Assembly: GCA_965249135.1 (NCBI GenBank)
Contig: OZ252220.1
Coordinates: 992,001-1,056,000 of the forward strand
Direction of reading: 5' to 3'
Source: Alphaproteobacteria bacterium
Lineage (GTDB): Bacteria; Pseudomonadota; Alphaproteobacteria; GCA-2746255
Length of the DNA stretch: 64,000 bases
The stretch's first letter is position 1; every line of letters begins with the position of its first letter. A program made the position numbers and the translations under genes. This document shows positions 1 to 64,000 of the stretch, piece after piece. The notes beneath the pieces were generated by a model. The model had not been told where the DNA came from. It saw only the letters and a list, made by a program, of their open reading frames with translations, and made no database searches.

Positions 1-696
1 CTGGCCGATGGCCGCGTGACGTCGGGCGACGAAGTCTCCATCGCGCGCAAGGCGTCCCTCCACGGGCCCGCCGGCCGGCAGGTCTGCGTCATGACGTCCG
101 GTTTGCGTTCGCTGCGCGACAAGACGATTGCCTATTTCGAGCAGGCATTCTGCGACGAGACCGCCGCCGACATGCACGCGGTGCTCGCGATCTATGCGCA
201 GGGCTTAAGACGCGCGGCGGAAGAAGACGGCGACGCGCTCAAGGCATCGGCGCTTTCCTTCGATCTTCATACGATCATCGCCGGGCAGATGACGGACGAT
301 GCGCAACCAACCCTGTTTCTGGTTTACCCGGAGGGCAACTGGATCGAGGTGACGAAGCGCACGCCCTACATCGCGATCGGCGCCACGGCTTACGGCAAGG
401 CGATCCTCGACCGCACGCTTAGCTTCGACACGCCGCTCATGCTGGCACTACAAATCGCTTACCTTTCCTTCGATTCCACCCGGGTCAGCACGGCCGCGGT
501 GGGCTTTCCCCTCGACATGCTGACCTTCGCCCATGACCGGCAATGGCGGGCGATGACGCTGGAGCAGGACGACGTCGGCGGCATGCGGCAATGGTGGAAC
601 GATCACATCAAGGAATTGACGATCCGGATGTCGGCCGGGCCATGGGCGGAGCATCTGCTGGCGGACCCATATAAAAAAGGTGCACCCGCCCCTTAA
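1..696 (+). CDS. Proteasome-type (Anbu-like) Ntn-hydrolase peptidase, 5' truncated by the window
   Basis: Open from base 1 (LADGRVTSG); motifs LFLVYPEGNWIE, IGATAYGKAILDR, SFDST, VGFPLD typical of the Anbu family. Confidence 0.85.
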   Translation: MADGRVTSGDEVSIARKASLHGPAGRQVCVMTSGLRSLRDKTIAYFEQAFCDETAADMHAVLAIYAQGLRRAAEEDGDALKASALSFDLHTIIAGQMTDDAQPTLFLVYPEGNWIEVTKRTPYIAIGATAYGKAILDRTLSFDTPLMLALQIAYLSFDSTRVSTAAVGFPLDMLTFAHDRQWRAMTLEQDDVGGMRQWWNDHIKELTIRMSAGPWAEHLLADPYKKGAPAP

Positions 697-771
697 AGCC
701 CGACGCCGCCGGCCAGGTGCAGGGAAGGGCGCCATCGGCTATAGTGCCCAAGACGAAGGGGTCGAGGGGTG

Positions 772-1230
772 ATGGCGAAGGCGATCTTTGCGGCGGGCTG
801 CTTCTGGGGCGTCGAGGCGACGTTTCGAAAGCTCGAAGGGGTGACGGCGAGCGCCGTCGGCTATACGGGCGGGGTGACCCGAGATCCGACCTACCGCGAG
901 GTCTGCAAGGGTGATACCGGCCACGCCGAGGCGGTGGTGGTGACCTTCGAGCCTGAAAAGATTGCTTACGAGAAACTCCTCGACGTCTTCTGGAAGGCCC
1001 ACGATCCGACCAGCCTGAACCGCCAGGGTTCCGATCGGGGCGTCCAGTACCGCTCGGCGATTTTTTACACAACCCCGGAACAGGAGGCGGCGGCCAAGGC
1101 CTCGAAGGCAAGGCTCGAAAGGTCAGGCCGCTACGAGCGTGCGATCGTCACCGAGCTTACGCCCGCTTCGACCTTCTGGCTGGCCGAAGACTATCACCAG
1201 CAATATTTCGAGAAACAGGGCCGCGTGTAG
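772..1230 (+). CDS. msrA: Peptide methionine sulfoxide reductase A
   Basis: GCFWG active site, [21 protein letters not shown]. Confidence 0.97.
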
Positions 1231-1250
1231 GTTTAGGCCAGGCTTCGCGG

Positions 1251-1958
1251 CTACTCGCCGTATTTGTCGTGGAGCCGAAGCCACGCCATTGTGTAATCGA
1301 GGCTTTCCTCATCGCGTCCCATGGGCACGATATCGAGATAGTGGTAGGCGGTGATGAACATGTCGAGGCCCCGCCCAAACGATGAGTAGGCGTGAAGGAC
1401 GTCTCCATTCTCGCCTTTGCAAAAAACGCTGACGCCCGGCGCCTCGGTGCTGGGGAAAGTTTGCTTCTTATAATTGTAGGTGGTCTCGCCTTGCTCCAAC
1501 TCGTCTTCGGTGAACGACACGTTGTAATCTTGATTGAAATCGTTGCCCATCGATGAGACCCACTTGAACGTCCATCCCATCCGTTTCTTGAAGGCTTCGA
1601 GCTTTTCCAGCGGCGCCCTGGAAACGGCGATCATCGTCACGTCGCGCTGATTCAGATGGGGGATCGCCGGGTTGAAGTGGTCCGCCAGATACGAGCAGCT
1701 CGGGCACCCCTCGTCCCAGTCGGGGCCGAACATGAAGTGGTAGACGATGAGCTGGTGGCGTTCCTCGAACAGATCGGAAAGCGTCTCCTTGCCGTTCGGC
1801 CCGTCGAAAACATAATCTTTTTCGACCCGTTCCCAAGGAAGCGCCTGACGCGCCTTGCTTAGCGCATCGCGTACCTTCGTAAATTCCTTCTCCTTTACGA
1901 GGAACGCCTTTCGGGCCTCGATCCACGCCGCAGGGGATACGATTTTGGGCTTTTCCAT
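1251..1958 (-). CDS. DUF899 thioredoxin-like protein
   Basis: QLIVYHFMFGPDWDEGCPSCS, GRGLD, W.RLHD.Y; ATG at 1958 with GGGAGG RBS. Confidence 0.9.
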   Translation of the reverse strand: MEKPKIVSPAAWIEARKAFLVKEKEFTKVRDALSKARQALPWERVEKDYVFDGPNGKETLSDLFEERHQLIVYHFMFGPDWDEGCPSCSYLADHFNPAIPHLNQRDVTMIAVSRAPLEKLEAFKKRMGWTFKWVSSMGNDFNQDYNVSFTEDELEQGETTYNYKKQTFPSTEAPGVSVFCKGENGDVLHAYSSFGRGLDMFITAYHYLDIVPMGRDEESLDYTMAWLRLHDKYGE

Positions 1959-1960
1959 GT

Positions 1961-2511
1961 TCACCTCCCGTGTTCCTGGAGGTCGGGGTATCCGTTTATA
2001 TAGATCCAGTCGGTCGCCTCGGCCGGAAGGTGGCAGCCGATGCATTCGGCCTTGTAGTCCTTGGTGACCGTGGTGGACGGGTCATCGGCCTTGAACAAGG
2101 CCCAGCCCCAACCGTCTCCCCAAAGACCATGGTCCGGGAACCGGCCTTTCGCGTCCTTGATCATCACGAACCAGCCCTCGACCGCGTGCGCATGACTGAC
2201 TCGGCCGGCCGTCATGTCCTCAGTGGCGGTTCCAAACAGCTCCTTAACGATCACCGTGCCATCTGGAAACGCTCCGGTCTCGCGGTAGGCGTCCACTGCC
2301 TTCGGCTGGGTTAGACATTGTGGAAGCCGGACGCGCGCCCTTGGGGATCGTCGCCGGCCACCGACCAGGTACCCAGATAGCGCCAAGACCGAAAATCGTC
2401 GGGCAGCGAGATCAAGCCGTCGGCCCGGACGTAGGGCGAAAAGTCGGAGAGATCCCCGGCCGAAGCGGGTGCGATCGCGAGCCATCCCACGGCTGCTACG
2501 GCCATCGTCAT
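1961..2511 (-). pseudogene. Cytochrome P460-family protein, frameshifted
   Basis: Signal peptide and LPDDFRSWRYLGTW...FHNV in one frame; TQPKA...PDGTVIVKEL...CIGCH in another; 1-bp deletion near 2312. Confidence 0.8.
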
Positions 2512-2745
2512 TGCAAGGAAGTGATTCGTCGCCTGCCTCCAATGCCACAAGCCAGAAGCATGCCTCGTATATTGCACCACACCCTAGGCGAGGCAACCTT
2601 ACGCTTCGGCACAAACCCATCTCCCAAGAAGCGGGCGCTCAAGCGCAGGCCGGGCAAAACCGTACAAAAGCTATGGTTTTCTTTCCATCTGGCGGGTGGA
2701 ACAATCGATCGTGAAACGTAAAGAAGAGTAAGAGGGGGGACAAAG

Positions 2746-3366
2746 GTGAAATTCACGCAACGGTCTCTTACCACCGGTCTTGCCGGGATCGGGATTGCCG
2801 CGGCAATCGCGCTCTTCGGCCATGCCCCGCTTCACGCGGGCGAGATCGCCTACACACCCAAATTCAACGCGGCCGGAGAATTGTAGTTGCCCGAAGGCCC
2901 GGTTTGGTGAAACTGGGTGTTCATCGGCACGCCGGTTACTCCGAACGGGCTCAACGACGGAGCGGCGCCGTTCCCGGAGTTCCATATCGTCTACATCGAT
3001 CCGGAGAGTTACGCGCATTACAAGAAGACCGGCGAGTTTCGCGAAGGCACGGTCATCGCCAAGGAACTCACCTTCGTGAGAGCGACGGAAGACGCCAACG
3101 AGAATGGCTCGACGAACGAGGTCAGCGGCACCGGCTGTTTCATGGGCGAGTATTCGGGCTTGGAGATCACCATAAAGAGCAAGGCGCTCTACCCGGACGA
3201 GCCCGGTAATTGGGCCTATTACACGTTCGGCCACCAGCCCCAGCCCTATAACGCGACAGCCAAGCGGCAACCGGCCGATGCGTGCAACGCCTGCCACGAG
3301 GCAAGTGCCGCCGAAGACTTCGTATTTACGCAGTTCTACCCGGTTCTCCGCGCCGCGAAACCCTAA
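2746..3366 (+). pseudogene. Cytochrome P460 (CytL-like) with two in-frame stops
   Basis: GTG 2746 plus signal peptide; TAG 2884 and TGA 2908 in frame; VTPNGLNDG, FREGTVIAKEL, EPGNWAYY, CNACH, VFTQFYPVLRAAK. Confidence 0.85.
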
Positions 3367-3400
3367 TCAGGGATCGCACGCTTAGAAGGTCAAACCACGC

Positions 3401-3757
3401 TTGGGGAAGATTCGCGTTAAACGAATTTTTGATCCACCGGAGCCGGCGGATGGGTACCGGTTGCTCGTCGACCGGCTGTGGCCGCGCGACGTTTCCAAGG
3501 AGCGTGCCGCACTCGATGCGTGGATGAAGGAGATCGGCCCGAGTGCGAAGCTTCGAGGTTGGTTCGGTCACGACGCCGCGCGCTGGCAGGCGTTCAAGCG
3601 GCGCTATGCCGCCGAACTGGACAAGCGCCAGGACCTGGTGGCCGAGATCCGCACGCTTAGCCACAAGCGCACGGTCACGCTTCTGTATTCGGCGCGCGAT
3701 GCCGACCACAACCAGGCGGTGGCGCTGGCGGAATACCTCGCCGCCAAGGCCGATTAA
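3401..3757 (+). CDS. DUF488 / YeaO-like protein
   Basis: DGYRLLVDRLWPR, LRGWFGHD, HNQAVAL. Confidence 0.9.
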   Translation: MGKIRVKRIFDPPEPADGYRLLVDRLWPRDVSKERAALDAWMKEIGPSAKLRGWFGHDAARWQAFKRRYAAELDKRQDLVAEIRTLSHKRTVTLLYSARDADHNQAVALAEYLAAKAD

Positions 3758-4029
3758 TCGTAAAGGCTTAAGAAGCCCGGAATTACCCGCCGAGCAACGG
3801 TTAACGGCTTTTTGGCGTCCCACTGGGCTTTACGAATCATTGACTTTTGTGTGCTATTCTCCACATACTTCCAAATACGTGTTGCATTTGTTTAGTGAGA
3901 TCTAAATAACCGGTACGCCGATTAGCTTAGTTATCCCCTGACAATGTAAGCGTTAAATCGACCGCGTCGCCACATGGTGTGGGGCGCGGAATCAGGACAC
4001 ATGTAAGACACTTGTTAGAGGAAATAACT

Positions 4030-4239
4030 ATGGCTACTGGTACTGTAAAATGGTTCAACCCGGCCAAGGGTTTTGGATTCATCGAGCCGGATGACGGTTC
4101 AAAAGACGCTTTCGTTCACATTTCGGCCGTCGAACGCGCCGGACTGACGTCGCTCAGCGAAGGGCAGAAGGTCTCCTACGAGCTTCAGCCCGGACAGAAC
4201 GGCAAATCTTCCGCCGAGAACCTGTCCGTCGTCGAATAA
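4030..4239 (+). CDS. cspA: Cold-shock protein
   Basis: [23 protein letters not shown]; long AT-rich upstream leader. Confidence 0.95.
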
Positions 4240-4521
4240 CCGGGCATGGCGCCGCCTCCGACTCCGGTTGGGGGCGGCCGCCGCTTAGCCTTGGTGATGC
4301 GATCCTTGAGCGATCGCCTCGCAGACGGAAGGAGATGAGCGGACCGATCCGCACGGCCTTCCTTCGACAACACGACCTACGACGCACAAATACGTTAAAC
4401 GGCGCGCCGCGCCGTGCCATCGCAGAGTTTACGCATAAGCCTAGCGGGCGGTCCCGCCCGCGTCCCGGCCCGCGCTTGGCGACGAAAATTTCCGACCGCG
4501 CGCCTCAAGCTGAAGCAGAGG

Positions 4522-4821
4522 ATGTCCGAAATGTTGAAGTCAGCAAAATCGAGGGCCGAGGAACAATTCGCCGCAACCCAGAAGAAGGGCAAGCAGGCCC
4601 TGAAGGAAAAGGAAAAAGCGCGGGCTGAGATGGCGGAACGCGTGGCGAAGCAGCGGGCGGCTCGCTTGGCCAAGGAGGCGGTCGACAAGAAGGCCGCCGA
4701 GAAGGCCGAGGCCGAGAAGGCGGCCGCCAAGAAAACGGCCGCCAAGAAAACGGCCGCCAAGAAAACGGCCGCCAAGAAAGCCGCCGCCAAGAAAGCCGCC
4801 GCCAAGAAGAAAAAATCCTAA
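4522..4821 (+). CDS. Small Lys/Ala-rich protein with histone-like AAKKT repeats
   Basis: Coiled-coil N-terminus; 15-bp GCCGCCAAGAAA(A/G)CN tandem repeats at about 4720-4810. Confidence 0.6.
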   Translation: MSEMLKSAKSRAEEQFAATQKKGKQALKEKEKARAEMAERVAKQRAARLAKEAVDKKAAEKAEAEKAAAKKTAAKKTAAKKTAAKKAAAKKAAAKKKKS

Positions 4822-4870
4822 CGACGCCAGCTTGGCGCTTTGATTGACCCGGCGCTGTGATTGAAAAAAC

Positions 4871-4895
4871 TGGTGCCCAGGGGCGGAATTGAACC
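4871..4895 (-). repeat. Copy of the tRNA-Phe 3' end (att-like)
   Basis: TGGTGCCCAGGGGCGGAATTGAACC identical to 6112-6136. Confidence 0.9.
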
Positions 4896-4899
4896 GCTA

Positions 4900-5379
4900 A
4901 TGGCTAGCGAACTGATCAGCGTAGTCGCCGTTTCGACGGCGTTGGGTGCCGCCTTGGTTGCCGGTATCTTCTTCGCCTTCTCAACCTTCATCATGAAAGC
5001 TCTCAGCCGCCTACACCCCGAACAAGGGATCGCGGCAATGCAGTCCATTAACGTGACGGTACTCAACCCCTGGTTCTTTGCCGTGTTTTTCGGAACGGCG
5101 CTGGGCTCGATAGTGCTTGCCCTATTTGGAATCCTTGACTGGGGTGCGGCTGGGTCGACCTATCTGGTCGCCGGCAGCCTGCTTTACGTGATCGGCTGTA
5201 TCCTGGTGACCATCGTGTTCAACGTCCCGCTCAACCATGCACTGGCCGCTGTGGAACCGGACAGTAAAGAGGGTGCCGAAACGTGGACCCGGTATCTCTC
5301 CACGTGGACGACATGGAATCACCTTCGAACGGTCGCCTCGCTTGCCGCCGCAGCGGCGTTCATCCTGGCAATTCGATAA
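4900..5379 (+). CDS. DUF1772 / anthrone oxygenase-family membrane protein
   Basis: AGIFFAFSTFIMKAL, AMQSIN, NVPLN, WT.WNHLRT. Confidence 0.9.
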   Translation: MASELISVVAVSTALGAALVAGIFFAFSTFIMKALSRLHPEQGIAAMQSINVTVLNPWFFAVFFGTALGSIVLALFGILDWGAAGSTYLVAGSLLYVIGCILVTIVFNVPLNHALAAVEPDSKEGAETWTRYLSTWTTWNHLRTVASLAAAAAFILAIR

Positions 5380-5441
5380 TCCCACCCCGCCCAGAGTGCA
5401 TACTCCATTTCTTAGATTCCCATACGATAGCAGTCAAAAAC

Positions 5442-5476
5442 TGGTGCCCAGGGGCGGAATTGAACCGCCGATACGC
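5442..5476 (-). repeat. Second copy of the tRNA-Phe 3' end (att-like)
   Basis: 35 bp matching 6112-6146 with 2 mismatches. Confidence 0.9.
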
Positions 5477-5571
5477 CGGGGCGGCCCTTGCACACTTGAA
5501 CGTCCGAAAGCAGGGGTTTTATACTTTCCATCTGCCTATCCGCATCCGTTAGCGTTACTTGGAGACCAGCC

Positions 5572-5994
5572 ATGAAGCCGAAGCATTTCGTCTATGCGTT
5601 GCTTATCGCATCGGTTCCGTTCTTCGCTGGAAGCGCCTCGGCGGAACCAACTTTGTGGGGTATCTACGGCGCGCACAATTTGCACGACTGCCCAGTCAAC
5701 AATCGCGAGACGGCGAAGGCGGTGATCGCGCTCAACGCGATGGACCTCAAACCGTTGATGGAGAAGTATGGAGTCACGCGTTTCTTGGACCGATACCATT
5801 CGGGTCTCGAACACACTTTCCTCTGGGCCGTCGAGACCAACGAGCCACATAATCTGGAAGAGTTTGCCATCGAGCTCGGCGTCGCCAGTTGGAACGACTT
5901 GAAATTCGTGCCCCTGCGCACGTTTGAAGAGGGTGTCGTGCCGGTCGTTCGTGTGCTGCACGGCCTGGAAGACTGGAAACCACCAGCCGAGTAA
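5572..5994 (+). CDS. Secreted hypothetical protein
   Basis: GGAG RBS; signal peptide ending ASA-E; H..HDCP motif. Confidence 0.7.
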   Translation: MKPKHFVYALLIASVPFFAGSASAEPTLWGIYGAHNLHDCPVNNRETAKAVIALNAMDLKPLMEKYGVTRFLDRYHSGLEHTFLWAVETNEPHNLEEFAIELGVASWNDLKFVPLRTFEEGVVPVVRVLHGLEDWKPPAE

Positions 5995-6111
5995 GCGAGC
6001 CACAATCGATTTGCGAGCCCGATGGCCGGTGCCGAGATCGCACCGAGCGCGTGGCCGGCGCTACCCCGAACAACGGGGGCTAAGGCAATTCCATCGAGCG
6101 CATTAAAAAAC

Positions 6112-6187
<76 letters not shown>

Positions 6188-6249
6188 AGATCGCGCGTTT
6201 CCGGCGGTTTTCATAGGCAAAAAGGACGGCCCTGTCCAGCCACCCACCC

Positions 6250-6447
6250 TTAACCCCCTTCATCTGCATCCTTATCTTCCGGGCCCGGCATCGTATCGGA
6301 GCGTTCCTCGGTCGGGATCCGGTAGTCCCCGTTCAACCATTTGCCAAGATCGCGGTCGGCGCAACGCTTCGAGCAAAACGGGCGGGTGGCCGTGCTTTGA
6401 GGCTTGCCGCAGATCGGACAAGCAGATTTTGCTTTACGCGCCGCCAT
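6250..6447 (-). CDS. yacG: DNA gyrase inhibitor YacG
   Basis: CPICGK...RPFCSKRC...DLGKWL.G.YRIP. Confidence 0.95.
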   Translation of the reverse strand: MAARKAKSACPICGKPQSTATRPFCSKRCADRDLGKWLNGDYRIPTEERSDTMPGPEDKDADEGG

Positions 6448-7042
6448 AACCGCCCCCATAGCCTAAACCTTCCAGCAGCAGCGCCGTCTCGCAGATGGAA
6501 AGCCCGATGACGTTCGTGTAGGAGCCTTGCAAGCTGCGCACGAAGCGTCCGGCATGGCCTTGAATGGCATAGCCGCCGGCCTTGCCTTCCCATTCGCGCG
6601 TTTCGAGATAGGCCTTGATCTCAGGACCGGTGAGCCGCTTGAAGGTGACCCGCGTCGTCACCAGACGGCTCGCGATCCCGCCACCTGGGCCGCCACCCGG
6701 CGCGATCACGCAAATGCCGCCATGGACCCGGTGGCTTCGTCCGGAAAGAAGGCGTAAACCGCGTTCCGCCTCGCCTTCGTCCCGCGCTTTAAGCAACACG
6801 CGGCGGCCAAGGGCGACGACGGTGTCCGCCGCCAGCACGAAGGCATCCTTGTTGCGGGCGGCGACGGCGGCCGCCTTTGCTTCGGCAAGCCGTTTGGCAA
6901 GCTGGTGCGGTTTCTCACCCGCGCCTCTCGTTTCATCGATTTTGGGCGGATCGACCGTGTCGGGGGCAAGGCCCGCCGCGACAAGAAGTTCAAGTCGTCT
7001 TGGTGAGGCAGACGCAAGCACGAGCGGGGAACGGGCCGACAT
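6434..7042 (-). CDS. maf: Maf nucleotide pyrophosphatase
   Basis: LVLASASPRR, ADTVV, GKAGGYAIQG, GSYTNVIGL. Confidence 0.95.
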   Translation of the reverse strand: MSARSPLVLASASPRRLELLVAAGLAPDTVDPPKIDETRGAGEKPHQLAKRLAEAKAAAVAARNKDAFVLAADTVVALGRRVLLKARDEGEAERGLRLLSGRSHRVHGGICVIAPGGGPGGGIASRLVTTRVTFKRLTGPEIKAYLETREWEGKAGGYAIQGHAGRFVRSLQGSYTNVIGLSICETALLLEGLGYGGGYGGA

Positions 7043-7053
7043 TTTAAAGCGGA

Positions 7054-7272
7054 CTATTTGAAGCGGAAGGTGATCCGCCCTTTCGTCAGATCGTACGGCG
7101 TCATTTCGACGATGACCTTGTCGCCGGCCAGCACGCGGATGCGGTGCTTGCGCATCTTTCCGGCCGTATGGGCCAGCACTTCGTGGTCGTTCTCCAGCTT
7201 CACGCGAAACATCGCGTTGGGGAGCAATTCCATCACCGTGCCGGTGAACTCCAGGAGTTCTTCTTTCGCCAT
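7054..7272 (-). CDS. infA: Translation initiation factor IF-1
   Basis: MAKEE...[12 protein letters not shown]...[13 protein letters not shown]. Confidence 0.98.
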
Positions 7273-7361
7273 GGCGCTCTTTACGTTCCGTTCAGGGTCC
7301 CCGATGAATCTGCCGCGAGACCCCACAAGTCAAGGAATTTCTTGGGCTTTTTGCTTAAGAC

Positions 7362-7805
7362 TCACGCTTGCGGCGCGACCACCGCTTCGAAGCGAAGCTT
7401 GATGCGTTGCAAGAGTTCGTCCCGCACCTCGCGATAGACTTTGATCCGCACCTCGCGATTGCCGTGCACGTAGGAGGGATCCATCGTCTTCCAGTATTCC
7501 ACCTCGGCCGCCATCGTCCGCGTCATCTCGGCCGCCTTGTGCTGCGCCTCCGGCGAAAGCGAGACGACGAGATCGAAATAGGTGTCCTCGAGCTCCTCGA
7601 AGGCCTTCGAGCGGTGCCGGCTGATGTCGATGCCGATCTCGTCCATCACGGCCACCGCGAAGGCGTCGATCTCGCCGGCGCGCACGCCGACTGAATCGAC
7701 ATAGACGCGATCCCCCAACAGATGCTTCAGGATTCCCTCCGCCATCGGAGAACGGATGGCGTTGTGCGTACATGCGAAGAGCACGCTGCCGGGGAGGTTG
7801 CCCAT
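7362..7805 (-). CDS. LMW phosphatase / ArsC-family protein
   Basis: VLFACTHNAIRSPMAE P-loop. Confidence 0.9.
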   Translation of the reverse strand: MGNLPGSVLFACTHNAIRSPMAEGILKHLLGDRVYVDSVGVRAGEIDAFAVAVMDEIGIDISRHRSKAFEELEDTYFDLVVSLSPEAQHKAAEMTRTMAAEVEYWKTMDPSYVHGNREVRIKVYREVRDELLQRIKLRFEAVVAPQA

Positions 7806-8285
7806 TTAATTCCGAATGTGCAGGACGCAGATGAGAGTGAAAAGCCGGCGTGCCGTGTTGTCATCCATGACGACCTTGCCGGCCAGGCGATCGCATAAGA
7901 ACTCGGCGCCTTCGTCGTGGAGCCCGCGCCGGCCCATGTCGATCGATTCGATCTGGGTGGGCGTCGCCGACTTCTTGATGGCGGCGAAGTAGCTGTCGCA
8001 AACGGTGAAGTAATCGCGGATGAGCTTGCGAAACGGCGACATCGAAAGCGTGATGCGCGCCAGTTCGTCTCCGCAATTCGCGCGGATATCGAAATGGAGC
8101 CGCTTCTCGACGATCGAGAGGTGCAGATCGTAAGGGCCGGGCGTGAGACCGACCGGCGCGAAATGGTTTTCCTCGAGAAGATCGAAGATGGCGACGGAGC
8201 GCTCGTGCTCGACCTCCGGCGACCAGCGCACGATGGATCGCTCGTCGAGCGTCACTTCCGAAATGTGCTGCGTATTGGCGGACAC
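7806..8285 (-). CDS. UPF0262 family protein
   Basis: [41 protein letters not shown]. Confidence 0.92.
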
Positions 8286-8298
8286 TAGCGGCCCCCGT

Positions 8299-9624
8299 TC
8301 ACGCGTCGTCTCCAGGATTTCGGCGGATGCGCAAGGAAAGGGCGTGGGCATCCAGGCCCTCCGCCCGGGCCAGGGTCTCGGCCGCCGGGCCGAGCCGGCT
8401 CAAGCCTTCCGCGTTCACGCCGATGAGCGAGCTTCGCTTCAGGAAATCCATGACGCCAAGGCCGGAGGAAAACCGCGCGCTTCCTCCGGTGGGAAGCACG
8501 TGGCTGGGCCCCGCCACGTAATCGCCAAGCGCCTCCGGCGTAAACCGGCCTAAGAAGATGGCGCCGGCGTTTCGCACGCGGCCTGCGATGGCGTCGGGAT
8601 CTTTGACGGCAAGCTCGAGATGTTCCGGCGCCAGGGCATCGATCAGCGGGAGCGCATCTTCAATCCCCGCGACAAGGATGATCGCCCCGTTCTTCTCCCA
8701 GCTTGCCCTGGCGATCTCGGCCCGATCCAGGGTCCGAAGCGTGGTTGCGACCGCGGCCTCGACGCGGGCCGCGAAGGCGGCATCGTCGGTGATCAGGATG
8801 GCGCGGGCGGCCGGATCGTGTTCGGCCTGGGCAAGCAGATCGGCGGCGATCCAGGCGGGGTCGTTCTGGCCATCGGCCAGGATGAGGATTTCGGAAGGCC
8901 CGGCCACCATGTCGATGCCGACCCGGCCGAAGACCTGGCGCTTGGCCGACGCCACATAGGCGTTGCCGGGGCCGACGATCTTGTCGACGGCGGGCACGCT
9001 TTCGGTGCCGAACGCGAAAGCCGCGATCGCCTGGGCGCCGCCCAGCCGATAGACCTCGGTCACGCCGGCGATTTCGGCGGCGGCAAGAAGCAGCGGGTTC
9101 AGAGCGCGCGCCGGCGCCGGCGCCGTCATCACGATCCGCTCGACGCCGGCGACGCGGGCGGGGATGGCGTTCATCAGTACGCTGCTTGGGTAGACGGCCG
9201 TGCCGCCGGGCACATAGATGCCGACCGTTTGAAGCGGGCGGGTGCGAAAGCCCACCCGGATGCCCGCCTCGTCCCCGAGATCTGGGTCTTCCGGCAATTG
9301 GCGGCGGTGCGTGGCCTCGATGCGGCGCGCTGCAAACGCGAGCGCTTCCAGGACTTCTCCATCGACGGCGGCTTTTGCTTTCGCGAACTCGGCCTCATCG
9401 ACACGGAAGTCCTCAGGTTTCAGCGAAACGCCATCGAAACGCTCCGTATACTCGATGAGCGCTTGATCGCCGCGTTCGCGGACTTGCTTAAGGATTTCCG
9501 CTACGGCCGCATCGACGTCTTCCTGCACCTGGCGGGAGGCATCCAGCAACGCCCGGAACGCCGATTCGAAGCCGGCATCCTTCGCATCAAGAAACCTTGG
9601 CGCATCAAGAGACCTTGGCATCAA
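8299..9624 (-). CDS. hisD: Histidinol dehydrogenase
   Basis: [35 protein letters not shown]. Confidence 0.97.
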
Positions 9625-10273
9625 CCATCTCCCGGAACCGGTCTATCCACGCCGTGACCTCGCGGGTGCGCGTCTTCAGCGCCGTTCGGTTGACGGCCAG
9701 GCGCGAGGTGATGTCGGCGATCTTCTCGACCTCGACGAGGCCGTTCTGGCGAAGCGTCTCTCCCGTTGCGACGAGATCGACGATGCGTTCGCAAAGGCCC
9801 ATCGAAGGGGCAAGCTCCATCGCCCCGTTCAGCTTGATGCATTCCGCCTGCACCCCGCGGGCGGCGAAGTGGCGCCGGGTAAGCGCGGGGTATTTCGTGG
9901 CGACGCGCACCCGGGACCAACGCGAAGGGTTGTCCTTCGTTCCCATCGCTTCCGGTTCGGCGACGACCAGCCGACAGCACCCGATGCGAAGGTCGAGCGG
10001 CGCATAGATCTCGGAATAGTCGAATTCCATCAGCACGTCGTTGCCGACGATGCCGAGCTGGGCGGCGCCGAAGGCGATGAAGGTGGCGGCATCGAAAGAG
10101 CGCACCTGGATGAGATCGAGCGCCGGGTCCGAGGTCGCGAAGCGGAGCTGGCGGGTATCGGGGTCGCGAAAAGCCGGCTCCGGCTCGACGCCAAGGCGCG
10201 CGAGCAGCGGCACCGCCTCGGCAAGCAGGCGGCCTTTCGGCAGTGCGAGCACGATTTTCTTGTCCTGCGCCAA
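9605..10273 (-). CDS. hisG: ATP phosphoribosyltransferase (short form)
   Basis: [29 protein letters not shown]; TTG start with AGGAG RBS. Confidence 0.95.
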
Positions 10274-10370
10274 GGTGTTCGCTCCTTTTCCCGGCCGCAC
10301 GTATAGCACAAGGGCGCGCTTTCAGCCTATGACCCGGTTTTTACCGCCAGCACCGAAGCGTTGTGCCGCC

Positions 10371-11300
10371 TCACCCCTGGTTGCCCTTGTAGTGAGCCCA
10401 GTCATAGCCCTTGCCGTAGCGCTTCACGAGAAAATCCACAAACGCCTTCACCTTGGGCGGCACGAAGCGTTGGTAGGGATGCACGGCGTAAAGCGGCGTC
10501 CGGTCCGGAACCGGTGGATGCTTGGGCATGACCTCGACAAATTCTCCGATTGCTAACGAGGGCTCGACCAGCCATTCCGGTGCAAGGACTAGCCCCATGG
10601 CATCCCGAGCAGCATTTACCAAGGCATAGCCGTTGTCGGCGCTGAAGCTTCCGAATGCGCGTACGTCAACGGTGCGACCGCCGGCCTTGAACCGCCAGAC
10701 GTTGTAGCCCGGATGTGTCCGAAAGATTAGACAGTTGTGGCCGGCCAGGTCTTCGGGGCGTTCCGGCGCGCCGACGCGATCCAGGTAACGCGGGCTGGCG
10801 CATAAATAGCGCCGCGCCTCACCGATCTTACGTGCGCGAAGCGTCGAATCTTCGAGCCGGCCGATTCGGACGGCGAGGTCGTACCCCTCGCCCACCAGGT
10901 CCACCACCCGATCGGTGAAGGTGAGCGCGAAACGCACTCCGGGCCAACGGGTCTGAAACTCACCGATGGCGGCCGTCAGGTGGTGCTCCATGCTCGCCGG
11001 AATCGTCAGACGGATGAGGCCGGAGGGATGATCCTCCAACTGCGCCGCCATGACCTTGGCCTCCTCCAGATCGAGCGGGATGCCCCGCGTGCGCTCATAG
11101 AACGAACGACCGACTTCCGTCAGGTTCAACTTGCGCGTGGTCCGGTGGAACAGAGCGGCGCCGACCCAGCCCTCGAGTTCAACGATGCGCCGCGAGACCG
11201 AAGAGGGTGCCAGCCCCGACTGCCGGCCGGCCTCGGAGAACGACCCGGTTTCCACCGCTTTCGCGAACAACGTGAGCGCGCCCAACCTGTCCATCGGCAT
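10371..11300 (-). CDS. LysR-family regulator
   Basis: N-terminal HTH (GSFSEAG...LFHRTTRKL); divergent from the GST operon. Confidence 0.95.
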   Translation of the reverse strand: MPMDRLGALTLFAKAVETGSFSEAGRQSGLAPSSVSRRIVELEGWVGAALFHRTTRKLNLTEVGRSFYERTRGIPLDLEEAKVMAAQLEDHPSGLIRLTIPASMEHHLTAAIGEFQTRWPGVRFALTFTDRVVDLVGEGYDLAVRIGRLEDSTLRARKIGEARRYLCASPRYLDRVGAPERPEDLAGHNCLIFRTHPGYNVWRFKAGGRTVDVRAFGSFSADNGYALVNAARDAMGLVLAPEWLVEPSLAIGEFVEVMPKHPPVPDRTPLYAVHPYQRFVPPKVKAFVDFLVKRYGKGYDWAHYKGNQG

Positions 11301-11422
11301 CTTCCTTTCCGCCAGATTTGTGCAAAAATAGCAATAATAAATTGCATATTTTTAGTCTAATCGTAAAGATAAATTTTGCCTATGTTGACGTCCAAGCGCA
11401 TCGCCAGCCGCTGGAGGACACC

Positions 11423-12133
11423 ATGATCGAGCTTTACTTCTGGACCACGCCGAACGGCTACAAGCCGCTTCTCTTCCTCGAAGAAGCCGGGATCGACTAC
11501 GAAATCCGTCCCGTCAACATCTCCAGGGGCGAGCAGTTCGAGCCGGAGTTTCTGAAGATTTCCCCCAACAACCGCATCCCGGCTATCGTCGATCGCGACC
11601 CGGAAGACGGAGGTGCGCCGCTGGCACAGTTCGAATCCGGCGCCATCCTCCAGTACCTGGCTGAGAAGACCGGCAAGTTCATGCCTAAGGATGCACGGGG
11701 CCGGGCCGAAGTCCTGCAATGGCTGAATTGGCAAATGGGGGGCATCGGCCCGATGTTCGGCCAGTATCTTCACTTTGTCGATTATGCGCCCGAAGATCTC
11801 CCTTACGCCATCGAGCACTACACGCGGGAAGCCAAACGGCTTCTGGGTGTGCTCGACAAGAGGCTCGCGGGCCGCGCATACGTGGCCGGCGTGTATTCGA
11901 TCGCCGACATGGCGATCTATCCCTGGGTGCGCCAACGCATCGAGCGCTTCGAGGGCTTCGCCAACGTCGAGCGCTGGGTGCGGACGGTCGCCGGGCGACC
12001 GGCCACCATCCGCGCCTACGAAAAGAGCGCGGCGATCAATACCGTTCCCACCATCACCGAAGAATCGAAGGCGCTGCTGCTCGGTCTGACCGGCGGCAAT
12101 GCCGGCAATACCCGAGACCACAAGGCCGCCTGA
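11423..12133 (+). CDS. Glutathione S-transferase (YfcG-like)
   Basis: TTPNG, SPNNRIPAI, FESGAIL, SIADMAIYPW. Confidence 0.92.
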   Translation: MIELYFWTTPNGYKPLLFLEEAGIDYEIRPVNISRGEQFEPEFLKISPNNRIPAIVDRDPEDGGAPLAQFESGAILQYLAEKTGKFMPKDARGRAEVLQWLNWQMGGIGPMFGQYLHFVDYAPEDLPYAIEHYTREAKRLLGVLDKRLAGRAYVAGVYSIADMAIYPWVRQRIERFEGFANVERWVRTVAGRPATIRAYEKSAAINTVPTITEESKALLLGLTGGNAGNTRDHKAA

Positions 12134-12171
12134 TTTCCGGCGGCCCTTAACCCCCTTTTTGGAGCACGAAC

Positions 12172-12924
12172 GTGTCAAACCAGAATGAAACCGTACTCAT
12201 CACCGGCACTTCGACCGGCATCGGATTTGCCGTCGCCCGCGCCTTCCTGGACCGGGGCTCGAACCTGGTCCTCAACTCCAGGGACCCCGGGAGGCTTGAA
12301 GCCGCTTACGAGTCCCTGGGACGGCCGGACAACGCCGTGCTCGTCGCCGGCGACGTCAGCGACAAGGCGGTCGGACAACGGATGGTCGACGCCGCGCTCG
12401 AGAAATTCGGCCGCGTCGATGTGCTGGTCAACAACGCCGGCGTTTTCGCGACCATGCCTTTTCTGGAGGTTGAGGAATCCGATCTTGACCGCTTCCTCTC
12501 GATCAACTTCAAGGGCACCTACTTCACCAGCCAGGCGGCCATTGCCGCCATGCAGGCGCAAGGCGGCGGCGCCGTCATCAACGTCGGCTCGGTGTTGGTG
12601 AACCACGCCATCGGCGGCGTCCCCGCCACGGCGCCGATTTCCGTCAAGGGCGCCATCCACGCGCTCACGGTCCAATTGGCGGCCGAGTTCGCCAAGGACA
12701 ACATCCGCGTCAACACCGTGGCGCCGGGCATCGTCCGGACGCCGATGCACCAGAGAAACGGCGTTGAGAACGCCGATGTACTGGCCGGATTGCATCTTCT
12801 TGACCGGGTCGGCGAAGCCGGGGAAGTGGCTGACGTCATTCTCCATCTCGCCGCGGCCAAATTCACCACCGGCGCCATCTACCCGCTGGATGGCGGGCAC
12901 ACTGCCGGCCACCACTTCGGCTAA
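12172..12924 (+). CDS. SDR oxidoreductase
   Basis: TGTSTGIG, NNAG, IRVNTVAPG, DGG; catalytic Tyr apparently replaced (APISVKG). Confidence 0.9.
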   Translation: MSNQNETVLITGTSTGIGFAVARAFLDRGSNLVLNSRDPGRLEAAYESLGRPDNAVLVAGDVSDKAVGQRMVDAALEKFGRVDVLVNNAGVFATMPFLEVEESDLDRFLSINFKGTYFTSQAAIAAMQAQGGGAVINVGSVLVNHAIGGVPATAPISVKGAIHALTVQLAAEFAKDNIRVNTVAPGIVRTPMHQRNGVENADVLAGLHLLDRVGEAGEVADVILHLAAAKFTTGAIYPLDGGHTAGHHFG

Positions 12925-12953
12925 CCACAAACGCCAAATATAGGAGAACCACG

Positions 12954-13502
12954 ATGACCACATTCCCCGTACATTCGAGCGAAACCGCCCCCGAGGCCTC
13001 AAAGCCAATTCTGGCTGCGGCCCAGAAAAAATTCGGCTTCGTACCCAACCTCATCCGCGTCTTCGCCGAGGCTCCCGCCGCCGCCGAGGCCTACATGGCA
13101 ATCATGGATATTTTCGAAAGCTCTTCGCTTTCCGATGCCGAAAAACAGACGGTTTTGCTCTCTGTGAGCTTTGTCAACGCATGCGATTACTGCATGGCGG
13201 CTCACTCTACGGTCGCCAGCATGAAGAGCGTTCCGGCGGAAATCGTCGAAGCCTTACGCTCGGGCACGACGCTTCCCGATCCCAAGCTCGATGCCCTGGC
13301 GGTGTTGACACGGTCCGTCGTCGAGACCCGCGGCCGGCCCACCGAGGCGGCCAAAGAGGCCTTCTTCGCGGCCGGCTACGGCACGGCTGAGTATCTGGAG
13401 GTGATCGTCGGTGTCACCGTGAAGACCCTTTCGAACTACGTGAACCACGCGGCCGACACCCCCCTCGACACCGCGTTCGAAGCAGCCAAGTGGGCCGCGT
13501 AA
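12954..13502 (+). CDS. Carboxymuconolactone decarboxylase / AhpD-family protein
   Basis: GFVPNL, NACDYCMAAH, SNYVNH. Confidence 0.9.
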   Translation: MTTFPVHSSETAPEASKPILAAAQKKFGFVPNLIRVFAEAPAAAEAYMAIMDIFESSSLSDAEKQTVLLSVSFVNACDYCMAAHSTVASMKSVPAEIVEALRSGTTLPDPKLDALAVLTRSVVETRGRPTEAAKEAFFAAGYGTAEYLEVIVGVTVKTLSNYVNHAADTPLDTAFEAAKWAA

Positions 13503-13529
13503 CGCTCCCCCTGACCTCCCCGAACTTGG

Positions 13530-13554
13530 CCCCCGGCATCTCCGGGGGTTTTTT
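13530..13554 (+). terminator. Rho-independent terminator
   Basis: CCCCCGG-catct-CCGGGGG followed by a T run. Confidence 0.85.
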
Positions 13555-13720
13555 ATTTGTTTAAAACCGGCTGAACCTCTTAAGGACTTCCAGTTGGCCG
13601 GTTGGCGCATAGGCAAAATCGTCGTTCCGCCCGATTGGGAAGATTCCGCAACGAGTCCCCTTCGGGCCAGGAGCGGAAGTGCCTATGACCCGGGCCAAGT
13701 GCGTTTAAAAGCCCGTATTC

Positions 13721-15007
13721 CTAGTGTTTGAGCCGCTCGATCTCGGCGCCGCAGGCGGCGAGCTTCTCTTCCAAGCGCTCATAGCCCCGGTCCAGGTGGT
13801 AGACCCGGTGGACGACCGTCTCGCCCGCCGCCACGAGGCCGGCCAGCACCAGCGAGACCGAGGCCCGAAGATCCGTCGCCATCACCTCGGCACCGACCAG
13901 GCCGGGAACGCCGCGCACCACGGCCTGGGCCCCGTGGACCGTGATGTCGGCCCCCATCCGGCTCAGTTCCGGAACGTGCATGAAGCGATTCTCGAAGATC
14001 GTCTCGGTGATCGTCGAGGCGCGCTTTGCCGTCGCCATGAGGGCCATCAACTGAGCCTGCATGTCGGTCGGGAAACCCGGGAAGGGTTCCGTCGTCGCAT
14101 CGACCCCGGTCAAGGCCGCGTCCTTGCGATGGACGCGCAGGCCATCCGGCATTTCTTCCAGGGTGACGCCCGCCGCCGTCAGGATTTCGGCCAACGCGCC
14201 GACCAGATCGAGGCGGGCTGCTTCCAGGACAAGATCGCCGCCGGTGATCGCCGCCGCCATCGCGTAGGTGCCGGTCTCGATGCGGTCCGGGATCACCGTG
14301 TGGTGTGCGCCATGCAGGCGCGCAACACCTTGGATGCGGATGGTGTCCGTGCCCGCGCCTTCGATCTTCGCACCCATCGCAGTCAAGCAGACGGCGAGAT
14401 CGACGACCTCGGGCTCGCGCGCCGCATTGACAAGTTCCGTCTCGCCGCGGGCAAGGGCGGCCGCCATCAAAAGGCTCTCCGTGGCACCGACGGAGACGAA
14501 GGGAAAGACGACGCGGCCGCCGCGAAGCCGCGCCTTGGCGGTGGCGTGAATGTAGCCGTTGCTGAGCTCGATCTCGGCGCCCAGCTGTTGCAGCCCCTTT
14601 AAGTGCAAGTCGATCGGCCGCGTCCCGATGGCGCAACCGCCGGGCAGCGAGACTTCCGCCTTTCCCTCGCGGGCAAGGAGCGCGCCCAGCACCAGGACCG
14701 AGGCACGCATCCGGCGGACCAGCTCGTAAGGCGCCGTCGTGTTGGTCACCTCTTTCGCCTGCAGCGACAGCACGCGGCCGACATGGCCCTCGTTCGCCTC
14801 GTCGCCGACCATGTGGATGGCCACCCCGTGCCGGCCCAGCAAGTTGGCAAGCGTCGAGATGTCCGCCAGGTGCGGCAGATTCGATAGCGTCAATTCCTCG
14901 TCCGTGAGCAGCGAGGCGGCCATCAGCGGCAGTGCCGCATTCTTCGCGCCGCCGATGGGAATCCGGCCCATAAGCCGGTTGCCGCCCCGGATTCGAATGC
15001 GATCCAT
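13721..15007 (-). CDS. murA: UDP-N-acetylglucosamine enolpyruvyl transferase
   Basis: [40 protein letters not shown]. Confidence 0.98.
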
Positions 15008-15035
15008 GTCTTCCTTTGCGTCCGCAAGGACGCCT

Positions 15036-15083
15036 CTGATTGAAGCCGGGCCTGATTGAGGCCGGGCCTGATTGAAGCCGGGG
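15036..15083. repeat. 3 x 16-bp tandem repeat CTGATTGA(A/G)GCCGGG(C/G)
   Basis: Directly visible in the dcd-murA intergenic region. Confidence 0.85.
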
Positions 15084-15130
15084 AGGAGGAATAGGCCGAA
15101 CGCGGGCGTGAGGCAAGCGAGGCTCACGCC

Positions 15131-15685
15131 TTAGAGTTTCGGCAGCGTCACGCCCTTCTGGCCCATGTACTTGCCCGCCCGGTCCTTATAAGAGGTCTCG
15201 CACGGCCCCTCGCCCTTCAGGAACAGGAACTGGCAGGCCCCTTCATTCGCATAGACCTTGGCCGGAAGCGGCGTCGTGTTCGAGAATTCGAGCGTCACGT
15301 GGCCTTCCCATTCCGGCTCGAGCGGGGTCACGTTGACGATGATGCCGCACCGCGCATAGGTCGATTTGCCAAGGCAGATCACCAGCACGTCCCGCGGAAT
15401 ACGGAAATATTCGACCGTTCGCGCCAGCACGAAACTGTTCGGCGGAATGATGCAGACGGGGCCTTGGCGATCCACGAAGCTTTGGGGAGAAAAGGCTTTC
15501 GGGTCGACGACGGCCGAATCGACGTTCGTGAAGACCTTGAATTCGTCCGAGACGCGCGCGTCGTAGCCGTAAGAGGAAAGGCCGAAGGAGATGACGCCCT
15601 CGCGCTTCTGGGATTCGACGAAGGGCTCGATCATGGTTTGGGTCTGCGCCATCTCGCGGATCCAACTGTCCGGCATGATCCCCAT
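15131..15685 (-). CDS. dcd: dCTP deaminase
   Basis: [28 protein letters not shown]. Confidence 0.97.
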
Positions 15686-15846
15686 CAACTGGGGCCCCGG
15701 CCACGGCGCACCTGGATCTGCGATTTGCGCTTGCCCAAATTCTCACGCAGCGCCGCGCCGCGCCGCGCGTCGCGGTCTTTTCCCTTGGGTCCCTTGGGCG
15801 AAAGGCGCTTTCCTTTTTTCCCTCTTTGGGCCGGCCCATCCGTCAT
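15685..15846 (-). CDS. Small basic hypothetical protein
   Basis: AALRENL.KRK.Q motif; GGAAGGA RBS; stop overlaps the dcd start. Confidence 0.6.
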
Positions 15847-16187
15847 GTTCGGTTTCCTTCCTTTAAAAGCGAAGTCGCAGAGGATGCGTCCACGCCTGCG
15901 ACCCGTCAAGGCGGCGGGTGCTTCGCCTTAACCTTATCCGCAGATTCCGTTGCCAGGGAGGCCGGTTCCTGTGTAGAGTCGCCGAAACAAGGATAAGCCA
16001 TTCTAAATAAGAATAATTTTCACTTTCAAAGGGGCAAAGGAAAGGGGCAAAGGGGAGGCGCCCGCATTGCATTTTTCCAAAAATTGCCCATCTCTTGGGA
16101 AGGGTTGGTATCCTCGCGGAGTTGAGGATTTCTTCGGGGGTTTTCGCCTGAAACGCCGCCCTCGATACGTCAAGGAGTAGAAGGAAG

Positions 16188-17693
16188 ATGGCCGAACTCG
16201 AACGGACGGATTGGTACGACATCGCGCGGACGACGACCTGGACGCCGAAATACGTCGAACAGGACGAGCTGTTCCCGCTGGAGATGAGCGATCCTTGCCA
16301 GATGCCCCAGGAGGTCTGGGACACCTATGACGAGCCCTACAAGACGACCTATCGGGACTACGTCCGGGTGCAGCGGGACAAGGACGTCGGCGTCTATTCC
16401 GTGCGCGCCGCCCTTGGCCGCTCCCACTTCATCGACAAGGCGCCGCGGGGCTGGCTTTCCATCCTCAAATCCCACTACGGCATCATCGGTTCCGTCGAGT
16501 TCACGGCGGCCATCTACAACTGCCGCGCCGCCCGTTTCGGCCGAGCCGGCGGCATGCGGAACACCGGCACCTTCGGCATCCTCGATGAGATCCGTCACGG
16601 CCAGCTCGAATTCATCTTCCCGCACGAATATTTGAAGAAGGACCGCCAGTGGGACTGGGCGGTGAAGACCTATCACACGAACAACTGGACGGCCATTGCC
16701 GGCCGTCACTTCGTCGAGGACGTGATGGTCACCCGCGACATCCTTTGCTCGACGCTCACCAACGGGTTCTGTCTGGAAACCGGTTACACGAACGTGCAGT
16801 TCATCAGCCTCGCCGCGGACGCTGCCAAGATGGGTGACTACACGTTCTCGAACGTCGTCACCAGCATCCAGACGGACGAGGCACGCCATGCACAGATCGG
16901 CGCGCCGAACCTCCGCTTCATGGTCGACAACGGCCACAAGGACACCGCCCAGCACGTGCTGGACCTTGCCTTCTGGCGCTCGTGGAAACTGTTTTTGACG
17001 CTGACCGGACCGGCGATCGACTACTACACGCCGATCGAGAAGCGCGAGAAGTCCTTCAAGGAGTTCATGGAGGAGTGGATCATCACCCAGTACGAGCGCC
17101 AGATCGCCGACATGGGAATCGATCAGCCCTGGTATTGGGACATCTTCCTGGACGAGCTGAACTATGCCCATCATGGGCTGCACATGGGTCTTTGGCGCTA
17201 TCGCCCGACGCTGTTCTGGGACCCGAAGGCGGGCGTGACGCCGCCGGAGCGCGAGTGGCTGGAGGGGAAATACCCGGGCTGGAACGACACCTTCGGCAAG
17301 TCGTGGGATGTCGTCATCGAAAATCTGCTGAACGGTCAGGTCGAAAAGACGCTGCCGGAAACGCTGCCAATGCTTTGCAACCTCTGCCAGTTGCCGCTCG
17401 TCGCGCCGCCGAACTTGAAAACCAAAACCTTCAAGCTGCACGATTATACCCATGAGCATAACGGCCGACTCTACCACTTCTGCTCGGAGCCCTGTAAGTG
17501 GATCTTCGAGACGGAGCCGGAGCGCTATCAAGACCACAAGTCGATCATCGACCGCTTCCTGGCCGGCGAGATCCAGCCGATGACGATACCGGGGGTGCTT
17601 GCCTATATGGGGGTTGCCCCGGGCGAGATGGGCGACGACGCGGACAAATACACCTGGGTTGACGCCTGCCGCGACGTGCAGGCGGCCCAATAA
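16188..17693 (+). CDS. tmoA: Aromatic/alkene di-iron monooxygenase hydroxylase alpha subunit
   Basis: DEIRH and DEARH iron ligands, ETGYTN.QF, C-terminal YHS-like FCSEPCKWIF..EPERY. Confidence 0.92.
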   Translation: MAELERTDWYDIARTTTWTPKYVEQDELFPLEMSDPCQMPQEVWDTYDEPYKTTYRDYVRVQRDKDVGVYSVRAALGRSHFIDKAPRGWLSILKSHYGIIGSVEFTAAIYNCRAARFGRAGGMRNTGTFGILDEIRHGQLEFIFPHEYLKKDRQWDWAVKTYHTNNWTAIAGRHFVEDVMVTRDILCSTLTNGFCLETGYTNVQFISLAADAAKMGDYTFSNVVTSIQTDEARHAQIGAPNLRFMVDNGHKDTAQHVLDLAFWRSWKLFLTLTGPAIDYYTPIEKREKSFKEFMEEWIITQYERQIADMGIDQPWYWDIFLDELNYAHHGLHMGLWRYRPTLFWDPKAGVTPPEREWLEGKYPGWNDTFGKSWDVVIENLLNGQVEKTLPETLPMLCNLCQLPLVAPPNLKTKTFKLHDYTHEHNGRLYHFCSEPCKWIFETEPERYQDHKSIIDRFLAGEIQPMTIPGVLAYMGVAPGEMGDDADKYTWVDACRDVQAAQ

Positions 17694-17774
17694 ACAAAGC
17701 GGCAAGGGCCGGACAGGCAACTGTCCGGTCCTTGGTCGTTAAGAAGAAGAAATATTGAGGGGGGAATTCCGATC

Positions 17775-18029
17775 ATGGCGCTGTTTCCACTTGTTTCGAG
17801 CTTCGAGGGCGAAGTGCTGATTTACCTGCTCGCCGTCGATACGGAGAACACGATGGACGAGGTGGCGGCCGCCGCCGCCGTTCATTCCGCCGGCAGGTGG
17901 GTTCCTGCTCGGGAGAAGCCGCTTCGCGTACGCGTTCAAGACGAGAAGGAGCCGCTGGCCCGCGATCTGAAGGTGAAGGATTCGGGCCTCGCGCCAATGA
18001 CCCCCGTCCAAATCTATTACGAAGACTAG
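17775..18029 (+). CDS. tmoB: Hydroxylase gamma subunit
   Basis: MALFPL.S.FEG...TMDEVA...HS.GR.V. Confidence 0.88.
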   Translation: MALFPLVSSFEGEVLIYLLAVDTENTMDEVAAAAAVHSAGRWVPAREKPLRVRVQDEKEPLARDLKVKDSGLAPMTPVQIYYED

Positions 18030-18051
18030 CCTTAAAGAGAAGAAGCAGCGC

Positions 18052-18429
18052 ATGGCGTTTACGAAAATCTGCTCGCTCGACGACCTCTGGGAAGGCGACA
18101 TGGAGATGCGGCCCCTGGGCAAGGTGCCGGTCCTGTTGCTCTATCCGGAAGGCGGCGAGATCCGGGCCTTTCAGGGCATCTGCCCCCATCAGCAGGTGCC
18201 GCTTTGGGAAGGGACCTTCGAAGGCGGCGTGCTCACCTGCAAGGCCCACGAATGGAGTTTCGATGGCAACACCGGCGTGGGGATCAACCCCGGCGGTTGC
18301 ACGCTTGCCCAATACAAGGTGAAGGTCGAAGGTGAGGACGTGTATGTGGACGTGGAGGGGGTCGAGCCCGTCTATGCCGCGGCGACCGGCGAAGCCGTTT
18401 CGACCGATAAAAAGGAGAACGCAGGATGA
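18052..18429 (+). CDS. tmoC: Rieske ferredoxin
   Basis: CPHQ...CKAH.W.F...TG.GINP. Confidence 0.92.
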   Translation: MAFTKICSLDDLWEGDMEMRPLGKVPVLLLYPEGGEIRAFQGICPHQQVPLWEGTFEGGVLTCKAHEWSFDGNTGVGINPGGCTLAQYKVKVEGEDVYVDVEGVEPVYAAATGEAVSTDKKENAG

Positions 18430-18719
18430 GTGCGATGAGTAACAAGGTCGGCCCGGTCCTGATGACGGGAGAGATTGCCGACGCCGCGATCGAGGCGCTC
18501 GACGAGGACAACCCCGGCAAGGAATTCAACATCCAGGACCACGAAGCCTATATCCGCGTCGAGACGGACGACGATTGCATCATCCGCCGCGAGACGATGG
18601 AGAATATCCTGGGCCGTCCCTTCATCATGCAGGAGCTCGAGATGGTCTTGAGCACCTTTGCCGGCCGCATCGATCTTTCGTCGGAGCACGCACGGTTCTA
18701 TTTCGAAAAGAAAATCTAA
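18426..18719 (+). CDS. tmoD: Monooxygenase effector (MmoB/DmpM family)
   Basis: VGPVL, DNPGKE, AYIRV, LGRPF...LE..LSTFAGRI. Confidence 0.9.
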   Translation: MSAMSNKVGPVLMTGEIADAAIEALDEDNPGKEFNIQDHEAYIRVETDDDCIIRRETMENILGRPFIMQELEMVLSTFAGRIDLSSEHARFYFEKKI

Positions 18720-18757
18720 GGCCACTTTTAAGGCCTTACGTCACGGAGGAAGCAGCG

Positions 18758-19792
18758 ATGAGCGAGGAAGCGCCGGAAGTCCTAAAGCCCTTGAAGACCT
18801 TCAGCCATCTGGCGAAGGCGCGGCGGCGGCCGAGCGAATACGAGATCACGACGACGAAGGCCTATTGGCTGATGGATTCCCTGTCGCCCGGCAACGACTT
18901 CGATGGCGAACGCCAGACCGACCAGCCCTTCGAGATCTCGTCCGAGATTCCGATGGCGAAGTGGTACCACAAGTACCGCGACGGCTCAGCCCTGCAATAC
19001 GAGAACTGGGAGGCCTTCCGCGACCCCGACGAGGTTATCTACCGCACCTATTGCCGGATGCAGGACGGCCAGGAGACCTATGTCGACGGCATCCTGGACG
19101 AGTTCAGCAAAACCGAGCACGACGCGGATCTGGACGCGAGTTGGGTGAAGGTGCTGGCGAGTTTGTACACGCCGGCCCGCTTCCCGCTGACCGCGCTGCA
19201 GATGGGGGCCGCCTACATCGCCCAGATCGCCGGTTCCAGTACCATTGCCAACTGCGCGATGTTCCAGACCGGCGATCAGTTCCGCTGGGTCTCGCGGGTT
19301 GCCTACCGGACGGCCGAGCTTGCCAAGACGCATGCAGACGCCGGCTTCAACCAGGACGAACGCAAGCACTGGGAAGAGGACGCCGCCTGGCAGGGCTTCC
19401 GCGAGCTTCTCGAGAAGGCGCTTATCGCCTACGACATGGGCGAGAGTTTCGTCGCCCTCAACCTGGTGGCGAAACCGGCCTTCGACGAGGCGTTCTTCCG
19501 CCAGTTCGGGGCCTCGGCCAGGCGCAACAACGACATGCTCGTCCACTTCCTGGCCGACGCGGCGTTACGGGATGCGGAGCGCAGCCGGCGGTGGTCGACT
19601 TCGTTTGTCGAGCTGGCGCTCAACAACAAGGCAAACCAGAAGGTGTTCGAGGATTGGATCGCGAAATGGGTGCCGCTGGCCGACCAGGCGATCGATGCCT
19701 TCTGTGCAGCACTGCCGGATCTGCCGGATGGCGCAAAAGAGGCGAAGAAGGCGACGAAGGCGTTCCGCGCCGGCCTCGGTTTCTCCGCCTGA
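18758..19792 (+). CDS. tmoE: Hydroxylase beta subunit
   Basis: LKPLKTFSHLA..RRRPSEYE, FRDPDE..YRTY..MQDGQE. Confidence 0.92.
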   Translation: MSEEAPEVLKPLKTFSHLAKARRRPSEYEITTTKAYWLMDSLSPGNDFDGERQTDQPFEISSEIPMAKWYHKYRDGSALQYENWEAFRDPDEVIYRTYCRMQDGQETYVDGILDEFSKTEHDADLDASWVKVLASLYTPARFPLTALQMGAAYIAQIAGSSTIANCAMFQTGDQFRWVSRVAYRTAELAKTHADAGFNQDERKHWEEDAAWQGFRELLEKALIAYDMGESFVALNLVAKPAFDEAFFRQFGASARRNNDMLVHFLADAALRDAERSRRWSTSFVELALNNKANQKVFEDWIAKWVPLADQAIDAFCAALPDLPDGAKEAKKATKAFRAGLGFSA

Positions 19793-19817
19793 CGGCGTTT
19801 CGATGTCCAAAAATCAG

Positions 19818-19848
19818 AAAGGCTCCCGCGACCCGGGAGCCTTTTTTT
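19818..19848 (+). terminator. Rho-independent terminator after tmoE
   Basis: AAAGGCTCCC...GGGAGCCTTTTTTT. Confidence 0.88.
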
Positions 19849-19883
19849 ATTAACGTCTCTGTGGCATCTTCGCACGCCTCAAG

Positions 19884-19958
19884 GCCGCCGTAGCTCAGTG
19901 GTAGAGCGCACCCTTGGTAAGGGTGAGGTCGAGTGTTCGATCCACTCCGGCGGCACCA
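19884..19958 (+). tRNA. tRNA-Thr (GGT); probable prophage attachment site
   Basis: GCCGCCGTAGCTCAGTGGTAGAGC...TTGGTAA...GTTCGATCC...CGGCGGCACCA. Confidence 0.97.
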
Positions 19959-20081
19959 CGAAACCCCTTGAAAATAAAGACTTGTAAAAATGTAGCGTCA
20001 AAACTAGTTACAGTTATTGACGGAACTTTACGAGAACTAACGTGCAATTACGATAAAATACGTGCAAAATCCGCGCACGCC

Positions 20082-20096
20082 GTTCTTGATGTGTTC
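20082..20096 (+). promoter_or_regulatory. Alphaproteobacterial LexA (SOS) box
   Basis: GTTC-ttgatgt-GTTC, just upstream of GGGAGG RBS and ATG 20113. Confidence 0.6.
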
Positions 20097-20294
20097 CCTA
20101 GGGAGGTTTCTTATGACAGCGAAAGACACATCATATCTGGAATTGCTGGAAGGGTTGGATCCACCGCACTAAGCGCGGCCTACTCAATGCCTGGTATCAT
20201 CATCAAGAACGGCAAGCCAATTCTGGCTTAAGGGAGTCAAGTATATAATTCCCCAAGCAAACACCAGTGGCCGTCATCGCCACATTTTATCCAT

Positions 20295-20654
20295 TTAACT
20301 GTCAGCATCATTCGATTCCTTCATTCCCGTAGTTGACGGCTGCCCCTTCTCGCCGTCCCGATAGACAAGCTCAAAGCTGTTTTCCAGAATACCGAGCCAG
20401 AGCTCGCGTTCGGACTTCGGCCATGTGTCGCCGGACTTGGGGAGCCGATTAATAATCCCCCGAATAATGAGGTCTAAACTGAGCTCATTGCCATCCCTGT
20501 CGCTCGCATCCGCACCATTGCTAACGTAGCTGGGCACATAGGAGTCGTACCCAGGTATAGTCAGTTGGCGACCTGAAGTTGTGTCACCACTTTGGATGCC
20601 CTTCGGGAATGTTTCAAGCTCTTCCACAGACGCGCCGGTTTTCCGAGCAGCCAT
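20295..20654 (-). CDS. Hypothetical protein
   Basis: GGAGG RBS; C-terminal LPKSGDTWP...WL......F.LVY. Confidence 0.55.
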   Translation of the reverse strand: MAARKTGASVEELETFPKGIQSGDTTSGRQLTIPGYDSYVPSYVSNGADASDRDGNELSLDLIIRGIINRLPKSGDTWPKSERELWLGILENSFELVYRDGEKGQPSTTGMKESNDADS

Positions 20655-20755
20655 TGGTCCCTCCCTAGCTTCCGTTTCTCGTTTTCGGCGAGTGTTCCAT
20701 ATAACAAGACTTTCCTGTTAACTTTTCGTTAATTAGGGGTATGGGTAGTGCCCCC

Positions 20756-20866
20756 TGCATCTGCAACAGAAAAGGTGTCATTTAAGTCACGATTTCGCCA
20801 CATCTCTGGCAGTTTAGCGGTGGCTCTTTCCCGGCGCTTTCTTGCTCATGATCCGTCCTCTTGTAA
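20756..20866 (+). repeat. 111-bp direct repeat, copy 1 (copy 2 at 22138-22248)
   Basis: Near-identical (2 mismatches) TGCATCTGCAACAGAAAAGG...CCTCTTGTAA. Confidence 0.92.
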
Positions 20867-20982
20867 TGTGACTCTGCTGTAAAGGAACGGCCCAGTAATG
20901 CCAACGCCAAAATGCGGTATTAGGTAGCAAACGCACCTAAAATCCCCTCAAATCTTCTCGTGGGATTTCATATGCTTAGGGC

Positions 20983-21417
20983 ATGGCCGAGCCGCACGTT
21001 GCCACCGCCCTGATCCGCAAGCGCGGGGAGATCGCCGGGCAAATCGAACACGCTCAAACGGTCCTCCGGCAACTCATCATCGACTTGGACAACCTAGACG
21101 CCACGTTGCGCCTATTCGTCCCTGACATCGAATTGGAGGACATCAAGCCAAGGCCCTTCCCGCCTCGTCACGCGGCCTTCAAGGGTGAGGTAACGCGGAT
21201 CGTGTTTGAAACCCTCAGGCAGGCCAATGAGCCGATGATGGCCCAGCAAATCGCTCAACGGGTCATGGCCGAGAGGGGGCTGAATGCTGCCGATAAACGG
21301 CTGGTTAGGCTGATTGGGAAGCGGGCCGGGGCCTGTCTAAGGCATTGGCGTAATAAGGGACTGCTCAAGTCGAATGCGGGCGTCGGACGGCGTATCGTTT
21401 GGGAGATTGCGGGTTAG
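20983..21417 (+). CDS. Hypothetical coiled-coil plus wHTH-like protein
   Basis: ALIRKRGEIAGQI...LDATLRLF; basic helical C-terminus. Confidence 0.7.
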   Translation: MAEPHVATALIRKRGEIAGQIEHAQTVLRQLIIDLDNLDATLRLFVPDIELEDIKPRPFPPRHAAFKGEVTRIVFETLRQANEPMMAQQIAQRVMAERGLNAADKRLVRLIGKRAGACLRHWRNKGLLKSNAGVGRRIVWEIAG

Positions 21418-21546
21418 TCGCTTTCCTTTTTCACCACTGACAGATTTGCCTTGTTGTCCTCTATGCGCTTCTTTCGGGCTGCCTCGTATCGCTTGCGAAC
21501 CTCCGGTTCGTCATCAAGACATCTGGCGATGTATTCTTCAACCGCC

Positions 21547-22071
21547 TCACGGATTTGTATTTATGGCCTCTTTCCAATGATCATCCAACTGGAATTGAGT
21601 CGCTGTCATTGCGGATTCATCAACCAGGTCAAGCTCTTCAAGGGTTTCAAGTATTAGGTCGCGCAGTAACTCTAACTCTTCGTCTGTTGCAAGACATGCA
21701 AAGAAAATAATTCGCAGAAGCTTTTCCGCATCACCGGGAATTTCGCACTGGCCTTTTTCCCACCGCGCAATTGATTGCGGATTGTTACCTAGACGTCCGG
21801 CCAATGCGCTTTGTGTAAGGTCTAAAGTATTCCGCAGAAATTTGACATCCTTACCTGTTAAACCTTTTCGCTTTGAAACAATGTGACGTCCAATCGCCAT
21901 ATGGAGTTCATCTACATTGCGGACAAAGACGTGGCGTTCCCCTTCATGCTTCTTAACATCATACCCATTCAGCAAATAGATGCCGTCCAGACCACACGCT
22001 TTGTAATGGTATGGCTCACTGCGGACTTCTTCCCCTATTCTGAAAAAATGATCGCTCATGAGTCTTCCCAT
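21547..22071 (-). CDS. XRE-family HTH antitoxin-like protein (MqsA/HigA-like)
   Basis: YHYKACGLDGIYL.NG; FLRNTLDLTQSALA..LG....IARWEKG. Confidence 0.75.
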   Translation of the reverse strand: MGRLMSDHFFRIGEEVRSEPYHYKACGLDGIYLLNGYDVKKHEGERHVFVRNVDELHMAIGRHIVSKRKGLTGKDVKFLRNTLDLTQSALAGRLGNNPQSIARWEKGQCEIPGDAEKLLRIIFFACLATDEELELLRDLILETLEELDLVDESAMTATQFQLDDHWKEAINTNP

Positions 22072-22733
22072 TCCACTGTCTTAATATAAGGGGATTATAT
22101 ACGAAAGTCACATTTTACCGATAAAGAGGATGGCCGGTGCATCTGCAACAGAAAAGGTGTCATTTAAGTCACGATTTCGCCACATCTCTGGCAGTTCAGC
22201 GGTGGCTCTTTCCCGGTGCTTTCTTGCTCATGATCCGTCCTCTTGTAACGCGTTATTTGCGCACCCTTGTAGCCTTCGCTTAGGTCCGCTAGATCATTGT
22301 CGGGGGCCCTGCCTAATTCATAACGCGCAGGCGCATCGCTGTTCTTTTGCTTCGCCATAATCGCATCATAGTGCTGATGTACATCAATGTACATTGATGC
22401 GCTTGCTGCCTAATGGGGAGTTAAGTATATAATTCCCAAATCAAAGACACCCATGTTGTCAGACGCCAAAATGCGAAGACGCACTTGCGGACGGACCGCG
22501 ATGGCAGGAAAAGCAACAACCTCGATTACATGGCTGGCGGCGGCTAAAGCCAGTAGGTGAAGCGCGGCTTCATAACGCGTTCATTCCTGTAATCGTCGAG
22601 ATTCCGGTACAGGTTGGCCGTTATGGAGCCGTCTTCATCGTCCCGGAATATTTCGCTCGCGATATAAATTTTATCGTCCAAGACGACGAGATAATCATAG
22701 TTTCTCAGCATCATCGCGGTGCTTCGTTTGCGC

Positions 22734-23255
22734 TTAGGCTTTTTTTGCGGCTTCGGTGAGGGCATCGGTTTTTTGCTTCGAGCCGGCCGAAGATCCGAAA
22801 TAGTAGCCGACCACGTCCTTGACCATCCAGCCAAGCGCGCCAAGCAAGACCAAGAACGGCTTCTCTACTCCGGCAGGCAGCGGAATGAATACCAAAGTGA
22901 ACATGATCCCGAAGAAGCCGGCGATGATCATCGTCCCCATGGCGGCCGGCGTCCGGTCCTTGACTTTTATTTCACGCCTGCGGGCGCTGTCGCGGTCCTT
23001 CATGGCAATCTCTTCGAGCTTGACGCCGGCGTTCTTCATCTCGATGGCAAACTTGTGATCGGCCTCTCGGATCTTGAGCGCGATCTCCGGGCCGCCGCTC
23101 TGGATGGCTGCCGCAAGATCATCCTCGCTTGCGTTCTCATCGCCGAGGAGTTCCCTGGCCAAGGTCTTGACCGCCATACCAGCAAGCGGGCCTCCGAAGA
23201 CTGTCGCGATACCTGGCGCGATTTCGCCAACAATCGACTTCCAATCGAAATCCAT
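22734..23255 (-). CDS. Holin-like membrane protein (3TM/GTA-holin type)
   Basis: DRDSARRRE, two TM helices, YYFGSS; adjacent to the lysozyme. Confidence 0.75.
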   Translation of the reverse strand: MDFDWKSIVGEIAPGIATVFGGPLAGMAVKTLARELLGDENASEDDLAAAIQSGGPEIALKIREADHKFAIEMKNAGVKLEEIAMKDRDSARRREIKVKDRTPAAMGTMIIAGFFGIMFTLVFIPLPAGVEKPFLVLLGALGWMVKDVVGYYFGSSAGSKQKTDALTEAAKKA

Positions 23256-23258
23256 TTC

Positions 23259-23669
23259 CTAACCCTCCAGGATTAGACCGGCGGCGCGCGTGGCGCGTTC
23301 GCCGACCTGTACGGCCCAGCGGCTGTTAAGCGCCTCCGCCGCTGCGTCTTCGAAATCTCCCAGCTCCATGGCGCCAAGCATCTTCTTGAACTGAGACAAG
23401 CGGGGCCAGCCAAGGTTGAGGCACATGTTCCTGAGCGCCCGCTGCCGCGGTTCGCTCATTTTCGTCCACCAGGGGACGTTCCCGTTCAGGTTGCGCCGTA
23501 CTTCTTCGAGATCGTTCCCGAGCAAGACCAGCGCTTCTGCTTCGGTGATCCCCCTGTCGTCCAGGTTCCTGCCGATGCCGATGGTGAGCTTGCCGGCCGT
23601 GTCCCGGTAAGGATGCAGCCGAAGCCCTTCGTCACGGATGAGGTCTTTGACGATTTCTTCCATCGTCAA
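23259..23669 (-). CDS. Phage lysozyme (T4-like endolysin)
   Basis: DEGLRL.PY.DT.G.LTIGIGRNL; NM..NLG; SRWA.QVG.RA. Confidence 0.92.
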   Translation of the reverse strand: MTMEEIVKDLIRDEGLRLHPYRDTAGKLTIGIGRNLDDRGITEAEALVLLGNDLEEVRRNLNGNVPWWTKMSEPRQRALRNMCLNLGWPRLSQFKKMLGAMELGDFEDAAAEALNSRWAVQVGERATRAAGLILEG

Positions 23670-24016
23670 AACCCCTTAAGCATCGCTGCCATGACCGGGT
23701 GGAGGAGCGGGACAAGATGGGTAGTTCCCATATCCAGCATCAAGACCACCAGGATCCCGTAGACGGCGGCTTTAAGTGATCTGTTGGATTTTGAGTTGTC
23801 CGCCAACGTGGCGAAGATCGAGCGCAGGATGAGAACCAAGGCGTTATAGCGATCCGTGCAGCGGGACGCATGCAGCGCAGGGTCGTCTATCTCGCGCGGG
23901 TCGAACTTGAGCGCCTCAAAATAATCGGCCTCACTGTGGTCATGGGGCGCCATGGGTTCACGGCCCTCCTGGGGTGCGTTGAGACCAGCGTTCCTTAAGC
24001 CTTTGGCCATAATCAC
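23666..24016 (-). CDS. Hypothetical membrane protein (lysis region)
   Basis: C-terminal TM helix; overlaps the lysozyme start. Confidence 0.55.
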   Translation of the reverse strand: MIMAKGLRNAGLNAPQEGREPMAPHDHSEADYFEALKFDPREIDDPALHASRCTDRYNALVLILRSIFATLADNSKSNRSLKAAVYGILVVLMLDMGTTHLVPLLHPVMAAMLKGF

Positions 24017-24104
24017 GTCTCATCCTTTTCTCAGCCATTGCGCGCCTCCTTGGGGTGTGTAGTGGTTAGGCCCTGGTCCTTGTTCACGCAGGGACCGGGG
24101 CTGC

Positions 24105-26543
24105 CTAGGTGCTAAAGCCTGTGATCCCCTTAAACAGCCTGATCGTGTCTTCCCCAAGATCCTTCTGTGACTCAGTATCCGAAATTATGGTGCCCAAAGC
24201 TGCGCCCATCGCCTTGATCTTAATGAAGTCCACAGGATCCTTCCGTCCTTTGCCCAGCAGGATTTTTTGTACGCTTTGCATAGTGAACATGCGCCCTACT
24301 CCGATATTTTCAGCGACGGTAATGAGGCCTTCAAGGCCACCACCGCGTAGGGTGGCAACGGCGCTTGCTCGCTGCAGTGATGTGCCGGCATCGGCACCGA
24401 CGCGCGAGAAGTCCTGAACGATTTCTGCGCTTTTCAGGATTCGAACATCCCCGAAGTCGAGGAACTTCAGAAGCCCGCGCTCTCCGAAGTCGGTAAGCGT
24501 TGATTGAAGCTTGTTGAAGTCCAGAACTTCCACGCCTCTGTTATCCACCTTTGACCGCCGCCAGATTTCATCAATGATCGCAGCCCTGCTCGATCTCCCG
24601 AACGGGGATTTCTTGCCGCCGTTCTTGGTGACGAGATCGAAGAACGCATTTATGCGGGCCGTATCGTTGGTGTCGAAGATGTCCCGGATAAAGCCCCGCG
24701 TTTGCCTTTGCTGCCGCATCGCATTCTGAACGCCGCTCGAGAATAGCCTGTCAATCTTAACGCCAGCTTGGCGCATGGCGGCCTGCTCATTGGCAGACAT
24801 CAGGACATTCAGTGTCTTTGAATCAAATTCGGCGAGTCGCTTTGTGATATTCCCAGGATCCGAGAAGAGATCGTTCTTGAAAGCATCCGTGAACTGCCTG
24901 AATTCCTTATCTGGGATGATCTTCTTAAGAACGACGAGATCGTCGATCTTGCCAGGTTTGGCCAGTTTACGCGCCATCGCTGTCGGCGTCTCGCTTCTGA
25001 CCACATCAATGACGGCCAGCTTCTCGCGAGTTTCGAATCGCTTCGCCGCCGACGTTCGTGCCGCCTTCCAAGCATTCCGGAATTCAGGACTCGCATTGGC
25101 AGGATCGTCCAAAACACCCTTGATCAGACCCTTCACCCTTGCGGCAACCGCTTGTGCCTCACGTGGCCCTTCCGGGCCTGCAAGGGTCAAATCATGAAGG
25201 CGTTTTTCCAGAGCACGAAGCTGTTCGGTTGGACCGACGACACGACCATTTTCCAGAGTCACGGAAGGCAGGTTTGGATCCAACTTGTCAATATCGTCGA
25301 TGACGCGAAGAAGCTCCGGGTCGAGATCATTGAGCGTGATTCGACTGCCTTCCTCAGTTTGACCGACAACACCCTGCTTGATGTCGTCTAGGTTTTTCTT
25401 CAGACCGACGATCTTGAAGCGTGGTTCCTGCACACTCCTAGCCGTCGCATAAAGAGTGTCGACGTCATTTCCTGACGTCTTCCACCATGCCTGAACGCCT
25501 TTTTGAAGCGCCCGGCCGCCTTTCCGGAAGCTGGAGGCCGCCGTTCTGGTTTGCTGCACTGCAAGATCAACAATGTCGTCTTTCGCCCGATTGAAGGCTT
25601 TGACCGTATCGGTAACGAAACGACGCCTGAGCGTGTTGTTGGTGAGGCCCTTCACGGCCTTGGCGGTGCGTGCTTCCTGATCCGCGATATATCGGCTAAT
25701 TCGCGTGGATAGCGCCCTAGATTGGCTTCCAAGAGCACCAATGATAGGCACGTCGGATGCTTGATTCGGGAGAAGCGATCGTGTGCCGAGTCGTTCTGCA
25801 GAGCGCATCGCACGTTGAGCGCCAGGTAGGGTTTGGAGAACCCCAGCCTGCCGAACCACGTTTATGCCGCCGGCAACGCCTGCGCCAAGGGTGAACCCGA
25901 TGAGCGACTGGCCACTAGCACCGACGATTTCCTCGAGTTGTTCCCCACCCGTCTCCCTCTGGGTCCCCTTGATGGTCTGGGCGGTCTGCTGCAGGGCCTC
26001 CCCAGTGGCGCCGCCACCCCCCACTCGGAGGAGGTCGGACAAAAACTGCTTAGCCCCAGGCTTTCGAAATGCGAAAAGAACAGCGACTTCTCCGACGACA
26101 TTCGGGATTTCTCCAGCGACGTCGGCTACGTCGCCTAGCACTTCCTTGCCCGCGTCGGTCAGGCTAAAGCCGAAGAGTTCGGTAAAACCAGCGTCGACTT
26201 TCCTGAATTTCTCGCTCGGATTGTTCCGATAGATGACGAGTCCTGACACAGGGACTTTGATGAGCTCGCCCTTTGGATTGAAGGATTCGAAGGCCGCTTT
26301 CTGTTCTTCAAAGGTATCCCCAAACAGGCTAAGTAGGGCTCTTGTACCAACGCCAGCGCCTGGCTTACCCAAACTTTCCTGACCTACGAAGGTTGCGGCA
26401 AACTGCTCAGGCGAGATGTTTTTCTCACGCATCTCGAGCCTAGCCATCGCTTCATTGACGTCGCTGTCTTGGCCAGCGGCTTCAATGCCTTGTTTGCGCC
26501 CAAGGCGCTCCATGGCGTCATCAATTAAGGCTTCATTCGCCAA
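24105..26543 (-). CDS. Large ejection / internal virion protein
   Basis: About 810 aa, helical with a Gly/Ala-rich segment; last of three genes after the tail module; TTG start uncertain. Confidence 0.6.
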   Translation of the reverse strand: MANEALIDDAMERLGRKQGIEAAGQDSDVNEAMARLEMREKNISPEQFAATFVGQESLGKPGAGVGTRALLSLFGDTFEEQKAAFESFNPKGELIKVPVSGLVIYRNNPSEKFRKVDAGFTELFGFSLTDAGKEVLGDVADVAGEIPNVVGEVAVLFAFRKPGAKQFLSDLLRVGGGGATGEALQQTAQTIKGTQRETGGEQLEEIVGASGQSLIGFTLGAGVAGGINVVRQAGVLQTLPGAQRAMRSAERLGTRSLLPNQASDVPIIGALGSQSRALSTRISRYIADQEARTAKAVKGLTNNTLRRRFVTDTVKAFNRAKDDIVDLAVQQTRTAASSFRKGGRALQKGVQAWWKTSGNDVDTLYATARSVQEPRFKIVGLKKNLDDIKQGVVGQTEEGSRITLNDLDPELLRVIDDIDKLDPNLPSVTLENGRVVGPTEQLRALEKRLHDLTLAGPEGPREAQAVAARVKGLIKGVLDDPANASPEFRNAWKAARTSAAKRFETREKLAVIDVVRSETPTAMARKLAKPGKIDDLVVLKKIIPDKEFRQFTDAFKNDLFSDPGNITKRLAEFDSKTLNVLMSANEQAAMRQAGVKIDRLFSSGVQNAMRQQRQTRGFIRDIFDTNDTARINAFFDLVTKNGGKKSPFGRSSRAAIIDEIWRRSKVDNRGVEVLDFNKLQSTLTDFGERGLLKFLDFGDVRILKSAEIVQDFSRVGADAGTSLQRASAVATLRGGGLEGLITVAENIGVGRMFTMQSVQKILLGKGRKDPVDFIKIKAMGAALGTIISDTESQKDLGEDTIRLFKGITGFST

Positions 26544-28218
26544 CTTTTGCACCCGCCTGAATGAGAAGTTTGCGAAGTCGCCTTGCCTCAAACACCGTAT
26601 CGGCAGCCTCGGCCGGGGTGAGGCCGAATCCGATCAGTTCGGATACCATCTCCCTTTGGCCATCCTGCTTATCAAGATCGAGCCTGATTGGCGCGCCTGC
26701 TTCACGCAACTCGCGTTCCTCAGCCAGCACCGCCAACTGGACGCCGACGCCAAGGGCTGCACGGATCTGCTCGAAACTCGCCTCGCCCTCAAGTAGCTGC
26801 AAGGCCTTCTCGGCAAGGGCGCGTTCCGGTTCGGAGAAGCGACCTGATTCTTCACCGCTGAATTCCGTGATGGATGACCCGATGACGGATCGTGCCTTGC
26901 TTCGGATGTTCTGAAGCTGGTCTTGATCAACGCCCGCCACAAACTGTGAAAAACCCTCACCTAGTCCTCTATTAAGCTGAGACAGAAGCCCAGCGCCGAA
27001 AGAGGCAACGCCACCACGGAAACCGGCCGCCCCAGGACCGGCACGCTGGAAGTCGTCGAGAAGATCGGCAAAGCTGCTGATGCGCGCAGCTGCCGCCCTA
27101 GCTTTCCTGCCTGCTTCTGCCCTAAATCTTCCGGTCGTCCTCGCTTCGGTTTTGTTCGCTTCCGCCTCCAGATCCTGTTCTGTCCGGCCAGTGATCGTTA
27201 TGAGCCTTGCTTTTCTGTCCTCAAATTCCTTTTCTGTGATCTTGCCAGCCTCGAAGTCATCTCTGAGTTTGGCGAAGTCGGTCTTCGGTTCGCCCTCTTT
27301 GGCAGAAATCTTGCCGGCTTCTTCGGCCTCCGCCGTCTTCGCCTTCTCCAGAATGGTCGTCGGAATGATGTTAAGTGCATCTTGCAGATCAACTTGCCGC
27401 CTGATCGTGCCGATCTCACTCTTTGAAAAACCCACATTCTCAGGTATCTGACTATTCAGACTCTCGAATTCAGCCATGGTCATCTGTGGCATTTGTTCTG
27501 GGCCGATGCTGTTGGCCTGAAGAATCTGCTGAACGCCCCTAATATTGGCGATAATTTGCGGGCGGTTGAAGTCGTCTTCGAAGGCGAACACGCTCTCTAA
27601 ATAATCCTTGTCGGCGAGCACTTCTGCAGCGCTGTCAGCACCGCCCCCTAAGAGACGAATCCTAGACATCACCATGCGCTTAGACGCATCGCTTAAATCT
27701 GCAAGATTTGGCGCCGCCTGCGCGAAATCGTCTGCGTTAAAATCCTCCCAGACGAAGACGCTGAAATCGAATCCTGGTGCCACATTCTTGAACGCCTCGG
27801 TGAATTGTGTGGCAATCACTTCTCGCTTATCAGCGGGTGTGGTCTTCAAGATGGATTGTATTTTGACGATTCCATCGAAGACAGCCGATGCCTTACGAAT
27901 TTCCAACTCTTCTGCGGCAAGCGCTTCTTGGCGCAATATATCTGTCGGCAATTGCTTCCCCCGGAAGCCGTCAGCCGCATTGCTGATGATCAGACCAAGT
28001 GCGGCTATCGGATTCTCCGAAAATTTCGGAAACGGGGATGCCGGTTCTTGGGCTGGGGGTGAGGCTTGGATCATTAAGGGCGTCGGCGCTGCCGCCGCTC
28101 CAGCGGCGCCAGGGATTGCGGATGCTGGCGATCCCACGGATTGCAGATTTCTTTGCGCCGCCCGGTTTTCGGGGAGCGACCCTTTGAGCCCCGTAAGCGC
28201 TCCGACTGGCAATACCAT
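26533..28218 (-). CDS. Ejection / DNA-transfer protein
   Basis: Helical 561-aa protein in the P22 gp20-like position. Confidence 0.55.
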   Translation of the reverse strand: MVLPVGALTGLKGSLPENRAAQRNLQSVGSPASAIPGAAGAAAAPTPLMIQASPPAQEPASPFPKFSENPIAALGLIISNAADGFRGKQLPTDILRQEALAAEELEIRKASAVFDGIVKIQSILKTTPADKREVIATQFTEAFKNVAPGFDFSVFVWEDFNADDFAQAAPNLADLSDASKRMVMSRIRLLGGGADSAAEVLADKDYLESVFAFEDDFNRPQIIANIRGVQQILQANSIGPEQMPQMTMAEFESLNSQIPENVGFSKSEIGTIRRQVDLQDALNIIPTTILEKAKTAEAEEAGKISAKEGEPKTDFAKLRDDFEAGKITEKEFEDRKARLITITGRTEQDLEAEANKTEARTTGRFRAEAGRKARAAAARISSFADLLDDFQRAGPGAAGFRGGVASFGAGLLSQLNRGLGEGFSQFVAGVDQDQLQNIRSKARSVIGSSITEFSGEESGRFSEPERALAEKALQLLEGEASFEQIRAALGVGVQLAVLAEERELREAGAPIRLDLDKQDGQREMVSELIGFGLTPAEAADTVFEARRLRKLLIQAGAKVGE

Positions 28219-28229
28219 TGGCCTTCCCC

Positions 28230-29054
28230 TTAAATGACGGCCCCGAGGCCGGTTAAGAAGCCACCGATGCCACCTGCGATCTCACCGAAGCCTGGGCTTG
28301 TGGTCGTCGTCGTCTGCCTGCCGCGCAAGCCAGCCAGCGCCGAGATTGCCTGGGATGGATTCCCAGGGATGCCAGTGGCAAGCCCAAGCCCAAGCCGACC
28401 CTGGGAATTTGTTAGGTTTAGGCGGTTGATGAATGCGGCATCGCGGAGTTGCTGGTTGAACTCCTGAACGGATTGCGACAGGCCTTGTTGAAACTGCGCC
28501 TGTGCCCCCAAGACTTGCTGTGTGGCAAGCGGGAAATCCAGTTCCGCCTGCGCCTGCGCCGTGCGAAGCCCGCTCGATAGTTGACCAAACTGACGTGTCG
28601 CCTCCGTGCCGATTAACGAGGCACGATCAAGGATCGGGCTATCACTCGGACGTAGCCCAAAGGACGTCGAAAGCTCCTCTCTAAGCCTTCTGGTGGTATC
28701 CGTAGTGAACCGCTCGATGTCCGTCTCACCACTTGCCAAAGCGCCCTCCGTCGCCTCATTGATCAACCTCTTTTGTTCTTCTGTGGCTGCCCCACCGCGC
28801 CGAATTGCTTCCAACTGCAGCTGAAGAAGCTCCTCTTCAAACGCCTCAAATTTTGCAGCCCTTTCCTGTTGCCTCACAAGCTCGGCTTCCTGCGCCTCAA
28901 CCAGCGGAGCAAACTGTTCGAATGCTTTTTGCTGAAGTGCGCTCTGCCTTTGAATCTCGGCAATCTGAAGATCCGCAAGCTTAATCTGCCTCTCTTGAAG
29001 TGCGAGTTCCTGTGACGTCGGAGGCGGTACGGATACCGATGTTTTGCCGCTCAT
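28230..29054 (-). CDS. Pilot / DNA-injection protein
   Basis: Gln-rich coiled coil with TTTTTSPG and a Gly-rich hydrophobic C-terminus. Confidence 0.6.
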   Translation of the reverse strand: MSGKTSVSVPPPTSQELALQERQIKLADLQIAEIQRQSALQQKAFEQFAPLVEAQEAELVRQQERAAKFEAFEEELLQLQLEAIRRGGAATEEQKRLINEATEGALASGETDIERFTTDTTRRLREELSTSFGLRPSDSPILDRASLIGTEATRQFGQLSSGLRTAQAQAELDFPLATQQVLGAQAQFQQGLSQSVQEFNQQLRDAAFINRLNLTNSQGRLGLGLATGIPGNPSQAISALAGLRGRQTTTTTSPGFGEIAGGIGGFLTGLGAVI

Positions 29055-29464
29055 GCCGCCCTCCTTCCTTGAAATACGATCATGTTTCCTGAGCCGTCTA
29101 CCTTGGCACCGCGCTTCTTCAATAATCTCTTGTAGGATTTATGTTCGAACGGCACAAATCCAGTGATAGGCCAGCACCCGCCAAGACGAAGAGTGCCGAT
29201 GCCCTGCTCGAGAAGCGCACGCATGACTCTGCCTCGAGCATGGGAATTGAGCGTGGTATCGAATATAAGCATCTCCAGGCGCCCCATCGGCTTGCTGGGA
29301 ATCACCTGAATGGCCCCGACGATCTTTTCATTTTCCTTCGCTACTAGCCACCAAGGCGCAACGTTCGACCAATCGACGTATTCTGGGTTGAACCCGTTTG
29401 GCTCGGCAAGTTTACCGATCTCAGGGCCCTCCTCATTCGTCGCCAGGTCGATAATCAGGTTCAT
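29051..29464 (-). CDS. GNAT-like virion assembly protein
   Basis: WLVAKENEKIVG; position before the ejection proteins. Confidence 0.5.
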   Translation of the reverse strand: MNLIIDLATNEEGPEIGKLAEPNGFNPEYVDWSNVAPWWLVAKENEKIVGAIQVIPSKPMGRLEMLIFDTTLNSHARGRVMRALLEQGIGTLRLGGCWPITGFVPFEHKSYKRLLKKRGAKVDGSGNMIVFQGRRAA

Positions 29465-29472
29465 CTCTTCTC

Positions 29473-30039
29473 CTACGCAAGAATCGGCGTGTCGATGTTC
29501 TGGTCTGGTGTAAATCCCGGCGCTCCGTTGAGGCTTCCCGTCTTTGTGAAGAGAACGACGATATAGACTTTATCTGTCAACAGCGCTGCCACCGCAGACC
29601 CGGTTACGTTGATTGTCTTCACGCCCTCGTTACCACTATCTACGGAGACGCTGAGGCCAGTTGATGACCCAACGGTTTCCTGGCTAGAGCACGCGCTATT
29701 GAAGCGGCATACATACACCGCCGAGATTGTGCATCCCATAAACAGAGATCCGGTAGTCAGGTTCATTCTGACGGCGTAGGTACCTGCCTGCCAAGTGTTT
29801 GCACTTGGTGCGATCTCGAACATCAAACCAGCCTGCGTTGAGTTTGGGGAAATCGTTATGCCAACTTCAGTGCTACCAGCCGCCGCCCCTTTCGTTGCCA
29901 ACTTTCCTTGCGGACTCGAGGCTATAGTCCCTCCTGAGCACCCAACGGCCGTGCCGCAGACCGCATTCGTATCCGTCTGCCGCGCAATATGGCCCGTGCC
30001 GCTGCTGAATGTTGCTATCATGCGATCAGAAGATGGCAT
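29473..30039 (-). CDS. Beta-rich virion/tail protein
   Basis: Ser/Thr/Gly-rich 188 aa, coupled to the tail-fibre gene. Confidence 0.5.
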   Translation of the reverse strand: MPSSDRMIATFSSGTGHIARQTDTNAVCGTAVGCSGGTIASSPQGKLATKGAAAGSTEVGITISPNSTQAGLMFEIAPSANTWQAGTYAVRMNLTTGSLFMGCTISAVYVCRFNSACSSQETVGSSTGLSVSVDSGNEGVKTINVTGSAVAALLTDKVYIVVLFTKTGSLNGAPGFTPDQNIDTPILA

Positions 30040-31337
30040 TATTTCGAATCCAATCTAAATCCACCATGCCAAATCGTTCCACCGTCCGTCGTGCTGAACA
30101 CTAGAATGTCAACACCTGAAGATGTAAGCGTTGGGGCTACACCCGCTGGCCAATCTACGCTGGCAGGCCAGTTCACCGTTTGTGATCCGCCATTTGTTAG
30201 ATAGAGTGTGAAGCTACCTGATACGCCAGAAGCCGGAGGATTTGAGAACGTGAAAGTGTTGGCCGACGTATCCACCGTCGCCGTCACGACATTTCCTAGT
30301 GTCAGATCGATGTCCTGGGTGCCACCGCCCGTCGCTCCGATCGCGTTCACCGTTTCGCCGTAATTCTCAAGCACTGGCCTGTTAAGGATTTGGTCAACCA
30401 TCGACACTTTGCCATCGAAGCGGGATTCACCGGCGCCGATCCAAAGTGCGTAGTTATTGGTGCCACCTTCCGTGGGTGCTGCTGGAATATAAAGCGTTGC
30501 TGCAGAAGTGATAGTGCCGGTTGCAGTGAAGTTTGGCTCATCCACGCGAAGACCAGCCGCAATCGCCGTCGTGCCTGCCGGAATAGTGAGCGCATTGCTT
30601 GCGGAAACCTGAAGGCGTGCGACATTCGTGTTTGCTGAAGCAGAGACCGCACGCGAATCCAGCGTGACGATGCCGGATGAATTCGTGGAATCAAGACCAA
30701 GCAAAATCTCATCCGTGCCACCAATTCGAATATCGATACGATCATCAGAATCGGCCGTAATTGACGTGTCGGCATCTGCGTCGAGAATGAGTTCGTTCCC
30801 GTTCACATCGATCTTGCCTCCGAAGAGGGAATTGCCCGCGGCGATTAAGAGCGCGTAGTTATTCGTGCCTTCCGACGGCGCCGCCTCGATGTAAAGCGCG
30901 GCTGCGTCCGTGACCGTTCCAGTGGCCGTTAGATTCGGCTCCTCGAGATAGAGAGACGCGGCCACTGCCGTCGTCCCAGCTGGCACGGTGATGGCGTTCG
31001 TATTACCGACCCGAAGACGCCCGAAGTCCGTAGAAGCCGTAACCGACTTGGCGCCAGGATCGATGTGAACGAAAGCCCCAGTGTTGCCGGAAGCGTGGCC
31101 AAAATGTATTCCGTCAGCGCCACCGATCTTAAAGTCAATACGATCGTCCGTATTGGCTGCAATGGAAGTATCCGCGTCACCGTCAAGAATCAGTTCAAAA
31201 GCGTCCATATCCTTGGCTCTGGTGGCTGGCCAGCCAATATAATCACCATTGTTCAAGATGTTGTTGAACTCGGCATTCAGATCGGAGGCGGTTAGAGCTT
31301 CGCCAGCAGACCATGTTTTGCTTCTTGAGACGGCCAT
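30039..31337 (-). CDS. Tail fibre/spike with an internal duplication
   Basis: N-terminal LTASDLNAEFNN; two ELILD.DADTSI modules; C-terminal TVNWPASVDW..G.APTL domain. Confidence 0.7.
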   Translation of the reverse strand: MAVSRSKTWSAGEALTASDLNAEFNNILNNGDYIGWPATRAKDMDAFELILDGDADTSIAANTDDRIDFKIGGADGIHFGHASGNTGAFVHIDPGAKSVTASTDFGRLRVGNTNAITVPAGTTAVAASLYLEEPNLTATGTVTDAAALYIEAAPSEGTNNYALLIAAGNSLFGGKIDVNGNELILDADADTSITADSDDRIDIRIGGTDEILLGLDSTNSSGIVTLDSRAVSASANTNVARLQVSASNALTIPAGTTAIAAGLRVDEPNFTATGTITSAATLYIPAAPTEGGTNNYALWIGAGESRFDGKVSMVDQILNRPVLENYGETVNAIGATGGGTQDIDLTLGNVVTATVDTSANTFTFSNPPASGVSGSFTLYLTNGGSQTVNWPASVDWPAGVAPTLTSSGVDILVFSTTDGGTIWHGGFRLDSK

Positions 31338-32939
31338 TTAATTCTCCCAACTCGCTGCGCCAAGTTTAACAGCGGAGATAAGACTGTGTATTTCGACATC
31401 TTCGTTTAGAACATTGTTTGCAAGCCGGTACTGGATGCTACGAAATTCACCACCGTCCGCTGGCTGGGTAAAACGATCGACGAATCTCGACCCGCCTAAT
31501 TTTGAAGTCCCTAGCGTAAATTGATTGGTCATGCTGGTACCTAGCACCGCCGTGCCGCCCTGGTTTATCGTTTGTGTCTGCTCGGTGTTATCGTCCCGAG
31601 TCCAGCCTAATGTAATGTTGCCGTTGTTTTTTGGCTCGATGCCAAGTGCAAAACCGCCAATCGTCTTCATAAAAGCAGGGTTCTGGTAAGTTAGAAATGG
31701 CATTGTAGCGGTGAATGAAATTGTCTTCGTCGTATCAATGCTTCGGTCCTTCTGATTTAACTTCCTGACGAAACCATCGTTGCCACCAGCCATGACAATA
31801 ATTCTGTCATTGCTTGATGAATCAACAACGGCGCCCAACGATACACATGTATCCGCGAAACTTGACCACTTCGACCACCGGACTGGATTGAATCGGTAGT
31901 CCATCATCAAGATGATATTTGGCTGCGATGAGGAATCAATCGGGAGGCATAACAAAACATGGCCTGCAAGCGTATTATTGGTGGCACAAGCATGCTTCAA
32001 TCTTCCGAAATTTACGTGTTCGCCGATCCACTTCGTCTGGATCGGCCTTGTTAGCGCCGTCTCATTGAAGTCACCAAACGCACTGGTCGCCTTCAGACTA
32101 TGAACGGAGCCGTCCGACCACATGAATCCTAGATCATCTATGAACCTGAATATCGTATTGTGCCCAACAGCCCCGAGCCCTTTCACGAAGGTCGTTCTTG
32201 CGAATGCGTCTGAACCTGTCGGCGCAGAACCTGTGATACGGTGAATGGATCCCTTGCGAGGACCCTTGAATACCCAAAGCTCATTTTTATGACTGGCAAG
32301 GCCAGTGATTACATCGCCGTCGCTTGGTTCAATATCGATCGAACCAGAACCTGACCCCACCCAATCCGCAGGGTCTAGAAGCGCGCAATAATAGAGCCGG
32401 GAAGGCTTAGCGGCGTTGCCTGCTGCCCACATACGGTTTTGGTGTGTTTCTACGAATGCAAAATTTGGTGGCGTACCAGCCAAATCTTGTGCTGTGCTTC
32501 CGTCCCAGCTTTTCGGAACGTCAGCTGTGGAGTTAGAAGCAATGACCAAAAGATCCTCAAGCATCGCGTAGGAAGGGACCTTATCTGCATCCAAGCCAGT
32601 GAATAGATCGGCAAAGGTGCCGTCTGCGTCGTCTTCCTTGATCTTCGTGCTGATGTGGATGACGCGATGCTGCGTCTGGCCCCCGCCAGTACCACTAAAC
32701 CAAGCATCAAACACACCCTTGATATTCGCGCCGCTCTCGAGTGCAGACGAATTCAATTTCGTAGCACCAGGGGCCTTACGTAGCCCGCCATCTAATTCGT
32801 ATACGAGGTTATCTGCCTCTACCAAGAACGGCACATTGACTTCGCCATTCTCGCCAATGGAAACATTGACGGTCGGCCCAAAATCCGTGGCCCAACCGCC
32901 AGTAAGCGAATGCCTCAAGAATGTGTCATTTGTCGTCAT
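31338..32939 (-). CDS. Tail nozzle/stabilisation protein (beta-propeller)
   Basis: 533 aa; H.NRMW, SRLYY, GD.ITGL motifs; follows the adaptor gene. Confidence 0.7.
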   Translation of the reverse strand: MTTNDTFLRHSLTGGWATDFGPTVNVSIGENGEVNVPFLVEADNLVYELDGGLRKAPGATKLNSSALESGANIKGVFDAWFSGTGGGQTQHRVIHISTKIKEDDADGTFADLFTGLDADKVPSYAMLEDLLVIASNSTADVPKSWDGSTAQDLAGTPPNFAFVETHQNRMWAAGNAAKPSRLYYCALLDPADWVGSGSGSIDIEPSDGDVITGLASHKNELWVFKGPRKGSIHRITGSAPTGSDAFARTTFVKGLGAVGHNTIFRFIDDLGFMWSDGSVHSLKATSAFGDFNETALTRPIQTKWIGEHVNFGRLKHACATNNTLAGHVLLCLPIDSSSQPNIILMMDYRFNPVRWSKWSSFADTCVSLGAVVDSSSNDRIIVMAGGNDGFVRKLNQKDRSIDTTKTISFTATMPFLTYQNPAFMKTIGGFALGIEPKNNGNITLGWTRDDNTEQTQTINQGGTAVLGTSMTNQFTLGTSKLGGSRFVDRFTQPADGGEFRSIQYRLANNVLNEDVEIHSLISAVKLGAASWEN

Positions 32940-33952
32940 TCTCTGATCTCGTCAAAGGCGGCGCCGGTTATAAAACGACGGCTCGAGGATGAATATGGGC
33001 GCTTCGCGCGCCGCGAATAGGCCACTAAGTTGGGCCGGATTTGCGGCTTCCCTGAGCCGATTTCATTATCAGAGGCGATTCGAACAACGATGTCTGTGTA
33101 TTCGGCCTTTACGTCGGCCGCGCGGGTATCGTCGTTTCGATCCCGATACCAGTTGTAAAGCGCCCATAGAACGATGGCATGGCGATAATTGAGCGGAACG
33201 ATTGGCTCGTCTGCATCTGCAGTAAGCGACGTCTGTACTGCTCCACCTGAGCTCAAGGCCAACTTATTTGTGACGAAAGCATATGGAATCAGGCTGACAT
33301 CGCTTGGCGGGCGATGGACGCGAAGCCGGCGGATAGGCGCAGTGTTGCCGCTAGGTGCACGATCAACGATCGTTCCAACCGTGATTTTCCCAGTGTTCTG
33401 ATTCCTTGGGAAACGGCGCCTGAAGTCCTTTCGGCCGATCAATGGGATTTCGCTGTTTTGATCGAAATAGGTTTGATCCAGCGGCCTCAAGAAATCTGCG
33501 TGAAGATCGAACTCGTCTTCGAAGTAAGTATAGGAAAGCCCGCTGTCGGTATCCCCTATATAGGGCTCATCAAGCGTAATTGACGTGTCGCTTCCTACCG
33601 CTGAAATCTCATATACATCCGTGCCGCCAAAGACCAGTTTCCCTATCGTTCTCGCATTCGCTTCGCCGTAAGCGTTATTCGTATTCCAAGCGGTGCTCGC
33701 TCCCGTAACCGTCGTCGATCCATTCGTGACCGTCACCGTGCCTGTCGTATAGCTCCCGTGGGTACGAAGCACGTCCTTGCGTTCTGCCCATGGGAATTGT
33801 TCGCCAAAGCCAATGTGCATGTCTTGTAGTCCGATATTGACCCAGCGCTTTGCTATATCGGACGTTGCCGTGACACTTGAATCCGCACGAACACGCTCTA
33901 AAAGATCCGTGTAAAGCTCCACGAAGGTTTTTGGCTGTGTAGATGTACTCAT
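32936..33952 (-). CDS. Head-tail adaptor
   Basis: TF.EL...L.R N-terminus; EP.VP..YRHAIV..A; inserted GTVTVTNGSTTVTG domain. Confidence 0.65.
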   Translation of the reverse strand: MSTSTQPKTFVELYTDLLERVRADSSVTATSDIAKRWVNIGLQDMHIGFGEQFPWAERKDVLRTHGSYTTGTVTVTNGSTTVTGASTAWNTNNAYGEANARTIGKLVFGGTDVYEISAVGSDTSITLDEPYIGDTDSGLSYTYFEDEFDLHADFLRPLDQTYFDQNSEIPLIGRKDFRRRFPRNQNTGKITVGTIVDRAPSGNTAPIRRLRVHRPPSDVSLIPYAFVTNKLALSSGGAVQTSLTADADEPIVPLNYRHAIVLWALYNWYRDRNDDTRAADVKAEYTDIVVRIASDNEIGSGKPQIRPNLVAYSRRAKRPYSSSSRRFITGAAFDEIRE

Positions 33953-34085
33953 TTGGACAATCCATTTCCGATTAGAAAGAATTCAACTATGTCCCCGGGT
34001 ACTTTCAGTGCCGCTTTCTCGGTTCCCGTCAGGTCTGGCTCACCATCGGCGTCGATCGCGCAGACCGCCCGCCCCGACTTACCCG

Positions 34086-34988
34086 TTAAGCCGCCGCGGC
34101 GGCCTTCCTTTCGGCGATCTCACGCTTAAGATCATCCGCCTTCTTTCCATGAATAGAAATTCCGAGACCCGTCGCTTCTGCCCGCAGGACGTCCCACGCG
34201 GACGTTTTGCGGCCTCTCTTCGCTTGGGCCTTTCTCGACGGACTTGGCGCTTGTGCAGCTGTTTCGCTCTTCTCAGCAGCTTTCTTCTTTCCAAGAACCT
34301 GCCTCAATATGGAAAGAACGCGCTCGCGCTCGTCATTATCGAGAAAACTTATCTTCGCAGCGACGTCTGGAGAAAGTTCCTGAAGAAGCACCAAGTCCTC
34401 TTCCGTGAATATAACTGTGCCCACAGCGTCTTTCGGGTCCGCTGGAAAATAGTAATTCCTGGTAGGGACAACCGCGTTATCAAGGCTGAGTTGGCGAGAA
34501 TTCATAGTATCGCCGCTCGGCCTGAACATCTCGATATTCGCGACGTCAATTGGATTCTTGACGCCTTCGATGTCGCCTCCAGCGGCACGCCGAAGCCGGA
34601 TGTTTTTCCATTCGAGGACCTTGGGTTTGTTGCGATCCTCCCATGCGCGATGCTTGTCGACGGCCCCTGGCGGGCACCGCCGCATCTCTTCCTGAGTCGG
34701 CATTCCTTGAAGCATCTCGGCTTTAAGTTGGGCCTCTCGAGCTATCGCTTTATCGATTTGATCGGGCGAATATGCCTTTGGCGCCGTTTCGAGTTGCGAG
34801 TCCAAGGCCTTTAGTTGCCGCCGCGCCTCTGCCTTATCCTGCATCTGGCTAGACGGATCACCAAGCATTCCTTGAAGTCTGTTTTTTTCGTCCGTGACAT
34901 CGGCAACCTGCCGTGGACGCATCAAATGTTCTGTGCCTTCCCTGAACTGCTCGCTTGGCGCAGTCGTCGGTGTTGATTCTGACATCAT
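34086..34988 (-). CDS. Phage hypothetical protein
   Basis: 300-aa ORF in the late operon with GGAAGG RBS. Confidence 0.65.
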   Translation of the reverse strand: MMSESTPTTAPSEQFREGTEHLMRPRQVADVTDEKNRLQGMLGDPSSQMQDKAEARRQLKALDSQLETAPKAYSPDQIDKAIAREAQLKAEMLQGMPTQEEMRRCPPGAVDKHRAWEDRNKPKVLEWKNIRLRRAAGGDIEGVKNPIDVANIEMFRPSGDTMNSRQLSLDNAVVPTRNYYFPADPKDAVGTVIFTEEDLVLLQELSPDVAAKISFLDNDERERVLSILRQVLGKKKAAEKSETAAQAPSPSRKAQAKRGRKTSAWDVLRAEATGLGISIHGKKADDLKREIAERKAAAAA

Positions 34989-35194
34989 AGACCTTCCTGT
35001 TTCGGGTGAATTTTGGCCTTCGGGAAACCGCTGGAACGATCCCTCGGCTGTGTCTTGCCTGGAACGCTGGCATTCGGGAAAGCTGGTTTCTCTTTCATCC
35101 CTGGCTTCCCCTTTGCCTTCACGCCTGTCGGAGGCGGCCTGTTCGGCGTTTCGCCTAGGCCGCGCTTGAACTCACTGAATAAAGGGTTACTCAT
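34985..35194 (-). CDS. Small basic phage protein
   Basis: Overlap-coupled to neighbours. Confidence 0.55.
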   Translation of the reverse strand: MSNPLFSEFKRGLGETPNRPPPTGVKAKGKPGMKEKPAFPNASVPGKTQPRDRSSGFPKAKIHPKQEGL

Positions 35195-35379
35195 TTCACA
35201 TGCCCCAATTGAACGCTACGCGATCGTTTTGGAAACGATTTACCAACGGCAACAGTGCCTGACTTTTTCGGCGCCGTTGATCCGACCTTCTGACCCTTGC
35301 CCTTAATGCTGGTCGTCTCATTGACGCCGACGCTGCGCGTACGCTGTTTGAACGGATCGCCGATGCCAACCTTGCTCAT
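35191..35379 (-). CDS. Small basic phage protein
   Basis: Overlap-coupled to neighbours. Confidence 0.55.
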   Translation of the reverse strand: MSKVGIGDPFKQRTRSVGVNETTSIKGKGQKVGSTAPKKSGTVAVGKSFPKRSRSVQLGHVK

Positions 35380-35696
35380 TTCTTGGCCCCCTTGGCATTC
35401 GACTTACTAGTCGAATTCTCTGTTGCCGCGCTTTCCTTGTTAGCGACTTGTTTGGCGGCCTTCGCGCCGGCCTTCGCAGCCTTCGCCGCTTCTGCTTCGG
35501 AAGCCTCCATGCACTGCCGGCGCTCTACAGATTTCAGCTTCCCGCCGACGCGCTCAACGGTGGCGCTTTCCATGGAAACGCGGGTTGGCCACAACTCGGC
35601 GTCTGCCTCAAGTTGAGCCTCAAGCCCAGAGATCAGATTTTTCGGAACACCGTTGAATGTAAACGTGTAGGAAATACTGCCGTCCTTCTTGCTCAT
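35376..35696 (-). CDS. Phage hypothetical protein
   Basis: GAGGAG RBS; follows the capsid gene. Confidence 0.6.
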   Translation of the reverse strand: MSKKDGSISYTFTFNGVPKNLISGLEAQLEADAELWPTRVSMESATVERVGGKLKSVERRQCMEASEAEAAKAAKAGAKAAKQVANKESAATENSTSKSNAKGAKK

Positions 35697-35786
35697 GGTC
35701 TTCTCCTCGTCTTGGCTGATACGCGCGGTGGTTTGCTTAATTTGCTCCCCACCGCGCTGAATATCAGCCGTGACTTTGGCTCGACA

Positions 35787-36704
35787 CTAGGAAACGTTGG
35801 CGCCCAAAATCCAGCGCCAATCGATCTTCGCATTCAGATAACGCATGTACCCGCGGAACTTTGCGATCAGCGTGTCGATGTCTTCTGCCATCGCAAATTC
35901 GATCGGTACGCGGTCAACCCAGAACGCAGACTGCTTGCGAAGAGTGCTATCCGACAGGAACCAGTTGTTCGTGTCGGTCAGATAATTCCACTCCTTCACC
36001 GTATAGGCGCCGCGATGAACGTTCGGGTTGTTATCCGCAGTGTCGACTTTTCCAAGAGCGCTTACGATTTCGAACGCCTGCTCAAACAGATCCGGTGGGA
36101 TCCAAAGCTCGTCAGGAGTGATCGAAATCCGGTTTGCACGATCGTCCCTGTAATTGACCATCTGGATACGAGCGGCTGACATCGCAGTAGCGGAAAGCGC
36201 CGCCGTCGTAAGATTGTCAAATCCTGCCGCCGTGCTGGCGCCGGAATTCGTAGTGTGGCTGTCTGAGCAAAGCGCAACGCCCTCCGAATCGACATAGAAG
36301 AACTGATCGTTCGAAAAAGCATTGTTGAGCAAACGCGCGCCATGCACTTGCCGTGTTCGCGCAGCTGCGGTAGCCAAGGCACGCGGGCGCTGCTCGATGA
36401 TGCCATATTGATCATCGTCGAACAGTTTCCTTTCGACCTGGATGCCGCTCGCAAACTCGATGTGCGTGGCGATCGTATCAAAGCCCTGGTTAAAGCTGTC
36501 GTAGTTCACGGTTCCCGTGAACTGACCAAAATTATCCAGAGCACCGACGCTTGACCAGCGCTCATCTGCGCGGCCATTGTCGCTTGGCATGGTGAACAAC
36601 TCGCTCAGCATGTCTGGAAGCTGGGCGTACTGTTCGTGTGCGATCTCCCGAAATCTCGGATCAAGAAGATCGGCGAAAGATTCAGAAACATGAGGTGCTG
36701 GCAT
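35787..36704 (-). CDS. Major capsid protein (Mu gpT-like)
   Basis: DDDQYG.I, GVALCS.SH, PDELWIPP.L, YLTDTNNWFL, DWR...G; AAGGAG RBS. Confidence 0.88.
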   Translation of the reverse strand: MPAPHVSESFADLLDPRFREIAHEQYAQLPDMLSELFTMPSDNGRADERWSSVGALDNFGQFTGTVNYDSFNQGFDTIATHIEFASGIQVERKLFDDDQYGIIEQRPRALATAAARTRQVHGARLLNNAFSNDQFFYVDSEGVALCSDSHTTNSGASTAAGFDNLTTAALSATAMSAARIQMVNYRDDRANRISITPDELWIPPDLFEQAFEIVSALGKVDTADNNPNVHRGAYTVKEWNYLTDTNNWFLSDSTLRKQSAFWVDRVPIEFAMAEDIDTLIAKFRGYMRYLNAKIDWRWILGANVS

Positions 36705-36726
36705 CTTGCTGACTCCTTAAATCCGA

Positions 36727-37449
36727 TTAAATGCTTCCGCCAGAAGCAAAGAGGTGGTCGAACGGGCTGAGCATCACCGAGCTTTTGGTATTGCCCTCTC
36801 CCGATGAATCCAGCGCACGGACCTCAAGAACCCTAAAGTTGTTGTTGTCCGCGTCGATGGTTACGGAAGCGTCGACCTGTGTGAACACGGTCGATAACTG
36901 AACGAACTGGTTTTCACCAGGCCAGAACGGCGCACGGAGGAAGTTATCTCCGACAACCGTATCTGCCGGCAGTGCAACGGTGATGGTTGCAGCCGTCGTG
37001 CTGGTGCTGGTGATTTTCCTAGCAATGCCAGGGTTCGCACCATCATAGCCCCACAACATGCCCTCATCGAACTGCGGCGTGGTCCAATCGTCGCCGGTCG
37101 TAATCGCAAGACCTGTCGTGCTCGCAGTAGTAACGTCGTATTGGGTAAGCGCTGTGTTTTCTGTCGCGCCGCCCGAAAGCAAAGCCTCGAAAACTGCGTC
37201 TGGGTTAATGATGACGGAAACCTGTCGCTCGGGATCGCTACCGTCCGTCTGCTGCGCCGTAACCAGCGTGGCCTGGGTATCCAGGGTCACACCGACCAAA
37301 TCGGAAGCCGTTGTGGTGGCCGCTAGAACTGGCCCAGCATTACCGGCACCGCCGATAACAATTGGGACGCCTGCATTCGCCATGGCCTCGCCGATCTGGA
37401 ACTTTTGCACAACAGGGAGGCCCTGCGACAACGAATACGCGAATTCCAT
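36727..37449 (-). CDS. Capsid decoration/cement protein
   Basis: Thr/Ala-rich; between scaffold and capsid genes. Confidence 0.55.
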   Translation of the reverse strand: MEFAYSLSQGLPVVQKFQIGEAMANAGVPIVIGGAGNAGPVLAATTTASDLVGVTLDTQATLVTAQQTDGSDPERQVSVIINPDAVFEALLSGGATENTALTQYDVTTASTTGLAITTGDDWTTPQFDEGMLWGYDGANPGIARKITSTSTTAATITVALPADTVVGDNFLRAPFWPGENQFVQLSTVFTQVDASVTIDADNNNFRVLEVRALDSSGEGNTKSSVMLSPFDHLFASGGSI

Positions 37450-37467
37450 TTTGGAACCCTCCTAAAG

Positions 37468-37779
37468 TCAAGATGTTGAGTGATGAAGGTAAAGGCGCGC
37501 CTTCAGGACGAAATCGTCACATCCATCACACACGCCTCTCGCGAAGGGAATGTTCCGCCTAGTTACGTATCCGTTGCTGGCACTGTCGAATTTCGGATCA
37601 CACTTTGCACAAAGCATGACGACCTTCTTCAGCGCACAAAGATCGGATATGCGGCTGCCAGCGAGACGCCCGGGCCGCTGAGAAGTGGCAAGGCTCTGCC
37701 GCGCCACTTTCAGCTTGTCTGGTGCATCCCTATGGGATCTCTCGATTAGACGTCGGATTGCTTCGTTGCTCACGCTCAC
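37468..37779 (-). CDS. Zn-finger-like protein
   Basis: CAKC...CDGC. Confidence 0.55.
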   Translation of the reverse strand: MSVSNEAIRRLIERSHRDAPDKLKVARQSLATSQRPGRLAGSRISDLCALKKVVMLCAKCDPKFDSASNGYVTRRNIPFARGVCDGCDDFVLKARLYLHHSTS

Positions 37780-38552
37780 GCCCCCTTGCTAAATCCCGGC
37801 TTGCCCCATTTATCGACCGATTCAGCATATGCGGCGAGATCCTTGAATCGCCCCATATCAACCATCTTCTGACCGTACTCGCGCTGTTTCGGCGTAAGGC
37901 TGGTGATGGCCTTGTTGTCGCCACCTCCACCACCTTCGCCGCCATCTCCACCCCCGGTCGTTTCAGGGTAGGGATCCGCTTTCACGCGGCCCTTGCCCTG
38001 AATCGCATCTGGAGGCCCAAAAGCCGCTCGATAGGCCGCAACTTCGGTCTCTGCAGCGTCGGAAGGAAGGCCTAGGTCGACAAGCGCCGCAGCCTCCCTC
38101 AGCAACGCCGTACGTTCTGGCGTCCCATCGATTTTGCTTTGCGGAATTTTGGAGTGGTAAGTGCCCAAGTCGGTCTTCAGCTTGGTAATACGCTGTTCGG
38201 TTTGAACGGCCGTAGTCGCGGCTTGCCTACCCGCTTCCGCGGCCTTTTCCTGAGTCTGCTCGATGAGATAGACGTCCGCCGCCTCTTGGCTAAGCTTTCC
38301 CTCTTCCACCATCGTGCGTATCTCAGCTGGGGAATGTTCCCTTGATTCCTCCGATTTCTTGGACTGATCCATGGTCAGCTGATCGAGTCGTCCCTCTGCT
38401 CGGGCAGCCCTCTGCTCGGCATCGTTCTTCTTCGAAATTTCCTGATTCAGTCTTTCACGGGGAATCATGTCCGGCGAAGTTGGCGACCCTTCGCCCTTTT
38501 GTCCTTCCGCCTTGTTCGCAGCTTCAGAACTGTTCGCGCCCTCATTTGGCAT
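37776..38552 (-). CDS. Scaffolding protein
   Basis: IPRERLNQEI coiled coil; C-terminal LTPKQRE...MG. Confidence 0.7.
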   Translation of the reverse strand: MPNEGANSSEAANKAEGQKGEGSPTSPDMIPRERLNQEISKKNDAEQRAARAEGRLDQLTMDQSKKSEESREHSPAEIRTMVEEGKLSQEAADVYLIEQTQEKAAEAGRQAATTAVQTEQRITKLKTDLGTYHSKIPQSKIDGTPERTALLREAAALVDLGLPSDAAETEVAAYRAAFGPPDAIQGKGRVKADPYPETTGGGDGGEGGGGGDNKAITSLTPKQREYGQKMVDMGRFKDLAAYAESVDKWGKPGFSKGA

Positions 38553-38627
38553 TTTAGACCTCCACGCACGTTTAGCCTGCGAAGCTGGCAGCGGCGACCT
38601 GCCGTTTACGCCCGATGAAGCAGATAC

Positions 38628-38664
38628 AAAAAAAGGCCCGCCGCGTTTTCACGCAGCAGGCCCG
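38628..38664 (-). terminator. Hairpin plus T-run upstream of the scaffold gene
   Basis: GGGCCTGCTGCGTGAAAACGCGGCGGGCCTTTTTTT on the minus strand. Confidence 0.7.
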
Positions 38665-38850
38665 GGTTGTCCGGTAGCCTTAAGCTACTATTGCTTCAAG
38701 GAGACAATTTCCTTGACGTGATAGCCTAGAATTTTGCCTTCCTGAATATTGATAACGATATTTCCTGTGTTCTTGTCAACCATAAACTGGACTACTGCAT
38801 CCCACAGTAGATCAGGAAGTGCCGCCTTCACTTCGTTAAGGCGAGAAATT

Positions 38851-39252
38851 TTATTCGCTGTCTGCCCCATTTCCCTTACTAAACTTTGCAAGCCATTCCT
38901 TAGCCATTTTCCCATCGTCTTTGATGCTTTGAGGTAGACCTATCACATCCTTAAGCGTGGTCGCGCGCTCACGAAGAATGGCAGAGGCGATCTTGAGCCG
39001 CATGATGTCGTTCGTGTCGACAATCGTAGGGTCGCCGATCTTTCTTTCGACCTCCCGCAGTTCTGCCTCCGTCACCTCGATGACGGATTGGAGCAGGGAG
39101 AGAAAAAAGTTCCAGTTCTCATCGTTCGTCAGATACTGGGCTTTGATGGCGGCCTGAGTTAAGCGATTGAGCATCGGCACCACAGATTCAGGCGGCGCCA
39201 CCTCTCTCTTGCGATCGAGCATGTCGTTGTAGTCTGAAAGATCGAAACTCAT
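38851..39252 (-). CDS. Phage hypothetical protein after the portal
   Basis: Helical 133 aa, coupled to the portal stop. Confidence 0.65.
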   Translation of the reverse strand: MSFDLSDYNDMLDRKREVAPPESVVPMLNRLTQAAIKAQYLTNDENWNFFLSLLQSVIEVTEAELREVERKIGDPTIVDTNDIMRLKIASAILRERATTLKDVIGLPQSIKDDGKMAKEWLAKFSKGNGADSE

Positions 39253-41618
39253 TGTTGGCCCCCACCGCCGGCCGTCGGCAGGGCTTCGTCGACGAGCTCA
39301 TTCGAGCCGCTGGTCTGGGGCGGCGACGTGTCGACCGGAGCGCCTGGGCCTGGTGGCCTGCCGCCTTGACCGCCACCTTGGCCTTGGAGTGATCCAGCCG
39401 CCTGCAAGATGGCCTGCTGTTGCTGTTGGAGTTGTGCCCTTTGCGCTACCTCCTGCATGTAACCAGCAAATATCTGGACCTGGGGTGGCTTGAAGCGTCC
39501 AAACACGTTGTCATCCTCGGCAAATTGCTGCAGCGCTTGGAAATGCTCGATGGCACCGCCAGCTTCGGCAGGTACTCCGTTCGGCACCTTGTCTTGCATG
39601 ATAATCTGAACGGCCTCCTCCGCCATGATCCTTGGCAACAAGGCATCCTCATTCGGAGGATTAATGTAATCGTCAGGGTTAAGGCCCCATGCCTTCGCCT
39701 GATCGCGCATCCATCGGAAGACTCCTTCTGGAGTTGCGATCCCCAGCTGCAGCGTCAATTCCGACACATAGATTTGCCCGAATGCAGCAAGCGATTGCTG
39801 CAAGGCCGCCTTCGTCGTATTGAGGATGTTGGCAACGAATGTCCATGAAAATTTGCCCTTCATCTGGGACATATCTTCGATCTTGCCGTAGATTTCGTCT
39901 TTGCCTTCGGCGGCGCCGATGATTCTGAATTCCTTGTCTTTCGGAAGGTACGTCTTATTCAGTTGGTGTACCCATTCCCAGATGTCGGAAAGGCCCAAGA
40001 ATAAGCGACGCAACATGCGTTCTGGTCTGGCTTGGGATTGCCCCAACAGCAATGCCATATTGCCAGTCGTGCGAAGGGCTGACGATTTCCCAGCAGGTAC
40101 ATTGCCAAAATTAAGATCATTCTCCATGGCAAGACGATCTTCTTTACCTCCTAAAATCGTCATCATGTTGATGCCGAAATTCACATTGTTTGAGTTGAAC
40201 TGCGGAAAATTGACGTCACGCTGCGGGTCGCCCAAAGGATAGAGTTCGCCAGGCTGCAGCCGGATAATGTCGGGTTTCAGGTTCGACATCGGCCGGTAAA
40301 AGCCGAACTGCGTCAACGAAAACGTACCGGCATCGACCGTCTGATCCATCAGCATTTTTTGAGCGTCGTGAATCGGCTCAAGAATCTCTGGAAGCGACAG
40401 GCCGCGGCGGCGGCCTGGGACGGGGATAAAAGCGGCTTCGGCCAGCGGGCGCCGAGGCGGATTCGACGGAAAGACTTCGGTGAGATAGCGCGCGCGCAAT
40501 ACGGTCCCAGTCTCATAGATCACCCACCAGATGACGTCTTCGCTCACGCCATCGCCGTCGATGTCGTACATGTCGAAACAGGTAAGGCGGGTAAGCTTTT
40601 CGTGCGTCTCCGCACCTTTCTGCTGGGCTGTCTCTTCCTGCGTTCCCTCCAGCACATCCTTTTGTTCCTTAGAATCGCTGAAAGTCTGCCGTGTCGCGTT
40701 CTTAAGGCGCTTCAATTCCTCATTCGAAACCAGATCGTACCACCCAGATTTTACGAGCCGCACAATTTCATCCTTGGTAGGATTGTCGCGAAGAATGACA
40801 TGGGTGGCACCCGTTGGATTGCTCGGCCCAGCAATCTGAAGATTGCCACAACGCGGCGGACAGAGCACATCGTCATAGTCCTTGCGGATTATCTTTGGCC
40901 CGTCATGGACGACGACCTCACGGCGCAAGAGGAGTTCGATTTTTCCACCTTTCGTCGTATAGAACGACGCCCTTATTTCCTCGCCGTTTTGGAGTTCGAT
41001 ACTGTAATCCCAGACATCATTGCCAATCGCCTCCAACTTCGTTGCATCCTGAAATTCGGTCTGCAGGATGCGCCGGAAAGACTCTAGCGGGCTGATTCCT
41101 TCAGGAATCGGATCAAACTCACGGCGATCGATGACCTCGCGAACCTCTTTGATCCACGGTATGAACACGGTAAAAATGCCCTGATTGACGAAATCATCCA
41201 CCAGTTCGCTCACAATTCTTTCGCCATCGTCCTCGATAAAAATTTGCGTATCCAATAAGTTCGTAAGCTTGTCTTCATTCTCCTTGCTGGCTTTTGTGGT
41301 GCTTTGGGCGCTGATCACTGGGCGACTCGCCATGACGGCGTTTACCAACGTGTCCTGAATTCGAAAAGATTTCTCGGCAATGTCCGGAAGGGCTATGTCC
41401 GATGCGCCTTCCCATGGTAGGTCGACGACACCGCTCGTCCACATCCGAAGCTTTGCATATTGCTGCAGTCTGCGGTCACGATCATCGCTACTTAGGGCAA
41501 GGTCATCATCGAAGAATTTCTTGACCCGCTCGCCAATCTTCGCTTCGTCAAAATTCAAGGCAGAGCGACGACGGCGCCTGACGCGCACGCCATCAACGAA
41601 ATCCGGTTGTTTCGCCAT
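39249..41618 (-). CDS. Portal protein (P22/podovirus-like)
   Basis: 789 aa; DIDGDG..ED, GLSLPEIL..I, Q-rich C-terminal barrel. Confidence 0.85.
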   Translation of the reverse strand: MAKQPDFVDGVRVRRRRRSALNFDEAKIGERVKKFFDDDLALSSDDRDRRLQQYAKLRMWTSGVVDLPWEGASDIALPDIAEKSFRIQDTLVNAVMASRPVISAQSTTKASKENEDKLTNLLDTQIFIEDDGERIVSELVDDFVNQGIFTVFIPWIKEVREVIDRREFDPIPEGISPLESFRRILQTEFQDATKLEAIGNDVWDYSIELQNGEEIRASFYTTKGGKIELLLRREVVVHDGPKIIRKDYDDVLCPPRCGNLQIAGPSNPTGATHVILRDNPTKDEIVRLVKSGWYDLVSNEELKRLKNATRQTFSDSKEQKDVLEGTQEETAQQKGAETHEKLTRLTCFDMYDIDGDGVSEDVIWWVIYETGTVLRARYLTEVFPSNPPRRPLAEAAFIPVPGRRRGLSLPEILEPIHDAQKMLMDQTVDAGTFSLTQFGFYRPMSNLKPDIIRLQPGELYPLGDPQRDVNFPQFNSNNVNFGINMMTILGGKEDRLAMENDLNFGNVPAGKSSALRTTGNMALLLGQSQARPERMLRRLFLGLSDIWEWVHQLNKTYLPKDKEFRIIGAAEGKDEIYGKIEDMSQMKGKFSWTFVANILNTTKAALQQSLAAFGQIYVSELTLQLGIATPEGVFRWMRDQAKAWGLNPDDYINPPNEDALLPRIMAEEAVQIIMQDKVPNGVPAEAGGAIEHFQALQQFAEDDNVFGRFKPPQVQIFAGYMQEVAQRAQLQQQQQAILQAAGSLQGQGGGQGGRPPGPGAPVDTSPPQTSGSNELVDEALPTAGGGGQQ

Positions 41619-41622
41619 TTCC

Positions 41623-42027
41623 TTATTCCCTCCTCATAACTTCCGTCCATGGCAGCCAGTAAACGACACCCAAAATTGCAAGATTGGCCATTCTGAGGGT
41701 GTCCTGCCTCAGAGCCACAGTACGTTTTGCATCAGGGGCCGCCGCTTCGGCTTGGCGGAGTTGGACTGCATAAGCGAGCATCATACGGGCCCATATATCG
41801 GCTACGTTCGCTTCAATATGTGGCGAGCATTGCTCGCAAAATGTCATGTCGGTAATTGTGCCATTGGTCAGCAATAGACCGGCACGGATAGCGTCTTCGC
41901 GGGGGTCGCCAACGCCGGTTAGATCACCGGCCTTGTTGTGGAAAAGATCAAAGCATTGCTTATCGCAGATCGAGCAACAACCAAACTTCTTCGGTGTTAG
42001 TCTTTTCTCTCCAGGGACGTCTTGCAC
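41623..42027 (-). CDS. Zn-binding hypothetical protein
   Basis: CSIC...CEQC. Confidence 0.6.
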   Translation of the reverse strand: MQDVPGEKRLTPKKFGCCSICDKQCFDLFHNKAGDLTGVGDPREDAIRAGLLLTNGTITDMTFCEQCSPHIEANVADIWARMMLAYAVQLRQAEAAAPDAKRTVALRQDTLRMANLAILGVVYWLPWTEVMRRE

Positions 42028-42179
42028 TTTTCACACTCTTTATGGTTTTTAGCCGCCCCAATCGGCTCAAGTTTGTTAACATAGACGTCCTCCCTCCCAG
42101 AAGTTAATTCGCGTTTCACGTGAAACTTTTCTGTCTTACATTTTGGGCACCATAAGGTGCATTCCAGATCATTTGGCAT
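41997..42179 (-). CDS. Zn-ribbon protein
   Basis: CPKC...CEKC. Confidence 0.6.
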   Translation of the reverse strand: MPNDLECTLWCPKCKTEKFHVKRELTSGREDVYVNKLEPIGAAKNHKECEKCKTSLERKD

Positions 42180-42405
42180 CGGGAAATTTGAAGTTTTTGT
42201 GCTTCACTAAAATGTTCTCCGCCGCGGCTCGCCTCGCTTCTTCCCAACTTTCGGCAGCCTCTATTCGCGCCGCGTTGCACTCATCCATGTAGCCTTTTGC
42301 GATAACCGCACACTCATCGCAATAGTCACGCTTTATTGCATAGCCTATCTGATTTGTCGCGTCACCTTCTTTGCCGCAATTGTCGCAGATATATCGAATC
42401 GTCAT
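42169..42405 (-). CDS. Zn-ribbon protein
   Basis: CDNC...CDEC. Confidence 0.6.
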   Translation of the reverse strand: MTIRYICDNCGKEGDATNQIGYAIKRDYCDECAVIAKGYMDECNAARIEAAESWEEARRAAAENILVKHKNFKFPDAK

Positions 42406-42406
42406 C

Positions 42407-43099
42407 TTATCCCCACCAAATTAAATCGCGATACCCGACACGTTCGAGTAGTGGACGGATGACGCACTCTGCGTCTTTCAGCCGCTCGACTTCCTTTGGG
42501 AGATGAAGCTTAACTGTCTTGAAATCGCCATCGAGATAGGCCCTCTTCAGATCATGGTCATCATCCCTCGAATTCGGCCGAGGCCAATCCTTAGCCACTG
42601 GCCATGAATAGCCAGGATCATCGAGACCGGTATGAATGAGCACGGCCCTTAGCGCGTCCCTGCGATCATTCATATCTTCTTTATCGATGAGATCGATCGG
42701 AAAATACAACGGATCGTAGACCTTCCTGCAGACATCGATCTTCGCAACCATATCGACAAACTGATCGACCACATGAAGATACTGGCCATGCTGAGAGCGG
42801 TCACGTTGCTTCGAGGAAATGAGTGCCAGAAGAGGATCGCGAAGCGGGATCACGACAGGGCAGGTCGTCGCGAACGCCTGCATCATCTTGATATTGTCGT
42901 GGTTGAAATGGCCGTGGATCAGATTCGTGGCGCCTGCGATAAGCCCAGCTTGACCAGAAACAAAATCCCGCATGAGAGTGTCGTTTTTGCGGAGTACCTG
43001 CATTTCTACGAAGTTGTCAACATCGGAATGCTTTTGCAGGAATTCGATCATAAACCACGTCCCAGTGTGGTTCGCGCTGAAAATGCAAAGAATCCTCAC
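42407..43099 (-). CDS. Sulfotransferase-fold protein
   Basis: SANHTGTWF (5'-PSB-like) and PLRDPLLALIS (3'-PB-like). Confidence 0.55.
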   Translation of the reverse strand: MRILCIFSANHTGTWFMIEFLQKHSDVDNFVEMQVLRKNDTLMRDFVSGQAGLIAGATNLIHGHFNHDNIKMMQAFATTCPVVIPLRDPLLALISSKQRDRSQHGQYLHVVDQFVDMVAKIDVCRKVYDPLYFPIDLIDKEDMNDRRDALRAVLIHTGLDDPGYSWPVAKDWPRPNSRDDDHDLKRAYLDGDFKTVKLHLPKEVERLKDAECVIRPLLERVGYRDLIWWG

Positions 43100-43293
43100 T
43101 GGTGGCGCTTCACGGAATTGTTCATGCCCATGGATTTGCCCTTGAGTTTTTCCACGGTCGCGTTGGTCTTTTCAATCTTCTCTTCGAGGTGTTTTCGGAT
43201 GCGCCCCAAGCGGGCAGGATCCTTCGATAACTCCTCAGCCCGCTCGAGGACCATGGCATCTTGTTCAAGTTCAAATGCTTCATTATCTGGCAT
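43096..43293 (-). CDS. Small hypothetical protein
   Basis: GAGGAGG RBS; coupled to terL. Confidence 0.6.
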   Translation of the reverse strand: MPDNEAFELEQDAMVLERAEELSKDPARLGRIRKHLEEKIEKTNATVEKLKGKSMGMNNSVKRHQ

Positions 43294-44959
43294 GGTGGCC
43301 TCCTCTTGCCATCTTTCGATATTTACGTTGAAACGTCTGAATTTCGCCGCTCAGGCTACGGAAGCTGGGATCAAAATTCATAAGATATTTTCCGAGCGTC
43401 GGGTAGTCGTCATATTTTTCCTTGGGCTTCTGCTTGACGTCGTGGTCCTCCTGATACTTGAATTCGTCCCACTTGTAGCGGCCCATCTGCCCGATCGCGC
43501 GCGTGCAACGGCGATGCCAGTGAATGCGTGGCTTTCGCATATCCGTGTCTGGCTTCAGGAATTCGTTGAGGCGGGAACGCCCGACATCGCTGTCATCGGC
43601 CAGTTGGCAATAGAGGCCGGCCGTATCGAATTCGTCCTGCCATGTGACGCTGCGGTCCTTGGCCGAAGCCGGCGAGCGGCCCATGTTCGGATCAATCAGG
43701 CGGTAGGCGATCTTCAGCCCAAGGCGCGCCTCGTCATCCTGAACCATCGTCGCCGTTTCTTCGACGTCGCCCGGGCATTCGCCATCGTTTATGATCCAGA
43801 TGTCATCACTCGGGTCGATCTGGGCGTGAAGCCACATATGCGGTTTTCTCGGATGCGGGTCGAGAAGGAAGACGGTCGGCCAGCCATAGGCCGTCTCGAA
43901 TTCCTCGACGTGGCAGAACTCCTCGATGTTGTCGAAGCCGCAGCCAGAGCATTTGCCGCCGACAACGGCGCAGGCCTTCTTGCAGACAAAGCACCAAGTA
44001 TTTGTGTTCTTTGTGAACAGCGGATGGATCAGGTTCGAGAAGCGCAGATTCTTGCCATAAATGCGAACATTGATCTTTTCTTGGGACCATTTTTTCATCT
44101 GCAGCGCGATCGATTCCTGATCGAGATGCGGGTTCTCCGTACTCCAGAGCTCGGTCCAGCTGTAGTCTGGTTCGCCGTCCATGGCCGGGTCATAGATTTT
44201 ATCGAAGATCCAATCGACTGGAATACCCGGCTCGTCCGGCCAAGTCATCGACAGCATCTTGGTTCCGCTGACACGCATTGTGCGCGCTTCATTCTCCGTC
44301 CAGATCGCCTTCGATGGCGGCTCGTCATGCAAGACATTGTGAAAATCGCCAGAGGCAAAGTCAGAAGGGTCCTGATCGTGGGAGTTGAACTGGAGAACGC
44401 TTTCGCCGAGCACCTTGTCCGGGTTATCGGGATCGCGACAGATCACCCGCAACACCCCTAGCTTTTCGGACCAGGATTTCTGCCAGGAGCCGCCTATAAG
44501 GCAAGTCTTCGGAATCCATCCCCAGTGGCCCTTATCGCCGCCCATGGGCTGCTCTCCGGTCCATTTCCACCATTGGAGTTTTGGCAGGATCACCGGATGC
44601 AACGTCAGTTTCAGGCTTTCGATAACGATGCGGTTGTTGGTCGGGCCCCGGAATTTAGGCCTCAATTCGTCCCAGACCGATTCGGGGATGATGCCGGTAG
44701 CGAGCGCCAATATACGCACTAGGCAATTCTCGGTCTTGCCGGAACCGTTGCCGCCGCCAACCCCGATCACCGATGCGTCGGTGGCGAATATCTCGCGCGC
44801 CTTCTCGCTGGTCGGCTTGAAGAACAGAAGTTGGTTTTCGCGCCGATCGGCCTGCTGAACGGCCAAAAGCTTTTCGACGATGGCTTGGAAGCGCTCGTTG
44901 TCTAGTTTGTGAATGTCCAGAGCATTCAGCTGTGAAAGATCATTTATGTTCAGCGTCAT
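43283..44959 (-). CDS. terL: Terminase large subunit
   Basis: Walker A GGNGSGKT, Walker B HDEPP, ENPHL, nuclease LDPH, DDYP...YL. Confidence 0.92.
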   Translation of the reverse strand: MTLNINDLSQLNALDIHKLDNERFQAIVEKLLAVQQADRRENQLLFFKPTSEKAREIFATDASVIGVGGGNGSGKTENCLVRILALATGIIPESVWDELRPKFRGPTNNRIVIESLKLTLHPVILPKLQWWKWTGEQPMGGDKGHWGWIPKTCLIGGSWQKSWSEKLGVLRVICRDPDNPDKVLGESVLQFNSHDQDPSDFASGDFHNVLHDEPPSKAIWTENEARTMRVSGTKMLSMTWPDEPGIPVDWIFDKIYDPAMDGEPDYSWTELWSTENPHLDQESIALQMKKWSQEKINVRIYGKNLRFSNLIHPLFTKNTNTWCFVCKKACAVVGGKCSGCGFDNIEEFCHVEEFETAYGWPTVFLLDPHPRKPHMWLHAQIDPSDDIWIINDGECPGDVEETATMVQDDEARLGLKIAYRLIDPNMGRSPASAKDRSVTWQDEFDTAGLYCQLADDSDVGRSRLNEFLKPDTDMRKPRIHWHRRCTRAIGQMGRYKWDEFKYQEDHDVKQKPKEKYDDYPTLGKYLMNFDPSFRSLSGEIQTFQRKYRKMARGGHHAR

Positions 44960-45578
44960 AATTCCCTGGGTTCCTACGGCGCATCGCGCGGTTCATGTTG
45001 GCTTCCGTCTTGCTGAGTGCTGCCGTATGTGTCTCATCGGGTGGCATCAGACGCGGCTGCGGCGTGCCGTCGGCGACCTCGACACTATCCGGCGTAAGAT
45101 CCAGCGTCATGCCGCGGCGTTTTGCCTCGCGCAGGACCGCCGGCAGCAATTCATCCAGTTTCTTGCGTTCCTCAAAGGTGAGAATCTGTGTCGGTTCACC
45201 GCGCAGGAGTTGGCGCTTCTCGATGGCGATGCCCATGAGGATGGCACGGTCCTTGACTGGCGCGCCCTTGATGTCGTTCCAGTCGAGCGATTCCAGAACA
45301 AGGTCGGTGACATGCTCGAGCTTGGCGATGATGCTGCTAGTGGAGACCTGCCGAAGGCCTTCCACAACCGGCTGGTAGTCCGTATGCAGCCGGTTAATCA
45401 GTTGTTCGGTGGTGGTTGATGGCAGACCGCAAACTTCAGCAAGATGTTTTATGGAAAGATCAGGATCGTGTGCGATCGCTTCGATCACGGCGGCCGCTTT
45501 TTCTGGATGCAGATCCTCGGCGCGTCCCGCCTTGCGACTGCGCCGTTTCTCCTTCGGAGGAGATTTTCGTTGCGCCAT
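44940..45578 (-). CDS. Terminase small subunit-like HTH protein
   Basis: HTH; MGIAIEKRQLLRGEPT; immediately upstream of terL. Confidence 0.65.
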   Translation of the reverse strand: MAQRKSPPKEKRRSRKAGRAEDLHPEKAAAVIEAIAHDPDLSIKHLAEVCGLPSTTTEQLINRLHTDYQPVVEGLRQVSTSSIIAKLEHVTDLVLESLDWNDIKGAPVKDRAILMGIAIEKRQLLRGEPTQILTFEERKKLDELLPAVLREAKRRGMTLDLTPDSVEVADGTPQPRLMPPDETHTAALSKTEANMNRAMRRRNPGNYDAEHK

Positions 45579-45791
45579 GTTCGCAACATAGGCGCACGAA
45601 TTAGATGCTGCAAGTTTAGGAAAATGAAACGACGTCTGTAAAAAGTGCGCCACCCGGCTAGGGTTCTTCGGTAAGGAGTGATAAAACCTCCCAAGCTGGG
45701 GGCGCTGGTTATCTCTTATAATTGGAAGTGGTTAAGAAAAGGATAATCTATGCCTTCACGAATTAGTCGCTCGTTTTCTCGGTGCGGCGCT

Positions 45792-46079
45792 TCAGAAGAA
45801 CTCGTTTTCGTTCTGCCAACTCTTCGCGCCCCGCTCAGTGAGCGTCAAATATGAAAGAAAAGGATGATCGACGATAACAGCTTTAGTGCGTGGGCGGACA
45901 ATCGTAATCAGGCCAGCGTCTTTAAGCTTTTTCCCAGCGCGAGATTCAAGGACTTCATCGGCATCAATCGTGAAACTGGATGTTGATGCGTGCTTGTGCT
46001 GTTTATCAATCACTTCAAGCAGTTCCATTTCCTCTTGATATAAAGCGGCTCCAGGCGTGGGAACTCCGGGGTTTGTCAT
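45792..46079 (-). CDS. Hypothetical wHTH-like protein
   Basis: LKDAGLI...LTLTERG. Confidence 0.45.
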   Translation of the reverse strand: MTNPGVPTPGAALYQEEMELLEVIDKQHKHASTSSFTIDADEVLESRAGKKLKDAGLITIVRPRTKAVIVDHPFLSYLTLTERGAKSWQNENEFF

Positions 46080-46892
46080 GGGTGCTGTCCTATGTTACCC
46101 TTCATGCCTCGATTATATGACTAATGCCTAGGTGGGAGATAGGAAATGTGGCGAGTTCTTGTTACCGCAAGCCTATTTCTGATGGCTGCATCCGCCCCGA
46201 TTCCATGCCAGAACCGGGCGATGGCGCAGCATCTTTGTTGCTGCCAGACCTTCACGAATACGACCTGTTGTTCATCCTGTGCTTTTGGCGGATCGATGCC
46301 TTCCGGTTGCCCCTGTAAAATTTGATCTTCTATCTAAGTTCAGATGAGGTTGGCGTCGTTATGAGCGTAGGGGATGTGTTAATCACTGTCGGTGTCAGCG
46401 CGGTCTTCGCACTGATTTGTCTTTTGGGGGAAATGATCTGTCTGGCGTTCGAGTCCGCCGGCAGATTTTTCAAACGCTGAGATTGGGCCTTGGTCATCCT
46501 TGCGGCAGGATGCTCACCCAAATCAGCCGTCCCCTGGGGTGGCTAATCAATAGACGGCGATCCCGTGGGCCGGGAGCAGTTCTTTCAGGACGTAATAGCG
46601 ATGTATTGCCGCTGCCTGGTGGAACCGGTAAGCGTGTGAGCCGATACCGCTGGTCGATGAAGCAAGAGTGTGGAACCGTTGCTTCTCGCCCTCCCATTCG
46701 TTCCAATCGTAATTGATCTGCGCTTCATCGGGCCCGGACGAATAGATTCTGCTTTCCTGAATTGCCGTTCGCCATTGCTCTACGCGATCCTCTTCCTTTC
46801 CTTCGAACCGGATTATTTCTTCCGGGATGAGTAGATAGGGGCTTGACATTGAAAAGGGGAATGATTACATTAGGTTCATAGGGAGAAACGCT

Positions 46893-47768
46893 ATGAACTT
46901 GATGACCATCTTCAGCCTTTACCCCAATCAGGAAGCCTGCATCGAACACCTTGAAGCCGTGCGTTGGCGCGACGAAGCGAATTGCCCGCACTGTGGCGGC
47001 CTGCGCGTTTCACGCAAGACCGACACACACCGCATTGGACGCTGGAACTGCTACGATTGCAAATCCAGCTTCAACGTCCTGTCGGGGACGATCTTCGAGA
47101 AGACGAAGGTTGAACTGCAAAGGTGGTTTCTCGCCATCGGATTGATCGTCAATGCGAAGAAAAGCATGTCCAGTTACCAACTGGCCCGCGATCTCGAATT
47201 GAATCAGAAAACGGCGTGGTATATCCAGCAGCGCATCCGCACTGCGATGGCGGCCGATCAGGCTCCATTGCTTCGCGGCATCGTCGAAGCCGACGAAACC
47301 TATGTCGGGGGAAAGCCACGCAAGGGCAACAAGCACGGCGGCGATACGCCAAACCGGCGCGGACGCGGAACCAAGAAGATGCCGGTCATCGGAGCCGTGG
47401 AGCGCGGCGGGAAGGTCGTGGCCCGCATGGCCGACGATCTTAGCGGCAAGGGCCTTCTCCGGTTCATCAAGGACACCGTAGACGCGAATGAAACGCTGCT
47501 GATTACCGACGAATACCGGGGCTACATGGGCATGCGCCGCCATGTCCGGCACGCCGTCATCAATCACAGTGTCTCCTACGCGGACGGCGAAACGCACACC
47601 AACACCATCGAAGGCTTTTGGTCGCTTCTCAAGCGGGCTTGGTACGGATCGCATCACCACTATACCCGCCACTTTTCGCCACTGTTCATTGCCGAATCGA
47701 ACTGGAAATACAACCACCGCAAGGACGAAGACGGGTTCGGTTCCTTCCTGCGGGGGTGCTTCGCATGA
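46893..47768 (+). CDS. IS1595-family DDE transposase
   Basis: CPHC..CYDC Zn ribbon, VEADETYVGG, LITDEY..Y, HTNTIEGFWSLLKR. Confidence 0.95.
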   Translation: MNLMTIFSLYPNQEACIEHLEAVRWRDEANCPHCGGLRVSRKTDTHRIGRWNCYDCKSSFNVLSGTIFEKTKVELQRWFLAIGLIVNAKKSMSSYQLARDLELNQKTAWYIQQRIRTAMAADQAPLLRGIVEADETYVGGKPRKGNKHGGDTPNRRGRGTKKMPVIGAVERGGKVVARMADDLSGKGLLRFIKDTVDANETLLITDEYRGYMGMRRHVRHAVINHSVSYADGETHTNTIEGFWSLLKRAWYGSHHHYTRHFSPLFIAESNWKYNHRKDEDGFGSFLRGCFA

Positions 47769-49255
47769 ACCAGTTGTACTATGGCGACTGCCTTACCATC
47801 ATGCGCGATCACATGAAATTAGGCAGCGTGGATCTGATTTATCTCGACCCGCCCTTCAACTCGAACCGTGAATACAGCGCGATCTACAAGGACGAAACCG
47901 GACGCCCTTTGCCGGATCAAATCGAGGCGTTTTGCGATCTATGGGAACTGGACGAAGAGCGCGAGCGGTCCTTGCGAACCATGCCGATATTGATGCGGGA
48001 AGCCGGTATCGAGGATGAGGCGGTCGATTTCTGGCGGCTATGGATGAACGCGCTGCGCGGCGTTCAGCCCCGTTTGTTGGCCTATTTGTCGTACATGACG
48101 GAGCGATTGCTACCCATGCGCGGGCTTCTCAAGCCTACCGGCTCGATCTATCTACACTGCGACCCAACTGCCTCGCATTATATCAAGGTAATGATGGATG
48201 CGGTTTTCGGGCACAAGAATTTCAGAAACGAGATTGTTTGGCACCGGCACGGTGGATTTAAGAGGAGCAGCGCCAAGCAGTTTCCCCAGAAGAACGATAT
48301 CCTTCTGTTCTACGCAAAATCAACTGGAGACTTGGTGTTCAACACCCAATACAAACTCCACAAGCCAGAATATATCCGACGTTTCAAAAAAGACAGGAGC
48401 GGCCGCCTATACCGAGACGATGTGAACCCAACCAAGGGCGGCCGCAGGACGATCTACCTGGATGAAACCAAGGGCGATATCATTGATACGGTTTGGACCA
48501 ACATTCCGCCAGTAAATCCCAACGCACGCGAGCGCATGGGCTACGCGACACAAAAGCCGCTTGCCCTGCTTGAGCGCATCATCAAGGCAAGCTCCAACAA
48601 GGGCGACGTAGTGTTCGACCCATTTTGCGGGTGTGCCACCACCCTTGAGGCGGCCCACAAGCTGGGCCGCAAGTGGATCGGTATTGATATAGCCATTCAC
48701 GCGATCAAGCGCGTGGCGCGGATTCGCCTGCAAGATCGTCTGGGCCTTCTCGAGGGAACGGACTTCGCCATCGACGGGGTGCCGCGCACGCTGGAAGGCG
48801 CGCGCGATCTGTGGACGCGCGACAAGTACCACTTCCAGAAGTGGGCCGTGGAAGAAATCGACGGCTTTGTGACCACGAAGCGCACGGCGGACGGCGGGGT
48901 AGACGGCAGGCTTTACTTCGGCGTGCCCGACGAGCCGGATTTGCAAAGCATGGCAATTGAAGTGAAGGGCGGGAAGAACGTCGGAATCAACGTCATACGC
49001 GAGCTTCGCGGCGTCTTGGACAGCGATGAGGCGCTTATCGCTGGTTTGATCATCATGGAGCCTCTTGGTGCCACGAAGGAACGGAATTTCAAGCGTTTCA
49101 TGGCCGATGCGGAGGATTTGGACGTGCTGGGCGTTCTCTACCCAAGGATGCAGATACTGACAATTGCAGAAATCCTCGAAGGAAAGCGGTTTCTGACGCC
49201 AAGCGTGGCGGGCAGGGGGGTGGCGGAACCGAAGTTGCCGCTGGCCTTGACATAG
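47765..49255 (+). CDS. N6/N4 DNA methyltransferase (beta class) with a C-terminal Mrr-like domain
   Basis: DPPF, YATQKP, DPFCGCAT; C-terminal DGGVDG...IEVKGG. Confidence 0.9.
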   Translation: MNQLYYGDCLTIMRDHMKLGSVDLIYLDPPFNSNREYSAIYKDETGRPLPDQIEAFCDLWELDEERERSLRTMPILMREAGIEDEAVDFWRLWMNALRGVQPRLLAYLSYMTERLLPMRGLLKPTGSIYLHCDPTASHYIKVMMDAVFGHKNFRNEIVWHRHGGFKRSSAKQFPQKNDILLFYAKSTGDLVFNTQYKLHKPEYIRRFKKDRSGRLYRDDVNPTKGGRRTIYLDETKGDIIDTVWTNIPPVNPNARERMGYATQKPLALLERIIKASSNKGDVVFDPFCGCATTLEAAHKLGRKWIGIDIAIHAIKRVARIRLQDRLGLLEGTDFAIDGVPRTLEGARDLWTRDKYHFQKWAVEEIDGFVTTKRTADGGVDGRLYFGVPDEPDLQSMAIEVKGGKNVGINVIRELRGVLDSDEALIAGLIIMEPLGATKERNFKRFMADAEDLDVLGVLYPRMQILTIAEILEGKRFLTPSVAGRGVAEPKLPLALT

Positions 49256-50122
49256 GATGGTCAAGCCCCTATCTACTTATCCCGTCGCGGAATATGTGGT
49301 TTTCGGATATGCCGCTGAAAGGCGGGCTGAGTAATCGATCATTATTGGAATCCTGCTTGCCCCAAGCTGTGACAAGTGTACTCCTCTAATCTTCGTTTTG
49401 TGTCAAGTAGACTCCTCTTTTTTCCATCTGTGTCTTGGATGCCCCCACGGTTGACACAGCCCGTGCCGCCGCAGCCGTTCGTCTAGTGACGCGCCGATCG
49501 GGATTTTTTAAAAATCTTTCCGAAACAACCGCCCGATTTTAAGCAACGTACACGTTGCAACTCAAGACCACGGCAACGCCAATGTACCTAAATTCGGAAG
49601 AACCATTGCCAGTGCTAACGGTCCGTTACGACAGAAGCATTCTAATTCCAAAATAAAACCGCACTTGACGTCCGCAGAGTTTTCAGCGGCCATTTTGTTC
49701 TGAAAAATTTCGGCGGCAACCCGTTTGCTGAAATACTGCAAGGGGGGGACCCATCCGCCATCGCCCCCATCGGGGGGTGCGCCTAAACCCTTGTCATCTG
49801 CCACGTGGTAGGCGCCGGCCGCAGCGCTCATCCTAACTAAGGGTGGGTCTAGCGTTGATTCTATTGACATTTTAGCCAAGCTGGGCGTGTTTTGAGCGGG
49901 ATCCGCGCCCAACAGGTCACGGCACAAGCCAGAATTAACCATGATTAGGTTAATTAATTTCCCTATTTGCCTGCAGGATGACCCCGGCAGACCCGTCTTT
50001 TTCCTTACATCTCTGGGCCTCCAAGCGTAAAATGCTTACATCCTCAAGGGCAATGGTGCCCGCCACAAAGCTTACGGAATTGACTTTGTGACAAAGCTAT
50101 TGACCCACTACCGAATTGTTGG

Positions 50123-50647
50123 TCATGCCGGCATCGCCCTCCGAAACCGCGCCATCGTCTTCGCAACACTTTCCTGGGTTGCCCTTGGCCTTGCAGCTTC
50201 CATGGCCTCTGCCTCCCTCCGCTTGTGTTCCTCGATGTGCTTTCTTGCATAGAATTCCAGCCGGTGTTGCTCGTTCCGAATCTCGTTCAGCGCCTCCACG
50301 ATCTCCGCTCGTGCCGGAAGGAATTTCTGCTTCCGCGTGACCCGGTTGATGGCCTCCTTCGCCGCCGCTTCCGGTGCTTCTGCCAACACACTCACGATCG
50401 CGCGGAGGTAGATTTCCGGCTCGTGGGGTTGATGGGGGTAAGACCCGACCAGAATCCCTACGATCTCGCTTGCCCGCTCCGGCCCGCAGGGCTGCCATTG
50501 CTTCAACATTCCGATCATGCGGTGGCAGGTTCCGGCCGGAACCAGTTGCGTGTGTTGGTCCGGTTTTCCAACTCGGGCCAGATAGCCCAACACTTGCGCG
50601 TTCTGGTCCCGAAACGCCGCCGGAATGGCTGGGAGGTTATGCTGCAT
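50123..50647 (-). CDS. Replication accessory / helicase-loader-like protein
   Basis: KFLPARAEI; follows the initiator gene. Confidence 0.55.
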   Translation of the reverse strand: MQHNLPAIPAAFRDQNAQVLGYLARVGKPDQHTQLVPAGTCHRMIGMLKQWQPCGPERASEIVGILVGSYPHQPHEPEIYLRAIVSVLAEAPEAAAKEAINRVTRKQKFLPARAEIVEALNEIRNEQHRLEFYARKHIEEHKRREAEAMEAARPRATQESVAKTMARFRRAMPA

Positions 50648-51395
50648 CGGATTCCCCTAATTCAGCCTGTAAAGCATCGACGGCCTGCATGGTCTTGGAT
50701 TTGGGCTTCGGCATGGAGGCCGCCATCAGCCACCCCACCGGATCGGCCTTCTGCCCGTTCTGGGCCTCGATGAGCAGCCGGAACACCGCCTCGTGGTCGC
50801 CGCCGCATTTCTTGAGCAGTTTCCCCAGGACCGGCCGGAGTTTTCCCTCTGGCTTCCCGGTTTCCTTCATCAGCCATTCGAGCCCGGAACCGAAAAGAGC
50901 CTTCGGCCAATCGTCTGCCCGGACGAACATCAGGGGGATGGGCTCGCCAGAGCTAGATTCCCGAAGGGAATCTGTATGTGAAGGTGAAGGTGAAGGTGTA
51001 TCGGTTTGCCTATGGCTAATTGGTGGGTCTGCTATAGGTGTACCATCCTTTTGCCATCGTTTTTCTGCTCCCCTTTTGCCTGCCTCTGCCTTAGCGGCGA
51101 CCATGGCATTCGCCCTCGCAAGCTCGGCATCTATCCGCTTGTGGTGCCAGGCTCCGTCCACGTCCTTAAAGAACCGCTCTATCTTTGGCCTTAATTTCAA
51201 CCACTCGCGCTTGCTGTCACAGCAGGCGATTCGCCATAGCCCGTCATCATCGTTCGCCAGGGGGGTTCCAGAACACCAGTAATGCTTGATGAGCATGAGA
51301 TAGGCCCCATGCCCCATTGCGTTCAGGTGCCCCGTATCACGGAGATAATCCCCCCAATAGAGCGGCATCCACGTATCCGGCCGGGCGGCGGTCAT
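50637..51395 (-). CDS. DUF1376/YdaU replication initiator
   Basis: WMPLYWGDYLRDT.HL...HGAYLMLI..YW; W.HKRI..EL; AGKRGA..RW. Confidence 0.85.
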   Translation of the reverse strand: MTAARPDTWMPLYWGDYLRDTGHLNAMGHGAYLMLIKHYWCSGTPLANDDDGLWRIACCDSKREWLKLRPKIERFFKDVDGAWHHKRIDAELARANAMVAAKAEAGKRGAEKRWQKDGTPIADPPISHRQTDTPSPSPSHTDSLRESSSGEPIPLMFVRADDWPKALFGSGLEWLMKETGKPEGKLRPVLGKLLKKCGGDHEAVFRLLIEAQNGQKADPVGWLMAASMPKPKSKTMQAVDALQAELGESDAA

Positions 51396-51730
51396 CCCCC
51401 TACTCCCGTTTGATCTTCTGCCAACGCCAGGGATCTGGAGTGGTTTGGTATCCACGTAAGAAGCCCGCGCGAGCGAAGTTGTGTGGTGACGCGATGGGCG
51501 GTTGACTGAGATTCCACACCGATCGCAGCAGAAATTTCACGAAGGGACGGGGAATAACCGCGTTCTTCGATGAACCCGCTTACAAATGCAAGAACATCCA
51601 TTTGCCGTTTGGTCAGCCCTGCTTTTGGTTTGCTGAAAGACCCAAGCAAACGATGTTCAACCTCTTCCTCGAAGGAACGGCCGGATTCCCTTGAGGCGTT
51701 TTCCAGTAAAAGGCGGAGTTTGGGGTTCAT
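51392..51730 (-). CDS. LexA-type HTH DNA-binding protein
   Basis: LTKRQ.DVL.F....GYSPSLREI....G..S.ST; no peptidase domain. Confidence 0.8.
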   Translation of the reverse strand: MNPKLRLLLENASRESGRSFEEEVEHRLLGSFSKPKAGLTKRQMDVLAFVSGFIEERGYSPSLREISAAIGVESQSTAHRVTTQLRSRGLLTWIPNHSRSLALAEDQTGVGG

Positions 51731-51798
51731 GCGGCCTCCGGGTATTCGCGTACCCGTAAATCCTTGGGCCAATGCTTTCTCTGTTCGAATTTAATCAT

Positions 51799-52761
51799 TC
51801 AATATCTCACCCCTGCGAGAAGTTCATCGTCGCAAAACAGGAACGGCCCTTCATCCGAAGCAAATTTCATGGAGATTTCGGAATGTTCCTTGTGGGACAG
51901 AAGCATCCCAGAAAAATGTTTCTGGCCGAATAAGACTTCTATGCCGCCGCCAGAAAAGGTTGTTTCATAGTGGACGAGCGCCTTACCTTTCCCGGCAGTA
52001 AAAAGCGCCGTTGTGCCTTTACACACCATTCTGAACGGCCCGCCCGCGATCGCCATTGCGCTCATCGCAGCCGTTAAGTCGTCGCGGATAAATGTCGTTA
52101 TGTTTTTTGCGTCTTTCGGCCAGATGCGTTCTATATCCGGGAACCTGCAGTTGATCAGTTTTGAGGACGCGGCAGTTCCATCTTCACCGTGCCATGTAAC
52201 CATGCGATCCGTTGCCGAGCAGGCGATTTCTTCGCCGCCATTGCGGACCAGGAATTGAGCAAAGACCCATGGAATAATGATGCCCTTCTCTAGTGTCGCG
52301 TGAGCCTTGCGGCGCGCCGCCCTCTGTGCGTTTGTCGCCTCTATGCGGCCGTTACAAGCAAAAATTCCGCGCAGTTCCCATCGCCCGCTGTTCTGGTCGC
52401 ACGCGCCGATGATCCCCGCCAAGTCCGCAGACGTGAAGTGAATGTTCGGTTTTTCTGGCGCGTGTTTTAGGCCGGAAAATACTTCTGCCGGTAGCGTTGG
52501 CAGAGCAATCGCGGCCCCCCCGGCCTTCAGTGTAAGAACGCCGCCTTTGAGGTCTGCGGAGATATGTTTATCGCCAATCAATTTTATGAAGGAAAACAAT
52601 CGCCTCCCATCGACGCAGCAAGGCGGGATGCCATTGGCCCACGCTACCGGGGCGTCAGCCCACTGATCGAAGTTCGTGACGGAAACGGTCCCGCTTTCTA
52701 TGCGAATATCGGCGGTGAGATCGCCCGGCCCGCAAAATGGCAGGATGCGATCAAGCGGCAT
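51799..52761 (-). CDS. Divergent DNA polymerase III beta-clamp-like protein
   Basis: LPTLPAE.F, RWEL.GI, ATN..RA, SKLI..RFPD..RI.P. Confidence 0.7.
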   Translation of the reverse strand: MPLDRILPFCGPGDLTADIRIESGTVSVTNFDQWADAPVAWANGIPPCCVDGRRLFSFIKLIGDKHISADLKGGVLTLKAGGAAIALPTLPAEVFSGLKHAPEKPNIHFTSADLAGIIGACDQNSGRWELRGIFACNGRIEATNAQRAARRKAHATLEKGIIIPWVFAQFLVRNGGEEIACSATDRMVTWHGEDGTAASSKLINCRFPDIERIWPKDAKNITTFIRDDLTAAMSAMAIAGGPFRMVCKGTTALFTAGKGKALVHYETTFSGGGIEVLFGQKHFSGMLLSHKEHSEISMKFASDEGPFLFCDDELLAGVRY

Positions 52762-53164
52762 TATTTAGGGCCTCAACGATTTTCTCTGCGGTGTCCCGGC
52801 CGAAGGCGCAGGCGATGGGGAAATTTCCACCAAGCTTCCCGTCGATGATATTGCAGCAATCGCGTTCGCTGCCTCCGGGCCCGCCCTCATAATCCGATTC
52901 TGAAATTTCTCCGTTCTGAAATTTCTCCGTAGAGAATTCATAGTCGTATCTGTTTAGCTGGGCCTTCGTCTTCATCGTCTCGTCTCCATGTAGGCCTTCA
53001 CGAATTCCCATACTCTTCCCGCATCCGCCCGATGATCCGCCGGTAATGCGCCCAGCGCCACGGCAGGACGAGCTGAAACGGATTGCGGAACAACGATTCC
53101 GCGACCCCAAGCAGCGTTTCAAAATGGGCCAGCGCCCAGGTGTGATCGTTGTGGATGGTGCGGG

Positions 53165-53698
53165 TCATGCGGCGTCTTCTTTTTTGGGATCTCGCCACAT
53201 CACTACCATTGCATTGCTGAGTGCTTCCATGAGAACTGGGATCGGCACTCCGACAGAAACAGTCACCCAGCCTTCGTTTTTGGCAACGATCTTTGGGTGT
53301 TTTTTTATCCATTCTCGGTGATTCGCCCGCCACGCCAGGCGTAGGGTTTGGAATGGCAGCAAGTAGCACATGCGGGAAGGTACGAAAGCGTAGGCTATAA
53401 AATCCGTGGCCAAGTCTTTGGCAACCCAGCCTGGTGTTTTGCAGTCGCGGTCACTCCAATATTCAAGGCAAATGTCGGGATAGACTTTATCGCGGACCTT
53501 CTCATCCACCGAAAGAGTCTTGCCGCTTTTAAGCGTGAGAACGCGATCAATCCCGCCGCGTTGAGCCCAGCCATCATTCCTAACGCAAACGGCGCTGGCA
53601 AGATCTGGAAATGCCGCTCGATAAACATCAAGCCACCATGACGCGTCGGCATGGGCGTGCGACTTGGCAAGGCTGTTGGAGAAGTTATGTATTGTCAC
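53165..53698 (-). CDS. PD-(D/E)XK nuclease-like protein
   Basis: Q..GID...SVDEK.R...PGW. Confidence 0.6.
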   Translation of the reverse strand: MTIHNFSNSLAKSHAHADASWWLDVYRAAFPDLASAVCVRNDGWAQRGGIDRVLTLKSGKTLSVDEKVRDKVYPDICLEYWSDRDCKTPGWVAKDLATDFIAYAFVPSRMCYLLPFQTLRLAWRANHREWIKKHPKIVAKNEGWVTVSVGVPIPVLMEALSNAMVVMWRDPKKEDAA

Positions 53699-54729
53699 GC
53701 CGCCTCCGCCTCATCACCCCAACCGTCCCAGCCTTCCCGCGGTTCCCCCCGAAGAAAAAGTTCCAGGCGATTCGCGTCTGGGTACATTTGTTCGATGATT
53801 TCATAAAACTCGTCAGGCTTGGCGCTGTGCTGCAGGCGCGGCGCGTTTACCACTGAAGCTGGGCGTGCCGATTCGTCAGGCGGTGGTAACTCACCCCGCT
53901 TCCCTATAAGCAGGATTTCATGCTTGTTACGGGCGTGGTAGCCCATGCCGATCTTGTCTTTCACCCAGACCATGCAAGTCCGATAGGTGAAGCCCCAGGC
54001 ATCAATAACTTGGAAGCATTCGGCGAGTTTGGGTGCCGTTACCCACAGAAAAAGCATGGCGTCTTCCGCCGCAACGCTGTCCACTCCTAATGCACAAATC
54101 TCATCTAAATCCATTGTGGAATATTGGTTTTCAATGCTGCGATTCGAGCCGCCGATAGGCGGATTTTCGTACCGCCAAGGTGGATCTGCATAAATGACGG
54201 TGTATTTGCCTGATTTCAGGGCTCCCAGAGATTTTGCTTTGCGGATTTTGTCTTGGCTTCGACGCCTGACGTGCGTTCTCAATTCGTTACGAGACCAACC
54301 TCCTTTTTCAGCCTTATCGAGAAATTTGTCCTGCTCGTTAGGCTCAAGGGAGGCCACTTCCCTGTGGTGATTCCATGAAAGAACTTCGCGCCGGCGCGAA
54401 GTTTCAATCTGACGCGCAACCCAACCGGCATCGGCTAATGTTTGAAATTTATACCCCTCGCTACCAACCGCCTGGCTCGCCCGTTCCCCATAACTATGCT
54501 CGCCATAGGCCCACCAGTCTCCCACCCACCACATGACGCTCCCGCCGGCGCGTTGGAGCCATTGGCCTGCCGCTTGCCATTCTTCAAACGTCAAGCCGTG
54601 CCTCAATTCAAGGCCGGCCGGATCTAGCCTGCCAGGTATTAGAATTGTAGTTTCTTGCTTGACGGGCTTCTTGGTCACGCCCCCGCCCTCCTGATTGGTA
54701 ATTCGATGTGTGTTAGACTTAGATTTCAC
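53695..54729 (-). CDS. MT-A70 family adenine methyltransferase
   Basis: IYADPPW, LFLWVT, WGF.Y, HS.KP, LELF.R; N-terminal WW.GDW domain. Confidence 0.9.
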   Translation of the reverse strand: MKSKSNTHRITNQEGGGVTKKPVKQETTILIPGRLDPAGLELRHGLTFEEWQAAGQWLQRAGGSVMWWVGDWWAYGEHSYGERASQAVGSEGYKFQTLADAGWVARQIETSRRREVLSWNHHREVASLEPNEQDKFLDKAEKGGWSRNELRTHVRRRSQDKIRKAKSLGALKSGKYTVIYADPPWRYENPPIGGSNRSIENQYSTMDLDEICALGVDSVAAEDAMLFLWVTAPKLAECFQVIDAWGFTYRTCMVWVKDKIGMGYHARNKHEILLIGKRGELPPPDESARPASVVNAPRLQHSAKPDEFYEIIEQMYPDANRLELFLRGEPREGWDGWGDEAEAA

Positions 54730-55013
54730 GCCGCCTCCTTCAATAATTCGCGCACCTTCTCAAGGGGTTCTCTTTGCGTCCCGTAACGCGCCTCCCAGGT
54801 TTTCACGCCCTTGTGAAGGGCTGCGCCCCGGGGGCCGTTCTGGTGGTGCGGCAGGCAAAGTGGAATCGTCTCAAAGTGCGATGCATGCCGTCCCATGCCC
54901 TGCCCGGTCAGGTGGTGGATGGAGGCGGGAGAGAAGCAGTGGCCTTCATTGCGGCAAACGATGCAACCAAGCGCCGCAACGCGGGCGAGGTGGTTCTTCT
55001 CCTCGCGTCTCAT
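54726..55013 (-). CDS. Ref-like HNH recombination-enhancement nuclease
   Basis: LGCIVC, IHH, GMG, IPLC..HH. Confidence 0.8.
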   Translation of the reverse strand: MRREEKNHLARVAALGCIVCRNEGHCFSPASIHHLTGQGMGRHASHFETIPLCLPHHQNGPRGAALHKGVKTWEARYGTQREPLEKVRELLKEAA

Positions 55014-55089
55014 GGAGCCTCCACAAAAAAAGCGGCACCACCGGGCTTAGGGTCCCGGGGTGCCAGAGGGAGGGAGGAAGAAGAATTTC

Positions 55090-55542
55090 TCATAGCTTCG
55101 AATCCCGATCGAGGCCGCCTACGAAGCCTTCCATTTCCGTGATGAGTTCTCGAATCTGCTTTGCGATTTCGATCTTCTCGATATGGTCGAGCCGGCCGTC
55201 GCGCATGGCATCGGCCAGGGCGTGAAGCCGCGCCGAAATCTGGGCGACCGCCGTGTGGCCGCAAGGGTCGATCGGCGCAAGCCAGCGCGCACCCGCCTGG
55301 TCGGAAAGGGAAAGCATCTGATTCGTGAAGGCAGGCCCCAGCACCTTCTTGATCGTGGCGTAATTGCCTAAGCCAGGGGTTGCCTCGCCGCCCTGGTAGG
55401 CGCGAATCGTCCGTCCGCAAATTCCTGAAATTTCACTGAAAAAAACTGCAGAATAGGGCCGTCCCATCCCAACGCACATTCCGAACGCACGGTGGAAATG
55501 CCGCTGGGCAAGTTCATGGGAGATAAGAGGTTGATCCGCCAT
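55090..55542 (-). CDS. CII-like regulator
   Basis: HTH plus C-terminal A.ADGR.D..E; downstream of cro. Confidence 0.6.
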   Translation of the reverse strand: MADQPLISHELAQRHFHRAFGMCVGMGRPYSAVFFSEISGICGRTIRAYQGGEATPGLGNYATIKKVLGPAFTNQMLSLSDQAGARWLAPIDPCGHTAVAQISARLHALADAMRDGRLDHIEKIEIAKQIRELITEMEGFVGGLDRDSKL

Positions 55543-55647
55543 CGAAACCCTTCTCTTCCCCTCCTATCTTGGCTGCCATGTGGCGATCAATCGGTGACGT
55601 AACGGCGCGCTCGTTCAGGCTGCTGCTCTTATGTGGCAGCGATTGGT

Positions 55648-55854
55648 TCAGGCGGCTTCGTTATCACCGAAGAAGTCGTTTGGCTGGACCGTGCCGCCAG
55701 TTGCTTCTGAAAGGCGGCGGATCAGGCCAACGGAGGGCGTTTGTTCGCCAGTCTCGATGCGAGAAATTGTGGATTTAGACGCGCCAGCCAATCGAGCAAG
55801 TCCCTCCAAACTTAGGCCCATAGAGGCACGATAGCGGCGTAATGGGTGCTCCAT
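55648..55854 (-). CDS. Cro-like XRE HTH protein
   Basis: HTH plus TGG.V.PNDF; divergent from cI. Confidence 0.85.
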   Translation of the reverse strand: MEHPLRRYRASMGLSLEGLARLAGASKSTISRIETGEQTPSVGLIRRLSEATGGTVQPNDFFGDNEAA

Positions 55855-55862
55855 GACATTTA

Positions 55863-55949
55863 ATGTTGCACATGGTGGAACAGATAGTCAAGCCGTTTGT
55901 GCCGTCCAGTGGTAACGCCAAGAACCAGCATGTTTCATATAATGCAACT
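55863..55949. promoter_or_regulatory. cro/cI control region with two 19-bp operators
   Basis: TGTTGCACATGGTGGAACA (55864), TGTTTCATATAATGCAACT (55931); minus-strand TTGACT-N17-CAACAT; TATAAT at 55938. Confidence 0.75.
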
Positions 55950-55950
55950 T

Positions 55951-56292
55951 ATGCCGCATAGAACATCAAACCCCAAATACAAACTTGGGCACACATTCAT
56001 TCGTGAGTGGCGCAACCATAGGAATTTATCCCTTGATAGGCTGGTTGATCGTCTTGTTGAGCGAATTGAAATATCAAAATCAAGTCTTAGTAGGATAGAG
56101 CGAAGCAAGCAGCCGTATACACAGCCTATTTTAGAGGCCCTAGCTTGGGCGCTTAACTGTGATCCGGCCGACCTAATTATGAGAGACCCGAAGAGTGAAG
56201 TATGGACTATATGGAACAATATTAAGGACTTACAACCCAGAAAGCAGCGACAGATCGCTAACGTGGTAAGGGCGCTTATAGAGGTGGCATAA
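55951..56292 (+). CDS. CI-like XRE repressor (short, no S24 peptidase)
   Basis: IREWR..R.LS...L...SLSRIER..QPY; start uncertain (55930/55942/55951). Confidence 0.85.
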   Translation: MPHRTSNPKYKLGHTFIREWRNHRNLSLDRLVDRLVERIEISKSSLSRIERSKQPYTQPILEALAWALNCDPADLIMRDPKSEVWTIWNNIKDLQPRKQRQIANVVRALIEVA

Positions 56293-56299
56293 ATGTGCT

Positions 56300-56587
56300 T
56301 TAACTATGCAAGCGGTCGTAGGCGTATTCTGCCGTCATCTTAAGTGTTACGAACCTGCCGAGTGGTCGTAGCCTCAACACACTTTCTGACGGTTGTATTG
56401 GCCACCAGCCAACTGACGCTAGGCCAAGGCGTGCAAGGCCAATTCCAGAAACCGACATGAGGGCAATGCCACCCCAGAAAATCCACCACCATGTGGCTTG
56501 GGCAATCAGGCCTGTTTCTGTAATCGCTACCATGGCGATTCCAGCACTAGTAAAACCAACCCAGGGCAGCCAGCGCCAAATACCCAT
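56300..56587 (-). CDS. Small membrane protein convergent with cI
   Basis: Two Trp-rich hydrophobic helices. Confidence 0.45.
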   Translation of the reverse strand: MGIWRWLPWVGFTSAGIAMVAITETGLIAQATWWWIFWGGIALMSVSGIGLARLGLASVGWWPIQPSESVLRLRPLGRFVTLKMTAEYAYDRLHS

Positions 56588-56722
56588 ACAACCCCCAGTC
56601 TTGTTGGCGAGACAAGACCGCGGTTATACCCCAGATTCCTCTCAATTTCGCCCATCAGCTTCTTCCTTAAAAAGGCTCTAAAGTAGCCGCCACCGTTAGT
56701 GCGTGGAATATCTTATGCTCGA

Positions 56723-56775
56723 TGTTCCGTGAGGTGCAACTTTTTCTTGACACGCTGTTCCGTCTAGTGCAACAT
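56723..56775 (+). promoter_or_regulatory. Early promoter with two operators
   Basis: TGTTCCGTGAGGTGCAACT and TGTTCCGTCTAGTGCAACA flanking TTGACA(56747)-N17-CAACAT. Confidence 0.8.
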
Positions 56776-56801
56776 ACCTCCAACGATCAACGGAGGCAGC
56801 C

Positions 56802-57116
56802 ATGCCAGAATACCTCACCCCCCGAGACGCGGCCCGCGAGGCAGAGAGCCTGGAGAGCGAGAAAGCAATCCTCGCCCGGCTCCTCGAGGCGTTTGACGCC
56901 TTCCTCTCGGCCACTAGGGACGCCATCGGCGACCTAAATCATCCCTCCGAAATCGAATCCTTCCTTGAAATGCTGGAGTCAGCCGACGCCGACTACTTGA
57001 GAGCGGCTTTCCGGGAAATCAACGAAAAGATCAGCGAGGCCCGTTCCGCTGAGGACACCTTCTACGAAAACCAGGAACGCTCCCAGACCGCCTTCCGGCA
57101 GGCAGGTGTGCGGTGA
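56802..57116 (+). CDS. First early-operon protein (acidic, helical)
   Basis: GGAGG RBS; its 3' end is part of the amplified unit. Confidence 0.75.
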   Translation: MPEYLTPRDAAREAESLESEKAILARLLEAFDAFLSATRDAIGDLNHPSEIESFLEMLESADADYLRAAFREINEKISEARSAEDTFYENQERSQTAFRQAGVR

Positions 57117-57775
57117 CGCATCAGATTAAAAATCGTTTTAGCGGAGCCGTCATTTTCGAGGCAGTTACGGACCTGCGTGGGGCGGACCTGCACGGGGCGG
57201 ACCTGCACGAGGCGGGCCTGCGCGAGGCGGACCTGCGCGAGGCGGACCTGCGCGGGACGAACCTGCGCGGGGCGGACCTATTCGATGCGGACCTGTGTTG
57301 GGCGAACCTGCGCGAGGCGGACCTGCGCGGGGCGAACCTGCGCGGGGCGGGCCTGCACGGGGCGGACCTGTGCGGGGCGGACCTGCGCGGGACGAACCTG
57401 CGCGGGGCGGACCTGCGCGGGGCGGACCTGTACAAGGCGGACCTGCGCGGGGCGGACCTGCGCGAGACGGACCTGCGCGGGGCGGACCTGTGTGAGGCGA
57501 ACCTGCGCGGGGCGGACCTGCGTTGGGCGGACCTGCGCGAACAGGGCATTTTGCAAATCAATGGCGGCCTGGCCTGGCCCATTTTAATCTGGCCAACCGA
57601 AATGACTATCGGCCGTGAATGCCACACCCATGAAGAGTGGAGTGCGTTTTCCGACCGCAAAATTGCTGCGATAGACGGCAAGAATGCCCTGACGTTCTGG
57701 CGCGAAAATAAGGACTGGCTTTTAGATCGCTGCCGGTGGGCCGCCACGTTCCAGAAAAAAGAGAGGGCGTCATGA
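57113..57775 (+). CDS. Pentapeptide repeat protein, copy 1 (25 repeats)
   Basis: A(D/N)Lxx repeats between a conserved N-cap and C-terminal domain. Confidence 0.92.
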   Translation: MTHQIKNRFSGAVIFEAVTDLRGADLHGADLHEAGLREADLREADLRGTNLRGADLFDADLCWANLREADLRGANLRGAGLHGADLCGADLRGTNLRGADLRGADLYKADLRGADLRETDLRGADLCEANLRGADLRWADLREQGILQINGGLAWPILIWPTEMTIGRECHTHEEWSAFSDRKIAAIDGKNALTFWRENKDWLLDRCRWAATFQKKERAS

Positions 57776-57873
57776 CCCGGCAGGCCATCCAGGAGGCCCG
57801 TTCCGCCGGGGACACCTTCTGCGAAAACCAGGAACGCTCACAAACCGCCTTCCGCCAGGCGGGTGTGCGGTGA
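57772..57873 (+). CDS. Chimeric linker mini-ORF (33 aa)
   Basis: MTRQAIQEARSAGDTFCENQERSQTAFRQAGVR; ATGA and GTGA overlaps. Confidence 0.6.
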   Translation: MTRQAIQEARSAGDTFCENQERSQTAFRQAGVR

Positions 57874-58724
57874 CGCATCAGATTAAAAATCGTTTTAACG
57901 GAGCCGTCATTTTCGAGGCAGTTACGGACCTGCGCGAGACGGACCTGCATGGGGCGGACCTGCGCGAGGCGGACCTGCACGGGGCGGACCTATACGGGGC
58001 GGACCTGCGCGGGGCGGACCTGCGTGTGACGGACCTGCACGGGGCGAGCCTGCACGGGGCGATTCTGCACGAGTCGGACCTGCGCGGGGCGAACCTGCGT
58101 GGGGCGAACCTGCGCGGGGCGGACCTGCGCGGGGCGAACCTGAGCGGGGCGGACCTGCACGGGACGATTCTGTGCGAGGCGGACCTGCGCGAGGCGAGCC
58201 TATACGGGGCGGACCTGAGCGGGGCGGACCTGTGTGGGGCGGGCCTGCACGGGGCGGACCTGCGCGAGGCGAACCTGCGCGAGGCGAGCCTGTACAAGGC
58301 GGACCTATACGGGGCGAACCTGAGCGGGGCGGACCTATACGGGGCGAACCTGAGCGGGGCGGACCTGCGCGGGGCGGACCTGCACGGGGCGAGCCTATAC
58401 GGGGCGGACCTATACGGGGCGAAGCTGAGCGAGGCGGACCTGCACGGGGCGGACCTGCGCGGGGCGAACCTGCACGGGGCTGACCTGAGCGAACTGGGCA
58501 TTTTGCAAATTAATGGCTTGGCCTGGCCTGTTTTAATCGGGCCAACCAAAATGACTATCGGCTGTGAATGCCATGCCCATGAAAAGTGGAGTGCGTTTTC
58601 CGACCACAAAATTGTTGCGATGTACGGCAAGAATGCCCTGACGTTCTGGCACAAAAATAAGGACTGGCTTTTAGATCGCTGCCGGTGGGCCGCCACGTTC
58701 CAGAAAAAAGAGAAGGCATCATGA
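57870..58724 (+). CDS. Pentapeptide repeat protein, copy 2 (38 repeats)
   Basis: As copy 1; most diverged C-terminal domain. Confidence 0.92.
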   Translation: MTHQIKNRFNGAVIFEAVTDLRETDLHGADLREADLHGADLYGADLRGADLRVTDLHGASLHGAILHESDLRGANLRGANLRGADLRGANLSGADLHGTILCEADLREASLYGADLSGADLCGAGLHGADLREANLREASLYKADLYGANLSGADLYGANLSGADLRGADLHGASLYGADLYGAKLSEADLHGADLRGANLHGADLSELGILQINGLAWPVLIGPTKMTIGCECHAHEKWSAFSDHKIVAMYGKNALTFWHKNKDWLLDRCRWAATFQKKEKAS

Positions 58725-58819
58725 CCCGGCAGGCCATCCAGGAGGCCCGTTCCGCCGGGGACACCTTCTGCGAAAACCAGGAACGTTCCCAGACCGCCTT
58801 CCGCCAGGCAGGTGTGTGA
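58721..58819 (+). CDS. Chimeric linker mini-ORF (32 aa)
   Basis: ATGA and TGATG overlaps. Confidence 0.6.
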   Translation: MTRQAIQEARSAGDTFCENQERSQTAFRQAGV

Positions 58820-59646
58820 TGACGCATCAGATTAAAAATCGTTTTAGCGGAGCCGTCATTTTCGAGGCAGTTACGGACCTGCGCGAGGCGGACCTGCGTG
58901 GGGCGATTCTGCACGAGGCGGGCCTGCGCGGGGCGGACCTGCACGGGGCGGACCTGTGCGAGACGAACCTGCGCGAGGCGGACCTGCACGGGACGGACCT
59001 GCGCGGGGCGGACCTGCACAAGGCGATTCTGCGCAAGGCGGGCCTGCGCGGGGCGGACCTGTGCGGGGCGAACCTGCGCGGGGCGGACCTATTCGAGGCG
59101 GGCCTGCACAAGGCGGACCTGCACAAGACGGACCTGCGCGGGGCGAACCTGTGTTGTGCGGACCTGCGCAGGGCGGACCTGCGTGGGGCGGACCTGCACG
59201 GGGCGGACCTGCACGAGGCGGGCCTGCGCGAGGCGATTCTGCGCAAGGCGGACCTGCGCGAGGCGGGCCTGCGCAGGGCGAAACTGCGTGGGGCGGACCT
59301 GCGTGGGGCGGACCTGGGCAAGGCGGACCTGCGCGAGGCGGACCTGCGCGGGGCGGACCTATACGGGGCGAACCTGCGCGGGGCGGACCTGCGTGGGGCG
59401 GACCTGCGCGAACAGGGCATTTTGCAAATCAATGGCGGCCTGGCCTGGCCCATTTTAATCTGGCCAACCGAAATGACTATCGGTTGTGAATGCCACACCC
59501 ATGAAGAGTGGAGTGCGTTTTCCGACCACAAAATTGTTGAGATAGACGGCAAGAATGCCCTGACGTTCTGGCGCGAAAATAAGGACTGGCTTTTAGATCG
59601 CTGCCGGTGGGCCGCCACGTTCCAGAAAAAAGAGAGGGCGTCATGA
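58819..59646 (+). CDS. Pentapeptide repeat protein, copy 3 (36 repeats)
   Basis: As copy 1. Confidence 0.92.
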   Translation: MTHQIKNRFSGAVIFEAVTDLREADLRGAILHEAGLRGADLHGADLCETNLREADLHGTDLRGADLHKAILRKAGLRGADLCGANLRGADLFEAGLHKADLHKTDLRGANLCCADLRRADLRGADLHGADLHEAGLREAILRKADLREAGLRRAKLRGADLRGADLGKADLREADLRGADLYGANLRGADLRGADLREQGILQINGGLAWPILIWPTEMTIGCECHTHEEWSAFSDHKIVEIDGKNALTFWRENKDWLLDRCRWAATFQKKERAS

Positions 59647-59741
59647 CCCGGCAGGCCATCCAGGAGGCCCGTTCCGCCGGGGACACCTTCTGCGAAAACC
59701 AGGAACGCTCCCAGACCGCCTTCCGCCAGGCAGGTGTGTGA
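59643..59741 (+). CDS. Chimeric linker mini-ORF (32 aa)
   Basis: ATGA and TGATG overlaps. Confidence 0.6.
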   Translation: MTRQAIQEARSAGDTFCENQERSQTAFRQAGV

Positions 59742-60523
59742 TGACGCATCAGATTAAAAATCGTTTTAGCGGAGCCGTCATTTTCGAGGCAGTTACGGAC
59801 CTGCGCGAGGCGGACCTGCGCAGGGCGGACCTGCACGGGGCGGACCTGCACGGGGCGGACCTGCGCGGGGCGGACCTGCGCGAGGCGGACCTGAGCGGGG
59901 CGGACCTGCACAAGGCGATTCTGCGCAAGGCGGGCCTGCGTGGGGCGGACCTGTGCGGGGCGAACCTGCGCGGGGCGGACCTATTCGAGGCGGGCCTGCA
60001 CAAGGCGGACCTGCACAAGACGGACCTGCGCGGGGCGGACCTGCGCGGGACGCACCTGCGCGGGGCGGACCTGCACGGGGCGGACCTGTACAAGGCGGAC
60101 CTGCGCGAGGCGATTCTGCGCAAGGCGGACCTGCGCGGGACGAACCTGCGCAGGGCGGACCTGCGCGGGGCGGACCTGCGTGGGGCGGACCTGCGCAGGG
60201 CGGACCTGCACGGGGCGGACCTGCGTGGGGCGGACCTGCGCAGGGCGGACCTGCACGGGGCGGACCTGAGCGAGGCGGACCTGCGCGAACAGGGCATTTT
60301 GCAAATCAATGGCGGCCTGGCCTGGCCCATTTTAATCTGGCCAACCGAAATGGCTATCGGCCGTGAATGCCACACCCATGAAGAGTGGAGTGCGTTTTCC
60401 GACCGCAAAATTGCTGCGATAGACGGCAAGAATGCCCTGACGTTCTGGCGCGAAAATAAGGACTGGCTTTTAGATCGCTGCCGGTGGGCCGCCACGTTCC
60501 AGAAAAAAGAGAGGGCGTCATGA
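59741..60523 (+). CDS. Pentapeptide repeat protein, copy 4 (33 repeats)
   Basis: As copy 1. Confidence 0.92.
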   Translation: MTHQIKNRFSGAVIFEAVTDLREADLRRADLHGADLHGADLRGADLREADLSGADLHKAILRKAGLRGADLCGANLRGADLFEAGLHKADLHKTDLRGADLRGTHLRGADLHGADLYKADLREAILRKADLRGTNLRRADLRGADLRGADLRRADLHGADLRGADLRRADLHGADLSEADLREQGILQINGGLAWPILIWPTEMAIGRECHTHEEWSAFSDRKIAAIDGKNALTFWRENKDWLLDRCRWAATFQKKERAS

Positions 60524-60786
60524 CCCGCGCCCTTGCCCGTACCGGAGATCCCATTACCTCCCATGCGGCGGCGGATTTCGTCACGCCACATCTGACCAAC
60601 CTTGAGCAGAAGGTTCTCCAGGCGTTAGAGGATTCGCGTTACGGGCTCACCACAAAACAAATTGCCGAAAAGACCGGGATTGACCGGGTCACAGTAAGCC
60701 CACGGATGAAGCCCCTTAAGAATAAAGGCTTGGTTGTTCGTACCGAATCCCGGCGCGACGGCTCGCAGGTATGGAGGGCGGCGTGA
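60520..60786 (+). CDS. Winged-HTH protein
   Basis: ARTGDP.TSH.AA; GLTTKQIAE.TG....VSPR..PL..KGLV. Confidence 0.75.
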   Translation: MTRALARTGDPITSHAAADFVTPHLTNLEQKVLQALEDSRYGLTTKQIAEKTGIDRVTVSPRMKPLKNKGLVVRTESRRDGSQVWRAA

Positions 60787-60891
60787 CCGCCTTCTGGCTC
60801 ACCTTCTTGGAATGGGCCGGGAAGCTTTGCTTCGCCGTGGCGGTGATGTTGGTCGGGGCAATCTTCGCAATGGCATGGATGGGGTCGTGAG

Positions 60892-61137
60892 ATGACCGGC
60901 GGGCCGCAATTCATCAAGGATCCGCTGGTTATCATATATCGGACTGAACCGAAGGGCCCCATCGTAACGAATATCGTGAAGTCTGATCTCGACCATTGCG
61001 GCTTCGGGCTTCTGATCGCGGACCTGATTCGTCATGCCGCTGCCGCCTACGGCGTGAGCGGGGAAGATGTCGTGGATTGGGTGAACCGGGAAATGAACGC
61101 CCCGACTGCGAAGCTTGAAGGGGGGACGCGGCAATGA
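60892..61137 (+). CDS. Phage hypothetical protein
   Basis: FGLLIADLIRH.A.A; coupled to the next gene. Confidence 0.6.
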   Translation: MTGGPQFIKDPLVIIYRTEPKGPIVTNIVKSDLDHCGFGLLIADLIRHAAAAYGVSGEDVVDWVNREMNAPTAKLEGGTRQ

Positions 61138-61358
61138 CCGCACTCGCCCGTGACGCGCAAGATTACTGGTCGCTCTGTTGGACGGCTTGGAATGGTCCGC
61201 CGCCGGAACGCGGACCTGCCTGCGACAGGTTGAACTCATTGTCGCTCACGGCCAGCAACCCGGCCTTGAAGAAAGGCGCGTGCTCAACCGTACAGGCAGT
61301 AAGGAAACGGTTCGGCATTCTTCATGTTCTTCCACCGGAACCAAGGGGGGTGACGTGA
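61134..61358 (+). CDS. Phage hypothetical protein
   Basis: ATGA overlap; G-rich RBS. Confidence 0.5.
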   Translation: MTALARDAQDYWSLCWTAWNGPPPERGPACDRLNSLSLTASNPALKKGACSTVQAVRKRFGILHVLPPEPRGVT

Positions 61359-61576
61359 ACAAGTTTGAAAACTTTGCTGTGCCAATTCAAAAGCTGCGCG
61401 GCGACAGGGACTTTATCACTGACAAAGACATCATGGAGCAGCCCGGGATCGCTAACTTCGTTAAAAGATTCCCCGATTACTGGAAGCGTCATCCGCTGCT
61501 AGATGGCTATGCCGGACCTTATCCAGATGAAATCAAGAAATTAACGGAAGAAAAATCAGTGGAAGAACAGCCATGA
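61355..61576 (+). CDS. Phage hypothetical protein
   Basis: GTGA overlap; G-rich RBS. Confidence 0.5.
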   Translation: MNKFENFAVPIQKLRGDRDFITDKDIMEQPGIANFVKRFPDYWKRHPLLDGYAGPYPDEIKKLTEEKSVEEQP

Positions 61577-61637
61577 CCAGCCTTCTCCGCAAACTCCGCC
61601 GCCGTGGATTCCGCTTATTGCTTTGGAGGGTGAGGGT

Positions 61638-61823
61638 ATGAACCGGATCGACTTCGAGACACGCGCTTGGGAGATCCTCAACAATATCTCCACGCTGGAG
61701 AGACTTGCCGCCGCCGATCCCGAAGGCGCACGACACGTAAGAGATTGGCTGGCTGACGCGAGCGGCCGGCTTGTCTGCCTATTGGCGAAAATTGAAAGCG
61801 GCCGTTTCAGAAAGGCCGGCTAA
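61638..61823 (+). CDS. Phage hypothetical protein
   Basis: GAGGG RBS; TAATG coupling to the nuclease gene. Confidence 0.5.
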   Translation: MNRIDFETRAWEILNNISTLERLAAADPEGARHVRDWLADASGRLVCLLAKIESGRFRKAG

Positions 61824-62461
61824 TGCCACATCAAATCTACCGGACGAAAGACGGCACGCGCGTCCCCTCCGTCACTACCGTGATTTCCCGTTTCAAGGAA
61901 TCCGGCGGCCTCATTCATTGGGCCTGGCAAGAAGGTGTAGATGGCCGGGACTACCGGGAAACCCGCGACAAGGCGGCGGACGCCGGCACCCTCGCGCATT
62001 TGCTCGTCGAACAATGGATCAAGGGAGATACGCCGGACATCGAAGGGCCGGAAGATGTGGTGCAAAAAGCCCAAGCCGCTTTCGGGGCGTTTCTTGAATG
62101 GGCAGGCCAAACACAACTCAAAGTCATCCATTCCGAAGTTCCCTTGATTTCTGAAAAACACCGCTTCGGCGGATGCCTTGACGCCATGCTTATCAAAGGG
62201 AAATTGGCGATCGGCGATTGGAAGACTTCGAATCGCATCTACCAGGACCATCTGATTCAGATTGCAGCTTACGGCGAATTGTGGAGCGAGAATTTTCCCG
62301 CTCAACCGATCGGGGGCGGCTATCACATCATCCGCTTTGCAAAAGATCATGGCGACTTCGCGCACCATTATTTCCCCGACCTTTCGGATGCGTGGCGCGC
62401 CTTTGAACTCATGCGGGAACTTTACGACATCGACAAATCATTGAAGAAGCGGGCAGCGTAA
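61823..62461 (+). CDS. Cas4-like PD-(D/E)XK exonuclease
   Basis: PSVTT, GT.AH, G..D, DWKTS, Q..AY. Confidence 0.85.
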   Translation: MPHQIYRTKDGTRVPSVTTVISRFKESGGLIHWAWQEGVDGRDYRETRDKAADAGTLAHLLVEQWIKGDTPDIEGPEDVVQKAQAAFGAFLEWAGQTQLKVIHSEVPLISEKHRFGGCLDAMLIKGKLAIGDWKTSNRIYQDHLIQIAAYGELWSENFPAQPIGGGYHIIRFAKDHGDFAHHYFPDLSDAWRAFELMRELYDIDKSLKKRAA

Positions 62462-62472
62462 AGGAGAGGCCA

Positions 62473-62835
62473 ATGGTTAATGTAAACGAGAGCTTTCCGT
62501 CAGAATATCTGCGCGGGACCGATCTTAAGGATAAAGAAGCCGCCGTTAATATCTCTCATGTGGAAACACGCGATGTTGGCGGTGATCCAAAACTGGTAAT
62601 TTTTTTCCAGAATAAAAAAAAGGGCGTCGTCTTGAATAAGACGAATGCCATGAACATTGCTTCCGGTTATGGACCGGAGACGGATAGCTGGATCGGTAAG
62701 AGCGTGATTTTATATCCGGCTTTGGTTGATTTCCAGGGCAAGTCTGTTTTGGCAGTCCGGATCAGACCCAACCCAAACGGTGGGCAGCCAGAGCAGCCGC
62801 CAGTATCGGAACCGCCCGGCGACATACCGTTTTAG
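62473..62835 (+). CDS. Single-stranded DNA-binding / annealing protein
   Basis: LNKTNA, W.GK...LY; SSB-like C-terminal DIPF tail. Confidence 0.7.
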   Translation: MVNVNESFPSEYLRGTDLKDKEAAVNISHVETRDVGGDPKLVIFFQNKKKGVVLNKTNAMNIASGYGPETDSWIGKSVILYPALVDFQGKSVLAVRIRPNPNGGQPEQPPVSEPPGDIPF

Positions 62836-62937
62836 GACACACCATGAGCCGCGTACAGAATGAATTTAGTGTCACACCACCATGTATTCGCGGCATTGCA
62901 CGCGGGATAACATGGCGGCATGTAACGGGGGCCGTCA

Positions 62938-63423
62938 ATGCCGGCCGATAATGCTGCCGCAATGGAAGTCAAAAAAGACGGGCTGCGCCAATGCCAAGAT
63001 GGAACTTGGAAATTATCGCTGACCGTTCATCCAAACGACATGCCAGCAGAACTTATGACAGCAGGTATGGGTACTCGTTATATGGCGGCATTGGTCGAAA
63101 TAGGAGACAACGGGCAGCCTGTTAAGGGGAAGGAAAAGCGCAAGTCAGCCTACTGGGATAAGACGGAAGGCGGGAAGGCGGCAGCACGGGCGGGGATGCT
63201 TTGTGGCGACATAGAATTTCATCAATACCTGACTAAATTAGACTGTTCCGCGCCGTTCGAAGGCCAAGACGGCGTTGAGTGGGCCGCTGAAAATCTCCGG
63301 GCAATATGCGGCGTCATATCCCGTAAAGAGCTTGCCCACAACCCATCGGCCCTCAAGAAATTCCTGCAACTGGAAGCCGCCTACAAAGAGGCCACCGGCA
63401 GACAAGCGGAGGTTAGGGGATGA
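62938..63423 (+). CDS. Phage hypothetical protein
   Basis: AGMLC....F; CG..SR.EL..N. Confidence 0.65.
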   Translation: MPADNAAAMEVKKDGLRQCQDGTWKLSLTVHPNDMPAELMTAGMGTRYMAALVEIGDNGQPVKGKEKRKSAYWDKTEGGKAAARAGMLCGDIEFHQYLTKLDCSAPFEGQDGVEWAAENLRAICGVISRKELAHNPSALKKFLQLEAAYKEATGRQAEVRG

Positions 63424-63461
63424 CGGATCGGGAGAACGAACTGCGGCAGGAAGCGGCATAG

Positions 63462-63938
63462 GTGGGAAAGTATGCCGAACATACGAAAGTACCGGCCGCC
63501 CAGTCCCGCGCTGAGATTGAGCGGATCCTTGGCCGTTATGGTGCGTCGGCGTTCATGTACGGAATGATGGCGAACATGGCGGTCGTTGCTTTCGAAATGA
63601 AGGGCCGGAAGGTAAAGATGGTGCTGCCGTTTCTCGATCCAGGGGAAAGGGAGTTCACCCACAACGCGCAGGGTAAGTGCAGGGGGTCCAGTGCCACCGA
63701 AGACTTCTATCAGCGCCACATCCGCCAGCGTTGGCGGGCGCTCGTCCTCATCATCAAGGCGAAGCTCGAAGCCGTCGAGAGCGGCATCACCAACTTCGAG
63801 AGCGAATTCCTTTCCGACATCCTCATGCCGGACGGGATCACGGTCGGCGCTCATGTGAAGGAAAACATCCGCGCCGCCTATGACGGAGGGAATGTGCCGC
63901 CGTTGCTGGAAGGACCGAAGGAGGCGACCGATGCCTGA
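63462..63938 (+). CDS. Conserved phage hypothetical protein
   Basis: T.VP...SRAEIE.IL..YGA; WRAL...IKAKLEAVESGI..FE.EFL. Confidence 0.75.
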   Translation: MGKYAEHTKVPAAQSRAEIERILGRYGASAFMYGMMANMAVVAFEMKGRKVKMVLPFLDPGEREFTHNAQGKCRGSSATEDFYQRHIRQRWRALVLIIKAKLEAVESGITNFESEFLSDILMPDGITVGAHVKENIRAAYDGGNVPPLLEGPKEATDA

Positions 63939-64000
63939 AATCAAGAACGCGAAGATCGTCGGCACCTTCTTGGGCGTTAAGGGCGATGCTCCAACCGCCA

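Follow-up and report, generated by a model that had tools for sequence, protein, structure and literature searches.

The window analysed here is a stretch of 64,000 nucleotides from an alphaproteobacterial genome (contig OZ252220.1, positions 992,001 to 1,056,000). Its positions 57113-60523 hold four intact tandem genes for pentapeptide-repeat proteins (PRPs), A1 to A4, all on the forward strand (Table 1). All four copies match the Pfam family PF00805 with 164-267 bits (E-values of 5.7e-49 to 2e-81; gathering threshold 20.2 bits). Tandem Repeats Finder identifies arrays of a 15-nt period, free of indels (0%), with 24.8, 37.8, 35.8, and 32.8 copies, and parsing resolves the repeat regions, which are built on GCGGACCTGCGCGGG, into unbroken runs of 25, 38, 36, and 33 units, respectively. 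Between copies there is no or almost no change in the N-cap (MTHQIKNRF.GAVIFEAVTDLR) or in the ~77 residues at the C-terminus; the complete proteins differ by 15-26% and their unit counts by up to 13. Open reading frames, Pfam matches, repeat detection, unit parsing, and protein alignment thus bear out the original prediction of four paralogues with these unit counts and near-identical ends, and its left boundary, 57036, is the exact onset of the spacer homology to the tail of the upstream open reading frame.

Table 1. Coordinates of the array and of its neighbors, counted from the first nucleotide of the window.
Feature	Position	Strand	Evidence and remarks
Cro/CI-type HTH regulator, 68 aa	55648..55854	-	Divergent from next gene; Pfam HTH_31/HTH_3, E 1e-13; PHROG transcriptional repressor families
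Second HTH regulator of immunity region, 131 aa	55897..56292	+	Pfam HTH_31/HTH_26/HTH_3; PHROG regulators
Putative promoter, TTGACA (56747-56752)	56725..56773	+	Read by eye
orf104, acidic protein (pI 4.46), first gene of operon	56802..57116	+	ORF; orphan
Left boundary of duplicated unit (final 77 nt of orf104, reused as inter-copy spacer)	57036..57112	+	Upstream-region alignment
PRP copy A1, 25 units, alpha flavor	57113..57775	+	220 aa; repeat-region charge -8; AF2 model
Conserved C-terminal domain of A1, beta-meander and helices	57539..57772	+	Equivalents at 3' ends of A2, A3, A4
Chimeric mini-ORF 1, 33 aa	57772..57873	+	First three codons of winged-helix gene, ATGACCCG (Met-Thr-Arg), fused to orf104 tail
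PRP copy A2, 38 units, beta flavor, type II C-terminus	57870..58724	+	284 aa; charge -17
Chimeric mini-ORF 2, 32 aa	58721..58819	+	Junction sequence
PRP copy A3, 36 units, gamma flavor	58819..59646	+	275 aa from ATG (276 aa from alternative GTG start at 58816); charge -2
Chimeric mini-ORF 3, 32 aa	59643..59741	+	Junction sequence
PRP copy A4, 33 units, gamma flavor	59741..60523	+	260 aa from ATG (261 aa from alternative start at 59738); charge -2
Winged-helix (MarR_2-like) gene, 88 aa	60520..60786	+	ATG overlaps A4 stop
PD-(D/E)XK exonuclease, same operon	61823..62461	+	Pfam PDDEXK_1; phrog_298 exonuclease, E 6e-29

The array is located in the early operon of a prophage, with HTH regulator genes as neighbors and an exonuclease gene downstream. 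This operon had been described as repressor-controlled; its early character and its regulatory neighbors are recovered here, and control by a repressor is what its position suggests. Between two copies of TTCCGT..GTGCAAC (56725-56740 and 56758-56773) lies a TTGACA hexamer that we treat as a putative promoter element only, because a promoter consensus scan did not flag it. The stop codon of orf104 overlaps the start of A1 (GTGA); the encoded protein has no family in Pfam, NCBIfam, or PADLOC and a single relative, within the same genome. The array arose by unequal recombination, which duplicated a unit of 0.75-0.95 kb that starts with the final 77 nt of orf104, continues through the PRP gene, and takes in the first 8 nt of the gene that follows. 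With a unit of this make-up, each junction contains a mini-ORF of 32-33 residues, and the stop/start overlap is kept along the operon, as seen for mini-ORF 1, which overlaps the A1 stop (ATGA) and the A2 start (GTGA). Translational coupling is thereby predicted to be preserved across the duplications via these chimeric mini-ORFs, a feature that is new here.

PHROG matches to portal, capsid, tail-fiber, methyltransferase, and exonuclease families, together with a tRNA at 19884-19955 at a GC break, confirm the proposed prophage location. The genome has a further PRP array, B1 to B3, at a distance of 84 kb, whose three copies have 25, 25, and 21 units. It belongs to another prophage, which has the same PRP module and a different S24-type repressor. 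In both prophages the PRP genes adjoin the immunity region, and all seven copies are intact and in frame. This second array and the C-terminal domain that defines the family (see below) had both been missed in the earlier reading. The genome is a single 2.12-Mb contig, and each copy has unique parts that are matched exactly by short contigs from four runs of a single sample. None of these short contigs spans the array or even two copies, and the copy order is provisional. The source moreover looks metagenome-like and contains variants (other letters in runs X2-X4), as would be expected if strain variants of one gene had been concatenated during assembly. Such an artefact is nevertheless hardly credible, given that the protein differences and differing unit counts exceed strain variation, that the junctions are precise and coding-consistent, and that the second array has its own flanks. 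Also speaking against it are the single-contig genome, the exact matches to unique parts of each copy, and a contig with the upstream sequence of the other prophage, seen as a loose end at 56777.

The AF2 model of A1 (pLDDT 86.7) displays one strand per five residues. Its best PDB matches in Foldseek are all PRPs (E-values of 1.8e-10 and weaker), including MfpA, QnrB1, and AlbG (4e-7 to 9e-5), in agreement with the pentapeptide beta-helix with inward-facing Ala and Leu that had been proposed. The C-terminal domain, an alpha/beta domain of ~65 residues found in all copies and modeled with a pLDDT of 90.1, has no Pfam family and no fold match in the PDB. It matches phrog_31567 (E-value of 3.4e-7 for the domain alone) and phrog_37032, both annotated as of unknown function, and its BFVD matches are phage PRPs with TM-scores of 0.70-0.74. 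Its relatives form 510 clusters at E ≤ 0.001, in which the domain is joined to a PRP, to a YdcK-like or other type of solenoid, or occurs by itself. The copies described here contain the motif GLxWPVxIxxxxMxIGCExHxxxEWxxFxDxxIxxMDGxxAxxFW, with its nearly invariant Cys replaced by Arg in five of the seven copies of this genome. The array proteins are paralogues of an undescribed phage family that is defined by this domain; each consists of a short N-cap, a pentapeptide beta-helix that varies in length and has no interruptions, and the C-terminal domain. In Caulobacter phage BL94 the relative follows DNA polymerase I, in EBPR podovirus 1 it precedes RecT and exo, and in Acinetobacter phage Acba_11 it is placed between CI and a RecA-like gene; relatives also occur beside ParB and RepA and beside DNA polymerase and helicase genes. 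As to array size, each phage record with the domain has one copy (140/140), versus 4 + 3 here, which means that the family can function without an array.

Over 203 units, from the four copies and the three paralogues elsewhere in the genome, Leu is present in every unit (CTG in 185, CTA in 18), and position 1 is Ala in 177 units (GCG in 176), Thr in 25, and Ser in one. The second position of the Ala codon and the first two positions of the Leu codon are invariant throughout. Residues at position 2 are D/N/G/I/S/K/H, at position 4 R/H/C/Y/S/F/G, and at position 5 G/E/K/R/W/D/V/C. The claims that Leu and Ala codons are homogenized and that positions 2, 4, and 5 vary mostly non-synonymously thus hold: outward non-synonymous diversity is about fourfold higher than synonymous diversity, with minor-allele frequencies of 8-37% at outward non-synonymous transition sites versus 0-15% at synonymous sites. 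For A1, B1, and B2 taken as a trio, the repeats give a pN/pS of 1.8-2.7 and the C-terminal domain one of 0-0.13. The variable columns of the trio comprise 30 non-synonymous versus 6 synonymous ones, and 25 of 179 outward non-synonymous sites vary versus 6 of 105 synonymous sites (Fisher p = 0.03). The inward Ala/Leu positions are under purifying selection, and the three outward ones are under relaxed to positive selection. This selection signal is of modest strength, with p about 0.03-0.12 from a small number of sites and from pairs that are not independent, and it is confounded by gene conversion and GC-biased codon use. Since A1 and B1 differ by about 3% in the spacer and by 4.3% in the repeats, much of the variation is accounted for by neutral drift where constraint is absent.

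Exchange between copies is evident from units 13-18 of A3, which are identical to units 11-16 of A4. This run of six consecutive 15-nt units, the shared block of copies 3 and 4 noticed earlier, was attained in none of 500 unit shuffles, and the longest exact stretch common to the two genes measures 96 nt. An out-of-register run of three units in A1 and A3 was attained in 5 of 500 shuffles. In the DNA of the C-terminal region, informative sites form a mosaic that also indicates recombination; columns 17 and 63, for example, show all four gametes. The CTA codon for Leu occurs in all seven genes, and in 18/18 units that contain it the position-4 codon begins with T. Every length difference among the copies is a multiple of 15. 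These dynamics are those of a coding minisatellite combined with gene conversion: the repeats gain and lose 15-nt units and undergo transitions, and unit lineages and blocks spread within and between the seven copies. Fast change of unit number is independently seen in a related gene, that of the Rheinheimera Barba phages, where eight near-identical isolates carry six length alleles of a family member, with the 2.5 kb downstream of the PRP gene 99.9-100% identical. Three of the eight alleles are out of frame; if real, these would make the gene dispensable in culture. In another account (PMC11053796), near-identical Caulobacter phages differ by a 375-bp (25 x 15) deletion in a gene described as a PRP, which is a possible member of the present domain family.

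A target of a diversity-generating retroelement, which the array resembles in its variation at exposed residues of a phage-encoded, putatively binding scaffold, was rejected as an explanation. No reverse transcriptase gene lies near the array (five identical RVT_1 genes are all at least 76 kb away), no template-like copy was found elsewhere in the genome, where the array matches itself and the second array only, and the substitutions are not adenine-specific (338 of 382 deviations from consensus are transitions, and 353 of 382 are G/C to A/T). The data support unit gain and loss and inter-copy exchange that proceed without reverse transcriptase; the part of the original prediction that invoked slippage and recombination stands, and calling them a diversification system overstates the case.

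The repeat regions of A1 to A4 have net charges of -8, -17, -2, and -2. A2 is acidic on all four faces, as is B3 (-13), and A3 and A4 have one basic face each. As judged from sequence, the array appears to combine three surface flavors (one acidic on every side, one acidic on two faces, and one close to neutral with a single basic face), and both prophages keep at least two. The proposal of a DNA-mimic repertoire, in which the copies would act like Qnr and MfpA on host gyrase or on DNA-binding defense enzymes, is not borne out and appears improbable. A1 to A4 score 45.5, 79.2, 63.8, and 64.8 bits with the Qnr profile NF033086 (cut-off 240 bits) and 53.6, 88.1, 60.3, and 65.4 bits with the MfpA profile NF000349 (cut-off 360 bits). 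The two loops that interrupt the beta-helix in the Qnr family are absent from their uninterrupted repeat regions of 25-38 units. Furthermore, the near-neutral A3 and A4 fit such a role poorly, as do the 64 PRP-type relatives, with a median charge of -2.5 per 100 residues (range -9 to +6.7), and in other relatives the solenoid may be a non-PRP repeat or missing. What speaks for DNA mimicry is the beta-helix in common with MfpA, QnrB1, and AlbG, the acidity of A2 and B3, and the early operon position upstream of the exonuclease, which in lambdoid phages is the place of Gam and Ral. Gyrase-inhibiting phage peptides, described in a review (PMC10886550), also fit. Charge-based mimicry would be possible for the acidic copies only, and is quite unlikely even there. 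A benefit to the lysogen is very improbable, although the array adjoins the immunity region in both prophages and the same review (PMC10886550) describes chromosomal PRPs that shield gyrase from toxins. By this account, the prophage-expressed array would exclude other phages or guard the host against, for instance, topoisomerase poisons. The absence of a match between any of the four copies and the 5027 PADLOC defense models, the co-orientation and translational coupling with lytic-cycle recombination genes, and the DNA polymerase and helicase genes next to relatives in phages all argue against it.

Overall, we favor fast-evolving early accessory binders produced by a recombining tandem array, with a probability of about 0.5. 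From gene position and protein shape, we tentatively predict, at rather less than even odds, early-expressed accessory factors of the replication/recombination module, whose rods bind or occlude DNA-handling proteins of the host or of competitors. The rod surfaces might target nucleases, topoisomerases, or defense enzymes, and the conserved C-terminal domain would supply a constant function in anchoring, oligomerization, or an effector role. It is somewhat unlikely that the array is instead a neutral minisatellite, in which the copies are redundant or nearly dispensable, selection acts on the fold only, and variety is a by-product of slippage and unequal crossing-over. The similar A1/B1 divergence of repeats and spacer, the weak selection tests, the out-of-frame Barba alleles, the single copy in all phage records, and outward variability, which is typical of PRPs in general, would all be explained in this way. 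Neutrality accounts less well for the integrity of all seven copies despite frame-shift-prone slippage, the length differences in multiples of 15, the coupling maintained at each junction, the flavors retained in each prophage, and the excess of outward non-synonymous diversity. A broader version of the binder reading, which we consider doubtful, is that phages have widespread modular binders that join a constant new-fold domain of ~65 residues to a beta-solenoid rod rewritten by slippage and conversion, with arrays neutralizing several host DNA-handling or defense proteins. Rod length and exposed residues would then change on very short timescales, a reverse-transcriptase-free counterpart of retroelement or variable-lymphocyte-receptor logic. 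This genome, with its 4 + 3 paralogues and its acidic, mixed, and basic-faced rods, would be the most developed form.

Phage pentapeptide-repeat proteins are common, and we know of none with a known function. The locus offers three leads: a conserved C-terminal domain that has neither a Pfam family nor a PDB relative and is the defining feature of some 510 phage sequence clusters; a natural series of length and surface variants, namely the seven paralogues and the six alleles in eight Barba phages, that can be compared directly in assays; and a recurring early replication/recombination position, of the kind in which phages carry anti-host factors. Should the rods prove to be adaptive binders, they would represent a simple recombination-driven path to viral surface diversification and a possible source of new counter-defense proteins or engineerable scaffolds; if not, the locus is a clean case of concerted evolution in a coding minisatellite.

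The array proteins resemble the topoisomerase-protecting PRPs Qnr, MfpA, AlbG, and McbG in their predicted right-handed quadrilateral beta-helix with inward Ala/Leu and in the acidity of some copies. They differ in falling far below the Qnr and MfpA cut-offs, in being loop-free with two near-neutral copies, in their phage-borne, tandem, and length-variable genes, and in their C-terminal domain. With the single-copy phage PRPs that contain the same domain (Caulobacter phage BL94 gp020, Jess A, and RapA; Acba_11 ORF092; Rheinheimera Barba gp043), they have in common the N-cap motif, homogenized lineage-specific units, and the early, replication, or recombination setting; copy number sets them apart, as does the helical linker that follows the N-cap in most of these relatives and is missing here. 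Unit-multiple length changes, common unit lineages, and mosaic paralogues are also features of coding minisatellites and contingency loci, which evolve by slipped-strand mispairing and gene conversion; unlike contingency loci, this genome gives no sign of on/off phase switching, with seven of seven copies in frame. To our knowledge, Np275 and Np276 of Nostoc punctiforme are without the conserved C-terminal domain and without recent unit homogenization. These two chromosomal PRP genes are adjacent, as in the array, and their proteins (PDB 2J8I/2J8K) are a close structural match.

The four tandem pentapeptide-repeat protein (PRP) genes A1-A4 are intact open reading frames encoding proteins of 220, 284, 275/276, and 260/261 aa, each with a Pfam PF00805 match (E 5.7e-49 to 2e-81). 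Tandem Repeats Finder detects 24.8, 37.8, 35.8, and 32.8 copies of the 15-nt unit with no indels; counted from the point where the N-cap ends, the pentapeptides number exactly 25, 38, 36, and 33. There is almost no variation among the four copies in the N-cap or in the last ~77 residues. The original prediction was correct in its unit counts, its residue lists, the shared block that it quotes, and its start coordinate, as well as in the prophage setting, where PHROGs matches identify portal, major head, tail-fiber, and amidase genes, a clamp-like processivity factor, an exonuclease, and two DNA methyltransferases. The G+C content falls at ~20 kb of the window, adjoining a tRNA (19884-19955). 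Two long direct repeats (2325 bp and 1765 bp, each at 99.8%) flank the prophage; tandem or nested integration at a single att site may have produced them. Elsewhere on the contig, three head-to-tail copies of ~357 bp share 98-99% identity with the window-prophage stretch 22088-22446, and a further copy lies on the opposite strand. Every copy is also crossed by long open frames of up to 280 aa on the - strand and in the other + frames; these are not genes but by-products of the stop-free 15-nt unit.

The first gene of the operon, orf104, falls into no Pfam or NCBIfam family, and its relatives are limited to this genome. The spacers between copies (91-94 nt) are made of the last 77 nt of orf104 plus ATGACCCG, the 8 nt that open the winged-helix gene directly 3' of the array. 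Every junction therefore reads as a mini-ORF of 32-33 aa, whose ATG overlaps the stop before it (ATGA) and whose own stop overlaps the next start. No terminator-like site is found within the array on the + strand. From this spacer composition and the stop/start overlaps, the duplicated unit extends from 57036 to just beyond each PRP stop, and translational coupling is kept across the whole operon.

Features of the two prophages and of the surrounding contig (window coordinates unless marked "contig")
Feature	Position	Strand	Remarks
Long direct repeats bracketing the prophage	19912-24105 and contig 1058659-1063558		left copy begins at the tRNA
DNA methyltransferase genes (two)	47618-49255 and 53695-54729		phrog_67 and phrog_359
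HTH regulator gene, 5' of array	55648-55854	-	
HTH regulator gene, 5' of array	55897-56292	+	
orf104	56802-57116	+	acidic orphan, pI 4.46; its stop overlaps the GTG start of A1
Array A1-A4	57113-60523	+	
Antisense and other-frame open frames	57121-60591		
Junction mini-ORFs	57772-57873, 58721-58819, 59643-59741	+	
Host PRP ORF cluster	contig 322279-326405	-	
RVT_1-only ORFs (five)	contig 253408, 432521, 574405, 971056, 1214008		
~357-bp repeat, three copies	contig 1105140-1106207		
~357-bp repeat, further copy	contig 1978073-1978401		
237-aa ORF upstream of second array	contig 1134425-1135138		
Second array B1-B3	contig 1136249-1138362		84 kb downstream of the window array; different prophage
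B1			220 aa; 25 units
B2			220 aa; 25 units
B3			199 aa; 21 units
Flavor alpha (A1, B1, B2)			25 units; repeat-region charge -7 to -9; two acidic faces
Flavor beta (A2, B3)			38, 21 units; charge -17, -13; all faces acidic; position 4 S/Y/H-rich
Flavor gamma (A3, A4)			36, 33 units; charge -2; one basic face (+4, +6)

The genome is a single contig of 2,118,282 bp, of which the window covers 992001-1056000, and its second PRP array (B1-B3) has the same orf104 on its 5' side and, on its 3' side, the same winged-helix gene and exonuclease. The upstream neighbor differs from that of the A array and is a 237-aa ORF that, read by eye, resembles a LexA/CI-type S24 repressor, with an HTH N-terminus and a peptidase-like C-terminus. 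Only ~5 kb of early-operon DNA is common to the two prophages, and both hold at least two of the three flavors distinguished among the copies. The copy order is that given by the assembly. Four runs (X1-X4) of one sample yield contigs that match the unique parts of every copy exactly; lake and soil metagenomes with a small share of the sequence (5-6% of words) were set aside, and the 14 runs listed include none of RNA. Over the array, the Logan contigs of these runs are pieces of 64-700 nt, none of which spans two copies, and a few 134-nt bins are without cover in some of the runs. In the run contigs, the upstream sequence of the second prophage appears as a loose end at window position 56777.

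Across the seven copies, the 203 units comprise 62 distinct 15-mers and 48 distinct peptides. The second codon position of the inward-facing Ala and the first and second codon positions of the inward-facing Leu are invariant (203/203), while repeat position 1 toggles between Ala and Thr at 12%. Minor alleles reach 0, 4, 0, 9, 15, and 3% at the synonymous transition sites and 22, 8, 18, 25, 12, and 37% at the six outward non-synonymous ones. Transitions account for 338 of the 382 differences from the consensus and G/C to A/T changes for 353, as would be expected with 13 G/C among the 15 positions of the unit. Deamination of methyl-cytosine at CpG or GCGC was considered for this prophage with two DNA methyltransferases; it was rejected as the sole cause of the R/H/C/Y variation because no synonymous G-to-A change (0/203) occurs in the CpG at Ala positions 2-3 and because position 14, where variation is highest, lies outside CpG. 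For the only cleanly alignable trio (A1, B1, and B2), the repeats have pN/pS values of 1.8-2.7, compared to 0-0.13 for the C-terminal domain, with 30 non-synonymous and 6 synonymous variable columns. In Fisher tests on this trio, which are small and use non-independent pairs, outward non-synonymous variation differs from synonymous (p = 0.03) and from inward non-synonymous variation (p = 0.04). A1 and B1 diverge by about 3% in the spacer and 4.3% in the repeats. We interpret this as strong purifying selection on the fold and a lack of constraint on the outward residues. Outward positions vary more than synonymous sites; diversifying selection is kept as a suggestion, not a proof, owing to the limits of the tests and the similar divergence of spacer and repeats.

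Several patterns point to exchange between copies, as originally proposed. Units 13-18 of A3 equal units 11-16 of A4 at the DNA level, with flanks unlike on both sides, an agreement reached by 0 of 500 shuffles; units 2-4 of A1 equal units 22-24 of A3 out of register (5 of 500 shuffles). The synonymous Leu codon CTA, present in all seven genes, occurs only beside a T-initial position-4 codon (18/18), and B2 has two neighboring CTA-TAC units of beta type where alpha-type units would stand, so that unit lineages have been copied around as whole units. The DNA coding for the C-terminal domain is also mosaic: A2 and B3 have a common variant block, part of which is found in A3, the 3' end of B2 is that of B3, and all four gametes are present at pairs of sites such as columns 17 and 63. 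Together, these data support unit slippage combined with gene conversion or unequal crossing-over as the probable source of variation, in agreement with a reverse transcriptase-free system; neither a reverse transcriptase nor a template copy is found nearby. To the extent that sequence can tell, a retroelement mechanism is excluded, the RVT_1 genes being at least 76 kb away and the array having no other copy in the genome. The five RVT_1-only ORFs, identical, 393 aa long, and scattered over the genome, resemble a multi-copy retroelement, for example a group II intron; they are unrelated to the arrays.

Related phages offer a view of the turnover of units. Among 111 matching records of Rheinheimera Barba phages, eight isolates picked for differing match coordinates are 99.9-100% identical over the downstream 2.5 kb and carry the family member in six lengths: 498 (twice), 558 (twice, with differing sequences), 559, 573, 619, and 677 nt. 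The differences are confined to the 3' portion of the repeats. Five alleles keep the reading frame; the three out-of-frame ones, one of which contains an ambiguous base, may be assembly errors. Six alleles on a near-identical background provide independent evidence for fast unit turnover. A possible further case is the 375-bp (25 x 15) deletion that PMC11053796 reports in a PRP gene of Caulobacter phages whose isolates are otherwise two to four bases apart. The Barba phages carry a second repeat gene, annotated "pentapeptide" (PF01469), two ORFs upstream of the family member (locus ~300-1470); it is 15 nt shorter in Barba35A (963 nt) than in the seven remaining isolates (978 nt).

The family is defined by the last ~65 residues, with the motif GLxWPVxIxxxxMxIGCExHxxxEWxxFxDxxIxxMDGxxAxxFW. 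This domain has no Pfam or NCBIfam family and matches only phrog_31567 and phrog_37032, neither of which has an assigned function. In a Pfam scan, member 1 gave zero families, and the 61 members covered gave only repeat families plus one weak ChapFlgA match (E 0.0065). When 1.84 billion representatives were scanned in full with HMMER, 510 proteins matched at E <= 0.001; 11 of them reach 1e-10, and a single one, from this genome itself, reaches 1e-30. In the relatives, the domain is always C-terminal and is preceded by pentapeptide repeats, by YdcK-like or other solenoid repeats, or by almost nothing; two proteins contain the module twice in one chain. The predicted fold of the isolated domain is confident (pLDDT 90.1), with four short strands followed by helices. 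No counterpart is found in the PDB (Foldseek best E 1.4; VIA-align best Z 4.1), where all sequence-profile matches fall on the residual PRP part, and in BFVD the domain matches the C-termini of phage PRPs (five at E <= 0.001, TM 0.70-0.74). The observation of a PRP array is confirmed and extended: the genes belong to a phage PRP family that had not been described and whose C-terminal domain is novel, and here they are multiplied into arrays. The Cys of the IGCExH motif, conserved in at least 90% of the family, is kept only in A2 and A3 among the seven copies and is Arg (CGC) in A1 (window 57614-57616), A4, B1, B2, and B3. A clade-specific Cys lies two residues after this position. A predicted A1 homodimer (two copies) scored 0.24 (mark 0.42) and carries no weight either way.

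The C-terminal domain of the window matches 13 phage records, and the relative P0040 as query matches 140 of 50,697, each time at one place per record, compared to four plus three copies here. The domain was not found in five genomes of the same genus, nor in 400 other genomes of the phylum when 12 candidates per genome were scored (E <= 1e-5). A word-index protein search returned only this genome's own copy, and searches of genome contigs with the domain and of viral contigs gave no relatives. Given the single place per record and the genus and phylum genomes without a match, the family is phage-borne and usually single-copy, and arrays of this size are unusual within the collections searched. 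The family member directly follows DNA polymerase I in Caulobacter phage BL94 and adjoins ParB and RepA in a spring-water podovirus. In EBPR podovirus 1 it is the first gene, upstream of RecT and exo, and in Acinetobacter phage Acba_11 it is flanked by CI on one side and a RecA-like gene on the other.

This recurrence at the head of, or inside, replication and recombination modules beside immunity regions argues for an early, host-directed role, as do the coupling of the PRP genes to the orf104 and exonuclease operon, the retention of all seven reading frames, and the distinct flavors held in both prophages. We tentatively propose, with a probability of about 0.4, that the copies are early accessory proteins whose rods would bind or occlude DNA-handling proteins of the host or of competitors, the C-terminal domain being the constant part. 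The main rival is neutral redundancy of the copies; the close divergence values of spacer and repeats are compatible with it, the retained frames and flavors speak against it, and we consider it less likely.

The original prediction favored DNA mimicry directed at gyrase or defense enzymes. The model of full-length A1 is a regular beta-helix; in the PDB it is matched best by PRPs, among them MfpA, QnrB1, and AlbG. However, the copies score 45-79 bits for Qnr (cut-off 240) and 54-88 bits for MfpA (cut-off 360), and their repeat regions have no loops. This reading also fits poorly with the spread of the copies, some strongly acidic and others near neutral and bearing a basic face, with the charge of PRP-type relatives, whose median is only -2.5 per 100 aa (64 by a crude rule, taken from the 109 among the top 150 matches whose N-terminal part measures 40 aa or more), and with the replacement of the PRP by non-PRP solenoids in relatives. 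Charge-based mimicry by the acidic copies only, as a sub-case, strikes us as rather improbable. The proposed variation mechanism is supported; the functional claim stays unproven and is partly contradicted. A literature search found no functional study of any phage PRP or of PRP arrays. The NCBIfam equivalog "Alr5209", for which A2-A4 exceed the cut-off, was set aside and treated as a probable repeat artifact, since the cut-off is passed only by summing four repeat stretches on a 113-position model.

The host chromosome also contains a cluster of larger, distant PRP ORFs, with 36-50% identity to the A1 repeats; it includes open frames of 441 and 468 aa, and some of its pieces carry stop codons.
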